Notes under the pieces: generated by a model | Told to the model about the DNA's origin: nothing | Database searches by the model: none | Seen by the model: the letters and a program-made list of their open reading frames with translations, nothing else | Position numbers and translations under genes: made by a program | Assembly: GCF_029227855.1 (NCBI RefSeq) | Contig: NZ_CP074356.1 | DNA length: 64,000 nucleotides | Strand: one strand, 5' to 3' | Source of the DNA: Escherichia coli | Lineage (GTDB): Bacteria > Pseudomonadota > Gammaproteobacteria > Enterobacterales > Enterobacteriaceae | Part shown: positions 1 to 64,000 of the stretch, piece by piece | Numbering within the stretch: the stretch's first letter is position 1 | Layout: every line of letters begins with the position of its first letter

Positions 1-956
1 CTGGGCAAAACCATGACCCGGAACAGATTGATTTGATTGATTTACTAGTGCAGTTGTGGCGTGGCAAGATGACAATCATCATTTCCGTCATTGTGGCTAT
101 TGCCCTGGCTATTGGATATTTGGCAGTAGCGAAGGAGAAATGGACGTCAACAGCAATTATCACTCAGCCCGATGTGGGGCAAATTGCTGGCTATAACAAT
201 GCCATGAATGTTATCTATGGTCAGGCTGCACCGAAAGTATCGGATTTGCAGGAGACGTTAATTGGTCGCTTCAGTTCTGCCTTCTCTGCATTAGCAGAAA
301 CGCTGGATAATCAGGAAGAACCAGAAAAACTTACCATCGAACCTTCTGTTAAGAACCAGCAATTACCATTGACTGTTTCTTATGTTGGGCAAACTGCAGA
401 GGGCGCACAAATGAAGTTGGCCCAATACATTCAGCAAGTTGACGATAAAGTGAATCAAGAGTTAGAAAAGGATCTCAAGGACAACATTGCTCTGGGACGG
501 AAAAACTTGCAGGACTCTTTAAGAACGCAGGAAGTGGTTGCGCAGGAGCAGAAAGATCTGCGTATCCGTCAGATTCAGGAAGCGTTGCAGTATGCGAATC
601 AGGCGCAGGTGACAAAACCGCAGATTCAACAGACTGGCGAAGATATCACACAAGATACGTTGTTCCTTTTGGGGAGCGAAGCGCTGGAGTCGATGATTAA
701 GCATGAGGCGACTCGTCCGTTGGTGTTCTCACCAAACTACTATCAGACACGTCAAAACCTGCTGGATATCGAAAGCTTAAAAGTTGATGATCTTGATATT
801 CATGCTTACCGTTATGTGATGAAACCGACGTTACCTATTCGTCGCGATAGCCCGAAAAAGGCAATTACCTTGATTCTGGCAGTGCTGCTGGGTGGCATGG
901 TTGGCGCGGGGATTGTGCTGGGGCGTAACGCTCTGCGTAATTACAACGCGAAGTAA
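1..956 (+). CDS. wzzB: O-antigen chain-length determinant WzzB (Cld), 5' end cut by window edge
   Basis: The frame is open from base 3 (GQNHDPEQIDLIDLL...) to TAA at 954-956. It has N- and C-terminal TM segments around a long coiled region. Recognised as E. coli WzzB. Confidence 0.9.
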   Translation, partial: GQNHDPEQIDLIDLLVQLWRGKMTIIISVIVAIALAIGYLAVAKEKWTSTAIITQPDVGQIAGYNNAMNVIYGQAAPKVSDLQETLIGRFSSAFSALAETLDNQEEPEKLTIEPSVKNQQLPLTVSYVGQTAEGAQMKLAQYIQQVDDKVNQELEKDLKDNIALGRKNLQDSLRTQEVVAQEQKDLRIRQIQEALQYANQAQVTKPQIQQTGEDITQDTLFLLGSEALESMIKHEATRPLVFSPNYYQTRQNLLDIESLKVDDLDIHAYRYVMKPTLPIRRDSPKKAITLILAVLLGGMVGAGIVLGRNALRNYNAK

Positions 957-974
957 TCTTTTCGGTTTTAAAGA

Positions 975-1011
975 AAACGGGCAGGGTGGTGACACCTTGC
1001 CCGTTTTTTTT
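975..1011 (+). terminator. Rho-independent terminator after wzzB
   Basis: Hairpin aacgggcaggg...ccttgcccgtt followed by a T8 run. Confidence 0.6.
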
Positions 1012-1040
1012 GCCGGATGCGACAACAACATCGCATCCGC
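1012..1040. repeat. REP-like palindromic unit between convergent wzzB and hisI
   Basis: gccggatgcgac-aacaac-atcgcatccgc, an imperfect hairpin of the GCCGGATGCG REP type. Confidence 0.4.
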
Positions 1041-1052
1041 TCAGCACGCCAC

Positions 1053-1657
1053 TCACTGATGCCGTTTACGCAGGTTCTCAATTACCGTCGTTAAATCCAG
1101 ATCCTGATCCTGCAACAACACCAGCAGGTGATACATCAAGTCAGATGCTTCGTTGGTCAGTTCAAAGCGGTCATGCACCGTTGCGGCCAGTGCGGTTTCC
1201 ACGCCTTCTTCGCCCACTTTCTGCGCAATGCGTTTGGTGCCGCTGGCATACAGTTTGGCTGTGTAAGAGGTTTCCGGGTCGGCAGATTTGCGTTCGGCGA
1301 GCAGTTGTTCCAGTTGATACAGGAACAGCCACTGGTGAGCGGTGTCGCCGAAGCAGCTGCTGGTACCTTTGTGGCAGGTTGGCCCGATTGGATTTGCCAG
1401 CACCAGTAACGTGTCGTTGTCGCAGTCCGGAGCAATACTCACCACATTGAGAAAATTGCCCGACGTTTCGCCTTTGGTCCACAGTCGCTGTTTAGTGCGC
1501 GAGAAGAAGGTGACATTGCCGCTTTCGATGGTTTTGTCCAGAGCTTCCGGGGTCATATAGCCCAGCATTAACACTTCGCCAGATACCGCGTGTTGCACAA
1601 TCACCGGCATAAGTCCGTCGGTTTTTTCCCAGTCCAGTTCGCGACGTTGTTGTTCTG

Positions 1658-1664
<7 letters not shown>
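1053..1664 (-). CDS. hisI: Bifunctional phosphoribosyl-AMP cyclohydrolase / phosphoribosyl-ATP pyrophosphatase
   Basis: 203-aa ORF ([25 protein letters not shown]...), last gene of the his operon. Its start overlaps the hisF stop. Confidence 0.97.
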
Positions 1665-3742
<2,078 letters not shown>

Positions 3743-3743
<1 letters not shown>

Positions 3744-4809
3744 TACAGCACTCCTTTCGACGAGGGCAGAGTATCGCCTTCCACGCGGATGGCCTGGCGC
3801 AGGGTGCGACCAAAGGCTTTAAAGAGACTCTCTACACGGTGATGATCGTTTTTACCTTTGGTTTTCAGGTGCAACGTCACGCCCATGGTGTAAGAGAGCG
3901 AACGGAAGAAGTGCTCGATCATTTCAGTGCTGAGATCGCCCACGCGCTGGTAGGTAAATTCAGCTTTATATTCCAGGTGCGGGCGACCAGAGATATCCAG
4001 CGCGCAGCGGGCAAGGCATTCGTCCATCGGCAGCACAAAACCAAAGCGGCAAATACCGCGTTTGTCGCCAAGAGCAATTTTTAACGCTTCGCCCAGCGCC
4101 AGGCCGGTATCTTCGACGGTGTGGTGATCGTCGATATAGAGGTCGCCTTTGACGTTGATTTCCATGCGGAAACCGCCGTGGGTAGCGATCTGATCCAGCA
4201 TGTGATCAAAGAAGCCAACACCGGTGTTAATCTTGCTGCCACCTTCGCGATCCAGCCACACCTGGACGTCAATTTGCGTCTCTTTGGTGTTGCGCACTAC
4301 ATGGGCGTAACGGTCTCGTTTAGTGAGCTGCTCGCCAATCATTGGCCAGTTCAGGGTTTCGCGGTCATAGCGTAAACCATTAATGCCCATGTTTTCCGCC
4401 AGCTGAATATCGGTCGCGCGATCGCCAATCACATAACTATTGGCACGATCCATCGCTTGCTCAGCGAGATAACGCTCCACCAGTTTTACTTTCGGCTTAC
4501 GGCAGTCGCACTCATCGGCGGGCAGGTGAGGACAAATCAGCACTTCATCAAACTGCACGCCTTGCGAGGTGAAGATCTGCATCATCAGGTTGTGCGGGCC
4601 ATCAAAATCCTCCTGCGGGAAACTTTGTGTTCCAAGACCATCCTGATTAGTGATCATCACCAGCTTGTAGCCCGCTTTTTGCAGCTTCAGCAGCTCCGGG
4701 ATCACGCCTGGTTCAAAGGCGAGTTTGTCAAAACGGTCCACCTGAAAATCACTCGGCGGTTCGCTAATCAGGGTTCCATCGCGATCGATAAAAAGATACT
4801 TCTGACTCA

Positions 4810-4810
<1 letters not shown>
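3743..4810 (-). CDS. hisB: Bifunctional histidinol-phosphatase / imidazoleglycerol-phosphate dehydratase
   Basis: The second Met ([15 protein letters not shown]) gives the 355-aa protein with a HAD motif DRDGT. The start overlaps the hisC stop. Confidence 0.96.
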
Positions 4811-7181
<2,371 letters not shown>

Positions 7182-7186
7182 GGCGA

Positions 7187-8086
7187 TCACTCCATCATCT
7201 TCTCAATCGGCAGCACCAGGATTGAACTGGCACCCAGCGCTTTCAGTTTTTCCATCGTTTCCCAGAACAGGGTTTCGCTACTGACCATGTGCATCGCTAC
7301 GCGCTGTTGATCACCTGCCAGCGGCAGAATAGTTGGGCGTTCGGCACCTGGCAGCAGGGCGATGACTTCATCCAGACGTTCAGTCGGTGCGTGCATCATG
7401 ATGTATTTTGATTCGCGCGCCTGGATCACGCCCTGAATACGGGTCAGCAGCTTGTCGATCAGTTGCTGTTTAGATTCTTCCATTTCGCCATCGCGCTGGA
7501 TCAGGCAGGCTTTCGAGCGGTAGATAACTTCGACTTCGCGCAGGCCGTTAGCTTCCAGCGTGGCACCGGTGGAAACCAGATCGCAAATCGCATCCGCCAG
7601 TCCGGCGCGCGGGGCGACTTCAACAGAACCGTTCAGTAAGCAGGATTTAAAAGAGATGCCTTTCTGGTCGAGATAACGCTTGAGCAGGTGAGGATAAGAG
7701 GTGGCGATACGTTTACCGTTTAAGGAGAGCGGACCGTCCCAGGCTTCATCAACCGGCGTTGCCAGCGAAAGGCGGCAGCCGCCGAAATCCAGTCGACGCA
7801 GGGTAAAGTAGCGCGGATCTTCACCCTGGGCTCGGCGGTTAAGCAGCTCTTCTTCCAGCACGTTTTCGCCGATAATCCCAAGGTCTACCACGCCGTCCAT
7901 TACCAGACCGGGAATGTCGTCGTCACGCACGCGCAGAATATCAATCGGCATGTTTTCTGCCATCGCGATCAGGCGCTGGGTGTGAAGATTGATTTTAATG
8001 CCACAGCGCGCCAGCAATTCGCGTGAGTCATCACTTAAACGGCCGGATTTCTGCATAGCTATGCGTAAACGAGTGTTGTCTGTCAT
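7187..8086 (-). CDS. hisG: ATP phosphoribosyltransferase
   Basis: The Met at [20 protein letters not shown] gives the 299-aa HisG. The longer track ORF runs into the attenuator. Confidence 0.95.
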
Positions 8087-8134
8087 TTTCTTATTCCTCT
8101 TTAAACCTGTCTGAACCGTTATCAACAGCGCAAT

Positions 8135-8167
8135 AAAAAAGCCCCCGGAAGGTGATCTTCCGGGGGC
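8135..8167 (-). terminator. his attenuator terminator hairpin
   Basis: The minus strand reads gcccccggaagatcaccttccgggggc followed by TTTTTT. It lies between hisL and hisG. Confidence 0.85.
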
Positions 8168-8231
8168 TTTCTCATGCGTTCATGCACCACTGGAAGATCT
8201 GAATGTCTTCCAGCACACATCGCCTGAAAGA

Positions 8232-8282
8232 CTAGTCAGGATGATGGTGATGATGGTGGTGTTTAAATTGAACGCGTGTCAT
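8232..8282 (-). CDS. hisL: his operon leader peptide with 7 consecutive His codons
   Basis: Minus strand ATGACACGCGTTCAATTTAAACACCACCATCATCACCATCATCCTGACTAG encodes MTRVQFKHHHHHHHPD. Confidence 0.95.
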   Translation of the reverse strand: MTRVQFKHHHHHHHPD

Positions 8283-8320
8283 AAAAGTCTCTGTGAATGT
8301 TTATTCAACTGATGTCTTTT

Positions 8321-8350
8321 AACCTAAACCACTTTCACGTTAGAAAGCAA
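8321..8350 (-). promoter_or_regulatory. his operon sigma70 promoter
   Basis: The minus strand has TTGCTT (8350-8345), an 18-nt spacer and TAGGTT (8326-8321), about 40 nt upstream of hisL. Confidence 0.55.
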
Positions 8351-8527
8351 GGGCTTTTTTATATATTTTATGGCGATGGATTTGTTTAATGAATGAGCGG
8401 GGAAAGGAGGGGGCTAAGAGGACTGTCCTCTAACCTGACGGCACCAAAAATAGCGAAGCCTGGATTTTCGTCTCACTGACAATATCTTGATCTACAAACT
8501 AATTAATAAATAGTTAATTAACGCCCA

Positions 8528-8551
8528 TCATTGTACAATGAGCTGTACATA
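8528..8551 (+). promoter_or_regulatory. yefM-yoeB operator (adjacent palindromes with TGTACA cores)
   Basis: tcattgtacaatga and gctgtacat each carry TGTACA (8532-8537, 8544-8549), just upstream of the yefM SD sequence. Confidence 0.6.
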
Positions 8552-8564
8552 AGAGGAGATTGAT

Positions 8565-8816
8565 ATGCGTACAATTAGCTACAGCGAAGCGCGTCAGAAT
8601 TTGTCGGCAACAATGATGAAAGCCGTTGAAGATCATGCCCCGATCCTTATTACTCGTCAGAATGGAGAGGCTTGTGTTCTGATGTCACTCGAAGAATACA
8701 ACTCGCTGGAAGAGACGGCTTATCTACTGCGCTCCCCCGCTAACGCCCGGAGATTGATGGACTCAATCGATAGCCTGAAATCAGGCAAAGGAACGGAAAA
8801 GGACATTATTGAGTGA
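8565..8816 (+). CDS. yefM: Antitoxin YefM (Phd/YefM family)
   Basis: 83-aa ORF ([41 protein letters not shown]...). The stop overlaps the yoeB start. Confidence 0.95.
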
Positions 8817-9067
8817 AACTAATCTGGTCTGAGGAGTCATGGGATGATTATCTGTACTGGCAGGAAACAGATAAGCGAATTGTTAAAAAGATCATTGAAC
8901 TTATCAAAGATACCCGCAGAACACCATTTGAAGGTAAGGGGAAGCCAGAACCCCTGAAGCATAATTTGTCAGGCTTCTGGTCCCGACGCATTACAGAGGA
9001 GCACCGTCTGGTATACGCGGTTACCGACGATTCACTGCTCATTGCAGCATGTCGTTATCATTATTGA
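8813..9067 (+). CDS. yoeB: Ribosome-dependent mRNA interferase toxin YoeB
   Basis: 84-aa ORF with a GTG start ([21 protein letters not shown]...[10 protein letters not shown]), RelE/YoeB family. Confidence 0.95.
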
Positions 9068-9149
9068 ACAGATTCATTCATAGAATGAATTGTCAGTTTT
9101 GATACGCTAGCGTAGCCTTATAGATCTAAGGTGTATCAGGAGATAACGG

Positions 9150-9974
9150 ATGAAAAAGGTCGCAATTGTCGGGTTAGGGTGGTTAGGCATGCCGCTGGCG
9201 ATGTCACTTTCAGCGCGAGGCTGGCAAGTCACCGGGAGTAAAACCACGCAAGATGGTGTCGAAGCGGCCCGAATGAGTGGCATTGATAGTTATCTGCTTC
9301 GCATGGAGCCTGAGTTAGTTTGCGATTCTGACGATCTGGATGCCCTGATGGATACCGATGCGCTGGTCATTACGCTTCCGGCACGTCGTAGCGGCCCCGG
9401 CGATGAGTTCTATTTACAAGCGGTACAAGAGTTAGTGGATAGCGCGCTGGCCCATCGTATTCCCCGCATTATTTTCACCAGCTCAACATCTGTCTATGGC
9501 GATGCGCAAGGCACGGTGAAAGAAACTACCCCGCGTAATCCGGTGACCAACAGTGGACGAGTATTAGAAGAGCTCGAAGACTGGCTGCACAATTTACCCG
9601 GTACTTCGGTCGATATTCTGCGTCTTGCGGGGCTGGTCGGACCGGGACGTCATCCCGGACGCTTCTTTGCCGGAAAAACCGCCCCTGATGGTGAACATGG
9701 TGTTAATTTAGTCCATTTAGAAGATGTTATTGGCGCTATCACTCTGTTGTTACAGGCACCTAAAGGCGGACACATCTATAATATATGTGCGCCAGCTCAC
9801 CCTGCGCGTAATGTTTTCTATCCGCAGATGGCCCGTTTACTGGGGCTGGAACCTCCGCAGTTCAGAAATAGTCTGGACAGCGGCAAAGGTAAGATTATTG
9901 ATGGCAGTCGGATTTGTAATGAACTGGGATTTGAATACCAGTATCCCGATCCGCTGGTAATGCCGCTGGAGTAA
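9150..9974 (+). CDS. yeeZ: NAD(P)-binding Rossmann-fold protein YeeZ
   Basis: 274-aa ORF with an N-terminal GxGxxG (IVGLGWLG) and a good SD (aggagataacggATG). Confidence 0.9.
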   Translation: MKKVAIVGLGWLGMPLAMSLSARGWQVTGSKTTQDGVEAARMSGIDSYLLRMEPELVCDSDDLDALMDTDALVITLPARRSGPGDEFYLQAVQELVDSALAHRIPRIIFTSSTSVYGDAQGTVKETTPRNPVTNSGRVLEELEDWLHNLPGTSVDILRLAGLVGPGRHPGRFFAGKTAPDGEHGVNLVHLEDVIGAITLLLQAPKGGHIYNICAPAHPARNVFYPQMARLLGLEPPQFRNSLDSGKGKIIDGSRICNELGFEYQYPDPLVMPLE

Positions 9975-10019
9975 ACGATCACGCCAGCAGGACGCCGCAT
10001 GCACTGCAAGGGGGCGTGT

Positions 10020-10949
10020 ATGAAACCACTGCTGGATGTGTTGATGATCCTCGATGCCTTAGAAAAAGAAGGCAGTTTTGCGGCGGCGTCGGCCAAACTC
10101 TACAAGACGCCGTCCGCTCTGAGTTACACCGTTCACAAGTTGGAAAGCGACCTTAATATTCAATTGCTTGATCGTAGCGGACACCGCGCTAAATTCACCC
10201 GCACCGGAAAAATGTTATTAGAGAAAGGGCGGGAAGTTCTGCATACCGTGCGGGAACTGGAAAAGCAGGCGATCAAACTGCATGAAGGCTGGGAAAACGA
10301 GCTGGTGATTGGTGTGGACGACACCTTCCCTTTTTCTCTGCTTGCGCCACTCATTGAAGCTTTTTATCAACATCATAGTGTGACGCGCCTGAAGTTTATC
10401 AATGGCGTACTCGGTGGTTCCTGGGATGCCCTGACTCAGGGGCGAGCGGATATTATTGTTGGCGCGATGCATGAGCCACCATCTTCCAGTGAGTTTGGTT
10501 TTTCACGGTTGGGCGATCTGGAACAAGTCTTTGCGGTCGCGCCTCATCATCCGTTAGCCCTGGAAGAAGAACCCTTAAACCGTCGTATCATTAAGCGATA
10601 TCGGGCGATTGTGGTGGGGGACACTGCGCAGGCCGGCGCTTCTACGGCCTCACAACTTCTCGACGAACAAGAAGCCATTACCGTTTTCGATTTTAAAACC
10701 AAGCTGGAGCTGCAAATTAGCGGCCTCGGCTGCGGCTATTTACCCCGTTATCTGGCGCAACGTTTTCTCGATAGTGGCGCGTTAATCGAGAAGAAAGTGG
10801 TCGCCCAAACTCTCTTTGAACCCGTCTGGATTGGCTGGAACGAACAGACCGCAGGACTTGCCAGTGGCTGGTGGCGGGATGAAATTTTAGCAAATAGTGC
10901 GATCGCCGGTGTTTATGCAAAATCTGATGACGGAAAATCAGCCATTTAA
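10020..10949 (+). CDS. yeeY: LysR-family transcriptional regulator YeeY
   Basis: The Met at MKPLLDVLMILDALEKEGSFAAAS gives 309 aa with an N-terminal wHTH and a LysR substrate domain. Confidence 0.9.
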   Translation: MKPLLDVLMILDALEKEGSFAAASAKLYKTPSALSYTVHKLESDLNIQLLDRSGHRAKFTRTGKMLLEKGREVLHTVRELEKQAIKLHEGWENELVIGVDDTFPFSLLAPLIEAFYQHHSVTRLKFINGVLGGSWDALTQGRADIIVGAMHEPPSSSEFGFSRLGDLEQVFAVAPHHPLALEEEPLNRRIIKRYRAIVVGDTAQAGASTASQLLDEQEAITVFDFKTKLELQISGLGCGYLPRYLAQRFLDSGALIEKKVVAQTLFEPVWIGWNEQTAGLASGWWRDEILANSAIAGVYAKSDDGKSAI

Positions 10950-11035
10950 AGAAAAATTATTATGACAAGCCTCTCATTCTCTTGTCATTTCCCCCCCATT
11001 TAGGCACAATGCGCCGCTGTCAAAAAATGACTAAA

Positions 11036-11068
11036 AACCGACGTTTCATCAGCGTCGGTTATTTTTTG
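11036..11068 (+). terminator. Terminator after yeeY
   Basis: aaccgacg-tttcatcag-cgtcggtt followed by a TTTTTT run. Confidence 0.55.
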
Positions 11069-11163
11069 CTTCAAACCAATCATTCATACCAAGAGGCCGG
11101 GCTTCGTACCGGATAGATATTTACTAAAAATCGACAGTTGTTGTCGCTGAGGAATCCAAAAAA

Positions 11164-11226
11164 ATGGGGCAATTTTTTGCTTACGCGACGGTTATCACCG
11201 TAAAGGAGAATGACCATGTCGCATAA
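11164..11226 (+). CDS. yoeI: 20-aa small protein / upstream ORF overlapping the plaP start
   Basis: ATGGGGCAATTTTTTGCTTAC...GTCGCATAA encodes [20 protein letters not shown]. Recalled as K-12 small protein YoeI. Confidence 0.55.
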
Positions 11227-12574
11227 CGTTACTCCAAACACCTCTCGCGTGGAATTGCGTAAAACGCTTACGTTAGTTCCGGTTGTAATGATGGGTCTTG
11301 CCTATATGCAGCCGATGACGCTGTTTGATACTTTTGGTATCGTTTCAGGCCTCACGGATGGTCATGTGCCGACAGCCTATGCGTTCGCATTGATTGCGAT
11401 CCTGTTTACGGCTCTGAGCTACGGGAAGCTGGTTCGCCGCTATCCTTCTGCTGGCTCTGCATACACTTACGCCCAGAAATCCATTAGCCCGACTGTCGGC
11501 TTTATGGTGGGTTGGTCTTCTCTGCTCGACTATCTGTTCGCGCCGATGATCAACATTCTGCTGGCGAAAATCTATTTTGAAGCTCTGGTGCCTTCCATTC
11601 CATCGTGGATGTTTGTGGTGGCGCTGGTGGCCTTTATGACCGCCTTTAACCTGCGTAGTCTGAAATCCGTAGCGAACTTCAACACTGTAATCGTCGTGTT
11701 GCAGGTAGTGCTGATCGCGGTGATCCTGGGCATGGTTGTTTATGGCGTATTTGAAGGTGAAGGCGCGGGTACGCTGGCGAGCACTCGTCCGTTCTGGTCT
11801 GGCGATGCGCATGTTATCCCGATGATTACCGGGGCGACAATCCTGTGCTTCTCCTTTACCGGCTTTGACGGCATCAGCAACCTGTCGGAAGAAACCAAAG
11901 ATGCAGAGCGCGTGATCCCGCGTGCGATTTTCCTGACCGCGCTGATCGGCGGCATGATCTTCATCTTTGCAACTTACTTCCTGCAACTGTATTTCCCGGA
12001 TATCTCTCGCTTTAAAGATCCGGATGCGTCACAGCCTGAAATCATGCTGTACGTTGCGGGTAAAGCGTTCCAGGTTGGCGCGCTGATCTTCTCCACCATT
12101 ACCGTACTGGCGTCCGGTATGGCGGCGCACGCAGGCGTAGCGCGTCTGATGTACGTAATGGGGCGTGATGGCGTGTTCCCGAAAAGCTTCTTCGGTTATG
12201 TACACCCGAAATGGCGTACTCCGGCGATGAACATCATCCTGGTTGGCGCGATTGCTCTGCTGGCAATCAACTTCGACCTGGTAATGGCTACGGCGCTGAT
12301 TAACTTTGGTGCGCTGGTGGCGTTCACCTTCGTTAACCTGTCGGTTATTTCGCAGTTCTGGATTCGTGAGAAGCGTAACAAGACGCTGAAAGATCACTTC
12401 CAGTATCTGTTCCTGCCGATGTGTGGTGCGCTGACCGTTGGTGCGCTGTGGGTTAACCTGGAAGAAAGCTCAATGGTTCTGGGTCTGATCTGGGCGGCTA
12501 TCGGTCTGATTTACCTGGCTTGCGTCACCAAGAGCTTCCGTAATCCGGTTCCGCAGTACGAAGACGTAGCATAA
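11216..12574 (+). CDS. plaP: Low-affinity putrescine importer (APC superfamily)
   Basis: The Met at [16 protein letters not shown] gives 452 aa. It is a 12-TM amino-acid/polyamine permease. Confidence 0.93.
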
Positions 12575-12592
12575 TCATCTTTTCTAATAATA

Positions 12593-12630
12593 AACCGGAG
12601 TCGAATGAATATTTGGCTCCGGTTTTTTTA
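12593..12630 (+). terminator. Terminator after plaP
   Basis: aaccggag-16 nt-ctccggtt followed by a T7 run. Confidence 0.6.
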
Positions 12631-12752
12631 TTCTTTTTTATCGACATCCTCATTGATAACCATTTGTTCTAATTTAGAGAATTTGGTTATTGGTCTGCAT
12701 TCCACCAGTCATGAATAATTTCCCCATTAACATTCATCTGGTTAATTAATTT

Positions 12753-13811
12753 ATGTTTTCAATGATATTAAGCGGGCTAATTTGTGGTGCTCTGCTGGGA
12801 TTTGTCATGCAGCGTGGGCGTTTTTGCCTGACAGGTGGTTTTCGCGATATGTATATCGCGAAAAATAATCGCATGTTTTACGCCTTGCTGATTGCAATTT
12901 CGGTACAAAGCGTGGGGGTTTTTGCGTTAATTCAGGCGGGCCTACTGACTTACGAAGCCGGGGCGTTCCCGTGGCTTGGTACTGTTATAGGTGGGTATCT
13001 TTTCGGGCTGGGAATTGTTCTGGCGGGTGGATGTGCCACCGGGACCTGGTATCGCGCGGGTGAGGGATTGATCGGCAGTTGGATCGCGCTTTTCACTTAT
13101 ATGGTGATGAGTGCGGTGATGCGTTCTCCACACGCCAGTGGTTTAAATCAAACCTTGCAGCACTACAGTACTGAACATAACTCTATTGCTGAGACTTTTA
13201 ATTTGTCTGTGTGGCCGTTGGTTGCCGTTTTGCTGGTGATAACGCTCTGGGTAGTGATGAAAGAGTTGAAGAAACCAAAATTAAAAGTCGCGACCTTACC
13301 GCCGCGCCGAACCGGGATCGCTCATATTCTGTTTGAAAAACGCTGGCATCCCTTTGTCACTGCTGTACTCATCGGTTTGATTGCGCTTTTAGCCTGGCCC
13401 CTGAGTGAAGCAACCGGACGCATGTTTGGGTTAGGAATCACTTCCCCAACGGCCAATATTCTGCAATTTCTGGTCGCGGGTGACGTGAAATACATTAACT
13501 GGGGCGTTTTCCTGGTGTTAGGGATCTTCGTGGGGTCATTTATTGCAGCCAAAGCGAGTCGTGAGTTCCGCGTTCGCGCAGCTGATGCACAAACAACATT
13601 ACGTAGCGGGTTAGGTGGTGTACTGATGGGCTTCGGTGCCAGTATTGCAGGTGGTTGCTCTATCGGTAATGGACTGGTTATGACTGCAATGATGACCTGG
13701 CAGGGCTGGATTGGCCTTGTATTTATGATTCTCGGAGTCTGGACTGCGTCCTGGCTTGTGTATGTTCGACCGCAGCGTAAGGCGCGACTGGCAACTGCTG
13801 CGGCAAATTAA
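12753..13811 (+). CDS. yeeE: Thiosulfate transporter YeeE/TsuA (sulphur transport, YeeE/YedE family)
   Basis: 352-aa polytopic membrane ORF with repeated GGCxxG motifs (LAGGCATGT, AGGCSIGN). Confidence 0.9.
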   Translation: MFSMILSGLICGALLGFVMQRGRFCLTGGFRDMYIAKNNRMFYALLIAISVQSVGVFALIQAGLLTYEAGAFPWLGTVIGGYLFGLGIVLAGGCATGTWYRAGEGLIGSWIALFTYMVMSAVMRSPHASGLNQTLQHYSTEHNSIAETFNLSVWPLVAVLLVITLWVVMKELKKPKLKVATLPPRRTGIAHILFEKRWHPFVTAVLIGLIALLAWPLSEATGRMFGLGITSPTANILQFLVAGDVKYINWGVFLVLGIFVGSFIAAKASREFRVRAADAQTTLRSGLGGVLMGFGASIAGGCSIGNGLVMTAMMTWQGWIGLVFMILGVWTASWLVYVRPQRKARLATAAAN

Positions 13812-13824
13812 GTAAGGTGTAAAG

Positions 13825-14052
13825 ATGGCGATTAAAAAGCTGGATGTGGTGACGCAGGTCTGTCCGTTTCCACTCATAGAAGCAAAAGCAGCACTGGCAG
13901 AAATGGCCAGCGGCGATGAGTTGGTAATTGAGTTTGATTGCACCCAGGCAACTGAAGCAATCCCACAGTGGGCGGCAGAAGAAGGACATGCCATCACCGA
14001 TTATCAGCAGATTGGCGATGCAGCGTGGAGCATCACCGTTCAAAAAGCCTGA
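13825..14052 (+). CDS. yeeD: TusA-like sulfurtransferase YeeD/TsuB
   Basis: 75-aa ORF with the TusA-family CPxP motif (VTQVCPFPLIEAK), 13 nt after yeeE. Confidence 0.9.
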   Translation: MAIKKLDVVTQVCPFPLIEAKAALAEMASGDELVIEFDCTQATEAIPQWAAEEGHAITDYQQIGDAAWSITVQKA

Positions 14053-14063
14053 CTCAAAATTGT

Positions 14064-14087
14064 CCTCCGCCGTACCAGCGGCGGAGG
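14064..14087. terminator. Shared hairpin between convergent yeeD and sbcB
   Basis: cctccgccg-taccag-cggcggagg, perfect 9-bp arms. Confidence 0.55.
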
Positions 14088-14094
14088 CTTCACA

Positions 14095-15522
14095 TTAGAC
14101 AATCTCTTCCGCGTACTGCCAAAGCGCTTTTAACAGCGCCACTTTTTCTTTATCGTCGGCATACTGCTGCGCCAGCATCTGAATCTCTTCTGCATAGCCT
14201 TGTAAAAACTCTGGCGTGAAGACCTGGCGGCGGTGCTCCAGCCAGCGTTGCTGCTCGGCATAATCCAGCGTCCCCGGGAAGTTGCGTGCCCGATAATTGA
14301 ACAACAGCTTTTCAATCCGTTTATCAACAAAAGTGATATCCAGTGCCGGTAAATTACGCGGCTCGGTTTCCAGCACAATTTTCATTGCTGCACGATCGGC
14401 GTCACTGAAAAAGCCATTATAAAGCTGTGCATCCACGTTATCTGAAGGCGTAAACGGTTCGGCTTCCGCGAATATCGCCACCACTTTTTCACGCACTTGC
14501 GGATTTTCACGCAGAATTTTCAGGTTATCGAGGCAATGCTGACGATTAATTCCCAGTCGGTCGGCATCTTCCGGGCGTAGCGTATTCGCCTGGGCCAGCA
14601 CCGGACATTTATTGATATGCACCAGTTTAACCGGAACGGCGGCGTTATCGCCAAGATCGGTTTTTGCGGTATATAAACGCTCGCGCAATGTGTCGCTATC
14701 CAGTTCCAGTAATGGCGAAATATCTCCTGCCAAATCCACCATAATTACGGCATTGCGATTTTCAGGATGCCACGCCAGCGGTGCCACCCAGCTGGTATTG
14801 CCGCGCCATGCCCCAAACATTCCGGAAACGTGAACCAGGGGTTTCATCTGCGGAACATCAATCAACGCCATCAGTTTGTGTTTATTACGATGGGTAAAGA
14901 GATAATCAAACAGGCGTGGCTGACGCGTTTTTACCAGTTTCGCCATCGCAATAGTGGCGTACACATCAGCCATCGCATCGTGGGCGTTGCTATGTTCAAT
15001 ACCATTCGCTTTGGTTAAATGCTCAAGGCGAAAGCTCGGTAGACCTTCATCATTTTCAGGCCAGTTTATTCCTTCCGGGCGCAGGGCATAGCAGGCACGC
15101 ATAACATCCAGTAAATCCCAGCGCGAGTTATCATGCTGCCAGCTCCAGGAGTAAGGATCGTAGAAATTACGATAAAAAACGTTGCGTGTGACTTCGTCGT
15201 CGAAACGCACATTGTTGTAGCCCAGAATACAGGTCTTCGGTACGGTAAAAAGCGAGTGAATACGGGCGGCAAACGCGGCTTCGTTTTCTCCTTTCGCCCG
15301 TGCTTCCTGCGGGGTAATACCGGTAATTAATACTGCTCCTGGCTGGGGTAAATAGTCATCCGCGGGCTTGCAGTAAAAGACTTCGGGTTCGCCGATGACA
15401 TTGAATTCGTTATCAGTGCGAATGGCTGCGAACTGTGCAGGGCGATCTAACGCGGGGTGCGTTCCAAAGGTTTCGTAATCGTGAAACAAAAAGGTAGATT
15501 GTTGCTTACCGTCATTCATCAT
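14095..15522 (-). CDS. sbcB: Exodeoxyribonuclease I
   Basis: The Met at MMNDGKQQSTFLFHDYETFG gives 475 aa with DEDDh exonuclease motifs (HDYETFG, YNNVRFDDE, HDAMADV). Confidence 0.95.
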   Translation of the reverse strand: MMNDGKQQSTFLFHDYETFGTHPALDRPAQFAAIRTDNEFNVIGEPEVFYCKPADDYLPQPGAVLITGITPQEARAKGENEAAFAARIHSLFTVPKTCILGYNNVRFDDEVTRNVFYRNFYDPYSWSWQHDNSRWDLLDVMRACYALRPEGINWPENDEGLPSFRLEHLTKANGIEHSNAHDAMADVYATIAMAKLVKTRQPRLFDYLFTHRNKHKLMALIDVPQMKPLVHVSGMFGAWRGNTSWVAPLAWHPENRNAVIMVDLAGDISPLLELDSDTLRERLYTAKTDLGDNAAVPVKLVHINKCPVLAQANTLRPEDADRLGINRQHCLDNLKILRENPQVREKVVAIFAEAEPFTPSDNVDAQLYNGFFSDADRAAMKIVLETEPRNLPALDITFVDKRIEKLLFNYRARNFPGTLDYAEQQRWLEHRRQVFTPEFLQGYAEEIQMLAQQYADDKEKVALLKALWQYAEEIV

Positions 15523-15724
15523 TAGGTTAAATCCGTTATTTCTGCTGTCTGCCAGAGTATCAAATATCACCGTGCTAATCAGCTTTAGCGCGACAATTTG
15601 ACAGCGAGTGGCAACAGATCATGTCAGATGAAAATGAGAGGGTAGTCACATTTTCTTGCACTTTATTCCAGCCAGTTCATAAGTATTTCCGTAAAAAGAA
15701 CAGCTATTTGAAACTCCTGAGGGT

Positions 15725-16897
15725 TTGCTGTTGAAACGCCGTCTTATTATTGCTGCTTCTTTGTTCGTTTTTAACTTATTGTCTGGTTTTGCGGCGGAAA
15801 ACATTCCTTTTTCACCTCAGCCTCCTGAGATTCATGCCGGCTCCTGGGTATTGATGGATTACACCACCGGTCAGATCCTCACCGCGGGTAATGAGCATCA
15901 ACAGCGCAATCCCGCCAGCCTGACAAAGCTGATGACGGGCTATGTCGTGGATCGTGCTATCGATAGTCATCGCATTACGCCAGACGATATTGTCACCGTG
16001 GGGCGTGATGCGTGGGCGAAAGATAATCCGGTGTTTGTCGGTTCTTCACTGATGTTTTTGAAAGAGGGCGATCGCGTATCGGTACGTGATTTAAGCCGTG
16101 GTTTAATTGTGGATTCCGGAAATGACGCTTGTGTTGCACTGGCTGACTATATTGCCGGTGGGCAACGGCAGTTTGTTGAAATGATGAACAACTATGCCGA
16201 GAAGCTGCATCTCAAGGATACGCATTTTGAAACAGTGCATGGTCTGGATGCACCAGGCCAGCATAGCTCGGCTTATGATTTAGCTGTGCTTTCTCGCGCT
16301 ATCATCCACGGCGAGCCCGAGTTTTATCATATGTACAGTGAGAAAAGTCTCACCTGGAACGGTATCACCCAGCAAAACCGTAACGGGTTATTGTGGGATA
16401 AAACCATGAATGTTGACGGCCTGAAAACGGGTCATACTTCTGGTGCCGGGTTTAATCTCATTGCTTCGGCTGTGGATGGGCAGCGTCGTCTCATTGCAGT
16501 GATAATGGGTGCTGACAGCGCAAAAGGTCGTGAGGAAGAGGCAAGAAAATTACTGCGTTGGGGGCAACAAAACTTTCCCACGGTGCAAATTTTGCACCGT
16601 GGGAAAAAGGTTGGTACGGAACGCATCTGGTATGGCGATAAAGAAAATATCGCCCTGGGAACGGAACAAGAGTTCTGGATGGTGCTACCGAAAGCCGAAA
16701 TTCCACATATCAAAGCCAAATATACCCTTGATGGTAAAGAGCTCACCGCGCCAATTAGCGCCCATCAGCGGGTAGGGGAAATTGAACTTTACGACCGTGA
16801 TAAACAGGTGGCGCACTGGCCGCTGGTTACCCTGGAATCTGTCGGGGAAGGCAGCATGTTTTCTCGCCTGAGTGATTATTTCCACCATAAGGCCTGA
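15725..16897 (+). CDS. dacD: D-alanyl-D-alanine carboxypeptidase PBP6b
   Basis: The ORF has a signal peptide and the motifs SxxK (PASLTK), SGN (DSGND) and KTG (LKTGHT). The start is non-ATG: TTG at 15725 or TTG at 15731. Confidence 0.92.
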   Translation: MLLKRRLIIAASLFVFNLLSGFAAENIPFSPQPPEIHAGSWVLMDYTTGQILTAGNEHQQRNPASLTKLMTGYVVDRAIDSHRITPDDIVTVGRDAWAKDNPVFVGSSLMFLKEGDRVSVRDLSRGLIVDSGNDACVALADYIAGGQRQFVEMMNNYAEKLHLKDTHFETVHGLDAPGQHSSAYDLAVLSRAIIHGEPEFYHMYSEKSLTWNGITQQNRNGLLWDKTMNVDGLKTGHTSGAGFNLIASAVDGQRRLIAVIMGADSAKGREEEARKLLRWGQQNFPTVQILHRGKKVGTERIWYGDKENIALGTEQEFWMVLPKAEIPHIKAKYTLDGKELTAPISAHQRVGEIELYDRDKQVAHWPLVTLESVGEGSMFSRLSDYFHHKA

Positions 16898-16981
16898 CCT
16901 TTCTTTTGCAGCAGACTGGCAGGAGTGCGAGTCTGCTCGCATAATCAACACTCATTCCTTGTGGTTTTAATATTGCAACTA

Positions 16982-17001
16982 TACTGTATATAAAAACAGT
17001 A
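16982..17001 (+). promoter_or_regulatory. LexA (SOS) box upstream of sbmC
   Basis: TACTGTATATAAAAACAGTA matches CTGT-N8-ACAG perfectly, 15 nt before the sbmC ATG. Confidence 0.85.
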
Positions 17002-17015
17002 ATAATGGAGGCGTC

Positions 17016-17489
17016 ATGAACTACGAGATTAAGCAGGAAGATAAACGTACCGTTGCAGGTTTCCATCTCGTTGGCCCGTGGGAACAGACGGTAAAGAAAG
17101 GTTTTGAGCAGTTGATGATGTGGGTAGATAGCAAAAATATTGTGCCGAAGGAGTGGGTTGCTGTCTATTACGACAATCCGGATGAAACACCCGCCGAAAA
17201 ATTACGCTGCGACACCGTCGTGACGGTACCGAATAACTTTACGCTCCCCGAAAACAGTGAGGGCGTCATTCTGACAGAAATTTCAGGTGGTCAATATGCG
17301 GTGGCGGTGGCTCGTGTAGTCGGTGATGATTTTGCTAAACCCTGGTATCAGTTCTTTAATAGCCTCTTGCAGGACAGTGCTTATGAAATGTTACCAAAGC
17401 CCTGCTTCGAGGTTTACTTGAACAATGGCGCGGAAGATGGGTACTGGGACATCGAAATGTATGTTGCGGTGCAGCCAAAACATCACTAA
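17016..17489 (+). CDS. sbmC: DNA gyrase inhibitor SbmC/GyrI
   Basis: 157-aa ORF ([26 protein letters not shown]...), GyrI-like fold. Confidence 0.93.
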
Positions 17490-17686
17490 TTCATCTCAGG
17501 GCGGTGTGTTGACGCGAAGACCACTCTTTTTTTGAAAGCGAAAAGAGTAAGATGCGCCTTTCAAATTTTTCGCTCCTGCCGGGAAATTACACCGTTCCCG
17601 GTATGTCCGTCGGATAACTCAGAGGCGCGCCTTCTGGCCGACAGATGTGTTATGAGCGCTTTTAATCTTCATTACGGAGTTTCTGC

Positions 17687-18745
17687 GTGCGTGCCGATAA
17701 GTCATTAAGCCCGTTTGAAATCCGGGTATACCGCCATTACCGCATTGTGCATGGTACTCGGGTCGCGCTGGCATTCCTGCTCACTTTTCTCATTATCCGC
17801 CTGTTTACTATCCCGGAAAGCACCTGGCCGCTGGTCACCATGGTGGTGATTATGGGGCCAATCTCGTTCTGGGGGAACGTTGTCCCTCGTGCCTTCGAAC
17901 GTATTGGCGGTACGGTGTTGGGGTCGATTTTAGGTCTTATCGCTCTACAACTGGAGTTAATCTCGTTACCGCTGATGTTAGTCTGGTGCGCGGCGGCCAT
18001 GTTCCTTTGCGGTTGGCTGGCGCTGGGTAAGAAACCGTATCAAGGTTTATTGATTGGGGTGACGCTGGCAATTGTTGTTGGTTCCCCGACAGGTGAAATT
18101 GATACGGCGTTATGGCGAAGCGGCGATGTGATCCTCGGCTCTTTACTGGCAATGTTGTTTACCGGTATCTGGCCACAACGGGCGTTCATCCACTGGCGCA
18201 TTCAACTGGCAAAAAGTCTGACCGAGTATAATCGGGTCTATCAATCTGCATTCTCACCGAACTTACTCGAACGCCCGCGTCTGGAAAGCCATCTACAAAA
18301 ACTCCTGACCGATGCCGTGAAAATGCGTGGGCTGATTGCGCCCGCCAGCAAAGAAACTCGTATTCCAAAATCGATATATGAAGGTATCCAGACCATTAAC
18401 CGCAATCTGGTTTGTATGCTGGAGTTGCAAATCAATGCATACTGGGCCACGCGCCCCAGCCATTTCGTGTTATTGAACGCGCAAAAACTTCGTGATACCC
18501 AGCACATGATGCAGCAAATACTGCTGAGCCTTGTTCATGCGCTGTACGAAGGTAATCCGCAGCCGGTTTTTTCCAATACGGAAAAATTGAACGATGCTGT
18601 GGAAGAGCTGCGTCTGTTGCTTAATAACCACCATGACCTGAAGGTTGTGGAAACACCAATCTATGGTTATGTGTGGCTGAACATGGAAACGGCGCATCAG
18701 CTTGAGTTGCTATCGAATCTGATTTGCCGGGCCTTGCGCAAATAA
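17687..18745 (+). CDS. yeeA: Inner-membrane protein YeeA (FUSC/ArAE-like family)
   Basis: 352-aa ORF with a GTG start. The N-terminal half has multiple TM helices and the C-terminal half is soluble and helical. Confidence 0.88.
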   Translation: MRADKSLSPFEIRVYRHYRIVHGTRVALAFLLTFLIIRLFTIPESTWPLVTMVVIMGPISFWGNVVPRAFERIGGTVLGSILGLIALQLELISLPLMLVWCAAAMFLCGWLALGKKPYQGLLIGVTLAIVVGSPTGEIDTALWRSGDVILGSLLAMLFTGIWPQRAFIHWRIQLAKSLTEYNRVYQSAFSPNLLERPRLESHLQKLLTDAVKMRGLIAPASKETRIPKSIYEGIQTINRNLVCMLELQINAYWATRPSHFVLLNAQKLRDTQHMMQQILLSLVHALYEGNPQPVFSNTEKLNDAVEELRLLLNNHHDLKVVETPIYGYVWLNMETAHQLELLSNLICRALRK

Positions 18746-18916
18746 TTCCTGAACTTCAGAATCATCTTGCTGCTGCTTCGATTCAGCAAGGATAAAGGGT
18801 ATGATAGTGAAAAGGGATAAAAGCATTGTCATCTGCGGCAGCTATGAGTAATGTTGGCCCTATCGAATAGCGGTTGCTTAAACGAATCCGACTCTCACAT
18901 TATCAGGGGTATAAAA

Positions 18917-19246
18917 ATGGAAACTACCAAGCCTTCATTCCAGGACGTACTGGAATTTGTTCGTCTGTTCCGTCGTAAGAACAAACTGCAACGTGAAATT
19001 CAGGACGTTGAGAAAAAGATCCGTGACAATCAGAAGCGCGTCCTGCTGCTGGACAACCTGAGTGATTACATCAAGCCGGGGATGAGCGTTGAAGCAATCC
19101 AGGGCATCATCGCCAGCATGAAAGGTGACTATGAAGATCGTGTTGACGATTACATCATCAAAAATGCCGAGCTCTCCAAAGAACGCCGCGATATCTCCAA
19201 AAAGCTGAAAGCTATGGGCGAAATGAAAAACGGCGAAGCGAAGTAA
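18917..19246 (+). CDS. yeeX: UPF0265 family protein YeeX
   Basis: The Met at [25 protein letters not shown] gives 109 aa. The track ORF carries a 22-codon upstream extension. Confidence 0.9.
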
Positions 19247-19259
19247 TTCCTGTTTTATT

Positions 19260-19288
19260 CAATGAGGGTTGCCCGGCAACCCTCATTG
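19260..19288. terminator. Hairpin between convergent yeeX and pduV
   Basis: caatgagggttgcc-c-ggcaaccctcattg, near-perfect 14-bp arms. Confidence 0.65.
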
Positions 19289-19346
19289 CTCATTGTTTCT
19301 TTTCTGTGTATCACCGTCATCATTCCCATCTGATAACCTATTGAAA

Positions 19347-19790
19347 TTAGCGACAGCCTTCTTCTGTATGCAGCAAGGCAAAAAGTTCTGCAACTCCATT
19401 GTTATTAACCGCACTGGTTACTAACACATTGTGCGCTCCAGCTTCCCGTAACCAACTTTTCACCAAAGATATTTGTTCCATGCTGGCTAAATCTGCTTTG
19501 GTGACTACTCCAATGACCGGGCGATTCATTGACGAGGTAAAGCCTGGCGAAAAAGGGGACCACGGTGCGTCCGCATTAAGCACCAGGGCGATAATGTCCG
19601 CTTCGCAGGCGCTGACCAACAGAGCACTGTAGAGGCTGCGGTTTTCGAGGTATTCGCCTGGTGTATCAATGGTGGTCGGGGACCAGACGATTGCCTGCGT
19701 TTTCTGATAATGAATATTTTCGCCACGCAGACATTGCGTGAGTGACGTTTTTCCGCACTGGCTGGGGCCGATGAGCATCATACGTTGCAT
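19347..19790 (-). CDS. pduV: EutP/PduV-family small GTPase, last gene of the pdu operon here
   Basis: 147-aa ORF with a P-loop ([10 protein letters not shown]) and DTPGE. Confidence 0.9.
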
Positions 19791-19794
19791 AACG

Positions 19795-20145
19795 TCAGGT
19801 CCGCGTAATGGGGCAGGCGGTAAAGCGCATCATTTCACCCAGCGTACGGGTAACCTGGCTAAGTGCATATTCAATGGCAGAAACATCACCAGTCAGCACT
19901 ACGGCACCGGTAAAACGATCAAGAAAACCGATCTCTACAGCGCCTGATTTTGTGGCGATATCACATGCGATGATAGATGCTTCGCTGGGGGTAATTGTCA
20001 GAATGCCAATAGCAGAAACGGTGTCTGGTAAACCCAATTTCTTAAACAGATCCTTCCCTGGATTGGCGATGACATGTGCCAGCGTGACCTGCTTACCAGG
20101 GACATATTCCTGAATCATCCGTTCAGTTGTGTGCTGAGTTGTCAT
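19795..20145 (-). CDS. pduU: BMC shell protein PduU (circularly permuted BMC domain)
   Basis: The Met at [29 protein letters not shown] gives 116 aa. The TAATG junction overlaps the pduT stop. Confidence 0.9.
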
Positions 20146-20699
20146 TATCCCTCCACCATCTGACGCCACATGGCTTCATGTGGACGGGCAATCACCGACC
20201 GATAGACCAACAAACCTTTTTCTCCCGCACGCTCGCTGGCGACAGAGACCGCGTTATTAACATCTGAAATATCGCCAGCAACCACCATGTAGCATTTACC
20301 GCCAATGCCAAAAGCCATATGCACGCGAACAAGAATGACATTCGCAGCTTTGACAGCACAATCGGCAGCGTCAATGCAGGCGGCGACACTCCAGGTTTCG
20401 ACTACGCCGACAGCCCGGTGCTGTTCAACTTGGTTCAGTCCGCTGGTTGCAGAAAGGAGGCTGGGATGAATATTCGGCAGGACAAGACTGTCGACCAGCA
20501 TTTCACCAGCAAGGGAAGCACCGCTGTTGATGGCCTGTTGCACCGCGCCCACATCGCCACCGAGCATCAGCAGAAATTTTCCGGGGCATAGCGTTTTGCT
20601 GACCAGTAACTCAACGTTGGCGCTTTTCAGCATGGCGTCGCCGGTTTCCATCCCTTTCGCGATACTGCTAAGTTCTAAAATACCTACCGCTTTCGACAT
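20145..20699 (-). CDS. pduT: Tandem-BMC-domain shell protein PduT
   Basis: 184-aa ORF ([29 protein letters not shown]...) with two BMC repeats. Confidence 0.92.
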
Positions 20700-20701
20700 C
20701 G

Positions 20702-22045
20702 TTAACCTCTCACAAGCGTAATCGCGTTTTCTGTCACATCGCTGACCATGCCATCAATACTGGCATGAATGGGGGCACCTAATGTGCCGTGTGGAATTTG
20801 ACCTACACATTGCCCATGAACGACGCGATCGCCTTTTTGTACACACGCAATTGCGCTGGCACCGATGTGCTGGCGTAACAATAACGTCACTTTTTCGGTC
20901 TGAGGCACCTGTTCAGACAATGGCGCATCCTGATACCACGGGGTTAAGCCAAGTCTGGTTACCAGCCGTTTTACGGGAATCAGTCGATAATTTGCCATGG
21001 GATCTGCAGGATTTAAGGTACCTTCGTAACGGAGATTTTGTGCGCGTAATTCTTGCTTAAGCAGGCGGTTTATGCGCATTGGTGAAATTCCTACCGGACA
21101 GGCGACGCTGGCGCAGACGTTGCACTCCGAACAGGTGAGCGCCGTCAGTAACAGTTGTGGCGTAGCGAGCTGTTGGTAGTTAACCGCACGTACTAATAAA
21201 TGGGGTGCCAGTTCGTGACCGATTAAATGACGTGGGCAGAGATCGGTACACAAGCGGCATTGCTCACAAACAGTTTTCGCGACGGCAAGTACGCTGCGGT
21301 CATTCTGCATTCGACGTTGGATCAGTGAATGAGAGTTGGGTAAAACCAGCAAGCCGCCAGTGGTTTTGCTGACTGGTGTGTCGAGCGATGTGATCAAACT
21401 TCCCATCATCGGCCCGCCATTGATAAAACCAGGAGCATCCACTGTTGCGCCGCCCGCCAGCGCCAGGACTTCACGTAAAGACATGCCGATGGGGACGGTT
21501 ACCGTTATTGGTTTCGCCACTGCACCATTAACGGTGAGTGTGCGGCGCGTCACTGGATACTGTTGCTCGACGGCTCTGGCAATATTAAGTACGGTTTGAA
21601 CATTATTGACCACCACACCGACGTTAACGGGTAATGCAGCGGGTGGAACACGGCGACCAGTTGCCATCCAGATGGTCAGCACTTCGTCTCCTGCGGGGTA
21701 AACGTCGGGCAAAATATGCAGGCGGATATCCGGTGGTAACAGTGGTGTGAGTGCGTTTATTGCCCGTTGATATTTCTCTTTCAGCGCGATGATTCCGCTA
21801 CTGGCCCCGGTGGCTTTCATCGCATAGTGAACACCGCGAAGCAGGCGGCTGGCTTGCTGCGCCATTAACTGTTGATCCACTTTCAACATTGGTTCGCATT
21901 CCGCCGCATTCACCAGGAACGTGTCAACACGCGCTTGTAGCTTAATATGGGTTGGGAAACCTGCGCCGCCAGCACCCACGACACCAGCTGCCTGTACTCG
22001 CTCGCGGATGGTCTGGTCGTCGCAGGAGGTTAACTCGACGTTCAT
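20702..22045 (-). CDS. pduS: Cobalamin reductase PduS (RnfC/Nqo1-like flavoprotein with 2x[4Fe-4S])
   Basis: 447-aa ORF with a GAGGAGFP nucleotide motif and two Cys clusters ([25 protein letters not shown]). Confidence 0.92.
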
Positions 22046-23154
22046 AACAACTCCTCGAGCAGTTCTGCAATAGCGGTGGCATCAGCCGTACGCGGGTTGG
22101 TACGCAACGTTGCATCCGCCAGTGCCGCCTGAACCATATCTGGTATGCGTATTGACCATTCTGCTTTTTTTTCTTTCAGCACATTGGTAAGAGTCGGTAG
22201 CTTACAGGTTGTTTTAAGCTGTTCAATATGTTGAATAAGTATATTCAGGCTGGCGGTGTCATTGGCGTTGTCCGGGCATAAATGGCACGTTTTCGCCAGC
22301 CGGGCGTAGCGTTTGGCAGCGCGCGGATCGCCAGCATTAAAGCGGATAACCGCCGTGAGCAGGAGCGCATTCGCCAGGCCGTGTGGCAGATGAAACTGTC
22401 CGCCGAGTTGATGAGCAATTGCATGGTTTAATCCCAGTCCAGCTTGGCTAAAGGCCATTCCTGCAAGTGTCGATGCATTATGCATTTTGCCACGGGTGGC
22501 GAGACAATCGCCTTTCTTCACTGCAGTGGGCAGGTATTGAAAAACAATTTGCACGGCTTTTTCGACCAGTGCATCCGTGAAGTCGCTGGCGCGGGGAGAA
22601 ACATAAGCTTCAAGCGCATGGGTTAAAACATCCATCCCGGTATTGGCCGTTATCGCCGGTGGCACGCTGACGATCAGAGATGGATCAAGGATCGCGATAT
22701 CCGGATAAAGTGCATTATCGAAAAGGGGATATTTAATCCCTTTCTCAGGATCGCTGATGACACAAGCACTGGTCACTTCGGAACCGGTACCGCTGGTGGT
22801 AGGAATGGCTACGCAGGTTTCAATTTCAATGCCACACTGGCGACCGAACCAGACAATCGCTTTTGCGGCGTCCAGGGCAGAACCGCCGCCAAAACCGATA
22901 ACCACATCCGGGCGTAAAGTCTGCATTTGCGCAATGCCTTTCACCACGGTCTGGATAGTTGGGTCGGGCGTTATTTCGCTAAAAATACTAAGACGATTAC
23001 TGTCGGGCAGCGCCTGATGCAACGTGTTAATGAGTGGTGAGCGTGCCAGAAAGACGTCGCAAATAATCCAGATGTGTTTATGAGAGAAACGGCTAAGTAC
23101 CTTGAGACTTCCCGGTCCGCTGTATAAACGCGTCTGCAGTGAAAAAGTATTCAT
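22042..23154 (-). CDS. pduQ: 1-propanol dehydrogenase PduQ (iron-containing ADH)
   Basis: 370-aa ORF with Fe-ADH motifs (GGGSALDAAK, HAIAHQLGGQFHLPHG). Confidence 0.92.
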   Translation of the reverse strand: MNTFSLQTRLYSGPGSLKVLSRFSHKHIWIICDVFLARSPLINTLHQALPDSNRLSIFSEITPDPTIQTVVKGIAQMQTLRPDVVIGFGGGSALDAAKAIVWFGRQCGIEIETCVAIPTTSGTGSEVTSACVISDPEKGIKYPLFDNALYPDIAILDPSLIVSVPPAITANTGMDVLTHALEAYVSPRASDFTDALVEKAVQIVFQYLPTAVKKGDCLATRGKMHNASTLAGMAFSQAGLGLNHAIAHQLGGQFHLPHGLANALLLTAVIRFNAGDPRAAKRYARLAKTCHLCPDNANDTASLNILIQHIEQLKTTCKLPTLTNVLKEKKAEWSIRIPDMVQAALADATLRTNPRTADATAIAELLEELL

Positions 23155-23164
23155 TTCCGTTTCT

Positions 23165-24550
23165 CTAGCGAATTGAAAAGCCGCTGGTTAACACGCAGCG
23201 TCGTGAGCGGGCAAAAGTCCGTGCTGACGTTGTCCCTTCTCCGGTCGGTGTTGCAATGGTAAAGGTCGTAAAGCCTTCGCCGCCGACGCCAATACCCGCC
23301 CAGGAGGGGCCGTTTTTGACAAAGATTGAGGTTTGCATAACGCGTGCGGTAAGGTTGAGCCGTGAGACGTTCTGCGAGTGCATAATTGCCGTGTGGTGCA
23401 AGCCGTCTTCCACTTTCAGCGCCAGGGTGAGAGCGCTATCAAAATCGTTGACCTTCACAATGGGCAGCATTGGCATCAGTTGTTCACAAGTAACCCAACT
23501 ATCATTGGCGTCGACAACAGCAATCAGTAGGCGCGGCGCTTTTGCGGGCAAAGGGAGGCCTGCCGCTTCCAGCAAGGCTGATGGGCTTTTCCCAACCAGT
23601 TTTTTGTTGGCGCTACCGTCTGGCAGGCAAATTGCACGCAATTTCTCCGTTTGCTCATAGTTAAGAAGAAGCGCGCCAAAACTTTGCATCTGCTGAATTA
23701 AATAATCTGCCACTGATGCCACGACAATCAGGCTTTTTTCAGCAATACACGGCAGGTTGTAATCAAATGAAGCGCCGTTGATGATGTCCTCGGCGGCTTT
23801 CACAATATCCGCCGTTTCATCGACGATGCACGGAGGGTTACCCGCTCCGGCACCAATCACTTTCTTGCCACTTTTCATTCCCATGGCGACGATCCCCGGA
23901 CCGCCGGTAATCGCCAGAACGCTGATTTTAGGGTGCGCCATCATCTGTTCGGTTGCAGCAAAGGTCGGTTCAGATACGGTAACGATCAGGTTATGAATGC
24001 CACTACAACGAAACGCGATGTCTTCGATTGTGGTAATCAGTTTTAACGAAACGTATTTGGCTCCCGGGTGTGGACTGAAGTAGACGCTATTACCTGCTGC
24101 CAGCATGCTGATGCTGTTGTTAATGATGGTTTCCGTGGGGTTGGTGCTTGGCGTGACCGAGCCAATAACCCCAAACGGGGAGTATTCAAACAAAACCATG
24201 CCACCATCACCGGTTAGTGCAGTGGTGGTTAAATCTTCAATTCCTGGCGTGTTATCAAGTGCCGCTTTGTTTTTTAGGTACTTATCTTCTTTATTTCCCA
24301 TCCCCGTTTCTTTGGCGCTTTCTTCTGCCAGTTCGGTCAGGCGGGGTATTAATTCTTCGCGAATGGCGCTGATAATGGCGCTACGGGTTTTAAGCGGGCA
24401 CTGTTGAAAGCGTAAAAAGGCCTGGTGTGCTGCGCAGACCGCTTCATCAACAGTCTGGAAAATAGCGTTTCTTTGCATTCGTTGCGTAGCGGGGGCAAGC
24501 TGCTCACGCAGAATATTGCGGATCAGTGTTTCTAATTCAGAGTTATTCAT
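23165..24550 (-). CDS. pduP: CoA-acylating propionaldehyde dehydrogenase PduP
   Basis: 461-aa aldehyde dehydrogenase fold with an amphipathic N-terminal targeting helix (MNNSELETLIRNILREQL) and a catalytic Cys context NLPCIAEK. Confidence 0.92.
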   Translation of the reverse strand: MNNSELETLIRNILREQLAPATQRMQRNAIFQTVDEAVCAAHQAFLRFQQCPLKTRSAIISAIREELIPRLTELAEESAKETGMGNKEDKYLKNKAALDNTPGIEDLTTTALTGDGGMVLFEYSPFGVIGSVTPSTNPTETIINNSISMLAAGNSVYFSPHPGAKYVSLKLITTIEDIAFRCSGIHNLIVTVSEPTFAATEQMMAHPKISVLAITGGPGIVAMGMKSGKKVIGAGAGNPPCIVDETADIVKAAEDIINGASFDYNLPCIAEKSLIVVASVADYLIQQMQSFGALLLNYEQTEKLRAICLPDGSANKKLVGKSPSALLEAAGLPLPAKAPRLLIAVVDANDSWVTCEQLMPMLPIVKVNDFDSALTLALKVEDGLHHTAIMHSQNVSRLNLTARVMQTSIFVKNGPSWAGIGVGGEGFTTFTIATPTGEGTTSARTFARSRRCVLTSGFSIR

Positions 24551-25554
24551 TGGTTTACTCCCACGTTAATTGCCGCCATTGCGCTTTGGGCAATATCCAT
24601 GTCTTGTTCAACGCTACCACCGCTGATGCCAAGCCCCCCGAGCAATATTCCGTCACGCCAGAGGGGGAAGCCGCCACCAAAGGTGACGACTTTGCCTTGC
24701 ATATGGCTTTCGAGCCCGTAAAGCGGCGCGCCGGGTTGCACGGTATCAGCAAGTTTGTGGGTTGCCGTTTTCATCGCCACGGCAGTCCAGGCTTTTTTCG
24801 GTGCCAGTTCACTGCTGACCAACAGGGCATCAGGCATCCGCCAGGTAACACTTTCTGTTCCGTTGGCATCAACAATGCTGATGACAACGGGAATATGCAG
24901 TTCATCCGCGCGCATTGCCGCACTACGAATGAGCTGGTGAAGATCCTGAAAAGTGAGCGGCATTGTGCGTTCCTTCAATGCTGGTGTGTGGTTGGCTTTG
25001 TGATAACGTTTTGTGATTTCCTGAATTATCAGGTTTTGATGAGCGACGTTGTCTTCCACGCGGGCGAGGGCATACAGGCAATCGGAAAGTCGGTTGATAT
25101 AGTGCAGCAAAACATTCCGGACGGTGATTTCCGTTGTCAGTTCAACCAGACGTCTTTCAGCACGTCGAGCCACCGTGCGGGCGAAATGCATACGGCTTGC
25201 AGCTTCACATCGCCCAGGCAGAATGAAGCTGTGAACTGGGGGGACGGCGTTCATTGCGCTATCGATCGCGTTTTCCAGCGCGGCAATTTCTTCCGTACCG
25301 ATGTAACGCAGCTGCGCTGACGGCTGTTCGCTTTCACTGGCAAGTTCGGCGCTAAACCAAAATATCTGTTGTTGAATGGCTTCCAGTAAGATGCGATGGC
25401 TTTCGATGGCGGTGGCGCAATAACACAGACTGAGTGTCGCGTTCAGTTCATCCAGCGTGCCATAGGTTTCGACACGTAGATGAGTTTTGCTGACGCGCTG
25501 TCCGGTAAATAAAGACGTACTTCCTGAATCACCTGTTCGGGTATAAATTGCCAT
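24547..25554 (-). CDS. pduO: ATP:cob(I)alamin adenosyltransferase PduO (PduO-type domain plus DUF336/GlcG-like C-terminal domain)
   Basis: 335-aa ORF (MAIYTRTGDSGSTSLFTGQRVSK...), 4-nt overlap with pduP. Confidence 0.92.
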   Translation of the reverse strand: MAIYTRTGDSGSTSLFTGQRVSKTHLRVETYGTLDELNATLSLCYCATAIESHRILLEAIQQQIFWFSAELASESEQPSAQLRYIGTEEIAALENAIDSAMNAVPPVHSFILPGRCEAASRMHFARTVARRAERRLVELTTEITVRNVLLHYINRLSDCLYALARVEDNVAHQNLIIQEITKRYHKANHTPALKERTMPLTFQDLHQLIRSAAMRADELHIPVVISIVDANGTESVTWRMPDALLVSSELAPKKAWTAVAMKTATHKLADTVQPGAPLYGLESHMQGKVVTFGGGFPLWRDGILLGGLGISGGSVEQDMDIAQSAMAAINVGVNQ

Positions 25555-25565
25555 CTTTCAGCTCC

Positions 25566-25841
25566 TTAGCGCGAAAGCGTATCGACAATGCCGACCACTG
25601 CCAGGTCGATGGCCTCGTTAGGGCCGGAAAACACATGTCTGGCGCTGGAACCACTGCTGAGGAGTACCAACTCACCAACGCCTGCGCCGACTGAATCAAC
25701 GGCAACTTCGTCGCCGGTTAATGGCGTGAGAGGCAGTTCGCCGTCAGCACTGACCCGGCGAACCAGCAGCAGTTTTTTCCCGATCAGAGATGGTGATTTT
25801 TGCGTGGATACTACCGCGCCAGTGACTCGAGCCAGATGCAT
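25566..25841 (-). CDS. pduN: BMC vertex (pentamer) protein PduN (EutN/CcmL family)
   Basis: 91-aa ORF ([27 protein letters not shown]...). Confidence 0.92.
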
Positions 25842-25844
25842 AGG

Positions 25845-26336
25845 TTACTCCTGCCTAATTAACTGAATATTTCGGGTAATTGCCGCTTCACGAGCCAGTG
25901 CGGTCACACAACATTTCCGCTGTAACACCAGTATTCCCGAGCTTAACTGTGCGATATCGGCATAACTTAAAAGTCGATCACGATGAAGGTAGATCGGTTG
26001 CCCTTGTTCGTCGCACCAGCTTAGCGGTAGACGGGCGAGAGTCTTCAATTCAATGGCGTTCAGGAAATGACGCTGCAACGACAATTGAATGTGCATTCCC
26101 CAGGCTAACGCTTCGTGTATCTGGATTGCTGCTCGATCTGACGTTTCGTTCTCCGCAAGTTGTCGCAGCAGCGGCAGATCGACATATCGGATTTGTAATG
26201 ACGCATACTGATGAACGCTCTCTTGAACGCTGGCGTCTCGCAGTTGAAAAACAGTCAGCACGAGTGCTTTTCTCGCACGTTGTTTAAGGCGAAAAACCAC
26301 CTCGTCAACAATACGTTGCATCAGCATGTTATTCAT
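25845..26336 (-). CDS. pduM: Microcompartment structural protein PduM
   Basis: 163-aa ORF in the conserved pduL-M-N position. It has an amphipathic N terminus (MLMQRIVDEVVFRLKQ). Confidence 0.85.
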   Translation of the reverse strand: MNNMLMQRIVDEVVFRLKQRARKALVLTVFQLRDASVQESVHQYASLQIRYVDLPLLRQLAENETSDRAAIQIHEALAWGMHIQLSLQRHFLNAIELKTLARLPLSWCDEQGQPIYLHRDRLLSYADIAQLSSGILVLQRKCCVTALAREAAITRNIQLIRQE

Positions 26337-26965
26337 GGCACTGACACCAGTGTGGCAAAAACGTCAGGGCTATCAGCGCCTGCGGCGTTGGCCTCATCGG
26401 TATCAATATGCATTTCAAGACGCATATCCGGAGAGACGCGAACAGCGACGTTTTCGAATATCAGTCGTCGCTCACCACCTTCAATGGCAACCGCCACTTT
26501 ATCGCCATGCGTAACGCCATAAATCAGGGCATCCAGCGGAGACATATGAATATGCCGTTGCGCGACAATGACGCCAGATGTGATCTCCAGTTCCGCAAAT
26601 GGGCTTATCAAACGAATCCCCGGAGTGCCGCTGAGATCGCCTGACATGCGTAGCGGGGCGGTGATCCCTAACGTTCTGGCGTCCGTCCGGGAAATTTCCA
26701 CCTGGCTTGCATTGCGTAGCGGCCCCAACAAGCGAACGTTGTGCAATTTGCCTTTTGGTCCCTCCAGCGTAACAACCTGTTCAGCAGCGAATTGGCCAGG
26801 TTGCATTAACGGCTTTTTCTCGCTAATCGGTTGTTCAGGAAAAAGACGCAAATAATCCGCTGTTGAAAGATGAATATGGCGACTGGAAACGCCCAGTGGG
26901 ATAGGGCGCTCGCGCATCTCATCCAGAATCTGGCTCACTGTTTCCTGCAGGGTTTGTTTATCCAC
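26333..26965 (-). CDS. pduL: Phosphate propanoyltransferase PduL
   Basis: 210-aa ORF with duplicated PduL motifs (GVSSRHIHLS..., AQRHIHMSP) and an N-terminal targeting helix. Confidence 0.92.
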   Translation of the reverse strand: MDKQTLQETVSQILDEMRERPIPLGVSSRHIHLSTADYLRLFPEQPISEKKPLMQPGQFAAEQVVTLEGPKGKLHNVRLLGPLRNASQVEISRTDARTLGITAPLRMSGDLSGTPGIRLISPFAELEITSGVIVAQRHIHMSPLDALIYGVTHGDKVAVAIEGGERRLIFENVAVRVSPDMRLEMHIDTDEANAAGADSPDVFATLVSVP

Positions 26966-26967
26966 TG

Positions 26968-27390
26968 CTACTCCCCTCGCTTATTGGCGTACAGGCAAAG
27001 TGAGCGGGGCTCACCTTTTTGCCGCTGACATGCCGGGTCAAGACACAAATTACAACTGATAATCTCTGAGGTGACGGTTGTTGCTGGTGTTTTGCTTGTT
27101 TCAACCGTCACGGTCAATGCTTCAATTGTGTGGGGCAGAATGCCGTCTCCCGGGCGGGCAATCACTTTGTGTGCGACAAGGCCATTTCGCTGTCCGGCGA
27201 AACTGGCTCCCGTCGCGATCGCCGCATTAACCGAGGCGACGTCACCGGTGATTTTGATGAGCGTCCAGCCTGAGCCATTGGTCTTCTCAAGGCCAACCAG
27301 CGTGATGGACGCGGCTTTTGCCATAGCGTCTGCGCAACTGATGGCGAGAGCCAGACCACTGACTTCAAGTAATCCCAGTGATTGCTTCAC
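26968..27390 (-). CDS. pduK: BMC shell protein PduK with Cys-rich C-terminal tail
   Basis: 140-aa ORF with an N-terminal BMC domain (MKQSLGLLEVSGLALAISCADAMAKAA) and the tail CNLCLDPACQRQKGEPRSLC. Confidence 0.9.
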   Translation of the reverse strand: MKQSLGLLEVSGLALAISCADAMAKAASITLVGLEKTNGSGWTLIKITGDVASVNAAIATGASFAGQRNGLVAHKVIARPGDGILPHTIEALTVTVETSKTPATTVTSEIISCNLCLDPACQRQKGEPRSLCLYANKRGE

Positions 27391-27413
27391 GCTGTGCTCC
27401 TTAGCGAATGGGG

Positions 27414-27689
27414 TTATGCTGATTTAGGTAAAATAGCCTCAACATCACTGTGTGGGCGCGGGATGACATGGCAGGATTTCACTTCGCCAACGGCGCTTGC
27501 GGCGGCGCTTCCTGCATCAACGGCGGCTTTTACTGCGCCAACATCGCCACGGACCATCACCGTAATCAGACCCGAACCAATCTTTTCATAGCCAACCAGC
27601 TGCACGTTGGCGGATTTAACCATGGCATCTGCAGCTTCAATTGCGCCAACTAACCCTTTTGTTTCAACCAGTCCTAGTGCGTTGTTCAT
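27414..27689 (-). CDS. pduJ: BMC hexamer shell protein PduJ
   Basis: 91-aa ORF ([41 protein letters not shown]...). Confidence 0.95.
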
Positions 27690-27708
27690 ACTGCATTTCT
27701 CCTGTGGA

Positions 27709-28059
27709 TTATGAGTGGAGTTCCCGGAAGGGAATCCCTTTTACCAGGCGGGCAGCGTTAGAGCCAATGCTGCGCCGGGCATGGTTATCTTGTTGATACA
27801 TCAGCGTAAACAGTGGCGCTGATGCCGGTAAGTTTTTGTAATGCACAATCAGTTTTTCCTGATCGCAGGCAATGCCAACCAACAGGGGAGATTGACTAGC
27901 AGCCAGCCAGGCGCTATCGATAACTTCACCTGACGGAATGTGTTGAATGCGAAAGGGAATACCTTCCTCTTCAATGCCAAGAAGCACCTCATCCCATATA
28001 GTGATGCAGTTACCGATCTCCATGACGACGATGGCTGGTGCACGCTCTTTACTTTCCAT
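27709..28059 (-). CDS. pduH: Diol dehydratase reactivase small subunit
   Basis: 116-aa ORF overlapping the pduG 3' end, in the conserved pduG-H-J position. Confidence 0.9.
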
Positions 28060-29881
28060 GAATCGACTCCTTGTGCCAGGCGATGAGTAGCCCAGTAGCT
28101 ACCGCGTTGCGCGGACCTTCGCTACCACGGATATTCCCCCGTCCGGCGACCAATCGATAATGCGCCAATGCATCGGTGACTAACTGCGGTACTTCGAAAT
28201 CCAGCGAAGAACCGCCCACCAGAACGACGAACGGAATATCGCGAATATTTCCGGCAGGGCTTACCTGACGTAGCGCGCGCAGGGCATTGGTTACGAAGAC
28301 ACGCTCTTTCGCACTGCGGCGGACAGCGCGTACTTTTTCCAGCGTCAAATCACCGGGAATGGGCACCAGTTCGTCGGGTTTCACTACACAGACGCGGGCA
28401 AATACATGGGGGGATAGGGGAGTAGGGAAGAACTGAACGCTGCCATCTTCATGGCGTAAGTGGAACAGGCTTTCTACTTTTGCCAACGGGTACTTTTTGA
28501 TTTCTTCTGCCAGATAACGATCATTTAAGCCCAGCTCACGAGCGATAATCATCGTTACCATGTCGCCCGCTCCCGCAAGGTGAGTGGCAACAATTTCTCC
28601 TTTCTGATTGATGATGGAGGCATCGGTAGAGCCTGCACCTAAGTCCAGAATTGCCAGTGGACGTGTGGTTCCAGGGGTAGTCAAGGCCCCCTGAATGGCG
28701 GCTTCTGCTTCTGCGCCTCCGACCTGAACATCAACATGCAGTTTTTGCTTAATTTCACTGGCGATCATTGCCATTTGCAGACGGTCGGATTTCACCATAG
28801 AGGCAATACCCACAGCCTGTTCCAGTGAAAATTCACCTGCCAGACCGCCGGTTACGCTGACGGGGACAGAGGTATCTATCGCCAGCAAATCCTGAATAAA
28901 AATTTCGTTGCTGGGTTTGTTGGTCAGTTCCGCCATGGTCTGGCGAACATGTTCCAGCATTCCGCCGATGTTGGTGCCTGGTTCTCCCGTCACGTTTTCC
29001 AGTTTTGGGCACTCACCGACCGCTTTCATAATGGCATCGGCACCAGCAGCTACATCAACGCGCGTTGTGCGCCCGGCAGAAAGCAGTTCGATATTTCCGG
29101 CGGGTATCGAACGGGCTTTAACGTCGCCAGAAGGCGTTTTCACTACCACTGCTGAACGGTTGCCGATTAGCGCCCGCGCGACAGGAACAATATTTTTAGT
29201 CTCTTCAGCATTGAGGGCGAAAACGGTGGCAATCCCATACGGGTTAGACAGGGTTTCGATAACTTTCCCGGGAACGGCAACTTCAATTGCAGCCAGCATG
29301 CCGAGCGGAATACGATCGATGTAGAGGACTTCATCAACAATAGGTACAGCAATTTCCAGGCGGTTACTGACCAGCACGCCATCGTCGCGTTGCAGAATAA
29401 CGCCAGTCAGCTGATATCCGGCACGTACGGAGGCGTTTATCATCGTCGCGATATCGGCAAAATCAAATGCCGATGACACCACCAGGATGTAAGGTGTGTC
29501 CGCCGGGCGTGTTAATAACTCTTGCGGAGTGATGGTGAGCCCTACGCCCAGCCCCACTCCGCCCGGAGTTTTCGGGTTGTGACCGATCATGGTTGATTCG
29601 GTGATGATGGTTTCAGTGATGGTTTCCATCGCCACATCACCAATGACCGGAGTTGCTTCGTTGATACGAATAAGCGAAATATCGCTAACATTGATGCCGA
29701 CTTTTTTCGTTGCCTGTGCGAGCGCCTCCTGAATACCATGGACGTTACGCAACGTACCTTTAATTCCGGTGGTTTCCGCCAGGGCGCTACTCACGAACGA
29801 CAACTCTCCAGTTGCACTGAGCGTTGCCAGCGCAACCTCTGTTGATGAGTTGCCGATATCAATGCCTGCTATATATCGCAT
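28049..29881 (-). CDS. pduG: Diol dehydratase reactivase large subunit (ATPase, DdrA-like)
   Basis: 610-aa ORF (MRYIAGIDIGNSSTEVALATL...), actin/HSP70-like ATPase fold. Confidence 0.93.
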   Translation of the reverse strand: MRYIAGIDIGNSSTEVALATLSATGELSFVSSALAETTGIKGTLRNVHGIQEALAQATKKVGINVSDISLIRINEATPVIGDVAMETITETIITESTMIGHNPKTPGGVGLGVGLTITPQELLTRPADTPYILVVSSAFDFADIATMINASVRAGYQLTGVILQRDDGVLVSNRLEIAVPIVDEVLYIDRIPLGMLAAIEVAVPGKVIETLSNPYGIATVFALNAEETKNIVPVARALIGNRSAVVVKTPSGDVKARSIPAGNIELLSAGRTTRVDVAAGADAIMKAVGECPKLENVTGEPGTNIGGMLEHVRQTMAELTNKPSNEIFIQDLLAIDTSVPVSVTGGLAGEFSLEQAVGIASMVKSDRLQMAMIASEIKQKLHVDVQVGGAEAEAAIQGALTTPGTTRPLAILDLGAGSTDASIINQKGEIVATHLAGAGDMVTMIIARELGLNDRYLAEEIKKYPLAKVESLFHLRHEDGSVQFFPTPLSPHVFARVCVVKPDELVPIPGDLTLEKVRAVRRSAKERVFVTNALRALRQVSPAGNIRDIPFVVLVGGSSLDFEVPQLVTDALAHYRLVAGRGNIRGSEGPRNAVATGLLIAWHKESIHGK

Positions 29882-29890
29882 AGTTCGTCC

Positions 29891-30409
29891 TTAATCGTCG
29901 CCTTTCAGTTTTTTGCGCTCGACATAAAGTTCCGCAGCTTCACGGACAAATGCAGCACAAATTTTGGCCTGATAACGCCGTTCAAGATCGTCAGCAATGG
30001 CAATAAGTTCTTGCTTAGTCGAACGATAAGGGCGTAACGCATTGTAGATTTCGAGGATGCGATCATCCGGTACTGAGGTAAGCTCAGCGGCGCGTTCAAA
30101 ATTCATCGCCAGGCGATCGCGACCAGCATCTCTGGCAATCGCGGCCTGAATACGCAATGTTTCAGGGGTTATACGCATATCCTGGGCGGTGACGTTATCG
30201 CTGAGTACATTTTCCAGAGTGAAATCGTCGAGCGTTTTATTGGTCGCCGTTTTAACCCATTCCGGATGTTTATTTGCCAGCGGATAATCCGTCACTTTGG
30301 CGCTCTGTATTGACGCGTTGGGTGCCGCAGAAACAGGAGCTGCATCCTGTAAACTGTTCATGCGATTCAACACGTCCCTGACCATCGACTCAATTGCATC
30401 GGTATTCAT
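29891..30409 (-). CDS. pduE: B12-dependent diol dehydratase small (gamma) subunit
   Basis: 172-aa ORF (MNTDAIESMVRDVLNRMNSLQ...) in the pduC-D-E order. Confidence 0.93.
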   Translation of the reverse strand: MNTDAIESMVRDVLNRMNSLQDAAPVSAAPNASIQSAKVTDYPLANKHPEWVKTATNKTLDDFTLENVLSDNVTAQDMRITPETLRIQAAIARDAGRDRLAMNFERAAELTSVPDDRILEIYNALRPYRSTKQELIAIADDLERRYQAKICAAFVREAAELYVERKKLKGDD

Positions 30410-30423
30410 GAAGGTTTCCTTTG

Positions 30424-31092
30424 TTAAAACGTCACGCGCAGTTCTTGCGGTTTTTTGCCAGTGACCACGTACTTCGTCTCTTTAATATGCAAAATGGCAG
30501 ATTTGGCCTGGTATTTCGGCCGCGCCATTTGATCGTTGAGGGTCGGCACCGGTTGTGGAGACTCACGCTTTGCATAACGCGCGGCGTTTTTGCCAATCTG
30601 ACGATAAGTTTCCAGCGTCAACAAAGGCGCTTGTGGGAATAGTTCCAGGTTAGACAAGGGAGGAAGACCTTGCTGGTGGATAACCGTTGTGCCTTTCGAC
30701 TGAATACCGATAGCAATACCTGAACCACTAAGACGATCGCCTTCGACTGCTACGAATGCGACATCGGACGATTTAAAGCAGCGAATCACACGGGCTTTAA
30801 TGCCTTCTTCTTCGATACCAGCAATCACTTCGCGCAAGATGTTTTTATGCGGAATACCGATGATATTGACGGTTTGCGCCAGGCCGAACGCCGGGCCTAC
30901 AGCAATAATGACTTCATCTTGCTGAGTGCCTTGTTGGGCTTCGCCAATTTCGGCCAGAAAAGTTCCGGTATCTGGCGCGGAAGAGACAGTTGCACAGGCA
31001 GGTGCGCGAAATGAAACGGGCTTGTCGCTGGTTTGCATTTCTGCCAGCACGTCTTCGATAATCTGACGCAGTAATTTTTCGTTAATTTCCAT
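30424..31092 (-). CDS. pduD: B12-dependent diol dehydratase medium (beta) subunit
   Basis: 222-aa ORF with an N-terminal encapsulation helix ([19 protein letters not shown]). Confidence 0.93.
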
Positions 31093-31101
31093 TTCTCACC
31101 C

Positions 31102-32766
31102 TTAGTCAATTTCGTTGGGATCAAGTGCACCGGGAATATTTTTGATCTCTTCCCAGCGTTCCCCTTGCAGGCGGTAACCTGTAGCCGGTCCGGCGTAATC
31201 ATTGACGTCATTGACCGCAGAGAGCACTTGTCCGTCATCGACGATGATGGCTGAGGTATGGAGATAATCGCCGGTCAGTTTTGCTTTTTGCATGTTGAGC
31301 ATGTCTTGGGCGACATCGGTAAAACCGCCTTGCGCCAGGGCTTTCACCACTTCCAGGCTGTTCCGGTTTTTATTGATAATCTCCTGGGCGAACTTGATGT
31401 CTTCCACAATATTGCGCTCAGGCATATCTTTTGAACCGTGGGCATAGGTTGCCGCTTCGACTTCTTCATCGGTAATAGGCGGTAGTCCCATACCGGCAAA
31501 GACAGCCTGTAAAGCGCGAGCGGCTTTATTGCGGATAGCGATAACATCTTCTTCGCGTACTGGTCGCAGGCCGCCATCAACCTTCAGGTCACGCTGAATG
31601 ACGTTGTAATCATCGAAGTCTTCAGCATCTTCGTTTGAACCAGCAAACATGTTGTCGTAGTTCGGCACAGCGGAAAAACCGGAAGAGATAAAGTCGGTAC
31701 CTGGCAGAAACTGCATCAGGAAACGTGCGGTACGGCGCATATCCGAGTGGGTAAAGGTCTGGTCATTACTGGAGGCGCATTCCAGATCCAGCGATGAGCA
31801 AATTAAGTTTTCCGCTAATACTGCGCGGATGCCTGATGGCACAGCCGATGGAACACCGATGCAGCTTACCGAACCATTCTGTAGACCCTGAACTCCTGCG
31901 GCTTTGGTGATGTAAATGCAACGAGCCTCGAGATAAAGCATTGATTTGCCTTCCGCGTAACCCATCTGTACTTCAGAGCCGGAGCCGGAAGTAAAGCGCA
32001 TTTTTAAGCCGCGAGACGCATAGGATGACGCGAGAAATCCTTTTGACCACGGGGTGTCATCGCCATCGGTGAAAACAGGTTCTGTACCATAGACAGAAAT
32101 TGTTTCGGCGTAACAGGTGTGGCCTAACATACCGAGTTTCAGTTCGGTGGCTTCTTCCAGTGAACACTGGGTCAAGACGCCCGGACGTCCCACCTGTGAG
32201 CCGACCAGCAGGGCGATGGCGTTGAACGGGGCATAGCGAGCAACGGCAACGGTGGTTTCCTGTTCATCAAACCCGCGCCATGCGCCTTCAGCTGCGTCGG
32301 CGGCAATTTGTACCGGGTTATCTTTGACGTTGGTGACGTGAGCCTGTTGTGATGGTGTTCGACGGGCGCGCATTTTCTGCATCGCCATCATCATCTCTAC
32401 CACGTTCATCTGCGAAACAACTTCGACGATTTTTGCAGGCGTCATTGCTGTGGTAAGGGGAACGATATCGCTACGTTTGACATTTGGATCGCACAACATA
32501 TTGGCAAGTTTTACCGAATCCATCGCGATGACTTCTTCTGCACGCGCGAGATTGATGCCGTAGCGGGCGATAAAGTGGTCGATCAGGTCAAACTGGCTGG
32601 CGGGTTTTCCATCCAGTTCGGTAACGACGCCGTTAACAATTTTGATTGACGGTTTAGGATCGTTCGGGCTTTCCATCGCAATGAAGCCTTCTTCAATCCA
32701 CTCTTTAACGAAACCGTCCTGGTTGACCGGGCGTTTTGCCAGTGCTTCAAATCTTTTCGATCTCAT
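31102..32766 (-). CDS. pduC: B12-dependent diol dehydratase large (alpha) subunit
   Basis: 554-aa ORF (MRSKRFEALAKRPVNQDGFVKEWIEEGFIAMESPNDPKPSIK...). Confidence 0.96.
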   Translation of the reverse strand: MRSKRFEALAKRPVNQDGFVKEWIEEGFIAMESPNDPKPSIKIVNGVVTELDGKPASQFDLIDHFIARYGINLARAEEVIAMDSVKLANMLCDPNVKRSDIVPLTTAMTPAKIVEVVSQMNVVEMMMAMQKMRARRTPSQQAHVTNVKDNPVQIAADAAEGAWRGFDEQETTVAVARYAPFNAIALLVGSQVGRPGVLTQCSLEEATELKLGMLGHTCYAETISVYGTEPVFTDGDDTPWSKGFLASSYASRGLKMRFTSGSGSEVQMGYAEGKSMLYLEARCIYITKAAGVQGLQNGSVSCIGVPSAVPSGIRAVLAENLICSSLDLECASSNDQTFTHSDMRRTARFLMQFLPGTDFISSGFSAVPNYDNMFAGSNEDAEDFDDYNVIQRDLKVDGGLRPVREEDVIAIRNKAARALQAVFAGMGLPPITDEEVEAATYAHGSKDMPERNIVEDIKFAQEIINKNRNSLEVVKALAQGGFTDVAQDMLNMQKAKLTGDYLHTSAIIVDDGQVLSAVNDVNDYAGPATGYRLQGERWEEIKNIPGALDPNEID

Positions 32767-32784
32767 AAATCTGCCTCAGAGAAT

Positions 32785-33597
32785 TCAGATGTAGGAAGGG
32801 CGATCGTTTTTCGGTGTATCGCCGAGAGTCGAAAGCACGGTTTTACCGATTTCGCGTGCGGAGATGACCGCCTGGCGGACTGCGCCGGAGTCACCCGAGA
32901 TAATCAGAATGACTTCATTGCTGTAGCTGGTGCCTTGAGCGGGGGAGCTGTATGCCACAACATCCACATTGGCGGACTTCAGCGCGGTGTCTGCCATCAG
33001 AACACCCACAGCAGCCGGAGCGCCGACAATAACGCCGCAAGCCCGTCCCAATGGTGCACCAAACGCTTTTTCCAGTGCATAGCTGGCGCGGGCGGTATAT
33101 TGCAGCTCAAGATGTCCGGCTTCGTTGGCATAGACATCGCCAAAGGTTCGATCGAGTTCTTTCAGGGCAACTTCAATACCGCGTTTCACGTCGGAAACAT
33201 CGTTGCCACCTAAGAGGATCAATGAGCCGTGTCCGGCACCGCCTTTAGTATCGCGAGGAAGTTCAATGCTAATAACTTCAGTGTTGGTGGCTTTTACCGC
33301 TTCATCAGCGGCCATAATGTGTGGACCTGCGCCAATACGCGCACCCAGAATGCCAATGGAACGATAGCGTTTTTCAAGTTTCATTGCGTCCAACAGGGCG
33401 CTATCAACGTTCGCAATGACCAGACCTACAGTGTCGCCAATAGCGGTGCCAACAAATTCTGTTAATGTGCAGCTTTTTTCTGCCATAGCCGTCTCTCGTA
33501 TTTGATGAGTGGTTTTCGGGAGAACCTCATGCTCTGGCGTCGCTACGCGAGCGATGACCTGCGCCATGATCTGTTCGACCAGTTCATTGCTGCTCAT
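32785..33597 (-). CDS. pduB: Tandem-BMC trimer shell protein PduB
   Basis: 270-aa ORF. An internal Met ([13 protein letters not shown]) sits where Salmonella makes the shorter PduB' isoform. 4-nt overlap with pduA. Confidence 0.93.
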
Positions 33598-33878
33598 GGG
33601 TTAATTCCCTTTGGTAAGATTTTTTCGACATCGGTATGTGGGCGGGGAATAACATGTACGGCTTTTACTTCGCCGACGTTACGCGCAGCTGCGGCACCTG
33701 CGTCTGTTGCCGCTTTTACCGCCCCGACATCACCACGAACGATGACGGTCACCAGCCCGGAACCTATTTTTTCGTAGCCGACCAGCAAAACATTTGCCGA
33801 CTTCACCATGGCGTCTGCGGCCTCTATGGCGGCAGTTAAGCCTTTGGTTTCTACCATTCCTAACGCTTCTTGTTGCAT
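33594..33878 (-). CDS. pduA: BMC hexamer shell protein PduA, first gene of the pdu operon
   Basis: 94-aa ORF ([42 protein letters not shown]...). Confidence 0.96.
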
Positions 33879-34389
33879 AAAGACCTCGCCTGGATTTTTT
33901 TGACGATATGACTATAAAAAAAAGCGAGGAAAAAGAATGGCTGACTTAATCGGCTAATGAGAAAAATTAATAGAGAACAAATATTATAAAATTGCTTTTA
34001 TGAACTATATGTTGTTAATTTATTAGTTGTTTTGTGGATATTTCAATGTGAATTAATTGCGTTGGCTAGTGAGTTTAATCGCGAGTAATATTTCGTTGAG
34101 TTTAGTTCGAGGAAGGAACTGTGATATTTGTTTCAATTTTATTATATCATGATGGCAATTTTTTATTGTGAAAGTTTGACAGTAATTATTACTTTCAACA
34201 CTGATTAACGCTGTGTTGCATGATTCGGCAATGACAATAATTTGTTATGTTAGCACGATTTTTACACGAGTCTGTCATGCATGTTGGCAATATTTTCTGC
34301 AGAGCAATTTTTTATAGTTGCGCTCGGTATACACAACAATCAGCGCGTAGTTGGCTGATAAAGAAAAACTCCGTAAAGAAGGTGTCACT
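33879..34389. promoter_or_regulatory. Divergent pdu / pduF-pocR control region
   Basis: About 510 bp of very AT-rich ORF-free DNA between the divergent pduA and pduF. It corresponds to the PocR/CRP/ArcA/IHF-controlled region in Salmonella. Individual sites were not resolved. Confidence 0.5.
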
Positions 34390-35199
34390 ATGAATGATTC
34401 ACTCAAGGCGCAATGCGTTGCCGAGTTTTTAGGCACCGGACTGTTCCTCTTTTTTGGCATTGGTTGTTTGTGCGCCCTGAAAGTTGCCGGGGCAAGTCTG
34501 GGACTGTGGGAAATTTGTATCATTTGGGGGTTAGGGATTTCGCTTGCTGTTTACCTTACGGCAGGTATTTCCGGCGCTCATCTCAACCCGGCAGTTACCA
34601 TTGCTCTGTGGCTGTTTGCCTCTTTCCCAGCCCGTAAAGTGCTGCCATTTTGTGTGGCGCAATTAGCGGGTGCTTTTGGTGGTGCGATTCTGGCATATTC
34701 TCTCTACAGCAGTTTATTTACCGATTTTGAATCTGCTCACAATATGGTGCGTGGTAGCGCAGAAAGTTTACAACTCGCCAGTATCTTCAGTACTTATCCG
34801 GCAGCGGCGATTAATGTATGGCAAGCTGCGTTGGTCGAAGTGGTCATAACGTCCATGTTAATGGGGTTGATTATGGCGTTGACCGATGACGGTAATGGCG
34901 TACCCAAAGGACCACTTGCGCCTTTACTTATTGGTATTCTGGTTGCTGTTATTGGTGCTTCTACCGGACCATTAACCGGTTTTGCCATGAATCCAGCGCG
35001 TGATTTTGGACCTAAGATTTTCACCTGGCTTGCGGGGTGGGGAGAAATTGCGATGACTGGTGGACGCAATATTCCTTATTTCATTGTACCCATTATTGCA
35101 CCGATCATTGGGGCATGTGTTGGTGCGGCGATTTATCGCTATCTCATTGCAAAGAATTTACCTGTCAATAGTGTAGCGCCTAAAGAAATTAGCGAATAA
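34390..35199 (+). CDS. pduF: Propanediol diffusion facilitator (MIP/aquaglyceroporin family)
   Basis: The Met at MNDSLKAQCVAEFLGTG gives 269 aa with two NPA boxes (HLNPAVT, MNPARD). Confidence 0.93.
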   Translation: MNDSLKAQCVAEFLGTGLFLFFGIGCLCALKVAGASLGLWEICIIWGLGISLAVYLTAGISGAHLNPAVTIALWLFASFPARKVLPFCVAQLAGAFGGAILAYSLYSSLFTDFESAHNMVRGSAESLQLASIFSTYPAAAINVWQAALVEVVITSMLMGLIMALTDDGNGVPKGPLAPLLIGILVAVIGASTGPLTGFAMNPARDFGPKIFTWLAGWGEIAMTGGRNIPYFIVPIIAPIIGACVGAAIYRYLIAKNLPVNSVAPKEISE

Positions 35200-35401
35200 C
35201 GAAATAATCTGGCAGTTATAAACGTTTATTTTTTTACTGTTTGTGATCTGCTTTCCGAACTTATTAAAAAGTCTCCCGCTTCATGGAGGCTTTTGTTATT
35301 GTCCTTTGTGCTTCTCGTCAGTAAATCATCAGGGATGATGTGAAGATTAAATGTAAAACAATTGTTTTGCTATAACAATAAATTAACTGGGAGGTTTTAT
35401 C

Positions 35402-36316
35402 ATGATTTCTGCGGCGACACTTAATTCAGAACTCATTAATAAAATCGCGCAGGATTTTGCGCAGGCGACCAGCCTTGCGGTTGTCGTGGTCAATATTCAC
35501 GGCGATGAAATTTCCGAGCTGTTTAACTTCACTCCATTTTGTCAGATGATGCGGCAACACCCTCAGCTAAGCACTCGATGTCGCATGAGCGATCGTTGTG
35601 GGGGCCTGGAAGCCTCTAAATCCGATCAGCCTTGTATTTATCGCTGTCATGCCGGATTAACCGATTTCTCTATTCCACTGGTAATCGCCGGGCATTTAGT
35701 CGGTTTTGTATTGTGCGGGCAAGTTCGTCTGCGTAATGATGATGTCGATTTGGTCGATATTCTGAATGTCGATGATTGCTGGCAGGCAGATCCCGAATTA
35801 CTTAATGAATTCCGCAAAGTTCCTGAGATGGATTACTCAAGAGTTATGGCCTCTGCTGATTTGTTGAAGTTGATTGTGGAAAATTGCCTCAAAAAACAAC
35901 TCAATTTTGTGGTTATTAAAGAGAACAAATTTCAGTCAGATTCGGTGCGCCAGACTCGTGCGCCTAATCCCCACGACAATAAAATGAAAAAAGCTTTACG
36001 CTATATTGATGCGCATTTATCAGACGATTTGCGTCTGGAAGATGTCGCCTCGCACGTTTATCTAAGTCCTTATTATTTCAGTAAGTTATTCAAGAAATAC
36101 CATGGAATCGGTTTTAATGCGTGGGTAAACCAACAACGGATGGCCAGCGCTCGTGAGTTACTGTGCCATAGTGACTGGAGCATCGCCAGTATTGCGCGTA
36201 ATTTAGGTTTTTCGCAAACCAGTTATTTTTGCAAAGTTTTCCGTCAGACTTATCAGGTTACGCCGCAGGTGTATCGACAGCAAGTGAGTGAAAATGCGGT
36301 GATGGAAACGGTATAG
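35402..36316 (+). CDS. pocR: AraC-family activator of pdu/cob, PocR
   Basis: 304-aa ORF with an N-terminal PocR sensory domain and a C-terminal AraC HTH (YFSKLFKKYHGIGFNAW...SQTSYFCKVFRQ). Confidence 0.92.
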   Translation: MISAATLNSELINKIAQDFAQATSLAVVVVNIHGDEISELFNFTPFCQMMRQHPQLSTRCRMSDRCGGLEASKSDQPCIYRCHAGLTDFSIPLVIAGHLVGFVLCGQVRLRNDDVDLVDILNVDDCWQADPELLNEFRKVPEMDYSRVMASADLLKLIVENCLKKQLNFVVIKENKFQSDSVRQTRAPNPHDNKMKKALRYIDAHLSDDLRLEDVASHVYLSPYYFSKLFKKYHGIGFNAWVNQQRMASARELLCHSDWSIASIARNLGFSQTSYFCKVFRQTYQVTPQVYRQQVSENAVMETV

Positions 36317-36424
36317 AGTAAATGCCCCAAAAAAAGAGGACGGTTTAAATAAACTCTGCAATGAATAATTAACGTTATTTACCTGTTATGGGAAAAGTGA
36401 AATCAGCTCATAACATACGCTGAC

Positions 36425-36600
36425 AGGTGTGGCACATTTGTGCCTGGGAAGAGGGTGAAAATCCCTCGCAGCCCCCGCTGCTGTAATGCTGACAAACCCG
36501 AAAATGCCACTGATCGCGAGATTGGGAAGGTCGGGAGAGGATGACGCTAAGCCAGAAGACCAGCCAGTCAGTCAATACCAACAACTTCGGTGGGAAGTGG
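36425..36600 (+). promoter_or_regulatory. Cobalamin (AdoCbl) riboswitch of the former cob/cbi operon leader
   Basis: Conserved core strings GGGAAGAGGGTGAAAATCCCTCGCAGCCCCCGCTGCTGTAA, GCCACTG...GGGAAGG and a B12 box AAGCCAGAAGACCAGCC (36549-36565). Confidence 0.8.
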
Positions 36601-36800
36601 GTTGCCCGGAAGCGTCCGGTAGAGTACCGGCGCGTCTTTATACCCCTACCACCCTGAAAGGATCAGGGTATGGCGGCATCATTTAGTTCTTTCATCGCAG
36701 TGCCGACAGGCACCAGGGCTGCACTTAAGGTGTGGCAATCTTGTTTCATGGCTCATCAACCAGACCGCCATTACAGGAAACTAAGTGGAGGGCGAGAGGC

Positions 36801-37238
36801 ATGAAAACGATAAAACCCGAATCGATAGCTCTTTTTTGCCTCTTATCTGGAGATGTGGATCTGGCGAAACATTTGGCTGAAATATTGCCAATAACTTGTT
36901 TTGTTGGTGAGGACTGGCAGCAAGATTTCCAGCCTCTTGACGGTGGGCCTGTGCAATCGTTATCAGATGTGTATGGCGATTATTCAGTGCTGCTATTGAT
37001 AGCAGCTGAAAGCGAGATATCCGTACCAGAATGGCTCGCTCATTCTGAAGGAACGACGGTAATTGTGATTGCAGAACACAATACCCGTTTGCTGACTGGT
37101 CCGGCTGGTGGGGCTGTAGCATTGATCCATTATCTGAATGAAATCTGTCATTCCAGAGAAACCGCTGTCAATGACGCATTTTGTCGTACGTTAACACGAG
37201 GAAGTCTGGCTATTCCGCAATGCCATCTTCTTTCGTAA
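36801..37238 (+). CDS. Hypothetical 145-aa protein; possible diverged relic of a cbi gene (CbiG N-terminal-like?)
   Basis: An ATG with an SD (ggagggcgagaggcATG) sits where Salmonella carries cbiA-cbiP. The strings SIALFCLLSGDVDLAKHLAEILP and GPAGGAVALIHYL are reminiscent, from memory only, of the CbiG N-terminal domain. Confidence 0.35.
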   Translation: MKTIKPESIALFCLLSGDVDLAKHLAEILPITCFVGEDWQQDFQPLDGGPVQSLSDVYGDYSVLLLIAAESEISVPEWLAHSEGTTVIVIAEHNTRLLTGPAGGAVALIHYLNEICHSRETAVNDAFCRTLTRGSLAIPQCHLLS

Positions 37239-37371
37239 TGGATTGAGAATGCTGGATTTTTAATTATATTACGCGCAGTATTAATCGCGTAAATGTTTTG
37301 CGGTCAGCAACGGTGGGGGATCCATTGTTCTGTTCAATGAATACCATCATACAATTGAATCAGGAGTCGGT

Positions 37372-37917
37372 ATGATGATTTTGGTGACAGGTGGAGCACG
37401 GAGCGGGAAGAGTCGCCACGCAGAGGCGCTTATTGGGGACTCTTCACAGGTTCTGTATATCGCCACCTCGCAAATCCTTGATGATGAGATGGCTGCACGG
37501 ATAGAACATCATCGGCAAGGCCGCCCGGCGCACTGGCGCACGGTGGAGCGCTGGCAACATCTTGATGAATTAATTCATGCAGACATTAACCCGCATGAAG
37601 CTGTGTTGCTGGAATGCGTTACAACAATGGTGACTAATCTGTTGTTTGATTATGGCGGCGATAAAGACCCTGATGAATGGGATTATCAGGCGATGGAACA
37701 GGCGATTAATGCTGAGATTCAGTCGTTGATTGCTGCCTGCCAACGTTGCCCCGCGAAGATTGTATTAGTGACTAACGAAGTGGGAATGGGGATTGTGCCG
37801 GAGAGTCGTCTGGCACGACATTTTCGTGATATTGCCGGGCGGGTAAATCAGCAGCTGGCCGCTGCGGCAAATGAAGTGTGGCTGGTGGTTTCGGGTATTG
37901 GAGTAAAAATCAAATGA
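37372..37917 (+). CDS. cobU: Adenosylcobinamide kinase / adenosylcobinamide-phosphate guanylyltransferase
   Basis: 181-aa ORF with a P-loop ([10 protein letters not shown]). Confidence 0.95.
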
Positions 37918-38657
37918 GTAAATTATTTTGGGCGATGCTCTCTTTTATTACGCGTCTGCCTGTGCCGCGTCGCTGGTCCCAGGGACTGGATTTCGAGCAT
38001 TATTCTCGCGGTATTATTACTTTTCCTTTAATTGGTTTATTGCTTGGCGCGATTAGCGGGCTGGTCTTCATGGCGTTGCAGGCATGGTTTGGCGTACCAC
38101 TGGCGGCACTGTTTAGCGTGCTGGTGCTGGCGCTGATGACCGGGGGATTCCACCTGGACGGCCTCGCCGATACCTGTGATGGCGTATTTTCTGCACGTAG
38201 CCGCGATCGCATGTTGGAAATCATGCGTGATAGCCGTTTAGGCACCCACGGCGGTCTGGCATTGATTTTTGTTGTACTGGCAAAGATTCTGGTGTTAAGC
38301 GAGCTGGCTTTGCGTGGCGAACCGATCCTTGCATCGCTGGCGGCAGCATGCGCGGTCAGCCGCGGGACTGCCGCATTATTGATGTATCGTCATCGTTATG
38401 CCCGGGAAGAAGGACTTGGCAATGTGTTCATTGGCAAAATTGATGGGCGACAAACCTGCGTCACACTCGGCTTAGCCGCTATTTTTGCTGCCGTATTATT
38501 GCCGGGTATGCATGGTGTGGCTGCTATGGTGGTGACGATGGTGGCGATTTTCATCCTCGGTCAGCTTCTCAAACGTACGCTGGGCGGGCAAACCGGCGAT
38601 ACGCTGGGAGCAGCCATAGAGCTTGGTGAACTGGTCTTCCTGCTGGCACTGCTATAA
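37914..38657 (+). CDS. cobS: Cobalamin 5'-phosphate synthase
   Basis: The Met at [18 protein letters not shown] gives a 247-aa membrane protein. ATGA overlap with cobU. Confidence 0.94.
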
Positions 38658-38668
38658 AGAGACGTGAC

Positions 38669-39748
38669 ATGCAAATACTTGCCGATTTACTGAATACGAT
38701 CCCAGCCATCGATCCTACCGCTATGTCGCGTGCACAACGGCATATTGACGGGTTACTCAAACCTGTTGGTAGCCTGGGAAAGCTGGAGGCGCTTGCCATA
38801 CAACTGGCGGGAATGCCGGGGTTGAATGGCATACCGCATGTGGGCAAAAAAGCGGTACTGGTTATGTGTGCCGATCACGGCGTCTGGGAGGAAGGGGTCG
38901 CTATTTCCCCAAAAGAAGTGACAGCCATTCAGGCTGAAAATATGACCCGCGGAACAACCGGCCTGTGTGTGCTGGCAGCACAAGCGGGCGCTAACGTCCA
39001 CGTAATTGATGTTGGTATTGATACTGCTGAGCCTATCCCCGGGCTTATCAACATGCGTGTCGCACGAGGTAGCGGCAATATTGCTTCAGCTCCGGCAATG
39101 AGTCGCCGTCAGGCTGAAAAGTTGTTTTTGGACGTCATATGTTATACGCGGGAGCTGGCAAAAAACGGTGTCACGCTGTTTGGTGTAGGTGAACTGGGGA
39201 TGGCAAACACGACACCGGCAGCGGCAATAGTCAGCACAATCACTGGCCGGGATCCTGAAGAAGTGGTTGGGATTGGCGCAAACCTGCCGACAGATAAACT
39301 GGCTAATAAAATTGATGTTGTGCGTCGGGCGATTACGTTGAATCAACCAAATCCTCAGGATGGTGTTGATGTCCTGGCAAAAGTGGGTGGATTTGATTTG
39401 GTCGGAATAGCTGGAGTGATGTTAGGTGCTGCTTCCTGCGGTTTACCCGTGTTGCTGGATGGATTTCTTTCTTATGCTGCTGCGCTCGCAGCCTGCCAGA
39501 TGTCTCCTGCAATCAAACCGTATCTCATTCCTTCTCACTTGTCGGCAGAAAAAGGCGCGCGTATAGCGCTGTCGCATTTGGGGCTGGAGCCTTATCTCAA
39601 TATGGATATGCGTTTAGGTGAGGGGAGTGGTGCAGCTCTGGCGATGCCCATCATCGAAGCTGCTTGTGCGATATACAACAACATGGGCGAACTTGCTGCC
39701 AGTAATATTGTTCTACCGGGGAATACGACTTCTGATTTGAACAGTTAA
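38669..39748 (+). CDS. cobT: Nicotinate-nucleotide:dimethylbenzimidazole phosphoribosyltransferase
   Basis: 359-aa ORF ([40 protein letters not shown]...). Confidence 0.95.
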
Positions 39749-39812
39749 AAACGAAAAGTCTGATAAAAGCTATACTTAACCGATAGCTTTCGCGACTTAG
39801 GAAAGGGACATG

Positions 39813-40745
39813 ATGCGTCGTGTAAATATTTTTTGCTCATTTGCTCTACTTTTTGCCAGCCATAATAGCCTGGCGGTAACTTATCCATTACCTCCAGAGG
39901 GTAGCCGTTTAGTGGGACAGTCGCTTACTGTAACTGTTCCTGATCACAATACCCAGCCGCTGGAGACTTTTGCCGCACAATACGGGCAAGGGTTAAGTAA
40001 CATGCTGGAAGCGAATCCGGGCGCTGATATTTTCTTGCCGAAGTCAGGCTCGCAACTCACCATTCCGCAGCAACTGATTTTGCCCGCCACTATTCGTAAA
40101 GGGATTGTGGTTAACGTCGCTGAGATGCGTCTTTATTACTACCCACCAGACAGTAATTCTGTGGAAGTCTTTCCTATTGGTATCGGCCAGGCTGGGCGAG
40201 AAACCCCGCGTAACTGGGTGACTACCGTTGAACGTAAACAAGAAGCACCAACCTGGACGCCAACGCCGAACACCCGGCGCGAATATGCGAAACGAGGGGA
40301 GAGTTTGCCCGCATTTGTTCCTGCGGGGCCTGATAATCCCATGGGGCTGTATGCGATTTATATTGGCAGGCTATATGCCATCCACGGTACCAATGCCAAT
40401 TTTGGTATTGGGCTCCGGGTAAGTCAGGGCTGTATTCGTCTGCGCAATGACGATATCAAATATCTGTTTGATAATGTTCCTGTAGGTACTCGTGTACAAA
40501 TTATTGATCAGCCAGTGAAATACACAACGGAACCGGATGGATCAAAGTGGCTGGAAGTTCATGAGCCGCTGTCGCGCAATCGTGCTGAATATGAGTCTGA
40601 CCGAAAAGTGCCATTGCCGGTAACCCCATCTTTGCGGGCGTTTATCAACGGGCAAGAAGTTGATGTGAATCGCGCAAATGCTGCGTTGCAACGTCGATCG
40701 GGAATGCCTGTGCAAATTAGTTCTGGTTCAAGACAGATGTTTTAA
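39813..40745 (+). CDS. ldtA: L,D-transpeptidase (Braun lipoprotein attachment), ErfK/LdtA
   Basis: Signal peptide, a YkuD domain with HGT...SQGCIRL, 310 aa from the second Met. Confidence 0.93.
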
Positions 40746-40770
40746 GAGCGTTGGTAATTAGAAAGCAAAA

Positions 40771-40795
40771 AGCCTGCTTGAAAGCAGGCTTTTTT
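40771..40795. terminator. Bidirectional terminator shared by ldtA and asnV
   Basis: agcctgctt-ga-aagcaggct flanked by an A5 run (left) and a T5 run (right). Confidence 0.7.
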
Positions 40796-40800
40796 GAATT

Positions 40801-40876
40801 TGGCTCCTCTGACTGGACTCGAACCAGTGACATACGGATTAACAGTCCGCCGTTCTACCGACTGAACTACAGAGGA
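40801..40876 (-). tRNA. asnV: tRNA-Asn (anticodon GUU)
   Basis: The reverse complement is TCCTCTGTAGTTCAGTCGGTAGAACGGCGGACTGTTAATCCGTATGTCACTGGTTCGAGTCCAGTCAGAGGAGCCA, 76 nt, with an encoded CCA. Confidence 0.98.
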
Positions 40877-40894
40877 ATCGTGTGAACGGGGCGC

Positions 40895-40923
40895 ATATTA
40901 ATGGCAGTACATGGTGATGTCAA
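40895..40923 (-). promoter_or_regulatory. asnV sigma70 promoter
   Basis: The minus strand has TTGACA, a 17-nt spacer and TAATAT, followed by a GC-rich discriminator (gcgcccc). Confidence 0.7.
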
Positions 40924-40997
40924 AGGGTGAAATGCATTTTTTTGTTTGTTTGCTGTCAATTTCAACAAAGTGGTGAGCTTTCAATCTTATTGGGCAA

Positions 40998-41014
40998 TGA
41001 ACCATCGTGGTGCA
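40998..41014. promoter_or_regulatory. Candidate NtrC binding site upstream of nac
   Basis: TGAACCATCGTGGTGCA matches the consensus TGCACCA-N3-TGGTGCA at 13/14 specified positions, about 120 bp upstream of the sigma54 promoter. Confidence 0.5.
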
Positions 41015-41131
41015 TACCCTCCTTTTATGGGGCAGGGGAACGCGACTGCTGATAAAAAGAACCTATGACGAATCTATCATAATCTCTTATTTGACAGTTG
41101 GTTAGCTTGTACATCAACGCCAAAATAAAAC

Positions 41132-41147
41132 TGGCAAGCATCTTGCA
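41132..41147 (+). promoter_or_regulatory. sigma54 (-24/-12) promoter of nac
   Basis: TGGCAAGCATCTTGCA fits TGGCAC-N5-TTGCA. nac is a known NtrC/sigma54 target. Confidence 0.75.
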
Positions 41148-41202
41148 GTCTGGTTGTAAGTAATGGCGGCACTTGGGCCGATTCTTAAAAACCGGAGGCA
41201 AC

Positions 41203-42120
41203 ATGAACTTCAGACGCCTGAAATACTTCGTAAAAATTGTAGATATTGGTAGCCTGACCCAAGCTGCTGAAGTATTGCATATCGCACAACCAGCGCTCAG
41301 TCAGCAGGTTGCCACACTGGAAGGTGAGTTAAATCAACAACTTTTGATTCGCACAAAACGGGGCGTTACGCCAACTGACGCCGGAAAAATTCTCTATACC
41401 CATGCGCGGGCCATTTTACGTCAGTGTGAGCAGGCCCAACTGGCGGTGCATAACGTTGGTCAGGCATTATCGGGGCAAGTCTCGATTGGCTTTGCGCCAG
41501 GAACCGCTGCGTCATCCATCACCATGCCCTTATTACAGGCGGTTCGCGCTGAATTCCCGGAGGTCGTTATCTATCTTCATGAAAATAGCGGTGCAGTGCT
41601 TAACGAAAAACTGATAAATCACCAACTCGATATGGCGGTGATTTATGAGCATTCCCCTGTGGCTGGTGTATCCAGTCAGGCTTTACTGAAAGAAGATCTT
41701 TTTCTGGTAGGAACCCAAGATTGCCCGGGGCAAAGCGTTGATGTTAATGCTATTGCGCAAATGAACCTCTTTCTCCCAAGTGATTACAGTGCTATTAGAC
41801 TTCGTGTTGATGAGGCTTTTTCCCTACGGCGACTCACGGCAAAAGTCATTGGTGAAATTGAGTCTATTGCCACGCTTACCGCAGCGATTGCCAGCGGCAT
41901 GGGCGTTGCAGTATTACCCGAATCGGCCGCGCGTTCGTTATGTGGCGCAGTAAATGGTTGGATGTCACGCATTACCACTCCTTCCATGAGTCTCTCTTTG
42001 TCATTAAATTTACCCGCCAGAGCGAACTTATCGCCACAGGCACAGGCAGTGAAAGAGTTGTTAATGTCAGTGATGAGTTCTCCAGTGATGGAAAAAAGGC
42101 AGTGGCAATTGGTGAGCTAA
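41203..42120 (+). CDS. nac: Nitrogen assimilation control protein (LysR family)
   Basis: The Met at MNFRRLKYFVKIVDIGSLTQAAEVLHIAQPALSQQV gives 305 aa. Confidence 0.94.
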   Translation: MNFRRLKYFVKIVDIGSLTQAAEVLHIAQPALSQQVATLEGELNQQLLIRTKRGVTPTDAGKILYTHARAILRQCEQAQLAVHNVGQALSGQVSIGFAPGTAASSITMPLLQAVRAEFPEVVIYLHENSGAVLNEKLINHQLDMAVIYEHSPVAGVSSQALLKEDLFLVGTQDCPGQSVDVNAIAQMNLFLPSDYSAIRLRVDEAFSLRRLTAKVIGEIESIATLTAAIASGMGVAVLPESAARSLCGAVNGWMSRITTPSMSLSLSLNLPARANLSPQAQAVKELLMSVMSSPVMEKRQWQLVS

Positions 42121-42221
42121 GCGTTATATCGGGATGGAATAAGATGCGGGTTTTTATTATTTGTTATGCCGGGCATTAGACTTTAACAATAACGGGATAT
42201 CTGAACTGCCCGGAGTTTACC

Positions 42222-43172
42222 GTGAATTTCCAACAACTAAAGATAATCCGCGAGGCTGCACGTCAGGATTACAACCTGACAGAGGTTGCGAATATGCTTT
42301 TTACCTCACAGTCAGGCGTCAGCCGTCACATTCGGGAACTGGAGGATGAACTTGGCATCGAAATATTTGTTCGACGAGGTAAGCGACTGCTGGGCATGAC
42401 TGAACCGGGCAAAGCATTACTGGTCATTGCAGAACGCATTCTTAATGAAGCCAGTAATGTTCGTCGGCTTGCAGACCTGTTTACCAACGATACGTCTGGC
42501 GTTCTCACTATTGCAACGACGCATACTCAGGCACGTTATAGCTTGCCTGAGGTCATTAAAGCTTTTCGCGAACTTTTCCCGGAGGTTCGGCTGGAGCTAA
42601 TCCAGGGTACACCACAGGAAATTGCGACGTTGTTGCAAAATGGCGAAGCTGATATTGGTATCGCCAGCGAGCGTTTGAGTAATGACCCGCAGCTCGTCGC
42701 CTTCCCGTGGTTTCGTTGGCACCATAGTTTGCTTGTTCCACTCGATCATCCCTTGACGCAAATTACACCGTTGACGCTGGAATCAATAGCGAAGTGGCCG
42801 TTAATTACTTACCGACAGGGGATTACGGGGCGCTCACGTATTGATGACGCATTTGTCCGCAAAGGTTTGCTGGCAGATATTGTATTAAGTGCGCAGGATT
42901 CTGATGTCATTAAAACCTATGTTGCTCTTGGGCTGGGGATCGGATTAGTTGCCGAACAATCCAGTGGTGAACAAGAGGAAAAGAATTTAATCCGTCTGGA
43001 TACGAGGCATCTTTTCGATGCTAATACTGTCTGGTTGGGACTGAAGCGAGGGCAACTTCAACGTAACTATGTCTGGCGCTTTCTGGAACTTTGTAATGCA
43101 GGACTGTCAGTTGAGGATATCAAGCGCCAGGTGATGGAGAATAGTGAAGAGGAAATTGATTATCAGATATAG
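42222..43172 (+). CDS. cbl: CysB-like LysR regulator Cbl (sulfonate-sulfur utilisation)
   Basis: 316-aa ORF with a GTG start (NFQQLKIIREAARQDYNLTEVANMLFTSQSGVSRHIRELE...). Confidence 0.93.
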   Translation: MNFQQLKIIREAARQDYNLTEVANMLFTSQSGVSRHIRELEDELGIEIFVRRGKRLLGMTEPGKALLVIAERILNEASNVRRLADLFTNDTSGVLTIATTHTQARYSLPEVIKAFRELFPEVRLELIQGTPQEIATLLQNGEADIGIASERLSNDPQLVAFPWFRWHHSLLVPLDHPLTQITPLTLESIAKWPLITYRQGITGRSRIDDAFVRKGLLADIVLSAQDSDVIKTYVALGLGIGLVAEQSSGEQEEKNLIRLDTRHLFDANTVWLGLKRGQLQRNYVWRFLELCNAGLSVEDIKRQVMENSEEEIDYQI

Positions 43173-43175
43173 CAA

Positions 43176-43200
43176 AAAGCCCGCTATAAAAGCGGGCTTT
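43176..43200. terminator. Bidirectional terminator shared by cbl and asnU
   Basis: aaagcccgct-ataaa-agcgggcttt, perfect 10-bp arms. Confidence 0.65.
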
Positions 43201-43209
43201 TCAGAAATT

Positions 43210-43285
43210 TGGCTCCTCTGACTGGACTCGAACCAGTGACATACGGATTAACAGTCCGCCGTTCTACCGACTGAACTACAGAGGA
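43210..43285 (-). tRNA. asnU: tRNA-Asn (anticodon GUU)
   Basis: 76 nt identical to asnV. Confidence 0.98.
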
Positions 43286-43301
43286 ATCGCTGTTGAGGCA
43301 C

Positions 43302-43329
43302 ATCTTAACGGCGAAAAATCTTTTGTCAA
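43302..43329 (-). promoter_or_regulatory. asnU sigma70 promoter
   Basis: The minus strand has TTGACA, a 16-nt spacer and TAAGAT. Confidence 0.6.
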
Positions 43330-43445
43330 ACCCGATTTTTAAATTTCCCAACTGTTTGCCGTTTCTATCAACAGTTTGTTGCATTTGCAGACAATTTGTT
43401 GGCGAAAATCTTTGCAGCTTTGCTGATTCTCCCTCATTATTTGAA

Positions 43446-44933
43446 ATGTGGTTTCACTTTCTGCAATTAAGGTCGGCTTTGAATATCTCCTCTGCTTTAC
43501 GCCAGGTTGTTCACGGCACTCGCTGGCACGCTAAACGCAAGAGCTACAAAGTGTTGTTCTGGCGCGAGATAACCCCGCTTGCTGTTCCTATCTTCATGGA
43601 GAACGCCTGTGTCCTGTTGATGGGTGTCCTGAGCACTTTTCTGGTCAGCTGGCTGGGAAAAGATGCGATGGCCGGCGTGGGATTGGCGGACAGCTTCAAT
43701 ATGGTCATTATGGCATTTTTTGCGGCTATCGATCTTGGTACCACTGTCGTTGTGGCATTTAGTCTCGGTAAGCGGGATCGACGACGAGCGAGGGTGGCGA
43801 CGCGGCAGTCATTGGTGATCATGACGTTGTTTGCCGTGCTGTTGGCAACGCTTATTCATCATTTTGGCGAACAAATTATTGATTTCGTTGCGGGTGATGC
43901 CACGACAGAAGTTAAAGCACTGGCGTTGACTTATCTGGAGCTGACGGTACTTAGTTATCCAGCAGCTGCCATCACTTTGATTGGTAGCGGGGCACTTCGT
44001 GGTGCAGGGAATACGAAAATACCGCTACTGATTAACGGTAGCCTGAATATTCTTAATATTATTATTAGCGGCATATTGATTTACGGCCTTTTCTCCTGGC
44101 CGGGACTGGGATTTGTCGGGGCTGGGTTGGGGTTAACCATTTCTCGTTATATTGGCGCAGTTGCAATTTTGTGGGTGCTGGCGATTGGTTTTAATCCTGC
44201 GCTAAGGATTTCGTTAAAGAGCTATTTTAAACCGCTGAATTTTAGCATTATCTGGGAAGTCATGGGGATTGGTATTCCAGCAAGTGTCGAATCAGTATTA
44301 TTTACCAGTGGTCGGTTATTAACCCAAATGTTCGTTGCCGGGATGGGGACCAGTGTTATTGCCGGAAATTTTATCGCGTTTTCAATTGCGGCTCTTATCA
44401 ACTTACCCGGAAGTGCGCTCGGCTCTGCTTCTACGATCATTACAGGCCGAAGGTTGGGAGTAGGGCAGATAGCGCAAGCAGAGATTCAGTTGCGGCATGT
44501 GTTCTGGCTGTCCACTCTTGGATTAACGGCCATCGCCTGGCTAACGGCTCCCTTTGCCGGGGTTATGGCATCGTTTTACACCCAGGATCCACAGGTTAAA
44601 CATGTCGTTGTGATTCTGATTTGGCTAAATGCTTTATTTATGCCTATTTGGTCTGCCTCATGGGTGCTACCCGCTGGATTTAAGGGTGCTCGCGATGCAC
44701 GTTACGCCATGTGGGTTTCTATGTTGAGCATGTGGGGTTGCCGGGTTGTAGTCGGTTATGTGCTGGGAATCATGCTTGGCTGGGGTGTGGTTGGTGTCTG
44801 GATGGGAATGTTTGCCGACTGGGCTGTGCGGGCCGTGCTGTTTTACTGGCGAATGGTTACTGGACGTTGGCTGTGGAAATATCCTCGATCTGAGCCGCAA
44901 AAGTGTGAAAAAAAGCCAATTGTGTCGGAATAA
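43446..44933 (+). CDS. yeeO: MATE-family efflux transporter YeeO
   Basis: The Met at MWFHFLQLRSALNISS gives 495 aa and 12 TM helices. The 546-aa track ORF would start inside the asnU promoter, so the shorter start is preferred. Confidence 0.88.
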   Translation: MWFHFLQLRSALNISSALRQVVHGTRWHAKRKSYKVLFWREITPLAVPIFMENACVLLMGVLSTFLVSWLGKDAMAGVGLADSFNMVIMAFFAAIDLGTTVVVAFSLGKRDRRRARVATRQSLVIMTLFAVLLATLIHHFGEQIIDFVAGDATTEVKALALTYLELTVLSYPAAAITLIGSGALRGAGNTKIPLLINGSLNILNIIISGILIYGLFSWPGLGFVGAGLGLTISRYIGAVAILWVLAIGFNPALRISLKSYFKPLNFSIIWEVMGIGIPASVESVLFTSGRLLTQMFVAGMGTSVIAGNFIAFSIAALINLPGSALGSASTIITGRRLGVGQIAQAEIQLRHVFWLSTLGLTAIAWLTAPFAGVMASFYTQDPQVKHVVVILIWLNALFMPIWSASWVLPAGFKGARDARYAMWVSMLSMWGCRVVVGYVLGIMLGWGVVGVWMGMFADWAVRAVLFYWRMVTGRWLWKYPRSEPQKCEKKPIVSE

Positions 44934-44986
44934 ACGACAAAGTGCAGATTATTTCAGCAAACGATTTCAAATTTAAAAAACAGGCT

Positions 44987-45015
44987 TTGACATTGTGGAT
45001 GGGCATCGCTAATAT
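44987..45015 (+). promoter_or_regulatory. asnW sigma70 promoter
   Basis: TTGACA (44987-92), a 17-nt spacer and TAATAT (45010-15), then a GC-rich discriminator. Confidence 0.75.
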
Positions 45016-45033
45016 TCGCCTCGTTCTCACGAT

Positions 45034-45109
45034 TCCTCTGTAGTTCAGTCGGTAGAACGGCGGACTGTTAATCCGTATGTCACTGGTTCGAGTCCAGTCA
45101 GAGGAGCCA
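45034..45109 (+). tRNA. asnW: tRNA-Asn (anticodon GUU); integration target of the island
   Basis: 76 nt identical to asnV/asnU. Its 3' 16 nt form part of the island direct repeat. Confidence 0.98.
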
Positions 45110-45113
45110 AATT
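45094..45113 (+). repeat. attL direct repeat (tRNA 3' end)
   Basis: CCAGTCAGAGGAGCCAAATT. Confidence 0.9.
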
Positions 45114-45270
45114 CAAGTTTTCATGCTTATCTGTACGTCTCTATTTGTTTACGATTCAGTAAGTTAGCGTGAAAATCCTTCCCGGTGCGTATCTGGTTTT
45201 CTCTCTGTATCGGGATAATTTGGTGGTCAGATCTGGGGTCAGTTTGGTTCGATTCTGGAGTGACCCCCAA

Positions 45271-46532
45271 ATGTCTTTAAACGATTCTAAAATCCGCAAG
45301 TTAAAACCCTCTTCCCGTCTGGTAAAACTCTCCGACTCTCACGGTCTGTATCTGCTCGTCAATCCGGGCGGTTCACGCATCTGGTATCTCAAATATCGTT
45401 TCAACGGAAAAGAATCCAGAGTCAGTCTTGGCGCATACCCGCTTGTCTCACTGGCAGAAGCCAGGCAACAGCGCGACGGTATCCGTAAGTTACTGGCGCA
45501 GAATATCAACCCGGCGCAGCAGCGCATGGCGGAGAAAGCGGCCTGCTCCCCTGAAAAGTGCTTTAAGGCAGTGGCGCTGGCCTGGCACAAAACCAACAAA
45601 AAATGGTCGGCTGATTATGCCGCCCGTATTCTCGCCAGTATGGAAAACCATATCTTCCCGGCGATTGGTCATCTGCCAGTTGCCACTCTTAAAACGCAGG
45701 ATTTACTGCTTTGTTGCGGGTTATCGAGGATAAAGGCTTTCTGGAAGTCGCGTCCCGAACCCGGCAGCAACTCAGCAACATCATGCGCTATGCCGTTCAG
45801 CAGGGGCTTACCGAAAGCAATCCGGCGCAGCATCTGGATGGCGTTGTCGCCTCACCCGTAAAGAATCACTACCCCGCGTTACTGCTGGAGCGGTTGCCCG
45901 AACTGCTTGGCCGCATCGGTGACTATCAGCAGGGCCGGGAGTTAACACGGCTGGCGGTGGTGCTGACGTTGCACCTGTTTATCCGTTCCAGCGAACTGCG
46001 TTTCGCCCGCTGGAGCGAGATCGATTTCAGGCACAAAATCTGGACCATCCCCGCCACCCGCGAGGCAATCGACAAAGTACGGTTTTCGGGGCGTGGCGCA
46101 AAAATACGTACCCCGCATATCGTGCCGCTCTCCCGCCAGGCGATTGCCATTCTGAAACAGATACAGGAGCTTTCCGGCCATCTGGATCTGGTGTTTCCCG
46201 GTGATCATAACCCGTACAAGCCAATGAGTGAAAACACCACCAACCGGGCGCTACGCCTGATGGGGTATGATACGAAAACTGAAATCTGCGGGCATGGACT
46301 CAGGGCGATGGCCTGTAGCGCCCTGGTGGAGTCGGAGCTGTGGTCACGCGATACGGTGGAGCGGCAAATGAGCCACCAGGAGCGTAACAGCGTGCGGGCA
46401 GCCTATGTGCATAAAGCGGAGCATCTGGAGGCCAGAAAGGCCATGATGCAGTGGTGGTCGGATTATCTGGATGTGTGCCGCGAGGGGTATGTTGCGCCGT
46501 ACATTTATGCCCGGCAGCATAAGGCAGCCTGA
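45271..46532 (+). pseudogene. int: P4-type tyrosine integrase, disrupted by a 1-nt frameshift near 45706-45710
   Basis: The N-terminal part (MSLNDSKIRKLKPS...LKTQDLL) is in frame 1. The continuation (LLRVIEDKGFLEVASR...HGLRAM...RAAYVH) is in frame 3. Joining needs one extra base. The catalytic HxxR and Y are present downstream. Confidence 0.85.
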
Positions 46533-46568
46533 ATCAGAAATAACGGAAATCATTAAAAATGTAAAAGC

Positions 46569-46594
46569 AGATCCTGATTGACCGGGATCTGCTT
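46569..46594 (+). terminator. Hairpin after the integrase gene
   Basis: agcagatcc-tgattgacc-gggatctgct. The T tract is weak. Confidence 0.4.
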
Positions 46595-46737
46595 ATTGTA
46601 TTGAGAAGTATTACCATTTTTCTGTTATTATCAATCGGAAAGTATCTAAAAATATTTGGCCCCAAATAATTTTGGTGAAAACCAATCAATAAACCATTTA
46701 TCAATAGGTAAGTACCGGAAATTATTCCAGTAGAATA

Positions 46738-47092
46738 TTTTCAGGCGATTGCCTATTAATAAATACATTATTGATAGATAAGTGCCTTCTGTGATTTGTC
46801 CGCAAATCACAGAAGATGAAAACCTATCAATACGGGATATTTTCACGGAAATACCAATTAATACTCCAGAATATCTCCTGACCATATACTCTGAAACCTG
46901 TAAGAACTGCATCAGATATTGAGAGACCATATAGATATAAGTCTGAAATTATTTTGTTTCCAATGATTTCAGGCGAAAACCTATCAATGCATCTGTTTTC
47001 AATAGGCAGCCACCTTCCGTGATTAACATGTTAATCACGGAAGGTGAAAAGCTATCAATAATCGATATTTTCACGGAATTACCACTTAATAC
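46738..47092. repeat. Two diverged ~127-bp tandem units (46738-46864, 46967-47092; period ~229 bp), each centred on a 30-32-bp palindrome
   Basis: Both units start with tttcaggcga and end with gatattttcacggaaNtaccaNttaatac. Palindrome A is cttctgtgatttgtccgcaaatcacagaag (46786-46815). Palindrome B is the perfect 32-mer ccttccgtgattaacatgttaatcacggaagg (47013-47044). Confidence 0.85.
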
Positions 47093-47688
47093 ATCCCAAA
47101 AAATGCGCCATAAAATACCGGGCAATCTTTCCTGATACACATTATCACTGCACCAGCTATACAGAGACAAAATAATCTGCACCAGCCCCTGTAAATCGGT
47201 TATTTGTGCCAGTGTCCCGCCGCTCTACCTGTTCAGGGTTGTGCCAGTTTCTGGCCCTTTGGTTTTCGGCCCTTTCCGGTCAGGCGCTGTTACCCTTATT
47301 GCCCCTTAACCTTTATGACCCTTTCCCTTTCTGACGCAACCAGTTTATTTTGAAATGCTCCATGACAGTCTGCACCAGACTGTATTTTCACCACAGGATA
47401 ACGATCACAAAGTGCAAAAAAATAACATGAAGCACCGAAGATTGTTAATCTATATGTAGCAGGTAATGATGTCAAAAACTGTCGCAGCATTTTTTATAAA
47501 ATTATGAGACATTCTGTGGGCATATAATATATGTCACAAGATGCAGGAAAACAAAGAGAGAGTTTTCAGATATAATCCTGCGTTAGAATTAATGTGATGC
47601 CCCGGTGAATTTACATTTTAAAATTTCCCTGTCCCGTAATATCGGTAAAAACGATTGAAACACCAACTATTAATCGGGAACGTCTCGA

Positions 47689-47707
47689 GTGATTACAGGG
47701 TAATCAC
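47689..47707. repeat. Third GTGATTA...TAATCAC palindrome
   Basis: gtgattac-agg-gtaatcac shares half-sites with the palindromes at 46786 and 47013. Confidence 0.7.
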
Positions 47708-47869
47708 TATAATATCCCGGCAAACTATATTGGTTAAGCAGGAGAATCTGATCAGTTGATATTTATTCGTCATGCTGTAACGATATTTTCACAATATAAA
47801 CCCGTTCGCCCCCTGCGCCAGATCCGGTACAGAGGGTACGATAAATCGCTGTCGTTACGCAGTAACGTA

Positions 47870-48487
47870 CTATTTTGCGACAATCATGAATTCAGTCATT
47901 CCTCCCTCCAGCGGTAGCCGTACACCTGTTTCACCCAGCGACCGCGACCGTCGCCATGACCCAGATCCGTCGCCGTCAGCGCCAGTGACTCCTTTTCGCT
48001 GAATCCCTGCGCCAGTATCCAGGACTGTCGTATAACGGGGACGCCCGCCTTTGGTGCCAAATACCACTTTTAACCGGGTTTCACCGCGGGAAATGGCTTT
48101 CAGCCACGTTTTCAGCGACTGTGAACTCTGTACCGCCTCCTGCGAACGCAGCCCCATCAGCCGCGCAATCTCCAGCGCTGCTGCCAGCCCTGCGTCCTGA
48201 GTACGGGCTTTCTCCATCACCTGCCTGCGTCCAGCCTGTCTCAGCACGGCCCGCAACGCTGCCATTTCGTTTTGCAACGTTCGTAAACCAATATCCAGCT
48301 CCAGCCGTTCCTCAATGTAGCATTCGATATGGCGAACCTTGATCTGCTCCACCCGCTGGATCTGGATATTCAGCGCCCGTAAATGTTCACTGAACCGTTT
48401 TGTAATATGGATACGGTCATTCACCGTTGTGAAGCTGCCGCCCGCTTTCTTCGCCAGCGCCTTCATTTCACTGCTTAATTTACTCAT
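47870..48487 (-). pseudogene. Degraded integrase/recombinase-like gene (N-terminal domain retained, internal deletion plus frameshift)
   Basis: The 205-aa ORF starts MSKLSSEMKALAKKAGGSFTTVNDRIHITKRF...IKVRHIECYIEERL, which looks like a recombinase N-terminal domain (recalled). After ...GGRPRYTTVLD the sensible continuation (WILAQGFSEKESLALTATDLGHGDGRGRWVKQVYG) lies in another frame (48021 to 47896). Confidence 0.45.
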
Positions 48488-49403
48488 GAATCCCTCTGCA
48501 ACAAAAACAAACAGTCTCCGGCGTGTGCTTTTTGGCTGCGCCAGAACGATACCTTTACGCCGGAGTGGTAGTTTGTTGAGGTTTAGGGAGTTTCAGGCTG
48601 TACGCAGTACAGACTGCCTGCGAAGCAGGAGTGTCTCCGGGGCTTCTTGCCCCCCTCGGTATCGATCTTTTTCTCCTTTACTCTTAGCTGACAGCGGCCC
48701 CAAAGGGCATGTCAGACGGCGGAAATATGGCGCAGGCCAGAACTGGCGCGGCTTGTGGCGGTGAGTTGTGCGGCGTCACTTTGCTTTTTCGCTGGCGCGA
48801 CCAAAGTGACGCCTCGTCTGGTGCAGGGGGTAAACGTTACGTTTCTGGTGCAGGGTGACGGTCACGCGGCAGCAAAGCCTGACGGCAATGCAGGCCGCAG
48901 CCCGTCAATGTAAGGCGCTGGTTGTCAGCAGAAGATAAAACCCGGCAAAGCCAGAGTGTCAGCCCGTAAAGCCGGGTATCTGGTGCAGTGATGGTGTATA
49001 TGTACGTCAGTCTCAGATGCAGGTATTTTTGCATCCCCGGCGTTTTCAGAGATCAACGCCGGTAAAGGATGCCATGCTGGCGAAGCCAGGCGCTTCTTTC
49101 AGACGTGAAGCGACAAAGGGACTGCCCGGAGGCAGTTTGTTGCAGGCGGGAGACTGCGCCATTATTTCTGGTGCAGGAAGGAAAAACTGTTTCCGGGTTT
49201 AAAAGATTGTTTGCTTACCTGGTGACGGAAAAACTGCCGCGCTTCGCTTGTCTTCTCCCGGCGCGCTGCCAGCAAAAGCAGGCAGCGCGCCGGGAGAGTC
49301 TGGTTTTACTGTAACAATGCGCCTGACGGTTCAGCCATCAGGATCGGCGTTTATGCATGAGTCTTCCGGTACGGTTGCCCCGATCATCGATGTATCTGGA
49401 CGG

Positions 49404-49592
49404 TCAGATAATTTCCGGTGATGTTTCCAGCGCATCCGCAATCAGTTTTTCGCCGCGCGGCCTGGAGCGGGTCAGCGCATTTGCCAGCGTGGAAGACGCC
49501 AGCCCGGCCCTGCGGGAAACCTCAGCCAGCGATGTTCCCTTTTTTCTCAGGCCCGCGATAATATCGGCGGGGTGCCAGTCGGGTTGCATCAT
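49404..49592 (-). CDS. Ner/Nlp(SfsB)-family HTH DNA-binding protein, C-terminally truncated by TGG to TGA
   Basis: 62-aa ORF (MMQPDWHPADIIAGLRKKGTSLAEVSRRAGLASSTLANALTRSRPRGEKLIADALETSPEII*). The frame continues PSRYIDD... after the stop, where family members read W-PSRY. Confidence 0.65.
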   Translation of the reverse strand: MMQPDWHPADIIAGLRKKGTSLAEVSRRAGLASSTLANALTRSRPRGEKLIADALETSPEII

Positions 49593-50050
49593 GCTGGCCT
49601 CCCGTCGATAACCTGTATGCCGTCAGCAGTACATATCCAGCGTGGGGCGTTCAGATTGGCGGCAAAATACCAGACCAGTTCGCACAGCAGCCCGGTCAGC
49701 GTGGTTTCGGTTTCCGGCAGCAGCACGTGGCCGTTCAGTATCTGCGTCAGCGCCAGGCAGTAATCGCAGAGTGATCCTGCATCAGGCTCAAAACCGGGTG
49801 AAACATCGGGAAGATCATTCGTAATAAACCCGTCAATCAGATGTGGTGGGATCGGCTCGTTCAGCGTGGGCCGCAACAGTGCAAGACAGGTATTAAGCCT
49901 GCCACAGAGCGCCGTTTTCAGCGCCGGATCGCAGCACTCGATGAGCGTTGTGGCAACGCGATCGCAGTACTCCGCCAGATCGGTGAAATCGGTAGCGGCA
50001 CTAAAGGGAACAGCAAGTAAATTGCATTCAGAGGTGAGAGTAGTCGCCAT
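49589..50050 (-). CDS. Hypothetical 153-aa Cys-rich acidic protein, translationally coupled to the Ner-like gene
   Basis: The ORF (MATTLTSECNLLAVPFSAATDF...) ends in an ATGA overlap with the downstream Ner-like start. No family was recognised and the SD is weak. Confidence 0.45.
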   Translation of the reverse strand: MATTLTSECNLLAVPFSAATDFTDLAEYCDRVATTLIECCDPALKTALCGRLNTCLALLRPTLNEPIPPHLIDGFITNDLPDVSPGFEPDAGSLCDYCLALTQILNGHVLLPETETTLTGLLCELVWYFAANLNAPRWICTADGIQVIDGRPA

Positions 50051-50571
50051 AAGGCCGTCTACAGTGAGTGATAAATATTCCAGCCACTGGAGAGGCTAAT
50101 CTCACGGGTGGTGGAACCGGACGGGGTTAGCCTTACCAGCCTCACTGACACTGGCGCGTCTTTCGACGCCCCCGCCCGATCCCGCCATTGAGATGAGACC
50201 GTGCGCGACACACAAATATTGTATCGTCAGTGAGGATCTTCAGGAGGCTAATCCCGACGCCTGATTTTGCAGGCGCGGCGCAACAATACAATGTTCGGTA
50301 ATTTTCAGCAAGAGGTTTAGCGGAAGCAGACGCACAGGAAAATACAATCACGCGATAAATATTAAATACAATTATATTTATATAAAATATATATTGAGCA
50401 ATATGCAGACACTTTCCAGTAAATATCCTGTCAGTTAATTCGTCCCGTTGATATCAGTCAAAAAAATAAATGTAAAAAGAGCGTATTTCGTTTCATACAG
50501 TAACGTTATTTATCATTTTGTCCGGTGTCGCCAGCATCAGGCCAGATGAACCATAAAAAAGGATATCAGCG

Positions 50572-53500
50572 ATGAGCGGAAAACCGGCAGCACGTCAGGG
50601 CGATGCCACAATGAAAGGTGGCCCGATAGTCCAGGGGTCGGCAGGCGTGAGGATTGGCGCGCCAACCGGCGTGGCCTGTTCAGTGTGCCCCGGCGGATTC
50701 ACTTCCGGTAACCCGGTGAATCCGCTGCTCGGTGCAAAAGTACAGCCCGGCGAAACCGATTTCGCGCTGCCCGGCCCGTTACCGTTCGTGCTCTCCCGCA
50801 CCTACAGCAGCTACCGGACGAAAACCCCTGCGCCCGTCGGTATCTTCGGTCCTGGCTGGAAAGCACCCTTTGATATCCGCTTACAGATACGCGATAACGA
50901 ACTGATACTCAATGATAACGGTGGCAGAAGCATTCATTTTGAGCACCTGTTTCCCGGTGAGGATGGCTTCAGCCGCAGCGAATTATTCTGGCTGGTGCGC
51001 GGCGGCGTGGCGAAACTGAATGAAAGTCACCGTCTTGCCCCACTCTGGCAGGCTCTGCCGGAAGAACTCCGCATGAGTCCGCATATTTATCTGGCGACGA
51101 ACAGTCCGCAGGGGCCGTGGTGGATACTCGGCTGGAGTGAGCGGGTACCGGGTGTGGATGAGGTGCTGCCTGCGCCATTGCCGCCGTACCGGGTGCTGAC
51201 CGGCCTGGTGGACCGCTTCGGGCGTACCCTGACCTTCCGGCGTGAGGCAGTTGGCGAATTTACCGGGGAAATCACCGGCGTGACCGATGGCGCAGGCCGT
51301 CAGTTCCGCCTGGTGCTGACCACGCAGGCGCAGCGGGCGGAAGAGGCCCAGCAGCAGGCGGTTGCAGCCGGAGCAAAACGACCAGATATCCCGGTTTCAT
51401 TGCCGGACTATACAGAATATGGCCGGGATAACGGCATCCGCCTGTCAGCGGTGTGGCTGACGCATGACCCGGAATACCCGGAGAATTTACCTGCCGCGCC
51501 ACTGGTGCGCTACGACTGGACGCCACGCGGTGAACTGGCGGCGGTGTATGACCGCAGCGGTACGCAGATGCGCCACTTTACTTACGATGATAAATACCGG
51601 GGCCGGATGGTGGCGCACCGTTACGCAGGCAGGCCGGAGATGCGTTACCGCTACGACGACATCGGGCGCGTGACGGAACAACGTAATCCGGCGGGTTTAA
51701 GCTACACCTATCAGTATGAGAAAAACCGCATCATCATCACCGACAGCCTGAACCGGTGCGAGGTGCTGCATACAGAAGGCGAAGCCGGGCTGAAACGGGT
51801 GGTGAAAAAAGAGCACGCTGACGACAGCGTCACACAGAGTCAGTTCGATTCCATTGGCCGCCTTCAGTCACAGACGGATGCGGCAGGCCGGACGACAGAA
51901 TACAGTCCGAATGTGGTGACGGGTCTCGTCACACGCATCACCACGCCGGACGGCAGGAAATCGGAATTTTACTATAACAACCAGAACCAGTTAACCTCAG
52001 CATCCGGGCCTGACGGACTGGAAATGCGCAGGAAATATGATGAGTACGGGCGTCTGACGCAGGAAACCGCTCGCAACGGCGATATCACCCGCTACAGTTA
52101 TGATAATCCGCACAGTGAATTACCCTCTGCAACTGAAGATGCGACGGGTAGCCGCAAGCAGATGACGTGGAGCCGTTACGGGCAGTTACTGACTTTCACC
52201 GACTGCTCAGGCTACCAGACCCGTTATGAATACGACCGCTTTGGTCAGATGACGGCGGTCCACCGTGAGGAAGGTGTCAGTCTTTACCGCAGCTATGACA
52301 GCCGTGGTCAGTTAATCTCGGTGAAAGATACGCAGGGCCGTGAAACGCAGTATGAGTACAACGGTGCAGGCGACCTGACCGCCATTATCACGCCAGACGA
52401 CAACAGAAGCGAGACACAGTACGATGCGTGGGGAAAGGCCGTCAGTACCACGCAGGGCGGGCTGACGCGCAGCATGGAATACGACGTTGCCGGACGTGTC
52501 ATCAGCCTGACCAACGAGAACGGCTGTCACAGCGACTTCAGTTACGATGTGCTCGACCGCCTGATACAGCAGAGCGGCTTTGACGGGCGGACGCAACGTT
52601 ACCGTTACGACCTGACCGGGAAACTCACGCAGAACGAGGATGAGGGGCTTGTCACCCTCTGGCACTACGACGAATCGGACCGTATCACACACCGCACGGT
52701 GAACGGCGAACCGGCAGAGCAGTGGCGGTATAACGCCCACGGCTGGCTGAAAGAAATCAGCCACCTGAGCGAAGGTCACCGGGTGGCGGTGCATTACGGC
52801 TATAACCGTAAGGGACGTCTCACCGGCGAGCGCCAGACGGTGCATAACCCGGAGACGGGGGAACTGCTCTGGCTGCATGAGACAAAACACGCCTACAACG
52901 AACAGGGTCTGGCAAACCGCGTCACGCCGGACTGCCTGCCTGCTGTGGAGTGGCTGACCTACGGCAGCGGTTACCTGGCGGGGATGAAGCTGGGCGACAC
53001 GCCGCTGCTGGAGTACGCGCGCGACCGCCTGCACAGAGAAACGGTGCGCAGCTTTGGCAGCATGGCAGGCAGTAATGCCGCATACGAACTGACCAGCACA
53101 TACACCCCCGCAGGCCAGTTACAGAGCCAGCACCTGAACAGCCTGGTGTATGACCGTGACTATGGGTGGAATGACAACGGCGACCTGGTGCGCATCAGCG
53201 GCCCGCGACAGACGCGGGAATACGGCTACAGCGCCACGGGCAGGCTGGCGAGTGTGCGCACCCTCGCACCGGACCTGGACATCCGCATCCCGTATGCCAC
53301 GGACCCGGCGGGCAACCGGCTGCCGGACCCGGAGCTGCACCCGGACAGTACACTCACAGTGTGGCCGGATAACCGCATCGCGGAGGATGCGCACTATGTC
53401 TACCGCCACGATGAATACGGCAGGCTGACGGAGAAGACGGACCGCATCCCGGCGGGTGTGATACGGACGGACGACGAGCGGACCCACCACTACCACTACG

Positions 53501-54753
53501 ACAGCCAGCACCGCCTGGTGTTCTACACGCGGATACAGCATGGAGAGCCACTGGTCGAGAGCCGCTACCTCTACGACCCGCTGGGACGGCGAATGGCGAA
53601 AAGGGTATGGCGGCGGGAGCGTGACCTGACGGGGTGGATGTCGCTGTCGCGTAAACCGGAGGAGACATGGTACGGGTGGGACGGCGACAGGCTGACGACG
53701 GTGCAGACTGACACCACGCGTATCCAGACGGTGTACCAGCCGGGAAGCTTCACGCCGCTCATCAGAATCGAAACAGACGTGACCGAACTGGAGAAAGCGC
53801 AGCGGCGAAGCCTGGCGGAGAAGTTACAGCAGGAAGGGAGTAAAGATGGTCACGGCGTGGTGTTCCCGCCTGAACTGGTGCGGCTGCTGGACAGGCTGGA
53901 GGGGGAAATCCGGGCAGACCGTGTGAGTGACGAAAGCCGGGCGTGGCTTGCGCAGTGCGGGCTGACGGTGGAGCGGCTGGCGGCACAGATCGAGCCAGTT
54001 TATTTGCCTGAGCGAAAAATACATCTTTATCACTGCGACCACCGGGGACTGCCGCTGGCGCTTATCAGTACTGAAGGTGCAACGGAATGGCGTGGGGAGT
54101 ATGACGAGTGGGGGAATCAGCTTAATGAGGAGAACCCGCATCATCTGTTCCAGCCATACCGCCTGCCGGGGTAGCAGTACGATGATGAATCGGGGCTGTG
54201 CTATAATCGTTATCGTTACTACGAGCCGTTACAAGGGAGGTATATTACACAGGACCCGATTGGGTTAAATGGGGGGTGGAATTTATATAAATATCCGCTG
54301 AATCCAATAAATTATGCAGATCCTCTTGGCTTAGCCGTAGATATAAACCACTTCCCAGTCAACGAAGACATACGAAATTATGCAGAGAAAGTTTGGAATA
54401 ATCCTAATATCATTACAATTGGAACACATGGTGATCCTCAATCAGTATATGATGAAAATTATAATAAGATAGATGTCAAGACATTAGCTAATGAGGTTCG
54501 AAATCATCCTAAATTTAAACCTGGAATGTCAGTAAGACTGTTATCCTGTAATACAGGAAAAGGAAATAACTCTTTTGCACAGCAATTGGCAGATGAACTA
54601 GGTGTGAGAGTCTATGCTCCTGACCAATATGACTGGTACTATTCAAATGGTAAGGTAGAGCCTTGGGGAGGATTCTATGATGCAAACAATCAATTGCAAA
54701 TGGACACGAATCAGCCTGGACATGAGTTTACATTCAAGCGAAGGAAACCATAG
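50572..54753 (+). pseudogene. rhs: PAAR-Rhs polymorphic toxin interrupted by a single in-frame amber codon (TAG 54172-54174)
   Basis: The N terminus is a PAAR-like domain ([11 protein letters not shown]...[10 protein letters not shown]), followed by many YD repeats. After ...PYRLPG* the same frame continues [31 protein letters not shown]...YADPLGL (DPxGL at 54319-54333) and a 139-aa AT-rich tip ending at 54753. Confidence 0.9.
54334..54750 (+). other. Rhs C-terminal variable (toxin) domain, family not recognised
   Basis: 139 codons follow DPLGL and composition switches abruptly to AT-rich. The string ...[10 protein letters not shown]... is followed 40 residues later by ...[11 protein letters not shown]... 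(His codon 54427, Cys codon 54547). Confidence 0.6.
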
Positions 54754-54755
54754 GT

Positions 54756-64000: not shown

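Follow-up and report, generated by a model that had tools for sequence, protein, structure and literature searches.

Organization of the pocR-cobUST Region

The window analyzed here, a 64,000-nt stretch of Escherichia coli contig NZ_CP074356.1 (assembly GCF_029227855.1), carries on its minus strand a complete pdu operon, pduA to pduV, followed on the plus strand by pduF and pocR. The pocR gene (35402-36316) encodes an AraC-type, propanediol-responsive activator that is recognized by the NCBIfam model TransRegPocR (NF047788, 553 bits) and by the Pfam families PocR and HTH_AraC. All features from pocR through cobT are co-directional. A spacer (36317-36407) separates pocR from a cobalamin (AdoCbl) riboswitch aptamer (36408-36582), which is followed by its expression platform (36583-36669), by two short open reading frames of 44 codons (ORF44, 36670-36804) and 145 codons (ORF145, 36801-37238), the ATG of the second overlapping the TGA of the first (ATGA), and by the nucleotide-loop assembly (salvage) genes cobU (37372-37917; Pfam CobU, 216 bits, and NCBIfam), cobS (37914-38657), and cobT (38669-39748), with ldtA next. 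The limits of cobS and cobT follow the RefSeq annotation of strain NRZ14408, to which the 1.3 kb used as a query (window 36200-37500) is 100% identical.

The end of the aptamer lies 789 nt from the cobU ATG, in agreement with the 0.8 kb given in a first-pass annotation of this DNA. The same annotation described a single ORF in the gap; the 145-aa ORF is present as described, but it is preceded by a second conserved ORF, the 44 codons at 36670-36804. An antisense ORF of 113 aa in E. coli (36781-37122) is not conserved in other species.

The Riboswitch and Its Expression Platform

The aptamer matches the full length of the Rfam covariance model RF00174 (model positions 1-189 of 189) with 109.4 bits (E 1.7e-26), against a gathering score of 31.5 bits, and the B12 box in its 3' part (36549-36565) reads AAGCCAGAAGACCAGCC, in line with the consensus GCCAGGAGACCuGCC. 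The AdoCbl riboswitch and B12 box that had been recognized by eye are thereby confirmed, the quoted string lying at exactly these positions. Comparable scores were obtained for the leaders of Salmonella (106.9 bits) and Citrobacter (108.8 bits) and for the orthologous aptamers of six other Escherichia loci, including that of E. fergusonii (105.6-112.9 bits).

The closest known counterpart is the cob (cbiA) leader of Salmonella enterica, which occupies the orthologous position directly 3' of pocR and with which window 36404-36678, from the aptamer to cbiA codon 3, shares 82.5% nucleotide identity. The two are identical in the B12 box, the AACAACTTCGGTGGGAAGTGGGTT element, the hairpin over the ribosome-binding site (RBS), and the ATGGCGGCA start. 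They differ upstream, where the pocR-aptamer region is 91 nt here, approximately 245 nt shorter in alignment than its Salmonella counterpart, and where the Salmonella promoter and 5' leader have no recognizable equivalent; the motif GTTATGGG within this spacer is conserved and common to Salmonella. A promoter scan of the spacer and alignment with Salmonella located no leader promoter.

The expression platform was delimited by alignment with Salmonella and six Escherichia lineages. It carries the string AACAACTTCGGTGGGAAGTGGGTT, which is near-invariant from Salmonella through Escherichia, and a 7-bp hairpin in which ACCCTGA (36651-36657) is paired with TCAGGGT (36663-36669). The loop of this hairpin holds the Shine-Dalgarno sequence AAGGA, and its 3' arm runs right up to the ATG at 36670, ATGGCGGCA. 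In the RNAalifold consensus the pairs of the RBS hairpin are kept in 6-7 of seven sequences, and neither the hairpin nor the ATG shows any appreciable variation between Salmonella and the Escherichia lineages aligned. The platform thus appears to be linked to the downstream start codon and to be of the RBS-sequestering type, like that of Salmonella, and the riboswitch would be expected to respond to AdoCbl.

A Deletion Scar in Place of the cbi Genes

Two operons, located through their PocR and CbiK proteins, served as references: that of Salmonella enterica (L010), which is complete (pocR, cbiA to cbiP, cobUST, and ldtA), and that of Citrobacter amalonaticus (L018), which was followed up to the end of the retrieved locus. 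In Salmonella, the leader heads the 17-kb cbiA-cbiP-cobUST operon, whereas here it heads approximately 0.7 kb of relic ORFs and then cobUST. ORF44 begins at the ancestral cbiA ATG, and its first ~15 residues resemble the CbiA N-terminus (MAA....FI...TG; shuffling p about 0.02); a similarity of ORF44 to the C-terminus of CbiF was not significant. The translated match to cbiG begins 27 nt upstream of the ORF145 ATG, within the old cbiF 3' end, and the alignment of ORF145 to CbiG stops at about CbiG residue 119-125. At the distal end, blastn aligns window 37343-37496 with Salmonella L010 15495-15648 at 76% nucleotide identity, through the last ~29 nt of cbiP and then cobU. The remnant of the cbiP 3' end (37341-37375, the last ~11 codons, by blastn and side-by-side comparison) stands against Salmonella YTIMQQHQEPV* and carries the cobU Shine-Dalgarno sequence AGGAG; the cobU ATG retains its overlap with what was the cbiP TGA.

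The scar is best described as two deletions whose end-points can be placed approximately on the Salmonella operon: one from about cbiA codon 15 to the 3' end of cbiF, the other from about cbiG codon 120 into cbiP, of which only the last ~11 codons are left. Matches to the Salmonella and Citrobacter operons that would reveal the origin of the ~95 nt at 36679-36773 and the ~200 nt at 37137-37340 were sought with blastn and tblastx, using all Escherichia versions, and none was found. The earlier proposal that the entire cbi operon has been lost from behind this leader is consistent with these alignments, in that the 0.8 kb is a cbiA-cbiP deletion scar behind a leader orthologous to that of Salmonella. 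Among 5,426 complete E. coli genomes, NRZ14408 included, not one contained DNA detectable with the Salmonella cbiA-cbiB, cbiC-cbiF, cbiH-cbiM, or cbiN-cbiP segments (blastn, distant mode), so that cobUST is all that E. coli keeps, as in the companion proposal that this strain can only salvage corrinoids, through cobUST. The scar shows that a pdu-pocR-cbi-cob cluster of the Salmonella type once stood at this chromosomal site in the Escherichia ancestor, and it bears on the old 'loss and reacquisition' account of cob and pdu in enteric bacteria.

Origin of ORF145

Residues 1-112 of ORF145 (36801-37136) derive from residues 1-119 of CbiG, its N-terminal domain, whereas the 33-residue tail (37137-37238) is unrelated to CbiG. 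Against the NCBIfam enterobacterial CbiG model NF004463, residues 1-118 of ORF145 align with model positions 1-125 of 351 (E 5.9e-19), although the score of 68.4 bits is far under the family cut-off of 546. Identity to Salmonella CbiG residues 1-119 is 43% (E 6e-21) and to Citrobacter CbiG 45%. A loose resemblance to the N-terminal domain of CbiG had been noted on first reading, and it is borne out by these matches; of the profile searches, the NCBIfam CbiG model detects it, but a Pfam scan of ORF145 returned no family, CbiG_N included, at E ≤ 1. A PDB sequence search with the ORF145 profile gave chance matches only. ORF145 may retain the fold of the N-terminal domain, in that the predicted structure matches 3eeq_B, but only one of five AlphaFold2 models was confident (mean pLDDT 74).

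CbiG, a cobalt-precorrin-5A hydrolase with a solved homolog (3EEQ), is a protein of about 350 aa composed of CbiG_N, CbiG_mid, and CbiG_C domains (residues 54-134, 140-219, and 231-347 in Salmonella). ORF145 keeps the hydrophobic core and the GGA..L..YL motif of the first of these and lacks the other two. With the mid and C-terminal domains absent and the score under the family cut-off, ORF145 is not a CbiG enzyme. A profile search of 1.84 billion representatives (35 matches) found the short CbiG_N form only in Escherichia; the short matches from outside the genus that were inspected, as candidates for stand-alone CbiG_N, were frameshifted or truncated versions of real CbiG.

The extent of divergence invites the view that riboswitch and ORFs are non-functional leftovers whose decay is still to come. 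ORF145 is only 42-45% identical to either real CbiG, whereas the CbiG N-termini of Citrobacter and Salmonella are 93% identical to each other, it has no Pfam match, and the region has been lost in most E. coli. This view is nevertheless judged very unlikely in light of the conservation of the scar, which is described below.

Distribution Within Escherichia

The arrangement of pocR, riboswitch, ORF44, and ORF145, then cobU, was found in 643 of the 5,426 complete E. coli genomes. The riboswitch is absent from the remainder (88%), almost all of which match the cobU-proximal part only. Beyond E. coli, this arrangement is also present in E. ruysiae, E. marmotae, E. albertii, and E. fergusonii and in two further Escherichia lineages, and a search of genome contigs returned Escherichia loci only, plus three contaminated assemblies. 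The first-pass annotation had attributed the loss of cbi to this strain; the loss stands, but it is common to every Escherichia species sampled, and the scar is an ancient, genus-wide state. In E. fergusonii the riboswitch is kept together with two ORFs of 49 and 156 codons (ORF49 and ORF156), and cobUST is deleted; a length of 156 aa is found in almost every listed member of the ORF156 cluster. In both E. albertii genomes examined, cobU is fragmented and cobT deleted, while the riboswitch (112.8 bits) and the ORFs are intact.

The pdu-less E. coli are represented by K-12, which has cobU, cobS, cobT, and ldtA at the same locus but in which IS5 has taken the place of everything from pdu through pocR, the riboswitch, and ORF44 to the first two-thirds of ORF145. 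There IS5 abuts the last 144 nt of ORF145, a remnant that the annotation lists among pseudogenes ('cobalamin biosynthesis protein'). In an APEC strain, IS debris occupies the place equivalent to the K-12 IS5, and another pdu-less E. coli has a clean deletion that joins a pduV fragment to mid-ORF145. Across pdu-less genomes, homology to the window starts at 36898, 36906, 37067, 37103, 37112, 37184, or 37232, with a rarer class in which it starts only at 37385, within cobU and next to an ISL3 transposase. These forms, K-12 included, are derived from the riboswitch-bearing form by further deletion.

Retention of the riboswitch-ORF module thus tracks pdu and pocR rather than cobUST, in part because the module is physically adjacent to them. 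The riboswitch could now serve pdu regulation instead of the cob genes, for example through a leader RNA acting on pocR or pdu expression, in the manner of the non-coding RNAs under B12 riboswitch control in Listeria and Enterococcus. The co-occurrence of the module with pocR and pdu, its presence in two species that have no working cobU (E. fergusonii and E. albertii), and its absence from pdu-less E. coli that have cobUST would all fit such a role. It is, however, considered extremely improbable: the riboswitch is downstream of and co-directional with pocR and so is not antisense to it, the platform is of the Salmonella translational type and ends in a conserved ATG and ORF, and loss together with pdu is expected from physical adjacency alone.

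Possible Transcription Into cobUST

A terminator scan revealed no convincing intrinsic terminator between the aptamer and cobU and no terminator-like site on the plus strand after pocR. Two hairpins, one in ORF44 (36718-36736) and one at 37269-37292, were considered as terminators and rejected, having folding energies no better than those of shuffled sequences and arms that are not conserved. Directly 3' of the ORF145 stop lies a promoter-like site, TTGAGA-16-TATATT (37243-37270, plus strand; 10/12 consensus matches), the -35 hexamer of which is conserved in five of six aligned Escherichia lineages, the exception being E. albertii. This site is a candidate cobU-proximal promoter. All common pdu-less deletion classes preserve the ORF145-cobU spacer, every start point except 37385 lies upstream of the promoter-like site, and the spacer is better conserved than the ORF145 tail.

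Since K-12 is left with only the cobU-proximal stretch, cobUST must have a promoter or promoters of its own, and in K-12, which has no riboswitch, a riboswitch input to cobUST is impossible. Nor do these genes need the leader, since 88% of complete E. coli genomes have retained cobUST after losing the riboswitch and the greater part of ORF145. Conversely, the riboswitch and ORFs persist in E. fergusonii and E. albertii, neither of which has a working cobU, and control of cobUST is therefore not the sole reason for retention.

Where the module is present, control of cobUST by the B12 riboswitch is plausible from the layout, although it is the least certain element of the interpretation. In Salmonella, the cob leader acts by RBS sequestration at cbiA with downstream polarity. 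The same polarity mechanism, applied here, would extend to whatever genes follow. That the cob operon is under riboswitch control has been stated in general terms (PMC5282855).

Conservation and Selection

When the window was compared with five other Escherichia lineages, the aptamer (92-95% identity) and the expression platform (91-95%) exceeded the neighboring protein-coding genes in conservation, pocR being 90-93% identical and cobU 89-90% in four lineages, with 78% for the fragmented cobU of E. albertii. Identities are lower for the CbiG-derived part of ORF145 (81-86%), for ORF44 (73-82%), and for the ORF145 tail (72-77%). The pocR-aptamer spacer is 77-81% identical, with indels, in four of the five lineages and 96% identical in L012.

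Six lineages share an ORF44 of exactly 135 nt, an ORF145 of 144-145 codons, and the ATGA overlap (36801-36804); across the 569 nt of both ORFs a single 3-nt indel occurs, whereas the flanking spacers have indels. The counterparts in E. fergusonii, ORF49 and ORF156, have a 20-nt overlap, as in Salmonella, and ORF49 ends at the ancestral cbiF stop, AAGCCTGA. The ORF145 frame is free of stops in all seven lineages, and every other frame of the interval contains 2-13 stops. In neutral simulations on the observed tree (0.615 substitutions per site, six lineages, indels ignored, 20,000 runs), ORF145 was open in all six lineages with a frequency of 2e-4 and ORF44 with a frequency of 0.02, and both were open in 0 of the 20,000 runs.

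Selection on amino acids was estimated with a maximum-likelihood codon model, 2dlnL being taken against omega = 1. ORF145 gave an omega of 0.50 with seven taxa, E. fergusonii included (2dlnL 32.0), and of 0.57 with six (2dlnL 15.7). With the same six taxa, its codons 1-113 gave 0.51 (2dlnL 15.5), its tail 0.72 (2dlnL 1.5), and ORF44 0.75 (2dlnL 1.1), the last two values not being different from 1. The neighboring genes are under far stronger constraint (cobU, five taxa, omega 0.18, 2dlnL 92.6; pocR, six taxa, omega 0.058, 2dlnL 393.4). Nei-Gojobori ratios for ORF145 were 0.42 in frame and 0.75-0.79 in two off-frame controls. Both frames are kept open by selection, and the CbiG-derived part of ORF145 is under weak purifying amino-acid constraint, which ORF44 and the tail are not. 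For a protein with a function, however, such a value of 0.5 is on the high side, which counts against the reading favored below, as do the missing Pfam CbiG_N match and the single confident structural model of ORF145.

The first-pass annotation had left two options for ORF145, a pseudogene fragment or a small protein put to new use. The first, in the sense of a neutrally decaying pseudogene, is disfavored by the omega of 0.50 (2dlnL 32.0), by the frame open in seven of seven lineages, and by the neutral chance of 2e-4 over six lineages. The same data count against the locus as a whole being an inert remnant: the aptamer and platform are more conserved than neighboring coding genes, covariance-model scores have not dropped in any of the seven lineages, under neutrality both ORFs would be expected to remain open with a frequency below 5e-5, omega is significantly below 1, and indels are found in the flanking spacers while the ORFs have none except one of 3 nt.

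Selection for open frames could also act without any regard to the peptides. If the ORFs were open just to provide ribosome cover, transcription controlled by PocR and the riboswitch would reach cobUST without Rho termination and the peptides would be inert. The values for ORF44 (0.75) and the ORF145 tail (0.72), neither different from 1, are in keeping with such a spacer, as are the co-directional arrangement without a terminator, the disappearance of both ORFs whenever pdu and pocR are deleted, and the degradation of the parental CbiG motif SGHAGGAN to TGPAGGAV. The omega of 0.51 over codons 1-113 (2dlnL 15.5) is significantly below 1 and points instead to selection on amino acids rather than solely against stop codons. 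Furthermore, E. fergusonii, without cobUST, keeps the riboswitch, ORF49, and ORF156, and E. albertii keeps its module with a broken cobU. On balance, a role as spacer only is regarded as rather unlikely.

A Model for the Riboswitch-ORF Module

The reading that we favor, and hold to be probable, is that the locus is an ancient, genus-wide scar of a Salmonella-type cob operon that is still a working regulatory unit. When AdoCbl is scarce, the hairpin over the Shine-Dalgarno sequence would be open and ORF44 translated; ribosomes ending at the ATGA would re-initiate on ORF145, with ORF44 serving as a relay, and the translated RNA would escape Rho, such that transcription could continue into cobUST. 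With AdoCbl bound, the RBS would be sequestered, and the cassette would be turned off together with the share of cobUST expression that is due to read-through. Basal expression of cobUST would be retained through its own promoter, to which read-through would add a B12-repressed and probably PocR-linked input where those genes exist. The sequence comparisons establish the riboswitch and its platform as intact, the map of the deletions, the conservation across the genus, and the selection on the two frames; the response to ligand, the translational coupling of ORF44 to ORF145, a Rho-dependent polarity reaching cobUST, and whatever the ORF145 protein may do are the predicted parts of the model.

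What ORF145 itself might do can be suggested more tentatively. One possibility, less likely than not, is that the CbiG N-terminal domain has been domesticated as a small protein specific to Escherichia, B12-repressed through the riboswitch and the ORF44 relay, whose partner would be the Pdu system and which might, for example, hold salvaged corrinoids or pass them on. If so, the riboswitch and ORF would be kept wherever pdu is kept, even without cobU or cobUST.

In broader terms, the locus offers a natural example of a riboswitch that has outlived its operon and is kept under selection with new cargo, and it brings to light a small protein of enzyme-domain origin that is restricted to one genus. 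It also suggests how E. coli that use propanediol, pdu-carrying gut pathotypes among them, could tune B12 salvage to supply, by a route that is open to testing.

The riboswitch itself is of a known kind; what is new is its re-use before a deletion scar with a selected relic ORF. The present analysis adds that the scar is of ancient date and common to the genus, that two ORFs form a cassette within it, and that cassette and riboswitch are maintained by selection. Full-text literature searches found no paper describing or analyzing the riboswitch-relic-cobU arrangement. The RefSeq annotation already includes the riboswitch and labels ORF145 as either 'hypothetical protein' or 'cobalamin biosynthesis protein'.

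Inheritance of the cluster

The divergence between Escherichia coli and Salmonella was compared across the region from pocR to ldtA (window 35402-40745, against comparison loci L008 and L010, the latter being the Salmonella enterica pocR-cbiA-cbiP-cobUST-ldtA locus). Amino acid identities are 89% for PocR, 81% for CobU, 83% for CobS, and 77% for CobT, comparable with the 78% of ldtA, a core gene that flanks the cluster, and the genes stand in the same order in both. Both observations are consistent with inheritance of the whole cluster by vertical descent at this site. According to an older view, the Salmonella operon was reportedly acquired from outside.

Three public assemblies (L002, L006, and L007) also include contigs that share 85-98% identity with this part of the E. 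coli chromosome: those of Xenorhabdus szentirmaii DSM 16338, of Alkalicoccobacillus porphyridii, and of a MAG labelled 'Veillonella parvula'. Among these contigs is one of 262 nt with 0.8x coverage, and the matches are most likely contamination.

Within the pduF-pocR spacer, the sRNA STnc230 (Rfam, 71 bits; window 35258-35341, minus strand) runs antisense to the direction of pduF and pocR and is kept in all scanned Escherichia, Salmonella-group, and Citrobacter loci.

The relic frame and lineage-specific losses

ORF145, the relic frame from the N-terminal domain of CbiG, is preceded in all Escherichia lineages by a purine-rich, Shine-Dalgarno-like stretch, GGAGG...GAGAGG (window 36783-36800), ahead of its ATG. 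This stretch is absent 5' of cbiG in Salmonella and Citrobacter, where the sequence reads CTTTAGCC ATG, which suggests that the relic gained a ribosome-binding site of its own.

In E. fergusonii (L009 10001-12130), pdu and pocR are followed by the cobalamin riboswitch (112.9 bits), ORF49, and ORF156, the counterparts of the short upstream frame ORF44 and of ORF145, and then directly by ldtA, amounting to a clean deletion of cobUST. PocR of E. fergusonii shares only 88% identity with the E. coli protein, against 96-97% for those of E. albertii and E. marmotae, and the E. fergusonii locus is therefore unusually divergent or exchanged. In E. albertii (L014 3436-4876 and L004 969-2380), cobU is split into fragments that lie out of frame, and cobT has been deleted, while cobS is unbroken, with a dN/dS of 0.02 and a dS of 1.28 against E. 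coli, far above the dS of 0.49 for pocR; decay of the cob genes is here oddly mixed with strong constraint.

Flanking regions

The Salmonella pdu operon comprises pduA-pduX; its last two genes are pduW, for propionate kinase, and pduX, for the L-threonine kinase that carries out a step of B12 synthesis. In the E. coli operon (window 16500-33878, minus strand; also L001 3148-17679), pduV is the last pdu gene and is directly followed by tmaR, so that, judged against the Salmonella order, pduW and pduX would be missing. Loss of pduX would be in keeping with a strain that no longer makes B12 de novo.

On the other side, 3' of cobT-ldtA, window 43213-50192 carries three tRNA-Asn genes and frameshifted integrases, together with an EFASI RNA (48543-48670, 100.8 bits) and a C4 antisense RNA (50104-50192, 62 bits), and has the look of a hotspot for island insertion in which remnants of mobile elements persist.

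Follow-up and report, generated by a model that had tools for sequence, protein, structure and literature searches.

Nested lesions point to stepwise decay of a small Rhs-bearing island at the asnW tRNA gene of Escherichia coli

Introduction

Islands with P4-type integrases occupy asn-tRNA genes in the Enterobacteriaceae; examples are the high-pathogenicity island (HPI), found at asnT, and the pks island, found at asnW. A stretch of 64,000 nucleotides of an Escherichia coli chromosome (GCF_029227855.1, NZ_CP074356.1; referred to here as the window and numbered from its first letter) contains a region next to asnW in which several otherwise readable genes are interrupted by small lesions, while a candidate immunity gene beside a broken toxin gene remains open. 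A preliminary description interpreted this as an island frozen in place and decaying under recently relaxed selection, with the immunity gene still selected against kin that carry the active toxin. The locus thus raises the questions of how the region came to lie at asnW, in what order its genes were broken, and whether selection is needed to account for the gene that is intact. We conclude that the region is very probably a genomic island put into the 3' end of asnW by a P4-type tyrosine integrase and decaying stepwise through ordinary mutation.

Results

A 10.5 kb island at asnW

The island spans 10.5 kb at the tRNA-Asn gene asnW and is flanked by 20-bp direct repeats:

45034..45109, + strand: tRNA-Asn gene asnW, the integration target (ARAGORN; Rfam tRNA)
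45094..45113, + strand: attL core, 20-bp exact direct repeat CCAGTCAGAGGAGCCAAATT, at the 3' end of asnW (repeat search)
55647..55666, + strand: attR core, second copy of the 20-bp repeat (repeat search)

Both border repeats derive from the tRNA 3' end and are exact over 20 bp, and the annotation of the nearest genome (AP045174) places a tRNA-Asn between yeeO and the island. Other genomes have an empty site, in which the window's position ~45121 is joined directly to ~55647, and from 55647 onward the sequence is the native asnW-yeeN flank of genomes lacking the island. Presence of the island is thus polymorphic, with asnW running straight into the yeeN flank in L004 and L012, and the island module is carried by 91 of 5,426 complete E. 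coli genomes.

Five lesions and their intact counterparts

Each lesion was judged against a real, intact allele of a related island, a comparison in which chance plays no part, and 41-mers specific to each were searched for in the 5,426 complete genomes. The four lesions named in the preliminary description all lie where it placed them, and there is a fifth. Two of the affected genes encode recombinases:

45271..46535, + strand: P4-type tyrosine integrase pseudogene, one nucleotide deleted between 45704 and 45705 (aligned with the intact 420-aa allele; Pfam)
47896..48487, - strand: tyrosine-recombinase-like pseudogene, Phage_int_SAM_2 and Integrase_1 (alignment to intact 294-aa alleles; Pfam)
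48543..48670, - strand: EFASI RNA motif, immediately upstream of the disrupted recombinase gene (Rfam RF02957; 100.8 bits, gathering score 51.2)

The integrase gene begins 162 nt downstream of asnW and its arm-binding, central and catalytic domains are all recognised, with the Pfam matches (Arm-DNA-bind_3, Phage_int_M and Phage_integrase) spread over two frames and Phage_int_M split at profile positions 50/52. A single C is missing (GATTT-ACTGCT, where the intact L004 allele, of 1263 nt and 420 aa, has GATTTCACCGCT), bearing out the frameshift described near 45706-45710. Programmed frameshifting was set aside because the deletion site (GATTT/ACTG) is neither a slippery sequence nor a homopolymer. 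The frameshift 41-mer is found in 49 of the 5,426 genomes.

The second recombinase had been described as having one internal deletion with a change of frame. The lesion is present, but alignment to the 885-nt, 294-aa alleles of L003 and L004 resolves it into two deletions, each between short repeats. One is a 99-bp in-frame deletion between copies of the 13-bp sequence GCAGGTGNTGGAG (retained copy at 48212-48224), and the other a 194-bp frameshifting deletion between copies of the 9-bp sequence CTGGCGCAG (retained copy at 48007-48015), which takes out the HxxR region and shifts the C-terminal Tyr region out of frame. The junction 41-mers occur in 49 and 67 genomes, respectively. Both this gene and the integrase are labelled 'frameshifted' by PGAP in the nearest genome.

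The next group of features lies between the recombinase and the Rhs gene:

49341..49592, - strand: Ner-like helix-turn-helix gene with TGG to TGA at 49404-49406, giving a 62-aa product instead of 84 aa (translation; Pfam HTH_35)
49589..50050, - strand: 153-aa ORF, overlapping the start of the Ner-like gene, intact in the window (ORF list)
50104..50192, - strand: element resembling C4 antisense RNA, upstream of the operon formed by the 153-aa ORF and the Ner-like gene (Rfam RF01695; 62.2 bits, gathering score 45)

In the Ner-like gene the TGA replaces the Trp codon of a conserved IIWPSRY motif. The corresponding residue is W in L005, L007 and L009, as expected from the earlier reading of this codon, and C in L006; all four alleles are 84 aa, exactly the read-through length in the window. 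The TGA 41-mer is present in 49 of the 5,426 genomes. The 153-aa ORF matches nothing in Pfam or NCBIfam. Relatives have higA adjoining the Ner-like gene, and tblastn of the window recovered no trace of a higA remnant.

The remaining lesion lies in the Rhs gene, upstream of its toxin domain:

50572..54753, + strand: Rhs element core gene with C-terminal toxin, amber TAG at 54172-54174 (NCBIfam RHS_core; Pfam; translation)
54334..54750, + strand: toxin domain, 139 aa, downstream of the amber stop, with a caspase-like (clan CD) cysteine-protease fold
54810..55358, + strand: candidate immunity gene, Sel1/TPR-like, 182 aa, 549 bp, with a longer ORF from 54756 (weak TPR and Sel1 Pfam matches)

The core matches the RHS_core equivalog NF041261 at 2477 bits (cut-off 2000) and contains seven stretches of RHS_repeat together with DUF6531 and RHS, and the Pfam search gave no PAAR match at the N-terminus. 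As described, the CAG to TAG change at 54172 is present in the window; the nearest genome has CAG and an uninterrupted 4182-nt, 1393-aa gene, so that the reading frame joining core and toxin is whole there and interrupted here. The PxxxxDPxGL-type motif separating core from toxin lies at 54304-54333, downstream of the amber codon, which sits 53 codons ahead of the end of this motif. The fold of the toxin domain is that of a caspase-like cysteine protease, and a His (in GTHG) and a Cys (in SCNTG) are conserved: Cys72 does not vary, and every aligned homologue covering the site retains the His of GxHG. The domain itself matches no Pfam or NCBIfam family, including PF14252 and Peptidase_C80, and a DUF4347 match was obtained only with a distant multi-copy homologue. 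Delivery of the Rhs protein would presumably depend on type VI secretion. T6SS genes are absent from the window, and larger relatives of the island carry tssF, tssG, vgrG, PAAR and DUF2169 genes. A literature search for an Rhs island at asnW, and for work on the Rhs genes carried by strain PCN033, gave nothing specific to this locus.

Order and recurrence of the lesions

As had been proposed, the lesions arose as separate mutations in genes that can otherwise be read through, and they form a nested series: 67 genomes have the 194-bp deletion, 49 each have the integrase frameshift, the 99-bp deletion and the TGA, and none has the TAG. Because of this nesting, three of the four lesions first named are fixed in a clade and the TAG alone is private, and their ages therefore differ. 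The suggestion that the small lesions reflect recent relaxation of selection needs correcting on this point, since they are not uniformly recent. Full-length alleles in close relatives rule out native short forms of the integrase, recombinase and Rhs genes; the Ner-like gene may be an exception. Sequencing error is ruled out for the integrase, recombinase and Ner-like lesions, since the same alleles are present in 49-67 independent complete genomes.

We therefore propose the following series. The 194-bp deletion between 9-bp repeats would have broken the second recombinase first, and islands carrying it would still have reached different chromosomal backgrounds. In one branch, the 1-nt integrase deletion, the 99-bp recombinase deletion between 13-bp repeats and the TGG to TGA change in the Ner-like gene would have followed. 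Last, and in the window's strain alone, CAG to TAG would have cut the Rhs gene just before the toxin-delimiting motif, after which no toxin-bearing Rhs protein should be made. We infer loss of function for each of the affected products.

The sister branch at asnW has intact integrase and Ner-like genes and only the 194-bp deletion, with a frameshift of its own in the 153-aa ORF (L009-L011 and L020). The two branches differ by 0.35-0.65% in the island and by 1.4-3% in the flanks. The damage is different in relatives at asnT, asnU and asnV, where IS1 interrupts the integrase, the recombinase has an internal stop, the Ner-like gene is frameshifted or deleted, and the Rhs gene is frameshifted, truncated or deleted by IS1, so that decay is recurrent in this family of islands. 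The island shows no excess of private mutations, with three in its 10.5 kb, two in the adjacent spacer and five in 45 kb of backbone. Nor is a private nonsense SNP peculiar to the island: tsuA, a core gene, carries one in the nearest genome.

Discussion

Alternative explanations of individual lesions

The Ner-like and Rhs lesions each permit a milder reading. The 62-aa Ner-like product could be a functional, tolerated form rather than the remnant of a dead gene: its match to HTH_35 spans profile positions 1-58 of 75, PGAP treats it as a normal helix-turn-helix protein with no pseudogene flag, and the TGA allele is preserved unchanged in 49 genomes. UGA followed by C is a leaky stop, moreover, and when UGA is read through by near-cognate decoding the residue put in is Trp, as originally encoded, so that with most of the domain kept some function may remain. 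We nevertheless regard a fully tolerated short form as unlikely, given the uniform 84-aa length in four related lineages, the W (in three) or C (in one) within the WPSRY motif, and the independent frameshift or deletion of the gene in the asnU/asnV lineage, which suggests that it is dispensable. The Rhs amber codon, being private, may be either a very recent mutation or a sequencing error. If it were an error of sequencing or assembly, the Rhs gene would be intact in this strain as it is in the clade members sampled, JNEC-KY178 and MLI106K3, and only the older lesions would be real. Consistent with this, the TAG 41-mer is missing from the 5,426 complete genomes and from metagenome contigs, a look-up of the exact 1200-aa product returned no record, and the nearest genome, which carries the CAG, differs from the window at only 10 positions in 59 kb. 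A single-base substitution is not the usual assembly error, however; the nine other differences resemble ordinary SNPs, the tsuA mutation demonstrates that private nonsense SNPs occur at such divergence, and the Rhs gene has been independently inactivated in other members of the clade. An error here is accordingly rather improbable, and we favor a genuine, very recent mutation.

Whether the island is frozen, and whether immunity is selected

With a dead integrase, the island is plausibly frozen in place throughout the 49-genome clade, and probably can no longer excise itself. It could instead be moved by a related asn-tRNA integrase acting in trans, or by homologous recombination of its flanks. 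The two 20-bp att cores are intact and identical, dead-integrase copies adjoin yeeO alleles differing by 0.2-0.8%, and the family occupies all four asn tRNA genes (asnT, asnU, asnV and asnW), which implies past mobility. Yet all of the frameshifted-integrase copies sampled are at asnW, with neither an excision product nor a second site seen for this branch, and we consider continued movement improbable beside a frozen, decaying island. A different question attaches to the Sel1/TPR-like gene, which lies 57 nt downstream of the Rhs gene, always accompanies the toxin domain, and is annotated as a tetratricopeptide or sel1 repeat protein; from its position, it is presumably the immunity gene. It is open in the window, as had been noted, with a private ATG to ATA missense change at 55127 (M106I). 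Selection against kin still firing the toxin might keep it intact, with decay of the toxin gene itself unopposed, a reading that we consider less likely than not. The ORF is open in 16 of 16 island copies examined, the Rhs gene is disrupted in ten of these with at least three independent first hits, and one lineage retains the immunity gene where IS1 has removed everything to its left. The toxin domain and immunity gene also share 99.3% identity or more between lineages in which the Rhs cores share only ~90.6%, and the point estimate of dN/dS for the immunity gene is 0.39. But the Rhs gene is 7.6 times the size of the immunity gene, and at the rate of the latter's neighbors, that is, at the rate of disruption of the other island genes, only about one event is expected in the 549 bp of the immunity gene, so that none is unremarkable (P(0) ~0.3-0.5). 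The dN/dS estimate comes from eight variable sites (five nonsynonymous, three synonymous) and does not differ significantly from 1 in the direction of constraint (P=0.18); each of the three singletons, M106I included, is nonsynonymous, the C-terminus is frameshifted in the ETEC lineage, and the immunity function itself is predicted. The claim that selection has kept this gene intact thus finds no support beyond chance.

Independent inactivation of the Rhs gene in at least three lineages, with the Sel1-like gene open throughout the copies examined, would fit selection for resistance. Tentatively, then, the module might repeatedly become an immunity-only locus across E. coli, conferring resistance without attack, and its toxin would be a hitherto uncharacterised Rhs-borne caspase-like protease paired with a Sel1-repeat immunity protein, although we think this unlikely.

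The preliminary observation is correct, and the phenomenon is ordinary gene decay, already known and partly annotated in public genomes; it has little importance beyond annotation. Its value lies in a clean, dated series within one small island, from a microhomology deletion, through a frameshift, second deletion and nonsense mutation, to a private nonsense mutation. It also illustrates that the survival of a small gene says little about selection until target size is allowed for. The caspase-like Rhs toxin outside any Pfam family, with its Sel1-like partner, could interest cataloguers of type VI effectors.

Comparison with known systems

Like the HPI and pks islands, the island has a tyrosine integrase with an Arm-DNA-binding domain, encoded where a tRNA-Asn gene ends, flanking ~20-bp direct repeats derived from the tRNA 3' end, sites filled in some strains and empty in others, and an integrase that, as is often the case in those islands, is inactivated, which would fix the island in place. 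It differs in being far smaller (10.5 kb), in carrying Rhs toxin/immunity cargo rather than siderophore or polyketide genes, and in its additional Phage_int_SAM_2/Integrase_1 recombinase-like gene and EFASI and C4-like RNA motifs. The Rhs gene resembles RhsA-E and T6SS-delivered Rhs toxins in its RHS core equivalog, DPxGL-type motif, variable C-terminal toxin and small downstream gene. As in classical Rhs systems, conservation between lineages is far greater for the toxin/immunity module than for the core, a pattern to be expected if recombination exchanges the module. Unlike classical Rhs loci, it lies on a tRNA-integrating island, its toxin has no Pfam or NCBIfam family, and an amber codon severs toxin from core. 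The toxin has only 8-18% sequence identity to the clan CD protease domains of MARTX, TcdA/TcdB and the Pseudomonas aeruginosa T6SS effectors Tce1 and Tce2 (PMC13323088), and, in contrast to these, the predicted protease is fused to an Rhs core and is neither a cargo of Hcp nor a domain within a large toxin.

Organization of the island at asnW

The window comes from an E. coli chromosome, and the genome nearest to it is that of JNEC-KY178 (NZ_AP045174.1), with 10 SNPs over 59 kb. The gene order is wzzB, his operon, pdu operon, cob genes, ldtA, asnV, nac, cbl, asnU, yeeO, asnW, island, yeeN, amn and shiA. The island is ~10.55 kb long, and its two bounding repeat points are joined directly in island-free genomes. 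It is organized as follows:

45034-45109, tRNA-Asn gene asnW, with the island beginning in its 3' end
45094-45113 and 55647-55666, 20-bp exact direct repeat CCAGTCAGAGGAGCCAAATT bounding the island
Content from left to right:
P4-type integrase gene
second recombinase-like gene (-)
Ner-like helix-turn-helix gene and 153-aa ORF (-)
Rhs gene (+)
Sel1/TPR-like ORF (+), the candidate immunity gene

Two Rfam matches hint at a phage-type regulatory module in the island: an EFASI RNA motif (48543-48670, minus strand, 100.8 bits) directly 5' of the broken second recombinase, and a C4 antisense RNA-like element (50104-50192, minus strand, 62.2 bits) directly 5' of the 153-aa/Ner-like operon. Between the integrase and second recombinase genes, the spacer contains a 131-nt direct repeat (46734-46864 and 46962-47092, 73% identity). 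One relative (locus L006) has a 99-aa ORF annotated in this spacer, at 2862-3161, whose counterpart in the window falls into two frames; this may be one more lesion, in a doubtful gene. An 18-nt segment of the Rhs core, TGGATGTCGCTGTCGCGT (53635-53652), exactly matches the native asnW-yeeN spacer outside attR (55899-55916; chance expectation ~1e-4), and could be left over from an older Rhs element at the asnW site. Left of asnV, between tmaR and the cob genes, lies a complete propanediol-utilisation (pdu) operon (19347-36316) with pocR, pduF and a cobalamin riboswitch.

Comparison of the lesions with intact alleles

The preliminary description listed four inactivating lesions, and comparison with intact alleles and relatives shows that all four are present, with the integrase site correct to within a few bases. 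Against the integrase gene of an O121:H19 strain (L004), which is intact at 1263 nt, the frameshift resolves to one missing C between 45704 and 45705; the two genes share 94% nucleotide identity with no second indel, and the Pfam central-domain profile is broken at positions 50/52, its halves lying in two frames. The recombinase-like gene was said to have an internal deletion and frame change, which is borne out except that there are two deletions rather than one, adding a fifth event. Relative to an intact homologue of 885 nt (294 aa), the window copy lacks 99 bp between copies of GCAGGTGNTGGAG, which preserves the frame, and 194 bp between copies of CTGGCGCAG, which does not; the latter deletion eliminates the HSLRYAW region and shifts the C-terminal YGYRW region into another frame. 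The two deletions look microhomology-mediated.

The Ner-like ORF ends at a TGA codon (49404-49406) at the IIWPSRY site, which has Trp in three relatives and Cys in one; these four, from different lineages, are all 84 aa long, exactly the read-through length in the window. In the Rhs gene TAG replaces CAG at 54172, where the nearest genome reads C and keeps the 1393-aa Rhs frame open.

Order and spread of the lesions

Carriers of each lesion were counted with 41-mers centred on it, at a 28-base word size so that only carriers of the allele match.

Occurrence of lesion alleles among 5,426 complete E. coli genomes
194-bp deletion junction: 67
Integrase frameshift: 49
99-bp deletion junction: 49
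Ner TGA: 49
Rhs TAG: 0

Of the 49-genome sets, the 15 genomes listed by name are all found among the 67. JNEC-KY178, MLI106K3 and ETEC1748 contain every older lesion. PCN033, strain 1190, an O166:H15 strain and F344 have the island at asnW with an intact integrase and an intact 84-aa Ner-like gene, and contain only the 194-bp deletion and a frameshift of their own in the 153-aa ORF. The sampled loci thus fit accumulation of the lesions in nested order. The two asnW branches differ by 0.35-0.65% within the island and by 1.4-3% in yeeO and on the yeeN side, so damage to the recombinase preceded the spread of the island. Small lesions in otherwise readable genes had been taken to reflect recent relaxed selection; decay is evident, but these nested counts do not describe uniformly recent events.

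The amber codon is private to the window. The TAG allele was not found in metagenome contigs either, and an exact-product look-up found no record of the truncated Rhs protein. As long as the amber codon stands, the Rhs core and toxin cannot form a single protein, and the sole in-frame Met after it (54526) lies downstream of the toxin His. The TAG could be a sequencing error, and only the reads could tell such a single-base change apart from a true mutation. If true, it says little about relaxed selection at the island, because JNEC-KY178 has a private nonsense mutation of its own in tsuA (CAA to TAA, Q52, at window position 12906), and private nonsense SNPs are expected between very close strains before selection acts. 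The window tsuA (tsuA/yeeE, 12753-13811) is intact, and the two private mutations mirror one another.

Rhs cargo and related islands

In NCBIfam, the Rhs protein hits the RHS element core equivalog; a 10-residue motif precedes its toxin domain. This 139-aa domain has no match in Pfam, NCBIfam or PDB sequences, and has 1,268 homologues in a library of 1.8 billion proteins. Among the top matches checked, some are Rhs C-termini and others are multi-copy giant proteins; P0013-P0015, P0018 and others in the library carry 3-6 tandem copies in proteins of 3,000-6,800 aa, one of which also matches PI3/PI4-kinase-like and DUF4347 sequences. The toxin and immunity module occurs in 91 genomes, in single copy in each, at >= 99% identity. 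Between island lineages the segment from Rhs tail to immunity gene (54175-55400) shares at least 99.3% identity and the Rhs cores (50572-54170) only ~90.6%, which suggests either that the module was exchanged recently or that the cores underwent gene conversion.

The notion of decay holds across the island family, in which other lineages have other lesions, independent and recurrent. A third lineage, at asnU or asnV, keeps the integrase intact and in most cases the recombinase as well, with the Ner-like gene frameshifted or deleted and Rhs frameshifted at a poly-G tract; Rhs has an extra indel and stop in strain D9 and a 5' deletion in strain A29, and IS1 lies inside the toxin domain in strain PEA12-26. 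Elsewhere, the Rhs gene of ETEC1748 has lost 72 bp and gained a stop in place of a Trp codon in the toxin domain, and in ETEC6333 IS1 has removed everything left of the immunity gene. The poly-G tract (7-9 G), in the Rhs genes of loci L004, L008, L015, L017, L018 and L019, replaces the codons CCG GGT GTG GAT GAG (window 51147-51161, where there is no tract); its length varies between asnU/asnV strains and it is out of frame in 6/6. The tract could mark a hot spot for slipped-strand mispairing that might switch the gene on and off, or it could reflect an assembly error in a homopolymer. Less closely related islands, located at asnT and at other sites, have higA, DUF2169, PAAR, tssF, tssG and vgrG genes, which makes this family a carrier of type VI secretion cargo.

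In the window's branch the integrase is broken and every sampled copy with the frameshift allele sits at asnW, which would fit a fixed island. Both att cores are intact, however, and related islands occupy all four asn tRNA genes, so that mobilisation by an integrase in trans or by recombination of the flanks is possible.

Possible selection on the candidate immunity gene

The intact state of the candidate immunity gene had been described as expected under continued selection for immunity. The ORF is indeed open in 16/16 copies examined, with Rhs disrupted in 10/16, but the ORF is a small target (549 bp versus 4182 bp for Rhs). From ~15 disruptive events in ~7 kb of other island genes, ~1.2 hits are expected in it (probability of none ~0.3), and ~0.7 in the lineage with a long-dead Rhs. 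Fourteen alleles have five nonsynonymous and three synonymous variable sites, and although dN/dS for this candidate gene is ~0.39, it does not differ significantly from neutrality (P=0.18). All three singletons are nonsynonymous; the window has a private ATG to ATA change at 55127 (M106I in the 182-aa model), absent from 15 other alleles, and in the ETEC lineage a poly-A slip has rewritten the last residues. Such data agree with selection on immunity without demonstrating it.

Relation to known elements

The observation of multiple lesions is thus confirmed, and its interpretation partly supported: the island is decaying, though not uniformly recently, and selection on immunity is unproven. 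The NCBI pipeline already marks the integrase and recombinase as frameshifted in public genomes; what we add is a second deletion, truncation of the Ner-like gene, an amber codon private to the window, the relative order of the events and the toxin fold. The island is not a new kind of element and the phenomenon is known: its anatomy is that of tRNA-Asn islands with P4-type integrases, and its cargo has the anatomy of classical Rhs toxin and immunity modules.

Follow-up and report, generated by a model that had tools for sequence, protein, structure and literature searches.

The segment at 46738–47707 of the window, the whole 64-kb stretch of Escherichia coli DNA analysed here, is a mosaic that joins an array of hairpin-capable units on the left to a conserved island backbone on the right. 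The left part (46625–47093) contains five head-to-tail dyad-symmetric units of about 70 bp each, and a further half-unit lies at 47667–47712 (Table 1). This array is previously unannotated and without RefSeq annotation, and it is a repeat family restricted to a single tRNA-island backbone found in Escherichia and Salmonella. Judging from comparisons of orthologous and repeated copies, what evolution appears to keep in each repeat is its self-pairing, not its sequence.

The initial annotation had described the segment as gene-poor DNA with two tandem units of about 127 bp, built around long palindromes (A and B), and with a third related palindrome (C) further along. We found no convincing gene between the integrase and the recombinase remnant (46533–47870), and the repeat-dense non-coding region is genuine. 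Both 127-bp copies are present (127–131 nt at 46734–46864 and 46962–47092, 73% identical, with starts 228 bp apart), but they are not adjacent, since about 97 bp lie between them, and the basic repeat is instead the dyad unit of about 70 bp, with five full copies and one half copy in the window. At a higher level, two units plus a tail have been duplicated as a block, which gives the 228-bp repeat, and the three palindromes are the inner stems of three dyad units. Palindromes A (46786–46815) and C (47689–47707) were confirmed as described; palindrome B is perfect as claimed, but over 36 bp (47011–47046) rather than 32 bp. The extra half-site block GATATTTTCACGGAA(A/T)TACCA does follow both A and B (46836 and 47064), with CGATATTTTCAC occurring again at 47781, and the motif GAAAA(C/G)CTATCAAT does occur three times, although two of its positions had been given one base off.

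Table 1. Coordinates of the hairpin-unit array and its island context in the window.
Feature	Coordinates	Strand	Details
tRNA-Asn (asnW position)	45034–45109	+	last 17 nt (45093–45109) are the left attachment core
P4-type tyrosine integrase gene	45272–46532	+	frameshifted in the window (PGAP)
Terminator-like GC-rich hairpin of the integrase gene	46565–46594	.	kept in all related loci, other genera included
Dyad unit U0	46625–46694	+	inner palindrome TATTTGG-CC-CCAAATA
Dyad unit U1	46695–46764	+	inner arms GGAAATTATTC / GAATATTTTC; DNA fold −11.7 kcal/mol, z −5.6
Dyad unit U2	46765–46835	+	contains palindrome A; DNA fold −17.3 kcal/mol, z −7.3
Tail A	46836–46864	+	GATATTTTCACGGAAATACCAATTAATAC
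Spacer paralogous to 47093–47170	46865–46921	+	degenerate iteron CTGCATCAG at 46907–46915
Dyad unit U3'	46922–46992	+	arms CTGAAATTATT / AATGATTTCAG
Dyad unit U3	46993–47063	+	contains palindrome B; DNA fold −17.8 kcal/mol, z −7.1
Tail B	47064–47092	+	diverged copy of tail A
Backbone block	47100–47400	+	CTGCACCAG iterons at 47148, 47177 and 47370
AT-rich spacer, fast-evolving	47401–47666	.	divergence 0.14
Half unit U4	47667–47712	+	left outer box CTATTAATCGG and palindrome C; fold z −3.7
Third tail-core copy	47781–47792	+	CGATATTTTCAC; from repeat search
Conserved 3' flank of int2	47800–47869	+	iteron CTGCGCCAG (47813); hairpin CGTTACGCAGTAACG (47853–47867)
int2, remnant of a second tyrosine-recombinase-fold gene	47870–48487	−	Phage_int_SAM_2 + Integrase_1 (PF12834 + PF12835) family
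EFASI motif	48543–48670	−	Rfam RF02957, 100.8 bits; directly upstream of int2
Right attachment core copy	55646–55662		CCCAGTCAGAGGAGCCA

The units consist of an outer stem of about 10 bp (TTATYRATWGG / CCWATYRATAA), an A-rich 5 × 5 mismatch that is conserved between units, a short middle stem and an inner stem of 11–18 bp, whose sequence differs from unit to unit while its self-complementarity is retained. All of them are co-oriented relative to the integrase gene, and their G+C content is 27–39%. The outer stem of U2 is formed by TATTGATAG and CTATCAATA. In other islands the U0 allele reads TTCAC-YR-GTGAA, three compensated pairs apart from the form in the window, and U3' shows a compensated A-T to C-G change in one allele; the spacer of palindrome C measures 3 or 4 nt depending on the allele. 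Tail B is decayed in many alleles (TTTCCAC, TTCCCAC), and the core of tail A, ATATTTTCAC, shows no variation across 28 of 28 aligned sequences. A 14-bp duplication in the spacer that follows tail A yields a full CTGCACCAG iteron in some alleles. Indels between alleles measure 1, 2, 8, 14, 70, 71, 141, 230 and 243 bp, so that copy number varies in unit-sized steps (70, 71, 141, 230 and 243 bp), and in allele alignments the junctions of unit loss or gain fall inside homologous boxes. Against a chance baseline of 500 dinucleotide-preserving shuffles, the longest perfect arm was 18 bp, compared with a shuffle mean of 6.4–6.8 and a maximum of 12. Short words were likewise in excess, with 14 copies of GTGAWWW (2.4 expected), six of TTTTCAC (0.26 expected) and five of ATCAATA (0.64 expected), counts that are pushed up by duplication and refer to motifs picked post hoc from the sequence.

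The host element is a 10.5-kb asnW island that looks like a decayed integrative mobilisable element. The integrase gene and int2 are convergent, with the array in the gap between them, and the same architecture occurs at asnT, asnW, asnV and aspV. An intact integrase orthologue carries Arm-DNA-bind_3, Phage_int_M and Phage_integrase domains, and an intact int2 orthologue of 294 aa carries PF12834 and PF12835; no primase, replication gene or parAB was found in the island. To the right of the array, a backbone core (47238–47335) rich in GGCCCTTT/CCCTT is the only part of the spacer retained in Serratia, Klebsiella, Cedecea and S. arizonae. The AT-rich stretch beyond it contains no conserved ORF because alleles differ by 1-nt indels, and E. 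albertii has unrelated sequence in its place. The iteron-like motif CTGCRCCAG, which the initial annotation had overlooked, has 10 copies in 47148–49176, lying on both sides of int2.

The product of int2 is possibly an MpsA/MOB_M-type relaxase, as suggested by a Pfam signature cited in the literature. In the literature, PF12835 serves to mark DTR-like integrases (PMC10484663), the atypical relaxase MpsA of SGI1 has a tyrosine-recombinase fold (PMC6414798), and MOB_M relaxases are reported mostly beside integrases and together with MPF_G (preprint 10.64898/2026.01.13.699239). A plasmid homologue of int2 (49% identical) is located on an MPF_G plasmid without a typed relaxase, where it has STAXI tandem-hairpin motifs on both sides and EFASI just upstream. 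The matches in the homologue search for int2 carried no functional names, and tblastn of plasmids did not reach pIGRK MobK. Real-time PCR has picked up EFASI itself in vesicle preparations from an E. coli strain (PMC12370729).

We then consider the distribution of the array across genomes. Matches were found in 461–519 of 5,426 complete E. coli genomes, at one to six places per genome, and every one was chromosomal and confined to the island spacer. Among the E. coli carriers are O145 RM12367, NRG 857C and LF82, and strain JNEC-KY178 is identical to the window. The repeats are kept in related islands not only of E. coli but also of E. albertii, E. whittamii and some Salmonella enterica, and the Salmonella India array together with a second Salmonella locus ruled out the idea that the array is Escherichia-specific. 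A covariance model built from 27 units recovered five units in the 64-kb window, all within 46625–47063, with the next-best match at E = 0.56; among the other sequences scanned, further units were found only in the Escherichia and Salmonella versions of the backbone, and the integrase-sense orientation always gave the higher score. In Serratia, Klebsiella, Cedecea, Citrobacter, Pseudocitrobacter and S. arizonae the same backbone lacks the array, and in Cedecea a cargo gene occupies the slot of the array. BLAST searches gave no similarity between the array and phage records, and only one plasmid match, a Salmonella record that is apparently chromosomal. In the literature on P4-like integrases, tRNA-Asn and inverted repeats, we found no description of the array.

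Among known repeats, the array resembles REP/BIME elements in its clustered imperfect palindromes with conserved linkers, its position in a non-coding gap, often between convergent genes, its ability to form hairpins on either strand and its variable unit copy number. REPs, however, are GC-rich sequences of about 35–40 bp that occur in hundreds of copies round the chromosome and alternate in orientation within a cluster, whereas the units described here are about 70 bp long, 27–39% G+C and all co-oriented, and are confined to the island spacer, with no copy outside the array in the 64-kb window.

Compensatory changes were frequent, among orthologues as well as between units. In orthologous stems, nine pairs were changed on both sides, compared with 3.5 ± 1.0 in shuffled controls (0 of 500 reached nine) and 0–1 in slid controls. 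For the 27 units from Escherichia and Salmonella, for which the mirror structure was fixed a priori, 72.7% of cells were paired (34–40% in slid and 60.5% in shuffled controls), 24 of 33 pairs were altered on both sides (9–13 and 20.3, respectively), and the covariation score was 0.347 (at most 0.12 and 0.146, respectively); the shuffle controls ignore phylogeny. At several inner-stem positions every one of the 27 units was fully paired, by three kinds of pair (e.g., AU 13, UA 8, GC 6). Nucleotide diversity was 0.058 in stems versus 0.151 in loops and linkers and 0.126 at third codon positions of the neighbouring integrase gene, a comparison biased towards low stem diversity by the partial selection of orthologue stems from the same data. 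The divergence of the whole array (0.078) is about 0.6 of the codon-position-3 value, a level ordinary for intergenic DNA. Folding of the two strands, which the initial annotation had proposed, gave strong structures relative to shuffles but no strand preference (z −8.4 for the plus and −7.7 for the minus strand). Columns with G·T and A·C mismatches were equally frequent in orthologues under an unbiased pair definition (19 versus 19), and in the 27-unit alignment the bias between them was opposite in inner and outer stems.

Taken together, the compensatory changes, the constraint on stems, the unit-sized indels and the lack of strand bias, of an ORF and of an Rfam family leave operators, genes and known RNAs poorly supported. 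Our leading reading, held tentatively and with somewhat less than even confidence, is that the array consists of DNA-level hairpin or cruciform units with a role in single-stranded island DNA. Whereas the structure comes from the results of the analysis tools, we infer the role from the mobilisable-element look of the island, with its P4-type integrase, possible relaxase and EFASI. The conserved property would then be intrastrand DNA pairing, and the units would act as hairpins or cruciforms while the island DNA is single-stranded, in transfer or replication. Such units could be cis sites with structural specificity, used, for instance, to prime the complementary strand or to engage a protein that reads structure. 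The mobilisation module of SGI1 (oriT, sgm-sRNA and mpsA/mpsB) offers a partial parallel, as it likewise combines a tyrosine-recombinase-fold gene, inverted-repeat-rich cis DNA and a structured RNA upstream in a mobilisable island (PMC6414798, PMC9299015), with EFASI here in place of the upstream RNA element. The SGI1 oriT differs, being a GC-rich sequence of 125 bp upstream of mpsA, whereas the array is AT-rich and downstream of int2. Its position speaks against the array as a MOB_M-type oriT of the kind associated with MpsA, MobK or TcpM: in characterised systems such an origin lies upstream of the relaxase gene, a place taken here by EFASI, and the array lies past the 3' end of int2. As an observation against a hairpin function, the array is dispensable for the backbone in other genera and persists in decayed islands.

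A strong rival, though one that we regard as rather unlikely, is that the array is a functionless, self-perpetuating palindromic minisatellite. In this scenario, an AT-rich quasi-palindrome in a neutral gap between convergent genes would have been amplified by slippage and unequal crossing-over, and its arms would have been matched by hairpin-templated repair (template switching) without selection. At one locus (L003), U0 has perfect arms of 26 bp, in which the left linker has been rewritten as the complement of the right and the central mismatch is fully paired, and at another (L033) the palindrome of U1 is re-centred. Such clustered multi-base changes that create new perfect palindromes are a signature of quasipalindrome template switching, by which compensatory changes could arise without selection. 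The satellite is also favoured by the unit-sized copy-number steps with junctions in homologous boxes, the decay of the duplicate tails, the ordinary divergence of the array as a whole, and its absence from the same backbone in other genera, including the cargo gene in its Cedecea slot. It likewise accommodates the persistence of the array in decayed islands; where both recombinase genes have become pseudogenes, the window included, the palindromes are still perfect, so that the array outlasts island decay. Against it, stems are 2.6-fold less variable than loops and linkers and have about half the variation of the neighbouring gene's codon position 3, whereas unbiased arm-to-arm conversion should leave the substitution rate unlowered. 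Moreover, Escherichia and Salmonella units with different inner stems share one design, including the non-complementary A-rich internal loop and a fixed polarity, and the identity of ATATTTTCAC in all aligned sequences also argues against a mere satellite.

Structured RNA, which the initial annotation had offered as one interpretation, we consider improbable. The units would be transcribed by read-through from the integrase gene or from a promoter of their own, and the hairpins would serve as REP/BIME-like 3'-end stabilisers or as small RNAs. The plus strand does fold far better than shuffles, the single polarity of the units is that of the integrase, the stem pairs that are Watson-Crick in most orthologues have G·T minorities in 12 columns versus A·C in five (a difference that is not significant), and the neighbouring EFASI is the element detected in vesicle preparations. 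The minus strand folds equally well, however, and the balance of G·T and A·C in orthologues, together with the reversal of the bias between inner and outer stems in the unit alignment, speaks against selection on RNA. A strong hairpin resembling a terminator, T run included, separates the stop codon of the integrase gene from the array, promoter-like sites were not in excess (7 versus 4.7 ± 2.2 in shuffles), and no convincing promoter or terminator was found around the units. No Rfam family matched either: in a search of 46533–47900 with Rfam 15, the best hits were chance microRNA-hairpin matches of at most 23 bits, far under gathering scores, and the EFASI model matched only at its own site (48543–48670). 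STAXI (Rfam RF01728) is similar in being a tandem hairpin array and in filling the same slots on plasmids, both upstream of EFASI and immediately after the int2 homologue, but its consensus sequence and structure are unrelated and GC-richer, and the segment gave no match to the STAXI model even at E ≤ 10. A literature search under the name STAXI returned psychology papers only.

We hold it to be quite improbable that the shared GTGATT half-sites are operators or iterons, as the initial annotation had suggested, that is, that GTGATT-N8-AATCAC sites and half-sites bind a dimeric regulator or recombinase controlling the integrase, int2, replication or recombination. Palindromes A, B and C do share TYC-N-GTGATT arms with a centre of 7–8 bp, which are the dimensions of tyrosine-recombinase core sites; GTGAWWW is enriched, two recombinase genes are adjacent, and a separate iteron-like 9-mer, CTGCRCCAG, surrounds int2. 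The arms nevertheless change by compensatory double substitutions, which is opposite to selection by a sequence-reading dimer, and such changes together with variable centres would be predicted by intrastrand pairing and not by a site for a dimeric protein. The inner palindromes differ from unit to unit, and the same dyad geometry is seen in U0, U1, U3' and the Salmonella units despite unrelated inner sequences. A, B and C each have a different centre, so that recombination between them would be impossible, and because the two flanking genes run towards the array, it lies upstream of neither of them. An array of dimeric-repressor operators was rejected on the same compensated arm pairs and on the variable spacer of site C (3 or 4 nt). 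To our knowledge, consensus sites for CRP, LexA, Fur, Zur, ArgR, Lrp, CueR and tetO do not seem to fit in spacing or sequence, and consensus scans for IHF sites and DnaA boxes gave no matches.

Several specific protein-binding systems were compared in this context. Like the array, the crr region of P4 is located close to a P4-type integrase gene and is made up of short words repeated in both orientations; it also has two direct repeats, each about 120 bp long and separated by 180 bp. It lies by the primase gene (4291–4590), beyond attP (4078–4097) as seen from int (2607–3926), whereas the array lies 3' of the integrase gene. A crr-like array of alpha-protein iterons was rejected on this position, and the type I iteron TGTTCACC, which such arrays carry in multiple copies, occurs on neither strand of 46533–47870. 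Arm sites of the P4-type integrase were rejected as well, as the P4 repeats are G-rich (GGGGGCA) and their equivalent here, GGGGTCA, sits next to the start codon of the integrase gene and does not resemble the AT-rich boxes; the word CGTGAAAAT, shared by the tails and the attL arm, is lacking in the aspV version and was thus treated as chance. The likeness to P1/P7 parS (GGTGAAAT...CGATTTCAC) proved superficial: parS has four copies of box A, ATTTCA(A/C), and two of box B, TCGCCA, around an IHF site, and the only box A match lies outside the array (47356), while neither box B nor an IHF consensus was found.

By analogy with the attP hairpin of CTX phage or with attC sites of integrons, the units might be folded single-strand sites in which outer stem, A-rich spacer and inner stem mimic a core site, to be recognised by shape by a PF12835/MOB_M-like protein or the P4-type Int during transfer; we consider this analogy very unlikely to hold. 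Sites of the attC type are recognised by structure rather than sequence. Arrays of them, including the VCR arrays of Vibrio, share with the units a variable sequence, a conserved imperfect dyad, adjacent tyrosine recombinase genes and a folded geometry of outer stem, unpaired central spacer and inner stem. The units differ in lacking RYYYAAC/GTTRRRY boxes at their ends, where the outer boxes are TTATYRATWGG (the sole GTTRRRY in 46533–47870 is at 47733), and they are flanked by a P4-type Int and a PF12834/PF12835 protein rather than an IntI-type integrase, with no conserved cassette ORFs. In addition, the central mismatch is fully paired in U0 of L003, and the recombination in evidence here is homology-guided unit loss only.

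Finally, a decayed coding sequence with an internal protein repeat can practically be dismissed: two short plus-strand ORFs (46782–46922 and 47019–47135) do share the peptide ITExExLSIxDIFTExPxNT, and PGAP calls a 99-aa minus-strand hypothetical protein in O145 (one RefSeq genome), but the palindromic DNA yields similar peptides from either strand, the open frames differ by allele with indels that include non-triplet lengths (1, 2, 8, 14 and 71 bp) and no ORF conserved among alleles, two alleles have no frame of at least 40 codons, the proposed start codon is lost in most alleles, and there is no Pfam match.

The unannotated array can mislead gene callers, as the 99-aa protein called across it in one genome illustrates. 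In E. coli and Salmonella, tRNA-gene islands carry type VI secretion and Rhs toxin cargo, and the backbone described here combines an integrase, a possible tyrosine-recombinase-type relaxase and structured non-coding elements, namely EFASI, C4/isrK, the CTGCRCCAG iterons and the hairpin array. If the attC-like reading were true, the units would represent structure-specific sites of recombination or processing of a new class in the genomic islands of Enterobacteriaceae. A functionless array would be a clean natural case in which template switching maintains palindromes, and hairpins that work in single-stranded DNA would provide a handle on how minimal mobilisable islands establish themselves in a new host.

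The window covers the order asnV-nac-cbl-asnU-yeeO-asnW of the E. coli chromosome, and the island studied here extends over ~10.5 kb, from the 3′ end of tRNA-Asn to its repeat (45093-55662). An array of AT-rich repeats lies between its P4-type integrase gene and a second recombinase-fold gene, int2. In E. coli, the same module occurs at asnT, asnW, asnV, and aspV, and T6SS or Rhs cargo usually lies alongside; the asnT and aspV relatives of the island carry type VI secretion genes as cargo. The C4 RNA is of the P1/P7 type (62 bits, Rfam), the accompanying isrK and c4-a1b1 target-like elements score slightly under the Rfam gathering thresholds, and the cluster is located upstream of the 153-aa ORF and the HTH_35 gene. 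In other genera, C4 was kept with the module, as was isrK in most loci. The cluster resembles a control cassette of the phage-immunity type, here on a non-phage island.

Features of the tRNA-Asn island, in window coordinates
Feature	Position	Strand	Remark
tRNA-Asn gene	45034-45109		insertion point of the island
P4-type integrase gene	45272-46532	+	frameshifted; first in the island
Non-coding segment studied	between integrase gene and int2		1.3 kb
U0	46625-46694		full unit
U1	46695-46764		full unit
U2	46765-46835		full unit; holds palindrome A
Palindrome A	46786-46815		
U3'	46922-46992		full unit
U3	46993-47063		full unit; holds palindrome B
Palindrome B	47011-47046		perfect across 36 bp
U4	47667-47712		half unit; holds palindrome C
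Palindrome C	47689-47707		
CTGCRCCAG copies	47148, 47177, 47370, 47813, 48007, 48536	+	on the downstream side of int2, inside it, and immediately upstream
int2, second tyrosine-recombinase-fold gene	47870-48487	-	remnant; intact orthologue 294 aa, PF12834 + PF12835
EFASI motif (RF02957)	48543-48670	-	directly upstream of int2
CTGCRCCAG copies	48818, 48845, 48980, 49168	-	farther upstream of int2, past EFASI
HTH_35 gene and 153-aa ORF			beyond EFASI
C4 antisense RNA with isrK/c4-a1b1 elements	50104-50289	-	after the HTH_35 gene and 153-aa ORF
Rhs core protein gene	from 50572		follows the C4 RNA; cargo, plus TPR protein
Right boundary	55646-55662		repeat of the 3′-terminal 17 nt of tRNA-Asn, 16/17 match (one mismatch)

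The initial annotation had described tandem ~127-bp copies built around long palindromes, and all of the features it listed were found, including palindromes A, B, and C and both long copies (46734-46864 and 46962-47092; 73% identity, 228-bp period). The palindromes were beyond chance, with a longest perfect arm of 18 against a maximum of 12 in 500 dinucleotide-preserving shuffles. Short words were also enriched 6- to 20-fold over 500 shuffles, although these words were picked post hoc and their counts are inflated by duplication. The copies are not strictly tandem. Once 28 distinct alleles, drawn from E. coli genomes, from metagenomes, and from E. albertii and E. whittamii, had been aligned, the basic repeat proved to be a dyad unit of ~70 bp rather than one of 127 bp. 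From its left end, each unit comprises an outer box TTATYRATWGG, ~5 unpaired A-rich bases, a short middle stem followed by an inner palindrome whose arms of 11-18 bp flank a centre of 0-8 nt, the right arm of the middle stem with an A-rich linker (jointly ~GGTGAAAAC), and an inverted outer box CCWATYRATAA. A tail, GATATTTTCACGGAAWTACCAMTTAATAC, which terminates in an additional outer box, follows both U2 and U3. At a higher order, the 228-bp repeat duplicates two units together with a tail and the beginning of the next block. Indels between alleles measured 70, 71, 141, 230, and 243 bp, and the aspV version has one unit only. When the 64-kb window was searched with a covariance model trained on 27 units, the same five full units and no others were recovered, with higher scores on the integrase-sense strand in every case.

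We then compared how the stems of these units change. Among orthologues, 9 stem pairs had changed on both sides, compared with 3.5 ± 1.0 in shuffled alignments (0/500 reached 9) and 0-1 when stem partners were slid out of register; the data themselves guided part of the choice of orthologue stems, and the controls, here as in the 27-unit analysis below, ignore phylogeny. One U3 pair runs through the series G-C, G-T, and A-T, the U3 centre changes from ACATGT to ACGCGT, and the U0 arms change from TTTGG/CCAAA to TTCAC/GTGAA, which amounts to three compensated pairs. Units with other inner stems (e.g., CGTACAAAAAATTTTG-GGGA-CAAAATTTTTTGTACG) and otherwise the same design were found in Salmonella enterica serovar India, in a second Salmonella lineage, and in the asnV island of NRG 857C/LF82. 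For the 27 units, the structure was set beforehand as pure mirror symmetry. Here, 72.7% of cells were paired (slid 34-40%, shuffled 60.5%), 24 of the 33 pairs had changed on both sides (slid 9-13, shuffled 20.3), and the covariation score was 0.347 (slid <= 0.12; shuffled 0.146, with 0/500 reaching the observed value). Some inner-stem positions, among them columns 24/49, were paired in 27/27 units with three pair types. Diversity (pi) was 0.058 in stems, compared with 0.151 in loops and linkers and 0.126 at third codon positions of the neighbouring integrase gene. Most simply read, intrastrand DNA pairing is the property kept.

A serious rival is a functionless palindromic satellite, whose arms template switching would keep complementary without selection. 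Three observations make it serious. Block changes in some alleles yield perfect or re-centred palindromes, as is characteristic of template switching at quasipalindromes, a process that needs no selection to generate compensatory changes. Six other genera or subspecies have this backbone but lack the array, and the palindromes are still perfect where both recombinase genes are dead. Against this, stems vary less than loops and linkers, ATATTTTCAC is invariant, and Escherichia and Salmonella both keep the non-complementary A-rich internal loop as well as the polarity of the unit.

In the L003 allele (8099-8162), the left linker of U0 has been replaced by an exact complement of its right counterpart, giving 26-bp perfect arms, and in the L033 allele (equivalent of window 46715-46735) two clustered changes re-centred the U1 palindrome as TACCGGAAA-TT-TTTCCGGTA; both look like outcomes of template switching at a quasipalindrome. 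In E. coli NRG 857C (L063 5985-6690; likewise in LF82), the asnV island carries IS200C directly before the integrase terminator hairpin; it has no units on the left side of the backbone block and three of Salmonella type on the right. In a single case, a metagenomic E. coli contig (L028 1600-1640), the array spacer breaks off precisely behind CTGCACCAGAATA at a deletion or rearrangement junction, beyond which lies the interior of a distant Ig-like (yeeJ-type) gene.

Structured RNA and operator-like sites, both suggested initially, were less well supported than DNA pairing. Compared with shuffles, both strands folded much better (z -8.4 and -7.7). Mismatch columns under an unbiased pair definition were 19 for G·T and 19 for A·C, and the bias between them was reversed between inner and outer stems of the 27-unit alignment; neither strand is marked out as RNA. 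Rfam families gave no match in the segment, and promoter-like and terminator-like sites there did not exceed their frequency in shuffles. A dimeric operator would not easily explain compensated arm changes, inner sequences that are unit-specific and unrelated to one another, or the varying length of the site C spacer. Coding was rejected, as no reading frame was conserved among alleles, protein families gave no match, and the palindromes themselves make short ORFs on the two strands encode similar peptides. A RefSeq 99-aa hypothetical protein spanning U2 to U3 on the minus strand of E. coli O145 RM12367 (L002 6227-6526) is probably a false gene call, given the unconserved frame.

The array is similar in kind to REP/BIME clusters, integron attC arrays, and STAXI (RF01728), but, on the sequence and layout features compared, it lacks what defines each of these groups, and likewise what defines P4 crr, P1 parS, and MOB_M oriT. 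We class it among clustered intergenic DNA palindromes on mobile elements. No annotation of the array itself turned up in RefSeq records, and the literature searched contained no description of it.

The 970-bp segment initially treated as one entity proved to be two things, the lineage-restricted hairpin array and a conserved backbone. Immediately past the int2 stop codon lies a block (47238-47335) rich in GGCCCTTT/CCCTT repeats, with GCGCCAG ... CWGGCGC at its edges, which shows ~80-94% identity across genera compared with ~70% for the flanking proteins. In Serratia, Klebsiella indica, Cedecea, Pseudocitrobacter, and S. arizonae, which lack the array, only 47238-47314 of the spacer is kept beside int2, the convergent genes are separated by about 170-200 bp, and tRNA-Phe is alongside wherever a tRNA was found. 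In Cedecea colo, the position that the array has in Escherichia, from the integrase terminator to the conserved block, is taken by a cargo ORF of ~180 codons, possibly encoding a P-loop protein (L012 7105-7665). The window has 14 copies of the motif CTGCRCCAG (consensus ~CTGCACCAGA), where 1.2 would be expected, and 10 of these fall within 47148-49176; the two-sided, opposed orientation of the motif recurs in Serratia, Klebsiella, Cedecea, and Salmonella loci. The motif resembles a binding site for a protein encoded by the module. The stretch 47401-47666 is fast-evolving (divergence 0.14) and is swapped for other sequence in E. albertii. Near the 3′ end of int2, a second small palindrome family, CGTTACGCAGTAACG (window 47853-47867), recurs several times in both the aspV version and that of E. 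albertii, where it often adjoins CTGCACCAG (L005 5650-5740; L006 equivalent of 47470-47870).

At every examined locus, including L060 (3151-5090) and L061 (3160-3871), EFASI was found directly upstream of the PF12834/PF12835 gene, and the arrangement on plasmids is STAXI-EFASI-gene(-STAXI). PF12835 is the literature signature for DNA-transfer-like integrases (PMC10484663). In SGI1, the atypical relaxase MpsA has a tyrosine-recombinase fold, and mpsA is immediately preceded by oriT and by a small RNA that is essential (PMC6414798, PMC9299015). EFASI occupies the place of that oriT and sgm-sRNA, and may be a transfer origin or its RNA cofactor for PF12834/PF12835 genes. MOB_M (MpsA/MobK/TcpM-type) relaxases have been described as abundant, integrase-adjacent, and associated with MPF_G systems (preprint 10.64898/2026.01.13.699239). 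A Pantoea MPF_G plasmid without a typed relaxase carries an int2 homologue (49% identity) in the order STAXI-EFASI-gene-STAXI, so that the slot downstream of the homologue is taken by another tandem-hairpin element. Together, the PF12835 literature, SGI1 MpsA, the MOB_M preprint, and the Pantoea homologue suggest that the island may be a decayed integrative mobilisable element, whose hairpin units would act while the island DNA is single-stranded.

Follow-up and report, generated by a model that had tools for sequence, protein, structure and literature searches.

In the window, by which we mean the whole 64-kb stretch of Escherichia coli DNA analysed here, seven perfect copies of one 9-mer occur in two opposed groups near a degraded recombinase gene, which raises the question of what such an arrangement does at this locus. 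The copies (CTGGTGCAG/CTGCACCAG) all fall in 47148-49176, at the coordinates and on the strands given in an earlier note on this DNA, and the window has no other, for an expected number of 0.53. The excess over chance asserted in that note is borne out, since the maximum 9-mer count among 100 dinucleotide shuffles was 2 and none attained seven. The finer details of the description are also exact. All four right-hand copies are preceded by T and three of the four are followed by G, a degenerate copy (CTGGTGACG) is present at 49219, and copies 48818 and 48845 are spaced by 27 bp around aaacgttacgttt (48832-48844). The 13-nt perfect inverted repeat is formed by 47144-47156 and 48980-48992, and lengthens to 25 nt at 84%.

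These seven 9-mers are the perfect matches within a larger, conserved, and strand-polarised array. Its consensus is YTG(C/T)RCCAG, and G is very rare at the position after it. The relaxed motif YTGCRCCAG has 10-15 copies per locus in a conserved island backbone, at a density of 4.1 per kb in the module against 0.17 per kb outside it (16 loci; the outside density comes from a sample of 184 kb). When the centre is relaxed to R, the plus strand of the window gains copies at 47813, 48007 (in the open reading frame, ORF), and 48536. The tandem 27-bp units in the leader vary in number among loci. The features of the locus are given in the table, where int2 is the gene of the Xer-like recombinase, and the copies are of class S or A depending on whether the motif is on the int2 sense strand or antisense to it.

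Table. Position of the 9-mer copies and of the neighbouring features in the window
Feature	Position	Strand	Remarks
P4-type (arm-domain) tyrosine integrase	45271-46532	+	frameshifted in the window; adjoins tRNA-Asn (45034-45109)
Hairpin terminator	46565-46594		after the P4-type integrase gene; T-rich on both sides
9-mer CTGCACCAG	47148-47156	+	A class; left arm of the 13/25-nt inverted repeat
9-mer CTGCACCAG	47177-47185	+	A class
Conserved block between the two integrase genes	47239-47340		invariant core GGCGCTGTTACCCTTA, six CCCTT repeats; motif copies on both sides
9-mer CTGCACCAG	47370-47378	+	A class
Relaxed copy CTGCGCCAG	47813-47821	+	A class; shortly 3' of the int2 stop
int2 remnant	47870-48487	-	Xer-like tyrosine recombinase; Phage_int_SAM_2 and Integrase_1
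Relaxed copy CTGCGCCAG	48007-48015	+	within the int2 ORF
9-bp covarying stem (48557-48565 with 48516-48524), then U-rich tract	48516-48565	-	directly 5' of the int2 start; putative attenuator/terminator
Relaxed copy CTGCGCCAG	48536-48544	+	EFASI 3' edge; in the loop of the covarying stem before int2
EFASI RNA element	48543-48670	-	RF02957; 100.8 bits against a gathering score of 51.2
Conserved hairpin GGCGTCACTTTG...CAAAGTGACGCC	48772-48813	-	basal stem invariant, including in plasmid homologues; distal part variable
9-mer copy	48818-48826	-	S class (CTGCACCAG on the int2 sense strand)
9-mer copy	48845-48853	-	S class; unpaired linker between two conserved hairpins
9-mer copy	48980-48988	-	S class; right arm of the 13/25-nt inverted repeat; orthologues CACTGCGCCAG
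9-mer copy	49168-49176	-	S class; Escherichia/Salmonella lineages only
Ner/SfsB-like HTH_35 gene	49404-49592	-	in relatives, S-class TTGCRCCAG in the 3' end
orf153	49589-50050	-	conserved; no family matches
C4 antisense RNA (RF01695) and isrK / c4-a1b1-like element	50104-50289	-	upstream of orf153

The orientation of the motif switches at EFASI, and not around the recombinase gene. Upstream of EFASI, 37 of 37 copies are on the int2 sense strand, whereas between the 3' edge of EFASI and the terminator the opposite strand holds 82 of the 87 copies (12 loci and 8 genera in both cases), and it is this partition that places the switch at EFASI. By part, the antisense copies account for 9 of 9 at the EFASI 3' edge, 32 of 32 in the int2 ORF, and 41 of 46 downstream, the downstream block being the one that holds the five sense-class exceptions. 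The same polarity is found in Lonsdalea, Enterobacter, and Hafnia, as well as in a Salmonella lineage of 59% identity. The earlier note had described two groups opposed across the recombinase remnant. They are indeed opposed, but because of the three relaxed plus-strand copies their meeting point is 48536-48818, at EFASI. The A-class copies begin at the 3' edge of EFASI, continue across the int2 ORF, and reach a putative terminator that int2 shares with the P4-type integrase gene convergent to it. The array ends where the co-oriented stretch of leader and int2 ends; in relatives with a short spacer it stops at the terminator hairpin of the P4-type integrase.

The array is part of the backbone of islands found at tRNA-Asn/Asp, which consists of a P4-type integrase and, leftwards, of int2, EFASI, a STAXI-like leader, the ner-like gene, orf153, and the C4/isrK RNA. 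In the window, the limits of the island are a 20-bp direct repeat (45093-45112 and 55647-55666). In the shortest relatives, where around 200 bp separate the two integrase genes, most of this spacer is taken up by the conserved block, for which RNAalifold gave only weak folds on both strands. The array is retained in eight genera, with recombinase identities of 57-75%, and is also present at loci lacking ner and orf153 in cis, int2 being the sole gene found at every array-bearing locus. The array also marks an island remnant, a fragment on the pESI-like megaplasmids of Salmonella Infantis.

The surrounding unit is a known but uncharacterised association of EFASI and STAXI (RF02957 and RF01728) with an integrase, which the earlier note had overlooked: in the window, an EFASI of full score immediately precedes the Phage_int_SAM_2/Integrase_1 gene. 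Both RNAs come from comparative genomics, are described in Rfam as integrase-adjacent and without assigned function, and have been detected by RT-PCR in vesicles of other strains (PMC12370729). The covariance model of STAXI has no match in the window at E <= 5. At the homologous position it scores 41.3 in one related locus, for a gathering score of 40.5, and 79-102 bits in plasmid units. The leader of the window is homologous along its length to these plasmid units, which have a canonical STAXI, around 450 bp, EFASI, and the integrase. What sets the islands apart is the 9-mer array, which lies outside both Rfam models and which the plasmid and ICE relatives do not have, even though these keep the STAXI-EFASI-int2 order. 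In int2 homologues of 47-62% identity (from plasmids, an ICE, Erwinia, and Dickeya) there is no alternative repeated 9-mer at up to 1 mismatch. In agreement with the earlier note, which knew of no described element with this motif, the four spellings of the 9-mer were found in the searchable literature only in primer lists, with no description of the array, and literature searches with the Pfam accessions returned nothing functional. When IMG/VR was scanned for a pattern of two copies, the 120 matches were unrelated and none of them encodes int2; one same-strand array among them is also unrelated.

The degraded recombinase-like gene reported previously is indeed a remnant. Relative to the intact 294-aa gene of relatives, it lost 99 bp and 194 bp, and it lacks the HSLRY region; E. 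coli CT02 and N17 are examples of strains whose module is intact. In an intact homologue, GLRSQE, FGTKGGRPR, HSLRYAW, LGHGDG, and VYGY were read by eye as candidates for the catalytic R..K..HxxR..H/W..Y set, and the match to the XerC profile is weak. The 194-bp deletion begins and ends at two copies of the ancestral ORF (positions 571 and 765), of which copy 48007 is a hybrid. The earlier note had considered that the copies could lie inside the coding sequence of a repetitive protein. In intact elements all seven are non-coding, and in distant genera the orthologue of copy 47370 (TTGCACCAGA / TTACACCAGA) lies directly after the int2 stop. Additional copies do fall in the int2 ORF, where they use two reading frames and vary in position with the lineage, and the Int2 protein is not repetitive. 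These in-ORF copies number 21, against 7.5 +/- 2.1 under synonymous-codon shuffling, and none of 2000 shuffles attained 21. They point to selection at the nucleotide level, which we counted for an RNA-based reading of the array.

The leader behaves as a structured RNA on the minus strand: EFASI has its high score there, the leader is homologous to STAXI of relatives, and its hairpins show covariation. The best-conserved leader copy is, in the consensus fold, flanked by two hairpins and unpaired except for a 3-bp hairpin within itself; copy 48845 is exact in 14 of 16 aligned loci and has single-base variants in the remaining two. The 9-bp stem preceding int2 is 98.6% paired, with compensatory changes in 4 of its 9 pairs, a result matched by none of 500 shuffles. 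Its loop contains a copy at -60 (copy 48536 reads CUGGCGCAG in the int2 RNA). Consensus scans for sigma-70 promoters and terminators were uninformative.

Taken together, the array looks like an undescribed control element for int2, and not like a DNA-inversion switch. The reading that we put first, to which we give a probability of roughly one in three, is that the leader copies are antisense to those of the int2 mRNA and form an RNA lock on int2. The leader, int2, and the 3' part would be a single transcription unit, whose promoter, terminator, and read-through we infer, so that the leader RNA would have CUGCRCCAG and the int2 mRNA its complement CUGGYGCAG. The leader copies, in unpaired linkers between conserved hairpins, would be available for pairing, either in cis or in trans as an abundant terminated leader RNA. 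Their targets would be complementary copies at three places, the loop of the attenuator, the ORF, and the 3' UTR, and int2 would be kept silent by premature termination, by a block of translation, or by cleavage of the duplex.

Such a lock would resemble known systems. In the immunity systems of P4 (CI RNA, with seqA, seqB, and seqC) and of P1/P7 (C4 RNA), short complementary repeats stop downstream expression; they are in one transcript of a mobile element, upstream and downstream of a processed structured RNA. The array likewise has complementary boxes both upstream and downstream of a structured RNA, and a true C4/isrK-type antisense element belongs to the same module, 1.5 kb away. However, those systems have two or three target boxes of unrelated sequence, while there are 10-15 copies here, across the ORF and the 3' UTR, and we know of no antisense array of this size. 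The pairing itself is also imperfect. Many leader/body pairs would have a central A.C mismatch: in the window, A is found in all four leader copies and C in the three nearest body copies. The commonest variant of orthologous body sites, G to A in the sense strand (CTGTGCCAG in motif orientation), would break pairing, and it is found at leader sites too. In Enterobacter both leader copies have T2 changed to C, with no compensating change in the locus. The -60 copy is missing from one sub-lineage, and five sense-class copies lie downstream; in favour of the lock, this sub-lineage has early ORF copies, at +9/+30 to +186. Finally, pairs of at least 12 nt represent 9.2% for complementarity between classes and 4.6% for identity within classes, a difference that is not significant by a rough estimate, and hence does not separate the RNA lock from its main rival at the level of DNA.

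This rival, which we rank only slightly below the RNA lock, is that the copies are oriented binding sites in double-stranded DNA for a protein of the module. Int2 is the first candidate, with monomer half-site-like or accessory sites as in TnpI or the arm sites of lambda, and the Ner-like HTH protein or the P4-type integrase are alternatives. The facing arms would serve to assemble a nucleoprotein complex around the EFASI/hairpin region, and this complex would control int2 expression or a recombination reaction. Systems of this kind typically cluster short asymmetric sites beside the recombinase gene, and orientation matters to recombinase assemblies, which would explain the perfect strand partition. 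The presence of int2 at all array-bearing loci, including those without ner and orf153 in cis, fits this view, as does a copy that, in Escherichia-type lineages, overlaps the spacer of a possible leader promoter. In motif orientation, both classes share Y1, R5, the change of C to T at 4, T at -3, and the lack of G at +9/+10, as expected from a single reader of an oriented motif; with G at +9, the motif would overlap a Dcm site (CCAGG). Yet the shared flank preferences do not separate the two models, since any extended motif shared by copies on opposite strands also makes those copies complementary. The likeness to the recombinase arm and accessory sites (lambda P/P', the IRS of Tn4430 TnpI) lies in asymmetric sites of around 10 bp, in opposed groups around a centre near the gene. 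Here, however, each arm is around 1 kb long and runs through the ORF, no core was identified, and an arm-binding domain is missing from Int2. Among the copies, no two form a closely spaced inverted pair fit to be a crossover core, and site-specific rearrangement was not seen. Moreover, Int2 homologues at 47-54% identity (plasmids, ICE) and at around 61% (Erwinia) do without an array of this or another 9-mer, a plain repressor would need neither strict polarity nor sites across its own ORF and 3' flank, and the leader-only change of Enterobacter misfits one protein reading both classes.

Less probable by far is that the copies are polar signals for a translocating enzyme, or polar barriers, that converge on EFASI in the way of KOPS and dif, Chi, or Tus-Ter, or boxes for an oriC-like initiator. 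Two opposed and strictly oriented groups do converge at one point beside an Xer-like gene, and KOPS-dif works with Xer recombinases. Some copies are in coding sequence, and from lineage to lineage the positions change but the number and orientation do not, as in density-type signals. Polarised short motifs with a defined strand switch are common to all these systems, but they act at the scale of Mb and not of the 2-3 kb seen here, where copy density is far higher, and the module has neither a matching sequence nor a translocase, initiator, rep, or Tus-like gene. The motif CTGGYGCAG (with C at Y in most lineages) is not identical in sequence to Chi (GCTGGTGG) or KOPS (GGGNAGGG); only CTGGTG is common with Chi, and most lineages have CTGGCGCAG.

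We regard as similarly improbable that the array lacks a function of its own and reflects local duplication, codon usage (CTG-GCG-CAG is favoured), and shared ancestry. The tandem 27-bp units are duplications, the codon-shuffling null already gives 0.9 copies per gene, and, the loci being related by phylogeny, their counts cannot be treated as independent. Against this, there are non-coding copies on both sides, the copies in the ORF use two reading frames and are 2.8 times as many as in the codon null, positions vary by lineage while the strand rule stays perfect, and the homologous plasmid units do not have a single copy.

The model of the earlier note, in which opposed copies are the crossover sites of an invertible or shufflon-like segment carrying its own recombinase, is largely refuted and now very improbable. 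A tyrosine recombinase gene does lie between opposed repeats, one pair of which reaches 13/25 nt, and the R64-type shufflon (Rci, sfx) also has opposed short repeats beside such a gene, some of them in coding sequence. Deletions also end at direct copies (194 bp in the int2 of the window, around 91 bp in another locus, and the number of 27-bp units), but they resemble ordinary slippage, the other int2 deletion being between unrelated 13-bp repeats. In contrast with the shufflon, orientations do not alternate here, repeats lie in the recombinase gene itself, any inversion between leader and ORF would destroy int2, and the segment contains int2, EFASI, and the leader only, without alternative coding or promoter segments. 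Every cross-genus locus that we fetched is collinear, and a single orientation was found in E. coli: 380 of 520 genomes cover at least 80% of 47000-49400, all on a single strand, and in a search of 5,426 genomes the junction modelled for an inversion of 47157-48979 was spanned in none of the 392 that matched.

The iterons that had also been proposed are at odds with the irregular spacing of the copies (27, 135, and 188 bp on one side; 29, 193, and 443 bp on the other), their presence inside an ORF, and the lack of a rep gene in the module. Arm sites of the P4-type integrase were rejected, as its att cores at 45093 and 55647 have no nearby 9-mer; its attL and attR have a different repeat, GGTGGTC(A), as candidate arm sites. 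Chi, the NtrC half-site (TGCACCA), sigma-54, Type I/III restriction sites, mimicry of the tRNA 3' end, and the ArcZ seed show a partial or chance-level likeness, and most of them fail once the centre of the motif is G. What remains of the earlier interpretation, once inversion and iterons are set aside, is a non-random, local, and conserved cis-element tied to a recombinase unit in eight genera.

We propose, tentatively, that a many-copy oriented 9-mer switching strand at EFASI may be a new cis code that gates an Xer-like second recombinase, either as the RNA lock or as a polar nucleoprotein trap. If this is true, it would be the first experimental handle on the orphan RNAs EFASI and STAXI and on the role of the second integrase. 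The array is conserved, oriented, and can be mutated (CTCCACGAG is the designed mutant form of the leader-copy motif CTGCACCAG), and it offers a way to probe the control of the second recombinase and to tell an RNA role of the leader from a DNA role. It also serves as a marker of this family of islands and of its remnants. The islands with this backbone carry T6SS, Rhs toxins, and anti-phage systems (HEPN/NACHT, DarTG, SIR2-STAND), and bring their cargo into Escherichia, Salmonella, Klebsiella, Serratia, Hafnia, and Lonsdalea.

The 9-mer CTGGTGCAG occurs seven times in the window, at the positions proposed in the earlier note, while dinucleotide-preserving shuffles of the window average 0.53 occurrences and never exceed 2. 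The finer details of that note are also present in the sequence: the motif has the T before and the G after it, a degenerate copy lies at 49219, aaacgttacgttt is enclosed by copies spaced 27 bp apart, and the inverted repeat is 13 nt long. When the centre is relaxed to R (CTGCRCCAG), the window has 14 copies, 10 of which lie within 46500-49500. With Y at position 1 as well (YTGCRCCAG), 16 loci contain 154 copies in 37.6 kb of module vs 31 in the 184 kb outside it, a 24-fold difference. The flanks carry little information, T being preferred at -3 and G virtually absent at +9 and +10. In motif orientation, these preferences are identical for copies on the strand of int2, the second, Xer-like tyrosine recombinase gene (sense), and on the opposite one (antisense). 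The array is real and conserved.

The two opposed groups had been thought to meet across the recombinase gene. They do not: the + strand motif group continues through 47813, 48007 (within the int2 ORF), and 48536, and the switch therefore lies between 48536 and 48818, at the EFASI RNA element. We counted 124 copies in 12 loci, each oriented by int2. The leader upstream of EFASI has 37 sense and 0 antisense copies, the EFASI 3' edge 0 and 9, the int2 ORF 0 and 32, and the stretch that runs from the int2 stop to the convergent integrase gene's terminator 5 and 41. All 5 sense-strand exceptions are the far boundary of one conserved block, and the rule is kept in further loci added after this count. 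The ancestral int2 ORF has copies at positions 183, 571, and 765, which fall into two different frames. Four copies at 30-186 are found instead in the E. coli N17 lineage, and five in the aspV lineage. Synonymous-codon shuffles of eight intact genes, which share descent, give an already high null of 7.5 +/- 2.1 copies, and 0/2000 reach the 21 observed. That copies are in excess, and that they change position yet stay on one strand, speaks for selection at the nucleotide level.

Coordinates and order of features in the window and in homologous loci (L)
Feature	Position	Strand	Remarks
CTGGTGCAG matches	47148, 47177, 47370	-	
CTGGTGCAG matches	48818, 48845, 48980, 49168	+	
P4-type integrase gene	first in window order	+	frameshifted
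Spacer	between P4-type integrase gene and int2		~1.3 kb
int2 remnant	47870-48487	-	Phage_int_SAM_2 + Integrase_1; weak XerC profile match
EFASI RNA element		-	RF02957; 100.8 bits
Conserved non-coding leader	between EFASI and ner-like gene		~700 bp
Ner/SfsB-like HTH_35 gene, then conserved orf153	beyond leader		
C4 antisense RNA + isrK/c4-a1b1-like element, then Rhs cargo	after orf153; RNA elements at 50104-50289	- (RNA elements)	C4 62 bits
GGTGGTC(A) repeats	45222-45228, 55568-55574, 55580-55586		
Toxin-antitoxin insertions	L003:8592-8894, L005, L015:7297-7569, L142:9349-10009		
Chromosomal landmarks	8133-8256, 36408-36582, 40801-45109		his leader; cobalamin riboswitch upstream of cob genes; three tRNA-Asn genes around nac, cbl, yeeO

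The landmarks, all ordinary ones, show that the window lies in the E. coli asn-tRNA region. The host island (10.5 kb) is inserted at the tRNA-Asn gene 45034-45109, between 20-bp direct repeats at 45093 and 55647. At both ends of the island, immediately inward of these att repeats, are the GGTGGTC(A) repeats, at which the P4-type integrase may have its arm-type sites. An identical backbone, gene for gene, with varying cargo (Rhs, T6SS, HEPN/NACHT) occurs at the asn and asp tRNAs of other E. coli lineages and also in E. albertii, E. whittamii, Salmonella, Klebsiella indica, Serratia, Cedecea, Pseudocitrobacter, Enterobacter, and Hafnia. Lonsdalea (DarTG) and Dickeya (SIR2-STAND), both with defence cargo, have a rearranged backbone with the P4-type integrase upstream. 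Both integrase genes are present in ~500 of 5,426 complete E. coli genomes. The isrK/c4-a1b1-like element, slightly under the gathering score in the window and over the threshold in relatives, precedes the C4 RNA upstream of orf153-ner, and the region looks like a P1 immI-like control module, here in a chromosomal island. In several lineages, toxin-antitoxin genes (HigA, RelE/ParE + HTH) stand by the ner-like gene or replace it at the outer leader end, which looks like an insertion hot spot.

Between both integrase genes, a block conserved across genera (47239-47340) contains six CCCTT repeats, all of them on the same strand, and a core, GGCGCTGTTACCCTTA, that does not vary. A search of this block for a convincing RNA fold found none; it may serve as a C-rich, rut-like tract on transcripts that run out of the P4-type integrase gene, or as a protein site. 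Two features are restricted to Escherichia lineages. An AT-rich insertion at 46600-47100, with zero 9-mer copies, contains a ~228-bp duplication (46734-46864 / 46962-47092, 73%), long palindromes at ~46785-46818 and 47009-47046, and repeated TATCAATA motifs. A 34-nt stretch (47431-47464) shares 71% identity with the adjacent tRNA-Asn around its anticodon arm, and its stem changes preserve pairing; it could have been left behind by a former att site or tandem insertion.

The leader, of roughly 900 bp, is conserved across genera and has 1-nt indels within conserved blocks, which indicates that it is non-coding. At 48845 the motif is unchanged in 14 of the 16 aligned loci and differs by a single base in the other two. 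In plasmid units of Citrobacter, Klebsiella, and Pantoea, int2 is 46-50% identical, the whole leader aligns with the island leader, and the order is canonical STAXI, ~450 bp, EFASI, ~110 bp, recombinase gene; scans of these units gave zero motif copies and no other repeated 9-mer. The motif was also missing from a K. pneumoniae ICE (int2 52% identical) and from an Erwinia element with an int2 homologue (~61% identity) ahead of alpA-ash-AAA_25 genes, whereas Dickeya has one copy and Lonsdalea four. The array was therefore added to a STAXI-EFASI-recombinase unit that is older, and copies are most numerous where int2 sits tail-to-tail with the P4-type integrase gene. In the Erwinia element (Erwinia sp. 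P6884, L150:4001-7600), the recombinase heads the module with no P4-type integrase nearby and may be the primary integrase. Separately, the Salmonella Infantis pESI-like plasmid p-F219 (L017:3900-4400) carries a ~500-bp remnant of the island leader with four motif copies and the GGCGTCAC hairpin. It ends at the expected EFASI/int2 place, where we noticed by eye an apparent, unannotated IS-type transposase fragment; a 130-bp match of the remnant recurs in >100 Salmonella megaplasmids.

The EFASI covariance model matches on the int2 strand, and the leader hairpins covary. In one of them the basal stem GGCGTCACTT/AAGTGACGCC is invariant, plasmids included, and the distal stem varies. A 9-bp stem joins the unpaired 3' part of EFASI to the int2 ribosome-binding region (48557-48565 with 48516-48524, - strand). 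It is 98.6% paired in 16 sequences, with compensatory changes at four pairs; 0/500 column shuffles match this, and slid controls are at most 50% paired. Its loop holds the 3' strand of EFASI stem P1 plus the -60 copy, and a U-rich tract follows. The stem looks like an attenuator ahead of int2. It crosses EFASI P1, so either only one of the two can form at a time or they make up a pseudoknot, which points to EFASI being part of an attenuator and not a free-standing sRNA. These patterns are evidence that the leader may act as RNA or as single strand.

The strict polarity of the array excludes most ordinary operator arrangements and leaves strand-dependent models. We tentatively prefer (probability roughly 0.35) a model in which complementary RNA segments of a single transcript pair: the leader RNA would present CUGCRCCAG in unpaired linkers, CUGGYGCAG would occur throughout, from the attenuator loop to the terminator, and leader/body pairing would lock int2 off. 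In its favour, the limits of the array are those of the co-oriented stretch, int2 ORF copies at +9/+30 to +186 occur in a sub-lineage that lacks the -60 copy, and the island module includes a C4-type antisense system. However, central A.C mismatches are frequent in leader/body pairs, and complementarity beyond 9 nt is no commoner between leader and body than identity within classes. At orthologous body sites the most frequent variant reads CTGTGCCAG when written in motif orientation; it would disrupt pairing and is also seen at leader sites. In Enterobacter ludwigii (L147 / L148), the leader copies at -484 and -364 from the int2 start are both changed from T2 to C (CCGCRCCAG) and every body copy retains CTGCGCCAG, with no compensation within the locus; this leader-only change fits none of the models considered.

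The main rival, in which a single protein would read an oriented site in duplex DNA, is only slightly less probable. The sole gene at every array-bearing locus is int2, as L015 and L144 have neither ner nor orf153 in cis. The model accounts for the degeneracy common to both classes but leaves unexplained the missing core site, the missing rearrangements, and the related recombinases without adjoining arrays. Polar-signal models and a non-functional by-product trail these two, each being quite improbable, and part of the probability is assigned to no model.

The invertible or shufflon-like segment with its own recombinase, suggested by the earlier note, proved wrong and is rejected with near certainty. 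All fetched cross-genus loci are collinear, 520 E. coli genomes match the region and 380 of them cover at least 80% of 47000-49400 on one strand, and a 240-nt query modelled on inversion between the 13-nt repeat arms gave nothing but half-matches in 392 genomes, none with a coverage of 80% or more. Deletion breakpoints do fall at direct motif copies. Comparison of 47870-48487 with the intact allele (L002:6915-7799) shows that 194 bp are missing from the window int2, with both ends of the loss exactly at ORF copies 571 and 765 and a hybrid copy at 48007 as the result; L008 misses ~91 bp between two leader copies, and 27-bp units, with one copy each, number one to three per Escherichia lineage. 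A second int2 deletion (99 bp) lies between unrelated 13-bp repeats, GCAGGTG(G/A)TGGAG, and ordinary slippage between short direct repeats would thus suffice for the motif-bounded events and copy-number changes.

In single respects the array resembles shufflon sfx sites, accessory sites of recombinases, KOPS-type polar motifs, and P4 CI / P1 C4 boxes. It fails at least one defining feature of the first three; the CI / C4 hallmark of short complementary boxes on either side of a structured RNA is present. As the earlier note had supposed, our literature search found no description of it, and it is apparently undescribed. The window unit belongs to the EFASI/STAXI-integrase association described by Rfam, which has no known function (PMC12370729); the EFASI/STAXI Rfam models do not include the 9-mer array. 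The array extends this known but uncharacterised EFASI/STAXI-integrase unit.

Follow-up and report, generated by a model that had tools for sequence, protein, structure and literature searches.

EFASI is an RNA motif that was reportedly described by Weinberg et al. in 2017. In the literature, EFASI and STAXI are catalogued orphan motifs that are associated with integrase genes, and no functional study came up in searches on EFASI, on the Pfam families of Int2 or on the combination of C4, IsrK and integrase. The immI system of P1 follows a logic of antisense RNA control of read-through, in which the c4 RNA is met by a1/b1 targets. As far as it is quoted in PMC12370729, the family description places EFASI upstream of an integrase gene in enterobacteria, often several hundred bases downstream of STAXI, and the Rfam text excerpted there states that the RNA "likely functions in trans". 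Transcripts of both motifs have been amplified by RT-qPCR from E. coli vesicles (PMC12370729). For STAXI itself, the neighbours described are an integrase gene and a c4 antisense RNA (Weinberg et al. 2010; PMC2864571).

The window considered here, a stretch of 64 kb from Escherichia coli, is a genomic island at tRNA-Asn, and its host belongs to the Enterobacteriaceae, as expected for EFASI. Within it, positions 48488-49403 are bracketed on the minus strand by a Ner-like gene and by the decayed integrase-domain gene int2. This gene-less 0.9 kb is a conserved, heavily folded non-coding stretch that carries catalogued RNA motifs, EFASI and a diverged STAXI, and does not consist of decayed genes. 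Among the interpretations offered in the initial annotation, a structured leader is supported, whereas decayed genes, an origin and an ssDNA promoter are not.

Genomic setting and conserved fold

The interval is conserved across at least six genera, with lengths of 811-1068 nt in 29 distinct sequences. Conservation acts at the nucleotide level, and frame-breaking indels of 1-2 nt lie inside strongly conserved sequence. The gene order isrK/C4, 153-aa ORF, Ner-like gene, spacer, EFASI and int2 is common to Escherichia, Klebsiella, Cedecea, Pseudocitrobacter, Salmonella arizonae and Serratia (Table 1), and the module occurs in 415 of 5426 complete E. coli genomes. As at the P1/P7 immI and Salmonella IsrK loci, matches to isrK / c4-a1b1 and C4 begin the upstream genes on the same strand, so the segment can be regarded as the far end of a C4-type unit. 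The downstream genes differ, being a 153-aa ORF, a Ner-like regulator and an integrase here and icd/ant there.

Several genes of the island are damaged in the window, namely the P4-type integrase gene, int2 and the Ner-like gene. The latter ends at a TGA (49404-49406) where relatives have TGG; its frame is about 22 codons longer in the closest relatives and originally reached about 49338. Many E. coli strains have an intact int2 (294 aa). The two deletions in the window copy are bordered by direct repeats of 9-13 nt and not by copies of the motif discussed below, and a sequence search for a solved structure of Int2 returned none.

Phage records and viral contigs gave no evidence of a phage-borne unit: none of the contigs matched, and the single matching record was a short Salmonella "phage" entry without annotation. 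Plasmid matches came from Salmonella records only; six of them, non-mobilizable and 9-500 kb in size, contain EFASI, and one of these carries mtfA and tRNA-Asn, which suggests chromosomal DNA. In pESI-like plasmids the fragment comprises the conserved block and a toxin-antitoxin.

Table 1. Features of the interval and its surroundings (window coordinates)
Feature	Position	Strand	Basis or remark
isrK / c4-a1b1 targets	50214-50289	-	upstream, same strand
C4 antisense RNA	50104-50192	-	upstream, same strand
153-aa ORF, without family	49589-50050	-	upstream, same strand
Ner-like HTH_35 gene	49404-49592	-	upstream of the segment
Former 3' end of Ner-like gene	49338..49403	-	alignment of relatives and ORF lists
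Hairpin H1, 18-bp stem directly after Ner-like gene	49255..49296	-	inverted repeat and covariation
Near-invariant tail AGAAGACAAGCGAAGCGCGGCAG after H1	49235..49254	-	alignment
Motif copy CTGCACCAG (= CTGGTGCAG on + strand)	49168..49176	-	upstream of STAXI-like part
STAXI-like segment, two putative hairpin-plus-pseudoknot units	48999..49137	-	alignment to STAXI matches of sister loci
Motif copy 48980-48988 inside 25-nt arm	48977..49001	-	inverted repeat
Hairpin followed by U-run	48941-48955	-	terminator-like, not conserved
5-bp hairpin ahead of conserved block	48916-48930	-	helix 5
Conserved block, 16-pair hairpin	48856..48907	-	alignment; helix 6
Two CTGCACCAG copies, 27 nt apart	48845-48853, 48818-48826	-	single-stranded spacers between block hairpin and H2
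Hairpin H2 (GGCGUCACUU...AAGUGACGCC), 10-bp outer stem	48773..48812	-	helix 8
EFASI RNA motif (Rfam RF02957)	48543..48670	-	full-length Rfam match
Leader end	48488..48565	-	stem, U-rich tail, ribosome-binding site
9-bp stem	48557-48565 (inside EFASI) with 48516-48524	-	haplotype comparison
Reverse-oriented motif copy CTGCGCCAG on + strand	48536-48544		in loop of 9-bp stem
U-rich tail	48500-48515	-	
GAGGG ribosome-binding site	48492-48496	-	
int2 ATG	48485-48487	-	
int2, integrase-domain gene (PF12834 + PF12835)	47870..48487	-	pseudogene here, two internal deletions
Five CTGCRCCAG copies (47148, 47177, 47370, 47813, 48007)	47135..48015	+	downstream of or inside 3' part of int2

RNA folding gave z = -10.5 for the minus strand and z = -4.2 for the plus strand, with 20 shuffles each. 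Across 65 proposed pairs, pairing is kept in 97.9% of cells; shuffles give 91.7%, and sliding the partners lowers the value to 32-53%. Compensatory changes, on both sides of the pair, were found in 19 pairs, and none of 500 shuffles reached any of the five measures. The stems covary on the int2-sense (minus) strand only. Pairs of U and G that are invariant or frequent turn into C-A mismatches if read on the other strand.

The hairpin H1 forms an inverted repeat with 20-nt arms (49254-49297). Changes on both sides occur in 10 of its 18 pairs, 97.7% of cells are paired, and some G-U pairs fit the minus strand only. The hairpin gctgcc...ggcagc, recorded earlier at 49266-49287, is present and proves to be the tip of H1. 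The idea that H1 terminates transcription of the Ner-like gene intrinsically was rejected, since the minus strand has no U-tract; for plus-strand transcripts a U-rich tail does follow H1, yet the U-G pairs of the hairpin fit the minus strand only. The 3' edge of the near-invariant tail that follows H1 (about 49231-49234) is a recurrent junction, where other lineages have a HigA cassette, other upstream DNA or a deletion to the start of rhs.

Further downstream, segment 48999-49137 appears from its sequence to be a diverged STAXI, homologous to accepted members. Rfam matches to STAXI (RF01728) in three sister loci (L038, L099 and L031, with 42, 41.8 and 40.7 bits) barely passed the cut-off of 40.5 and map onto it by alignment columns. 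In the window, Rfam STAXI gave no match within 48650-49420 at E<=10 or within 44000-52000 at E<=1, and the STAXI-like status of this copy therefore rests on the alignment to the sister loci. Read from the sequence, unit 1 comprises a hairpin at 49124-49133 and a GCUUC/GAAGC stem at 49091-49112, and unit 2 a CCGGCG/CGCCGG hairpin whose loop UCUC faces a downstream GAGA. Three stems of these units (helices 2-4) are kept with covariation, and the pseudoknot pairings are putative readings. A UUCG-loop hairpin lies at 49077-49089, and UUCG-type loops are present in relatives too. With STAXI RNA (RF01728; Weinberg et al. 2010) the segment has in common the UUCG-type loops, the proximity to an integrase gene and to a c4 antisense RNA and, putatively, the repeated hairpin-plus-pseudoknot unit. 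It differs in falling below Rfam detection, and a toxin-antitoxin cassette next to or within it in some lineages makes its context variable.

The block hairpin hardly varies between genera; a single pair at its foot covaries, one U-G pair is invariant, and a pattern scan found the block in 84 metagenome loci. The short palindrome gtgac-g-gtcac does exist at 48855-48865, but it belongs to the 3' arm of the block and is a lineage-specific accident, not a conserved palindrome. In H2, three pairs have changes on both sides and 100% of cells are paired. Minus strandedness, a known RNA family for two of the hairpins, the non-conservation of gtgac-g-gtcac and the longer original Ner-like gene were all absent from the initial annotation.

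EFASI and a candidate leader of int2

The EFASI match covers model positions 1-133 of 133 and scores 100.8 bits against a gathering score of 51.2 (E = 1.6e-20). Two of the small hairpins that had been picked out by eye, ctgtac-gca-gtacag at 48597-48611 and cctgc-gaa-gcagg at 48616-48628, are present and both fall inside it. EFASI ends 55 nt before the int2 ATG. Each of the six E. coli and Salmonella loci with int2 has it upstream of that gene, as do 8 of 10 loci of other genera (the upstream sequence is missing in the remaining two) and, among diverged metagenome loci, 17 of 18. The STAXI-homologous segment, below the Rfam STAXI threshold in the window, lies 330-470 nt upstream. The window member is full-length and high-scoring and, as described for its family, stands upstream of an integrase gene. 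Beyond the Rfam summary as quoted, a covarying 9-bp stem ties the 3' single-stranded part of the motif to sequence outside the model, near the int2 ribosome-binding site. The block hairpin, H2 and the CTGCRCCAG spacers, as constant neighbours, likewise go beyond the quoted text.

The 9-bp stem occurs as three haplotypes, CTCCGGCGT/ACGCCGGAG (n=30), CCCCGGCGC/GCGCCGGGG (n=23) and CCCCGGCGT/ACGCCGGGG (n=10), and its pairing survives two double changes. It is not a canonical intrinsic terminator, since the U-rich tract begins 3-15 nt after the stem and the loop measures about 32 nt. As in attenuators and riboswitch-like leaders, a large conserved fold stands ahead of a stem, a U-rich tail and a ribosome-binding site, and the 5' arm of the stem lies inside the fold. 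The U-tract here, unlike theirs, is not adjacent to the stem.

The best explanation of the segment is a non-coding, strand-specific, highly folded RNA leader that controls int2, a reading to which we give about an even chance and whose mechanism is deduced. The idea of a structured non-coding leader gains from the strong EFASI match, from the 19 compensatory pairs and from a position before the integrase gene that is fixed in about 80 loci. The lack of a sigma-70-like site on the minus strand of the segment and the amplification of EFASI and STAXI transcripts from vesicles also speak for it. On the minus strand, such a leader would run from the Ner-like tail through H1, the diverged STAXI double pseudoknot, the near-invariant hairpin block with CUGCACCAG spacers, H2 and EFASI to the 9-bp stem with its U-rich tail, the ribosome-binding site and the int2 start. 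It would share a transcript with the genes upstream (isrK/C4, the 153-aa ORF and the Ner-like gene), and its RNA would act in cis to set the transcription and translation that reach int2. The likeliest control point would be the EFASI domain, whose 3' part may pair with the downstream arm beside the U-rich tract and the ribosome-binding site, like an attenuator or a pseudoknot switch. The dense fold may also keep Rho and nucleases away from the 0.85 kb of untranslated RNA. By sequence, RNA and single-stranded DNA of the same strand are indistinguishable.

In strain F2_81 (L106), the Ner-like gene is separated from the leader by two terminators and a toxin-antitoxin cassette. At least in this strain the leader would need its own promoter, and none was found. 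Within the leader, a promoter around the -300 motif copy, where some lineages have TGTAAT, was considered and set aside as weak and absent in the window. In the window the system is probably dead, as int2 and the Ner-like gene are both damaged.

The CTGCRCCAG motif and possible roles in DNA

An RNA leader alone does not explain the CTGCRCCAG copies downstream of int2, the strand switch and a recurrent deletion endpoint at 48978. The four CTGGTGCAG copies listed earlier are indeed in the segment, on the plus strand at 48818, 48845, 48980 and 49168, and three more lie on the minus strand at 47148, 47177 and 47370. These seven copies compare with 0.53 expected, and none of 100 shuffles reached seven. 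For the wider motif CTGCRCCAG, 10 of the 14 copies in the 64-kb window fall within 47148-49176 (1.2 expected), six on the plus strand followed by four on the minus strand, with the switch near EFASI. This orientation rule is kept in 15 diverged lineages with very few exceptions. The arrays have a spacing of 27-35 nt, and copy number changes by units of 27-28 nt.

Individual copies differ in their conservation. The copy at 49168-49176 reads CTGCGCCAG in many relatives. The CTGCACCAG copy at 48845-48853 was found in every related locus, that at 48818-48826 in Escherichia lineages only. The presence of the former in the 84 metagenome loci is by construction, the copy having been part of the search pattern; it is invariant in protein-seeded loci too. 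The arm 48977-49001 forms a 25-nt inverted repeat with 47135-47159, the left arm, which lies among the downstream plus-strand copies. No inverted arrangement was seen in about 100 loci, and an inversion switch between the 25-nt repeats was rejected. Pairing of the leader CUGCRCCAG with CUGGCGCAG after EFASI was likewise discarded as a general mechanism, since diverged lineages lack the reverse copy.

Among the loci listed, 48978|48979 is a common endpoint of three independent deletions; it lies at the int2-proximal edge of a motif copy, 1 nt away. The partner ends fall within rhs, 3 nt ahead of the yeeJ ATG and within yeeJ, with TA at each partner junction. The slot at about 48938-49233 holds a different sequence variant in other lineages, or a PemK/MazE cassette beside a STAXI copy, and the HigA cassette enters at the 49231-49234 junction. 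Deletions that end repeatedly next to one copy of the 9-mer offer a lead to a DNA-level activity that could shape island content.

A DNA recombination or binding platform is a tentative alternative, possible though on balance doubtful. The CTGCRCCAG copies would be candidate binding sites for Int2, the P4-type integrase or the Ner-like protein, set in two opposed arrays around EFASI-int2, and with folded parts acting as single-stranded DNA they would mediate site-specific breaks, deletions and module exchange. The clustering and orientation of the motif, the regular spacing and copy-number units, the 25-nt inverted repeat, the shared deletion endpoint and the exchange of variant, PemK/MazE and HigA content in the slot all speak for it. 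Lambda-like attP arm-type arrays and integron attI beside intI offer a parallel, with opposed copies of a short motif around a centre by a tyrosine-recombinase gene, an exchangeable-content slot and breakpoints recurring at one copy. The resemblance is structural only. The arrays here extend over about 2 kb against about 250 bp there, no core site was identified, and no target duplication is known.

Against such a platform, about 100 loci showed neither an inversion of the int2 segment nor an excision product, and the downstream arrays are absent in several genera, e.g., in Klebsiella indica and Cedecea lineages. Known core sites of tyrosine recombinases do not resemble the motif, a near-palindrome of 9 bp that is centred on 3 bp. 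Microhomology at the junctions is 2 nt in two of the three deletions and up to about 8 nt at rhs, and could reflect end joining at a fragile hairpin. All motif copies are sense in two convergent integrase transcripts, and an RNA-level factor would therefore explain the strand switch equally well. The platform and the RNA leader can coexist.

A bolder proposal, which we consider unlikely, is that the folded leader and the opposed CTGCRCCAG arrays form an integron-like working site of Int2. The enzyme would cut by the motif, possibly on folded single strands, and would trim or swap toxin-antitoxin cassettes, the STAXI unit and island cargo, so remodelling P4-type islands at tRNA-Asn and tRNA-Phe. 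If this were true, EFASI and STAXI would be DNA-level or dual RNA/DNA elements, and the role of these orphan motifs would be answered.

Trans-acting RNA, origin and coding alternatives

EFASI, and perhaps the STAXI-like part, could also be independent trans-acting sRNAs with other targets, their place beside int2 reflecting shared regulation only. The Rfam wording quoted in PMC12370729 and the presence of both RNAs in vesicles (PMC12370729) agree with this; the 9-bp stem with its U-rich tail could serve as an sRNA terminator, and H1 and the small hairpin at 48941-48955 could set transcript ends. However, no sigma-70-like site was found on the minus strand within the segment, and no promoter-like site stands ahead of EFASI on that strand. 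In about 80 loci the distance between EFASI and the int2 start is fixed at 50-110 nt, EFASI was never seen without adjoining int2 sequence, and conservation is unbroken from the block via EFASI to the ribosome-binding site. This alternative is improbable.

An ssDNA promoter of the Frpo/ssi type or a replication origin, used when the island enters a cell single-stranded, is very improbable. Weinberg et al. (2010) did raise a single-stranded DNA role for STAXI from its proximity to genes of DNA-handling proteins (PMC2864571), the structure is strand-specific, and the short motif repeats are iteron-like. But a scan restricted to duplex sigma-70 spacing found no -35/-10-like hexamer pair on either strand of 48488-49403, contrary to the promoter-like element proposed at first, and, as regards the suggested origin, 46415-54572 is free of DnaA boxes. 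Genes of the rep, relaxase or oriT type are missing from the neighbourhood, and the region shows no break in composition or skew. The segment has 55.7% GC against 49.9% for the window, so that the description "GC-rich" is correct in direction and the excess modest. UUCG-type loops such as those noted above favour RNA, following an argument made in PMC2864571.

That the segment is a remnant of protein-coding genes, or that a small ORF in it is genuine, for example the 52-aa protein annotated by PGAP at 48755-48913, is hardly credible: PGAP does call short hypothetical proteins in the record of E. coli NRZ14408 (identical to the window) and in other strains, decay does occur in the island, as the damaged neighbours attest, and real genes (HigA, PemK/MazE) fill the slot in other lineages, but the annotated ORFs vary in place and frame among strains, indels break the frame inside strongly conserved sequence, and invariant blocks with covarying stems are unlike the residue of a decaying gene. 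The ORFs at 48339-48764(+), 48837-49034(-), 49017-49202(+) and 49069-49314(+) exist as first described, and a Pfam scan of eight proteins, five of them segment ORFs, gave no match. ORFs of at least 30 aa range from 30 to 194 aa, and the most widely shared stop position is common to 13 of 26 lineages at most. The three codon positions have even shares of the variable sites, without third-position excess, in a test that has little power according to the int2 control. No trace of HigA was found by tblastn in the segment, and the comparison with related lineages revealed no intact gene in homologous sequence. The initial impression that 48488-49403 contains no credible gene is thus borne out, and its suggestion of decayed larger genes is not.

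The short "hypothetical proteins" called here automatically are very probably not genes. EFASI and STAXI are now placed in one continuous conserved unit of 0.9 kb with fixed neighbours, which include a covarying stem after the Ner-like gene, a near-invariant hairpin, a strand-switching 9-mer and a stem that joins EFASI to the integrase ribosome-binding site. From this arrangement follow concrete hypotheses, open to experiment, on how the integrase is controlled in genomic islands of a class that is widespread among enterobacteria.

EFASI and the probable structured RNA around it

The gene-less segment between the Ner-like gene and int2, the integrase-domain gene, carries a full-length EFASI RNA (Rfam RF02957). 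The name is short for "Enterobacteriaceae, Frequently Around STAXI and Integrases". In the Rfam text as quoted in PMC12370729, this RNA typically has STAXI a few hundred bases upstream of it and an integrase gene on its downstream side, and its function is described as unknown. All four hairpins of the initial annotation are readable in the sequence. Those at 48597-48611 and 48616-48628 are two EFASI stems, and that at 49266-49287 is the tip of a longer stem, H1. The fourth, gtgac-g-gtcac, forms part of a larger conserved hairpin, in its 3' arm, and is not palindromic in other genera.

STAXI (RF01728), as described by Weinberg et al. 2010, is a pseudoknot in repeated copies that occurs close to genes for integrases and other DNA-handling proteins, and sometimes close to c4 RNAs. 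Even at E<=10 the Rfam search returned no STAXI match in the window; in three sister loci a match barely over threshold lies between the Ner-like gene and the conserved block. Through A2, an alignment of related loci, these matches map to window 48999-49137, where the sequence allows two hairpin-plus-pseudoknot units and a UUCG-loop hairpin to be drawn. We therefore call this part STAXI-like: by alignment it is homologous to accepted members, yet it fails the family's score test. In a diverged EFASI lineage (L030 and relatives), a conserved AAGGAG stands just ahead of EFASI; in L030 itself it is followed by an AUG opening an 8-codon frame, and this AUG is missing in the window lineage.

Coordinates of the segment, its structured elements and the neighbouring genes
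Feature	Position	Strand	Description
P4-type integrase gene	45200-46532		Frameshifted here; next to tRNA-Asn
AT-rich DNA, about 1.3 kb	between P4-type integrase gene and int2
int2	47870-48487	minus	"Integrase domain" gene, Pfam PF12834 and PF12835; frameshifted
Segment under study	48488-49403	minus
9-bp stem	48557-48565 with 48516-48524	minus	5' arm inside the single-stranded 3' part of EFASI
EFASI RNA	48543-48670	minus	Full-length; Rfam, 100.8 bits (cut-off 51.2)
Block hairpin	48856-48907	minus	Nearly invariant
H1	49255-49296	minus	18-bp stem
Ner-like HTH_35 gene	49404-49592	minus
153-aa ORF	between Ner-like gene and C4 RNA		No family
C4 antisense RNA	50104-50192	minus	Rfam, 62.2 bits
isrK and c4-a1b1 matches, overlapping	50214-50289	minus	Slightly sub-threshold: 45.5 bits (cut-off 50) and 43.8 bits (cut-off 46.7)
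rhs gene	beyond the C4/isrK unit	plus

Folded as RNA, the minus strand of the segment reaches z = -10.5 against shuffled sequence and the plus strand z = -4.2. Eight helices with 65 pairs were tested on alignment A2: H1, three STAXI-like stems, a small hairpin, the block hairpin with an apical two-pair helix, and a further stem, H2. Paired cells amount to 97.9%, against 91.7% in shuffles and 32-53% with partners slid; in 19 pairs both sides change, and none of 500 shuffles equals the observed value on any of five measures. H1 alone accounts for 10 covarying pairs. In the block hairpin a single pair, at the foot, covaries and one U-G pair is invariant; U-G pairs there and in H1 assign the fold to the int2-sense strand. 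The 9-bp stem occurs in three compensating versions (63 of the 65 sequences in which the arm was found) and stands ahead of a U-rich tract, GAGGG and the int2 ATG. The suggestion of a structured non-coding region is supported by the EFASI match, the fold z-scores, the covarying stems and a nucleotide-level conservation interrupted by indels.

Island setting and variation among relatives

The window aligns with E. coli chromosomes at 100% identity, and the segment belongs to a genomic island adjoining tRNA-Asn (45034-45106). Of 5426 complete E. coli genomes, 415 carry the segment, in every case on the chromosome. Its relatives were collected with the intact Int2 protein of APEC O78 as query (E. 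albertii, E. whittamii, Serratia, Klebsiella indica, Cedecea, Pseudocitrobacter, Salmonella arizonae and others), and 84 metagenome loci with a 32-nt invariant stretch as pattern. The recurring order is isrK/C4, 153-aa ORF, Ner-like gene, spacer, EFASI and int2, with a P4-type integrase gene converging on int2 beside tRNA-Asn or, in other genera, tRNA-Phe. The Ner-like gene ends 811-1068 nt ahead of the int2 start in 29 distinct sequences, and Rfam still detects EFASI where Int2 identity is only 55-68%.

The contents of about 48938-49233, between a Ner-side invariant tail and the conserved block, differ by lineage, and this interval behaves as a variable slot. Comparison of four loci (L002, L105, L106 and L003) shows the STAXI-like sequence in the window, another sequence variant in CAVP776, and a PemK/MazE cassette adjoining a STAXI copy in F2_81 and Salmonella pESI-like plasmids. 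At the Ner-side edge (about 49231-49234), the junction alternatives are a HigA cassette (O145-type strains), unrelated upstream DNA, or a deletion extending to the rhs start.

The C4 and isrK/c4-a1b1 matches form a P1 immI/IsrK-like unit at the head of the 153-aa ORF, whose product has no match in Pfam, NCBIfam or PHROG, and the Ner-like gene. The latter stops at a TGA (49404-49406) where relatives in A2 carry TGG (Trp), and in the closest relatives its frame extends some 22 codons further, to around 49338. The window gene has probably been shortened by a nonsense mutation; the segment's first 66 nt (49338-49403) once belonged to its coding sequence. Relative to intact 294-aa copies, int2 is a pseudogene in the window: two internal deletions have removed about 87 and 186 nt, and at their flanks lie overlaps of 13 and 9 nt, not motif copies. 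Damage to all three genes, int2, the P4-type integrase gene and the Ner-like gene, probably leaves the system inactive in the window.

Between the convergent integrase genes, 46540-47130 is AT-rich (32-45% GC) and non-coding, with a 131-nt direct repeat (46734-46864 and 46962-47092, 73%) and two long imperfect palindromes (46685-46775 and 46758-46843). Islands of the Klebsiella and Cedecea type have a much shorter stretch here, with the integrase stop codons about 210 nt apart.

Motif arrays and a shared deletion endpoint

The four CTGGTGCAG copies counted earlier in the segment are present, among 7 in the window (0.53 expected). Their general form, CTGCRCCAG, is a near-palindrome (CTG-CRC-CAG) with 14 copies in the window, 10 of them within 47148-49176: six on the plus strand up to 48544, then four on the minus strand from 48818. 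Across 15 diverged lineages the copies keep this orientation, sense upstream of int2 and reverse downstream, and exceptions are very few. The arrays are often spaced 27-35 nt apart, and the downstream one is missing in some genera. One upstream copy lies within a 25-nt arm (48977-49001), the inverted repeat of 47135-47159. The copy at 47370-47378 lies in a perfect 19-nt palindrome, 47362-47380 (ACAGTCTG-CAC-CAGACTGT).

In three rearranged loci (L008, L103 and L076/L024) homology is lost at exactly 48978/48979, 1 nt from the CTGGTGCAG copy within the 48977-49001 arm, and the int2 side is kept in each. The site is fused to the rhs interior in L076/L024 (window equivalent 53372), to a point 3 nt ahead of the yeeJ start codon (ATG) in E. 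coli Ch1, and to the yeeJ interior in E. coli AR434. The undeleted partners read GGATA/ACCGC, AGGTA/AGCAT and CGCTA/AGCCA, against GGGTA/TCTGG at the site, with TA at every partner junction. An end shared by three independent deletions points to a break that recurs next to this motif copy.

Possible functions

The most likely function of the segment, held with moderate confidence, is that of a cis-acting structured RNA leader. It would be transcribed together with the upstream C4-type unit, as suggested by the lack of any promoter-like site found on the minus strand within the segment. It would set the amount of transcription and translation reaching int2, mainly by way of the EFASI domain and its tie to the stem beside the ribosome-binding site, in an attenuator-like step. 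Established for the segment are its identity, its conservation, the strand of its fold, the covariation and its position. Against this leader stand the non-canonical "terminator", the two terminators ahead of the leader in the F2_81 lineage, and the motif arrays, which lie outside what an RNA reading covers.

The strand-switching arrays and the recurrent endpoint, both beyond the reach of that reading, would be accounted for by a platform acting at the DNA level, for recombination or for the binding of proteins. Every motif copy, however, has the sense orientation with respect to the two convergent integrase transcripts, and an RNA-binding factor would therefore explain the strand switch equally well; this main rival is possible but rather unlikely, and may coexist with an RNA role. 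That the segment encodes free-standing sRNAs is more doubtful still.

Decayed genes or small ORFs are very improbable. The four short ORFs listed initially exist; a Pfam scan of the segment's ORFs gave no match. The stop position of ORFs of at least 30 aa is common to at most 13 of 26 lineages, with widely varying lengths, and PGAP "hypothetical proteins" change location from strain to strain. Alignments A1 and A2 show strong nucleotide conservation interrupted by 1-2-nt indels; variable sites are evenly distributed over codon positions, a weak test, as the int2 control showed. HigA fills part of the interval in O145-type strains, and no trace of a HigA remnant was found in the window segment. 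These results speak against the proposed remainder of larger genes. The segment is modestly GC-rich (55.7%, against 49.9% for the window). An ssDNA promoter or an origin, also proposed, has an equally slight chance, as hexamer pairs were not found in the segment, nor DnaA boxes in 46415-54572, and a rep gene is absent.

The segment is thus of a known kind, its core being a textbook member of a catalogued, functionally orphan RNA family together with a sub-threshold relative of a second one. In the literature searched, we found no description of the continuity of the whole 0.9-kb unit, of H1, the invariant block or the stem from EFASI to the ribosome-binding site, or of the strand-switching 9-mer arrays and the recurrent deletion endpoint. 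The absence of a gene has an ordinary answer, and the locus adds usable leads on the function of EFASI and STAXI.

Follow-up and report, generated by a model that had tools for sequence, protein, structure and literature searches.

In the Escherichia coli stretch analysed here (64,000 nucleotides, referred to below as the window), a gene for a toxin of the Rhs family is interrupted by a single in-frame amber codon. A known E. coli Rhs allele has here most probably become an ordinary, very recent pseudogene through a nonsense change, Q1201*, which would be a strain-private inactivation and involves no new mechanism. By this account, a recent C-to-T transition private to the lineage would have turned Gln1201 (CAG) of an otherwise intact toxin gene into an amber. 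Translation would end inside the domain that forms the plug and aspartyl autoprotease, leaving at most a 136-kDa fragment of the Rhs shell that would lack both DPxGL motifs and the 16-kDa tip resembling clan-CD proteases. The 579 nt downstream of the amber would be a silent remnant, undecayed because the event is recent, and the immunity gene would stay open, with a ribosome-binding site of its own. The main value of the finding lies in annotation: the gene should be entered as a pseudogene that contains a premature stop, and no separate gene should be entered for the 579 nt past the amber. The case bears on no open question, and its by-products (e.g., a tip domain family with a predicted clan-CD fold and the frequency with which this toxin is broken) are mildly useful.

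The rhs reading frame opens with an ATG and runs for 1200 codons to the amber (Table 1), whose immediate surroundings at 54160-54180 read cgc ctg ccg ggg TAG cag tac. Beyond the amber the same frame is open for 192 sense codons, up to the next stop, a TAG at 54751-54753. Straight translation of 50572-54756 meets one internal stop only and ends in ...FKRRKP and a stop, in agreement with the sequence-only reading, in which the amber split the gene and the frame continued to 54753. Given the local base composition (A 0.35, T 0.27), a run of 192 open codons after the amber has a chance probability of about 6e-7, and the two remaining frames of the downstream region contain 12 and 23 stops; the post-amber segment is therefore a real coding sequence that has been cut off. 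The first in-frame ATG, GTG, or TTG past the amber is the ATG at 54526 (codon 118), which leaves 117 codons without a start. Calculated masses are 136.2 kDa for the truncated Rhs protein and 158.5 kDa for the full-length protein, and these values replace earlier figures of 134 and about 156 kDa.

Table 1. Features of the rhs locus and its island, and substitutions private to the window.
Feature	Position	Strand	Remarks
Truncated rhs ORF	50572..54174	+	DUF6531, YD/RHS repeats, first 24 residues of Rhs-associated core domain
Amber TAG	54172..54174	+	Single C>T at 54172; CAG (Gln1201) in every relative examined
Rhs-associated core domain (plug and aspartyl autoprotease)	54100..54333	+	Interrupted by amber; DPIGL 54253-54267, DPLGL 54319-54333
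Toxin tip, untranslated, AT-rich	54334..54753	+	Residues 1255-1393 and stop; predicted clan-CD cysteine-protease fold
Candidate dyad in tip	His1286 54427-54429, Cys1326 54547-54549	+	
Putative immunity gene, 182 aa, TPR/Sel1-like	54810..55358	+	Open; annotated tetratricopeptide repeat protein in relatives
tRNA-Asn (GUU)	45034..45109	+	ARAGORN; annotated in JNEC-KY178; 3' end is left island boundary
Imperfect direct repeat of tRNA-Asn 3' end and flank	55642..55694	+	77% over 53 nt to 45089-45141
Integrase pseudogenes, frameshifted	45271-46532 and 47896-48487		Relatives' annotation
Window-private, hisD R287H	6322		
Window-private, yeeA A296S	18572		
Window-private, cobT L153F	39125		
Window-private, rhs Q1201*	54172		
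Window-private, immunity M106I	55127		
Window-private, one substitution in an integrase pseudogene			

Judged from its sequence, the interrupted gene is an Rhs/YD-repeat polymorphic toxin: it has the repeats, a core domain with DPxGL motifs, and a variable AT-rich tip with a putative immunity gene downstream of it. The YD-repeat family PF05593 matches the protein in seven stretches (E 1e-61), and TIGR01643 also matches. In the intact orthologue, residues 1-1254 match NF041261 (RHS_core) with 2592 bits against a cutoff of 2000, and residues 1177-1254 match TIGR03696 (Rhs_assc_core). Within the latter domain, DPIGL occupies residues 1228-1232 and DPLGL residues 1250-1254, with 17 residues between them. 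Both motifs are encoded in the DNA, and the amber at codon 1201 precedes both, so that neither can be translated in this strain; the predicted truncated protein keeps the first 24 of the 78 residues of the core domain. An earlier expectation that the product would be without the C-terminal plug, the protease motif, and the toxin is borne out by this position of the stop inside Rhs_assc_core. GC content shows the drop that is classical for Rhs genes, with about 0.60-0.69 in the rhs core and, starting near 54200, 0.30-0.40 across the tip and the gene that follows it.

The architecture is shared with Rhs1 of Photorhabdus laumondii (PMC8636562) and RhsA of Pseudomonas protegens (PMC8765631), in which a YD-repeat shell is likewise joined to a plug and aspartyl protease, two DPxGL motifs are spaced by 17 residues, and the second of them is followed by a small toxin (16 kDa in the window). 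In P. laumondii Rhs1, the C-terminus is cleaved after the second DPxGL motif, whose Asp is catalytic (PMC8636562). The Rhs plug has about 95 residues and seals the barrel, and cleavage is needed for toxicity (PMC8636562; PMC8765631). In contrast to these two proteins, the rhs gene of the window has no prePAAR, transmembrane domain, EagR chaperone gene, or vgrG adjoining it, and its plug is halved by the stop. The Pfam PAAR models gave no match at E<=0.01 on the Rhs N-terminus, where DUF6531 was the only domain found, and no T6SS genes are annotated across the 64-kb equivalent of the window in the near-identical genome JNEC-KY178. Family knowledge suggests that the intact toxin would normally be delivered by a T6SS. 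The truncated protein would presumably be non-toxic.

Comparison with relatives places the origin of the lesion in a single base. The closest known protein is WP_089570725.1 (NF041261; RhsA-D type), whose gene is identical over 4182 nt except for the C>T at 54172 and lies in the same island, near tRNA-Asn and yeeN and upstream of the same TPR immunity gene; in contrast to the strains that carry it, the window has the amber at codon 1201 and M106I in the immunity protein. The three nearest genomes (JNEC-KY178, NRZ14408, and isolate 362) all encode this one intact 1393-aa protein, and position 54172 is the sole difference of the window from them within rhs. Together with N3 and LH85-a, these genomes have C at 54172 (CAG, Gln1201) in five cases out of five, as an earlier proposal of a CAG-to-TAG point change had anticipated. 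In all five relatives, rhs is annotated as one uninterrupted 4182-nt CDS, “RHS element core protein”, with an intact product of 1393 aa. The rhs genes of N3, LH85-a, and JNEC-KY178 were compared with that of the window base for base and are of equal length without an indel, in keeping with the earlier view that no frameshift, IS, or deletion is involved; for NRZ14408 and isolate 362, a 24-kb alignment gives C at 54172 and no gap within rhs.

The TAG allele is a singleton throughout the collections searched. A 901-nt query around the amber has full-length matches in 88 complete E. coli genomes, the best of them 99.9% identical and none 100%. The 80-mer centred on the TAG is represented in 218 of 5,426 complete E. 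coli genomes, with no exact match among the 218, and neither the 185,579 species-representative genomes nor a metagenome collection has a copy of a 42-nt pattern that includes the TAG. Exact look-up of the truncated 1200-aa product finds no copy among about 15 billion proteins. A degenerate-pattern search of species-representative genomes returned eight homologous Rhs cores (from E. coli, Shigella, E. albertii, Pseudocitrobacter, and MAG contigs), each of which has CAG at the site. The residues that had been put forward as typical of E. coli Rhs proteins around PGQQ recur in each of the eight as PYRLPGQQ(Y/H)D(E/K)ESGLYYNR. A ninth match, from a Prolixibacteraceae MAG, carries T there; it lies outside an Rhs reading frame and was counted as a chance match, about two of which are expected. 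On these comparisons and searches, the TAG allele is a derived, lineage-private CAG-to-TAG nonsense change.

The divergence of the window from its nearest relatives provides a background for this substitution. The last 24 kb of the window match JNEC-KY178 almost perfectly, and a base-by-base comparison over all 64 kb gives 12 substitutions and 0 indels. With NRZ14408 as outgroup, six of the substitutions are private to the window (Table 1), and the same number is private to JNEC-KY178. GC>AT transitions make up four of the six window-private changes, 54172 included. The five window-private changes that fall in intact genes are all protein-altering (4 missense, 1 nonsense, 0 synonymous), a proportion that is mildly unusual but not significant (P ~0.2). 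JNEC-KY178 has a private CAA>TAA change of its own at 12906 (Q52*) in tsuA/yeeE (12753-13811), annotated there as an internal stop, and the window keeps CAA at that codon. This private nonsense change in the sister genome indicates that nonsense SNPs are ordinary at this level of divergence.

Recent inactivation and sequencing error had both been named as explanations of the amber, and a singleton allele fits both. An error in sequencing or assembly, which would mean a genuine C at 54172 and an undamaged gene, is nevertheless unlikely. It would account for the absence of the TAG allele from every collection searched and for the fact that one substitution is the only within-gene difference from three intact orthologues. 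Yet the assembly looks well polished, with 0 indels against the nearest genome over 64 kb, and the six private differences in both the window and its sister are what real divergence predicts. There is also no Dcm or Dam motif at 54172 and no change in homopolymer length, and the substitution is a GC>AT transition like three of the five other private changes. Finished genomes typically have error rates that give fewer than one expected error per 64 kb, compared with six private SNPs here. The lesion is thus presumably real rather than a base-call error.

Some full-length and exactly wild-type protein, which would be biologically meaningful, could still be made from a leaky allele, either by near-cognate tRNA-Gln decoding of UAG or by a supE-type suppressor elsewhere in the genome; this possibility is highly improbable. 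The residue at 1201 was originally Gln, and Gln is also what suppressor-free E. coli incorporates at UAG (Nilsson and Ryden-Aulin 2003, as reported in PMC8954436 and PMC9481147). The base after the amber is C, which is mildly favourable, and not U, which terminates strongly (PMC5289835). Both the downstream frame and the immunity gene have stayed open, but an open downstream frame is equally expected after any recent mutation. UAG readthrough measured in E. coli MG1655 was about 500-fold below a 12% value for UGA, or roughly 0.02% (PMC9481147), and with so low a published basal rate, any full-length Rhs protein would amount to a trace. The window encodes three tRNAs, all of them tRNA-Asn. A programmed readthrough or recoding site was considered and rejected: the stop is not conserved in relatives (0 of 218 genomes, and CAG in 8 of 8 homologues), hence no programmed signal is indicated, and RNA folding over the 100 nt at 54166-54265 is no better than that of shuffled sequences (z = 0.28), so that no stimulatory structure is apparent. 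Of the earlier suggestion of readthrough or suppression, the possibility in principle stands; support for it does not, given the singleton allele, the lack of RNA structure, and the very low basal UAG readthrough. The post-amber segment might also be read as a separately initiated orphan toxin ORF resembling orphan rhs-CT modules, a reading whose probability is close to nil. Orphan rhs-CT/immunity cassettes are known in enterobacteria. In the window, however, no in-frame ATG, GTG, or TTG occurs for 117 codons, and the ATG at 54526 lies past the candidate His1286 and would yield only 75 aa; the absence of a start codon rules this reading out. A promoter scan also found no plus-strand site in 54175-54810, which is weak evidence in the same direction. 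The sequence-only reading had itself proposed a look at orthologous loci for such an ORF, and these are annotated as one continuous 4182-nt CDS. An ordinary recent nonsense pseudogene therefore remains the preferred explanation.

The tip that the amber removes consists of 139 aa (16 kDa). Searches by sequence, with the single sequence or a profile, found nothing in Pfam, NCBIfam, or the PDB, including no sequence match to Pfam C80 or DUF4347, and only a fold search was informative. Its AlphaFold model has a mean pLDDT of 94.3, and the fold-search matches include, lower in the list, gingipain, CHAT, legumain, and caspases. The model argues with confidence for a clan-CD (CPD/Tce-like) caspase-haemoglobinase fold. 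The two candidate dyad residues, His32 and Cys72 in tip numbering, each follow a beta-strand in the model. Nine sequence relatives were found by word search; an alignment of eight tip sequences shows no variation at Cys72 (SCNTG), and the seven sequences that extend over His32 (G-T/G/A-H-G) all have this residue. From the modelled fold, the tip may act as a protease.

A profile search with the tip gave 3,577 cluster representatives at E<=1e-3. Carriers of the domain include the C-termini of other Rhs proteins (DUF6531, Tox-PAAR-like), a CdiA-like haemagglutinin-repeat protein, and giant multi-copy proteins. On this broad spread in profile searches, the tip is a widespread polymorphic-toxin domain, a family without a Pfam model. 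Tce1 and Tce2 of P. aeruginosa are putative cysteine-protease T6SS effectors (PMC13323088). Compared with these two effectors and with the cysteine-protease domains of MARTX and TcdA/TcdB (peptidase C80), the tip is 8-18% identical, without a sequence-level match. The arrangement differs as well: Tce1 and Tce2 are Hcp cargo and have no immunity genes (PMC13323088), whereas the tip forms the end of an Rhs protein and has an immunity-like gene as its partner.

The gene downstream of the tip encodes a TPR/Sel1-like protein whose TPR profile matches are weak, and an immunity function is suggested by its position. It has its own Shine-Dalgarno sequence, GGAGG at 54801-54805, four bases 5' of the ATG. 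Annotators pick the ATG at 54810 as the start, and a 186-aa version is found in K_EC180. An alternative upstream ATG (54756-54809) would add the hydrophobic 18-residue N-terminus MRYFLFIFITIPLISGGH to the immunity protein. A scan of the C/G ratio for Rho-loading regions, which would bear on possible polarity on the immunity gene, found C in excess of G only around 54279-54350 and G in excess of C elsewhere. The immunity gene had been described as intact; its frame is indeed open, but the gene is not identical to that of relatives, as a window-private G>A at 55127 changes Met106 to Ile. None of the 91 complete E. coli genomes with the immunity gene has an exact match to the M106I allele. Together with 54172, position 55127 brings the private changes in the toxin-immunity pair to two within 955 bp.

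Besides M106I, a second finding goes beyond the sequence-only reading: other lineages carry independent lesions that break this toxin. In 19 of the 91 complete genomes (K_EC180 and 18 others, mostly from swine), the invariant tip Trp is replaced by a stop (W1355*), which shortens the CDS by 117 nt. The W1355* codon lies at 5735-5737 in the K_EC180 locus, and its equivalent in the window is at about 54634-54636. The rhs core of K_EC180 has, in addition, lost 72 nt in frame, near 51573-51644 of the window. In O139:H1 W13-16, an IS1 (locus 5385-6154) separates the two DPxGL motifs. Its insertion site corresponds to 54277-54284, and the 8-bp overlap there resembles a target duplication; ETEC1701 gives the same two-piece match across an IS1 transposase.

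The swine ETEC clade with W1355* (e.g., K_EC180) and O139:H1 W13-16 with IS1 resemble the window in that the toxin end is lost at the same locus and immunity is retained. They differ from it in that their lesions lie at other sites and are shared within clades, whereas Q1201* is a singleton. The immunity gene is present in 91 of 91 genomes, and with independent lesions this makes loss of the toxin with retention of immunity a recurrent event. Among complete E. coli genomes with this toxin, roughly one in five has a broken copy, and the window adds a further case of the fast turnover of interbacterial toxin genes with immunity kept. A literature search for rhs pseudogenes with premature stops and retained immunity found nothing relevant. 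It is a speculative and improbable idea that the repeated loss of the toxin end (three independent lesions in about 92 carriers) reflects selection and not drift, with M106I possibly coupled to the amber. If it were true, weakened M106I immunity would make the toxin self-harming and its knockout favoured, and rare Gln readthrough would be the only source of toxin left.

The rhs locus lies between tRNA-Asn/yeeO and yeeN-amn-shiA. The island contains two integrase pseudogenes, an HTH_35 gene, a 153-aa gene without an assigned function, and the rhs-immunity pair. The imperfect repeat of the tRNA-Asn 3' end and flank (Table 1) is likely the right end of this degenerate island of about 10.5 kb. Beyond the repeat, in intergenic sequence, 55899-55916 is an exact 18-nt copy of a segment of the rhs core (53635-53652, encoding WMSLSR), which may be a remnant of an older rhs fragment. 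A private GG>AA change of JNEC-KY178 (55925-55926) adjoins this copy.
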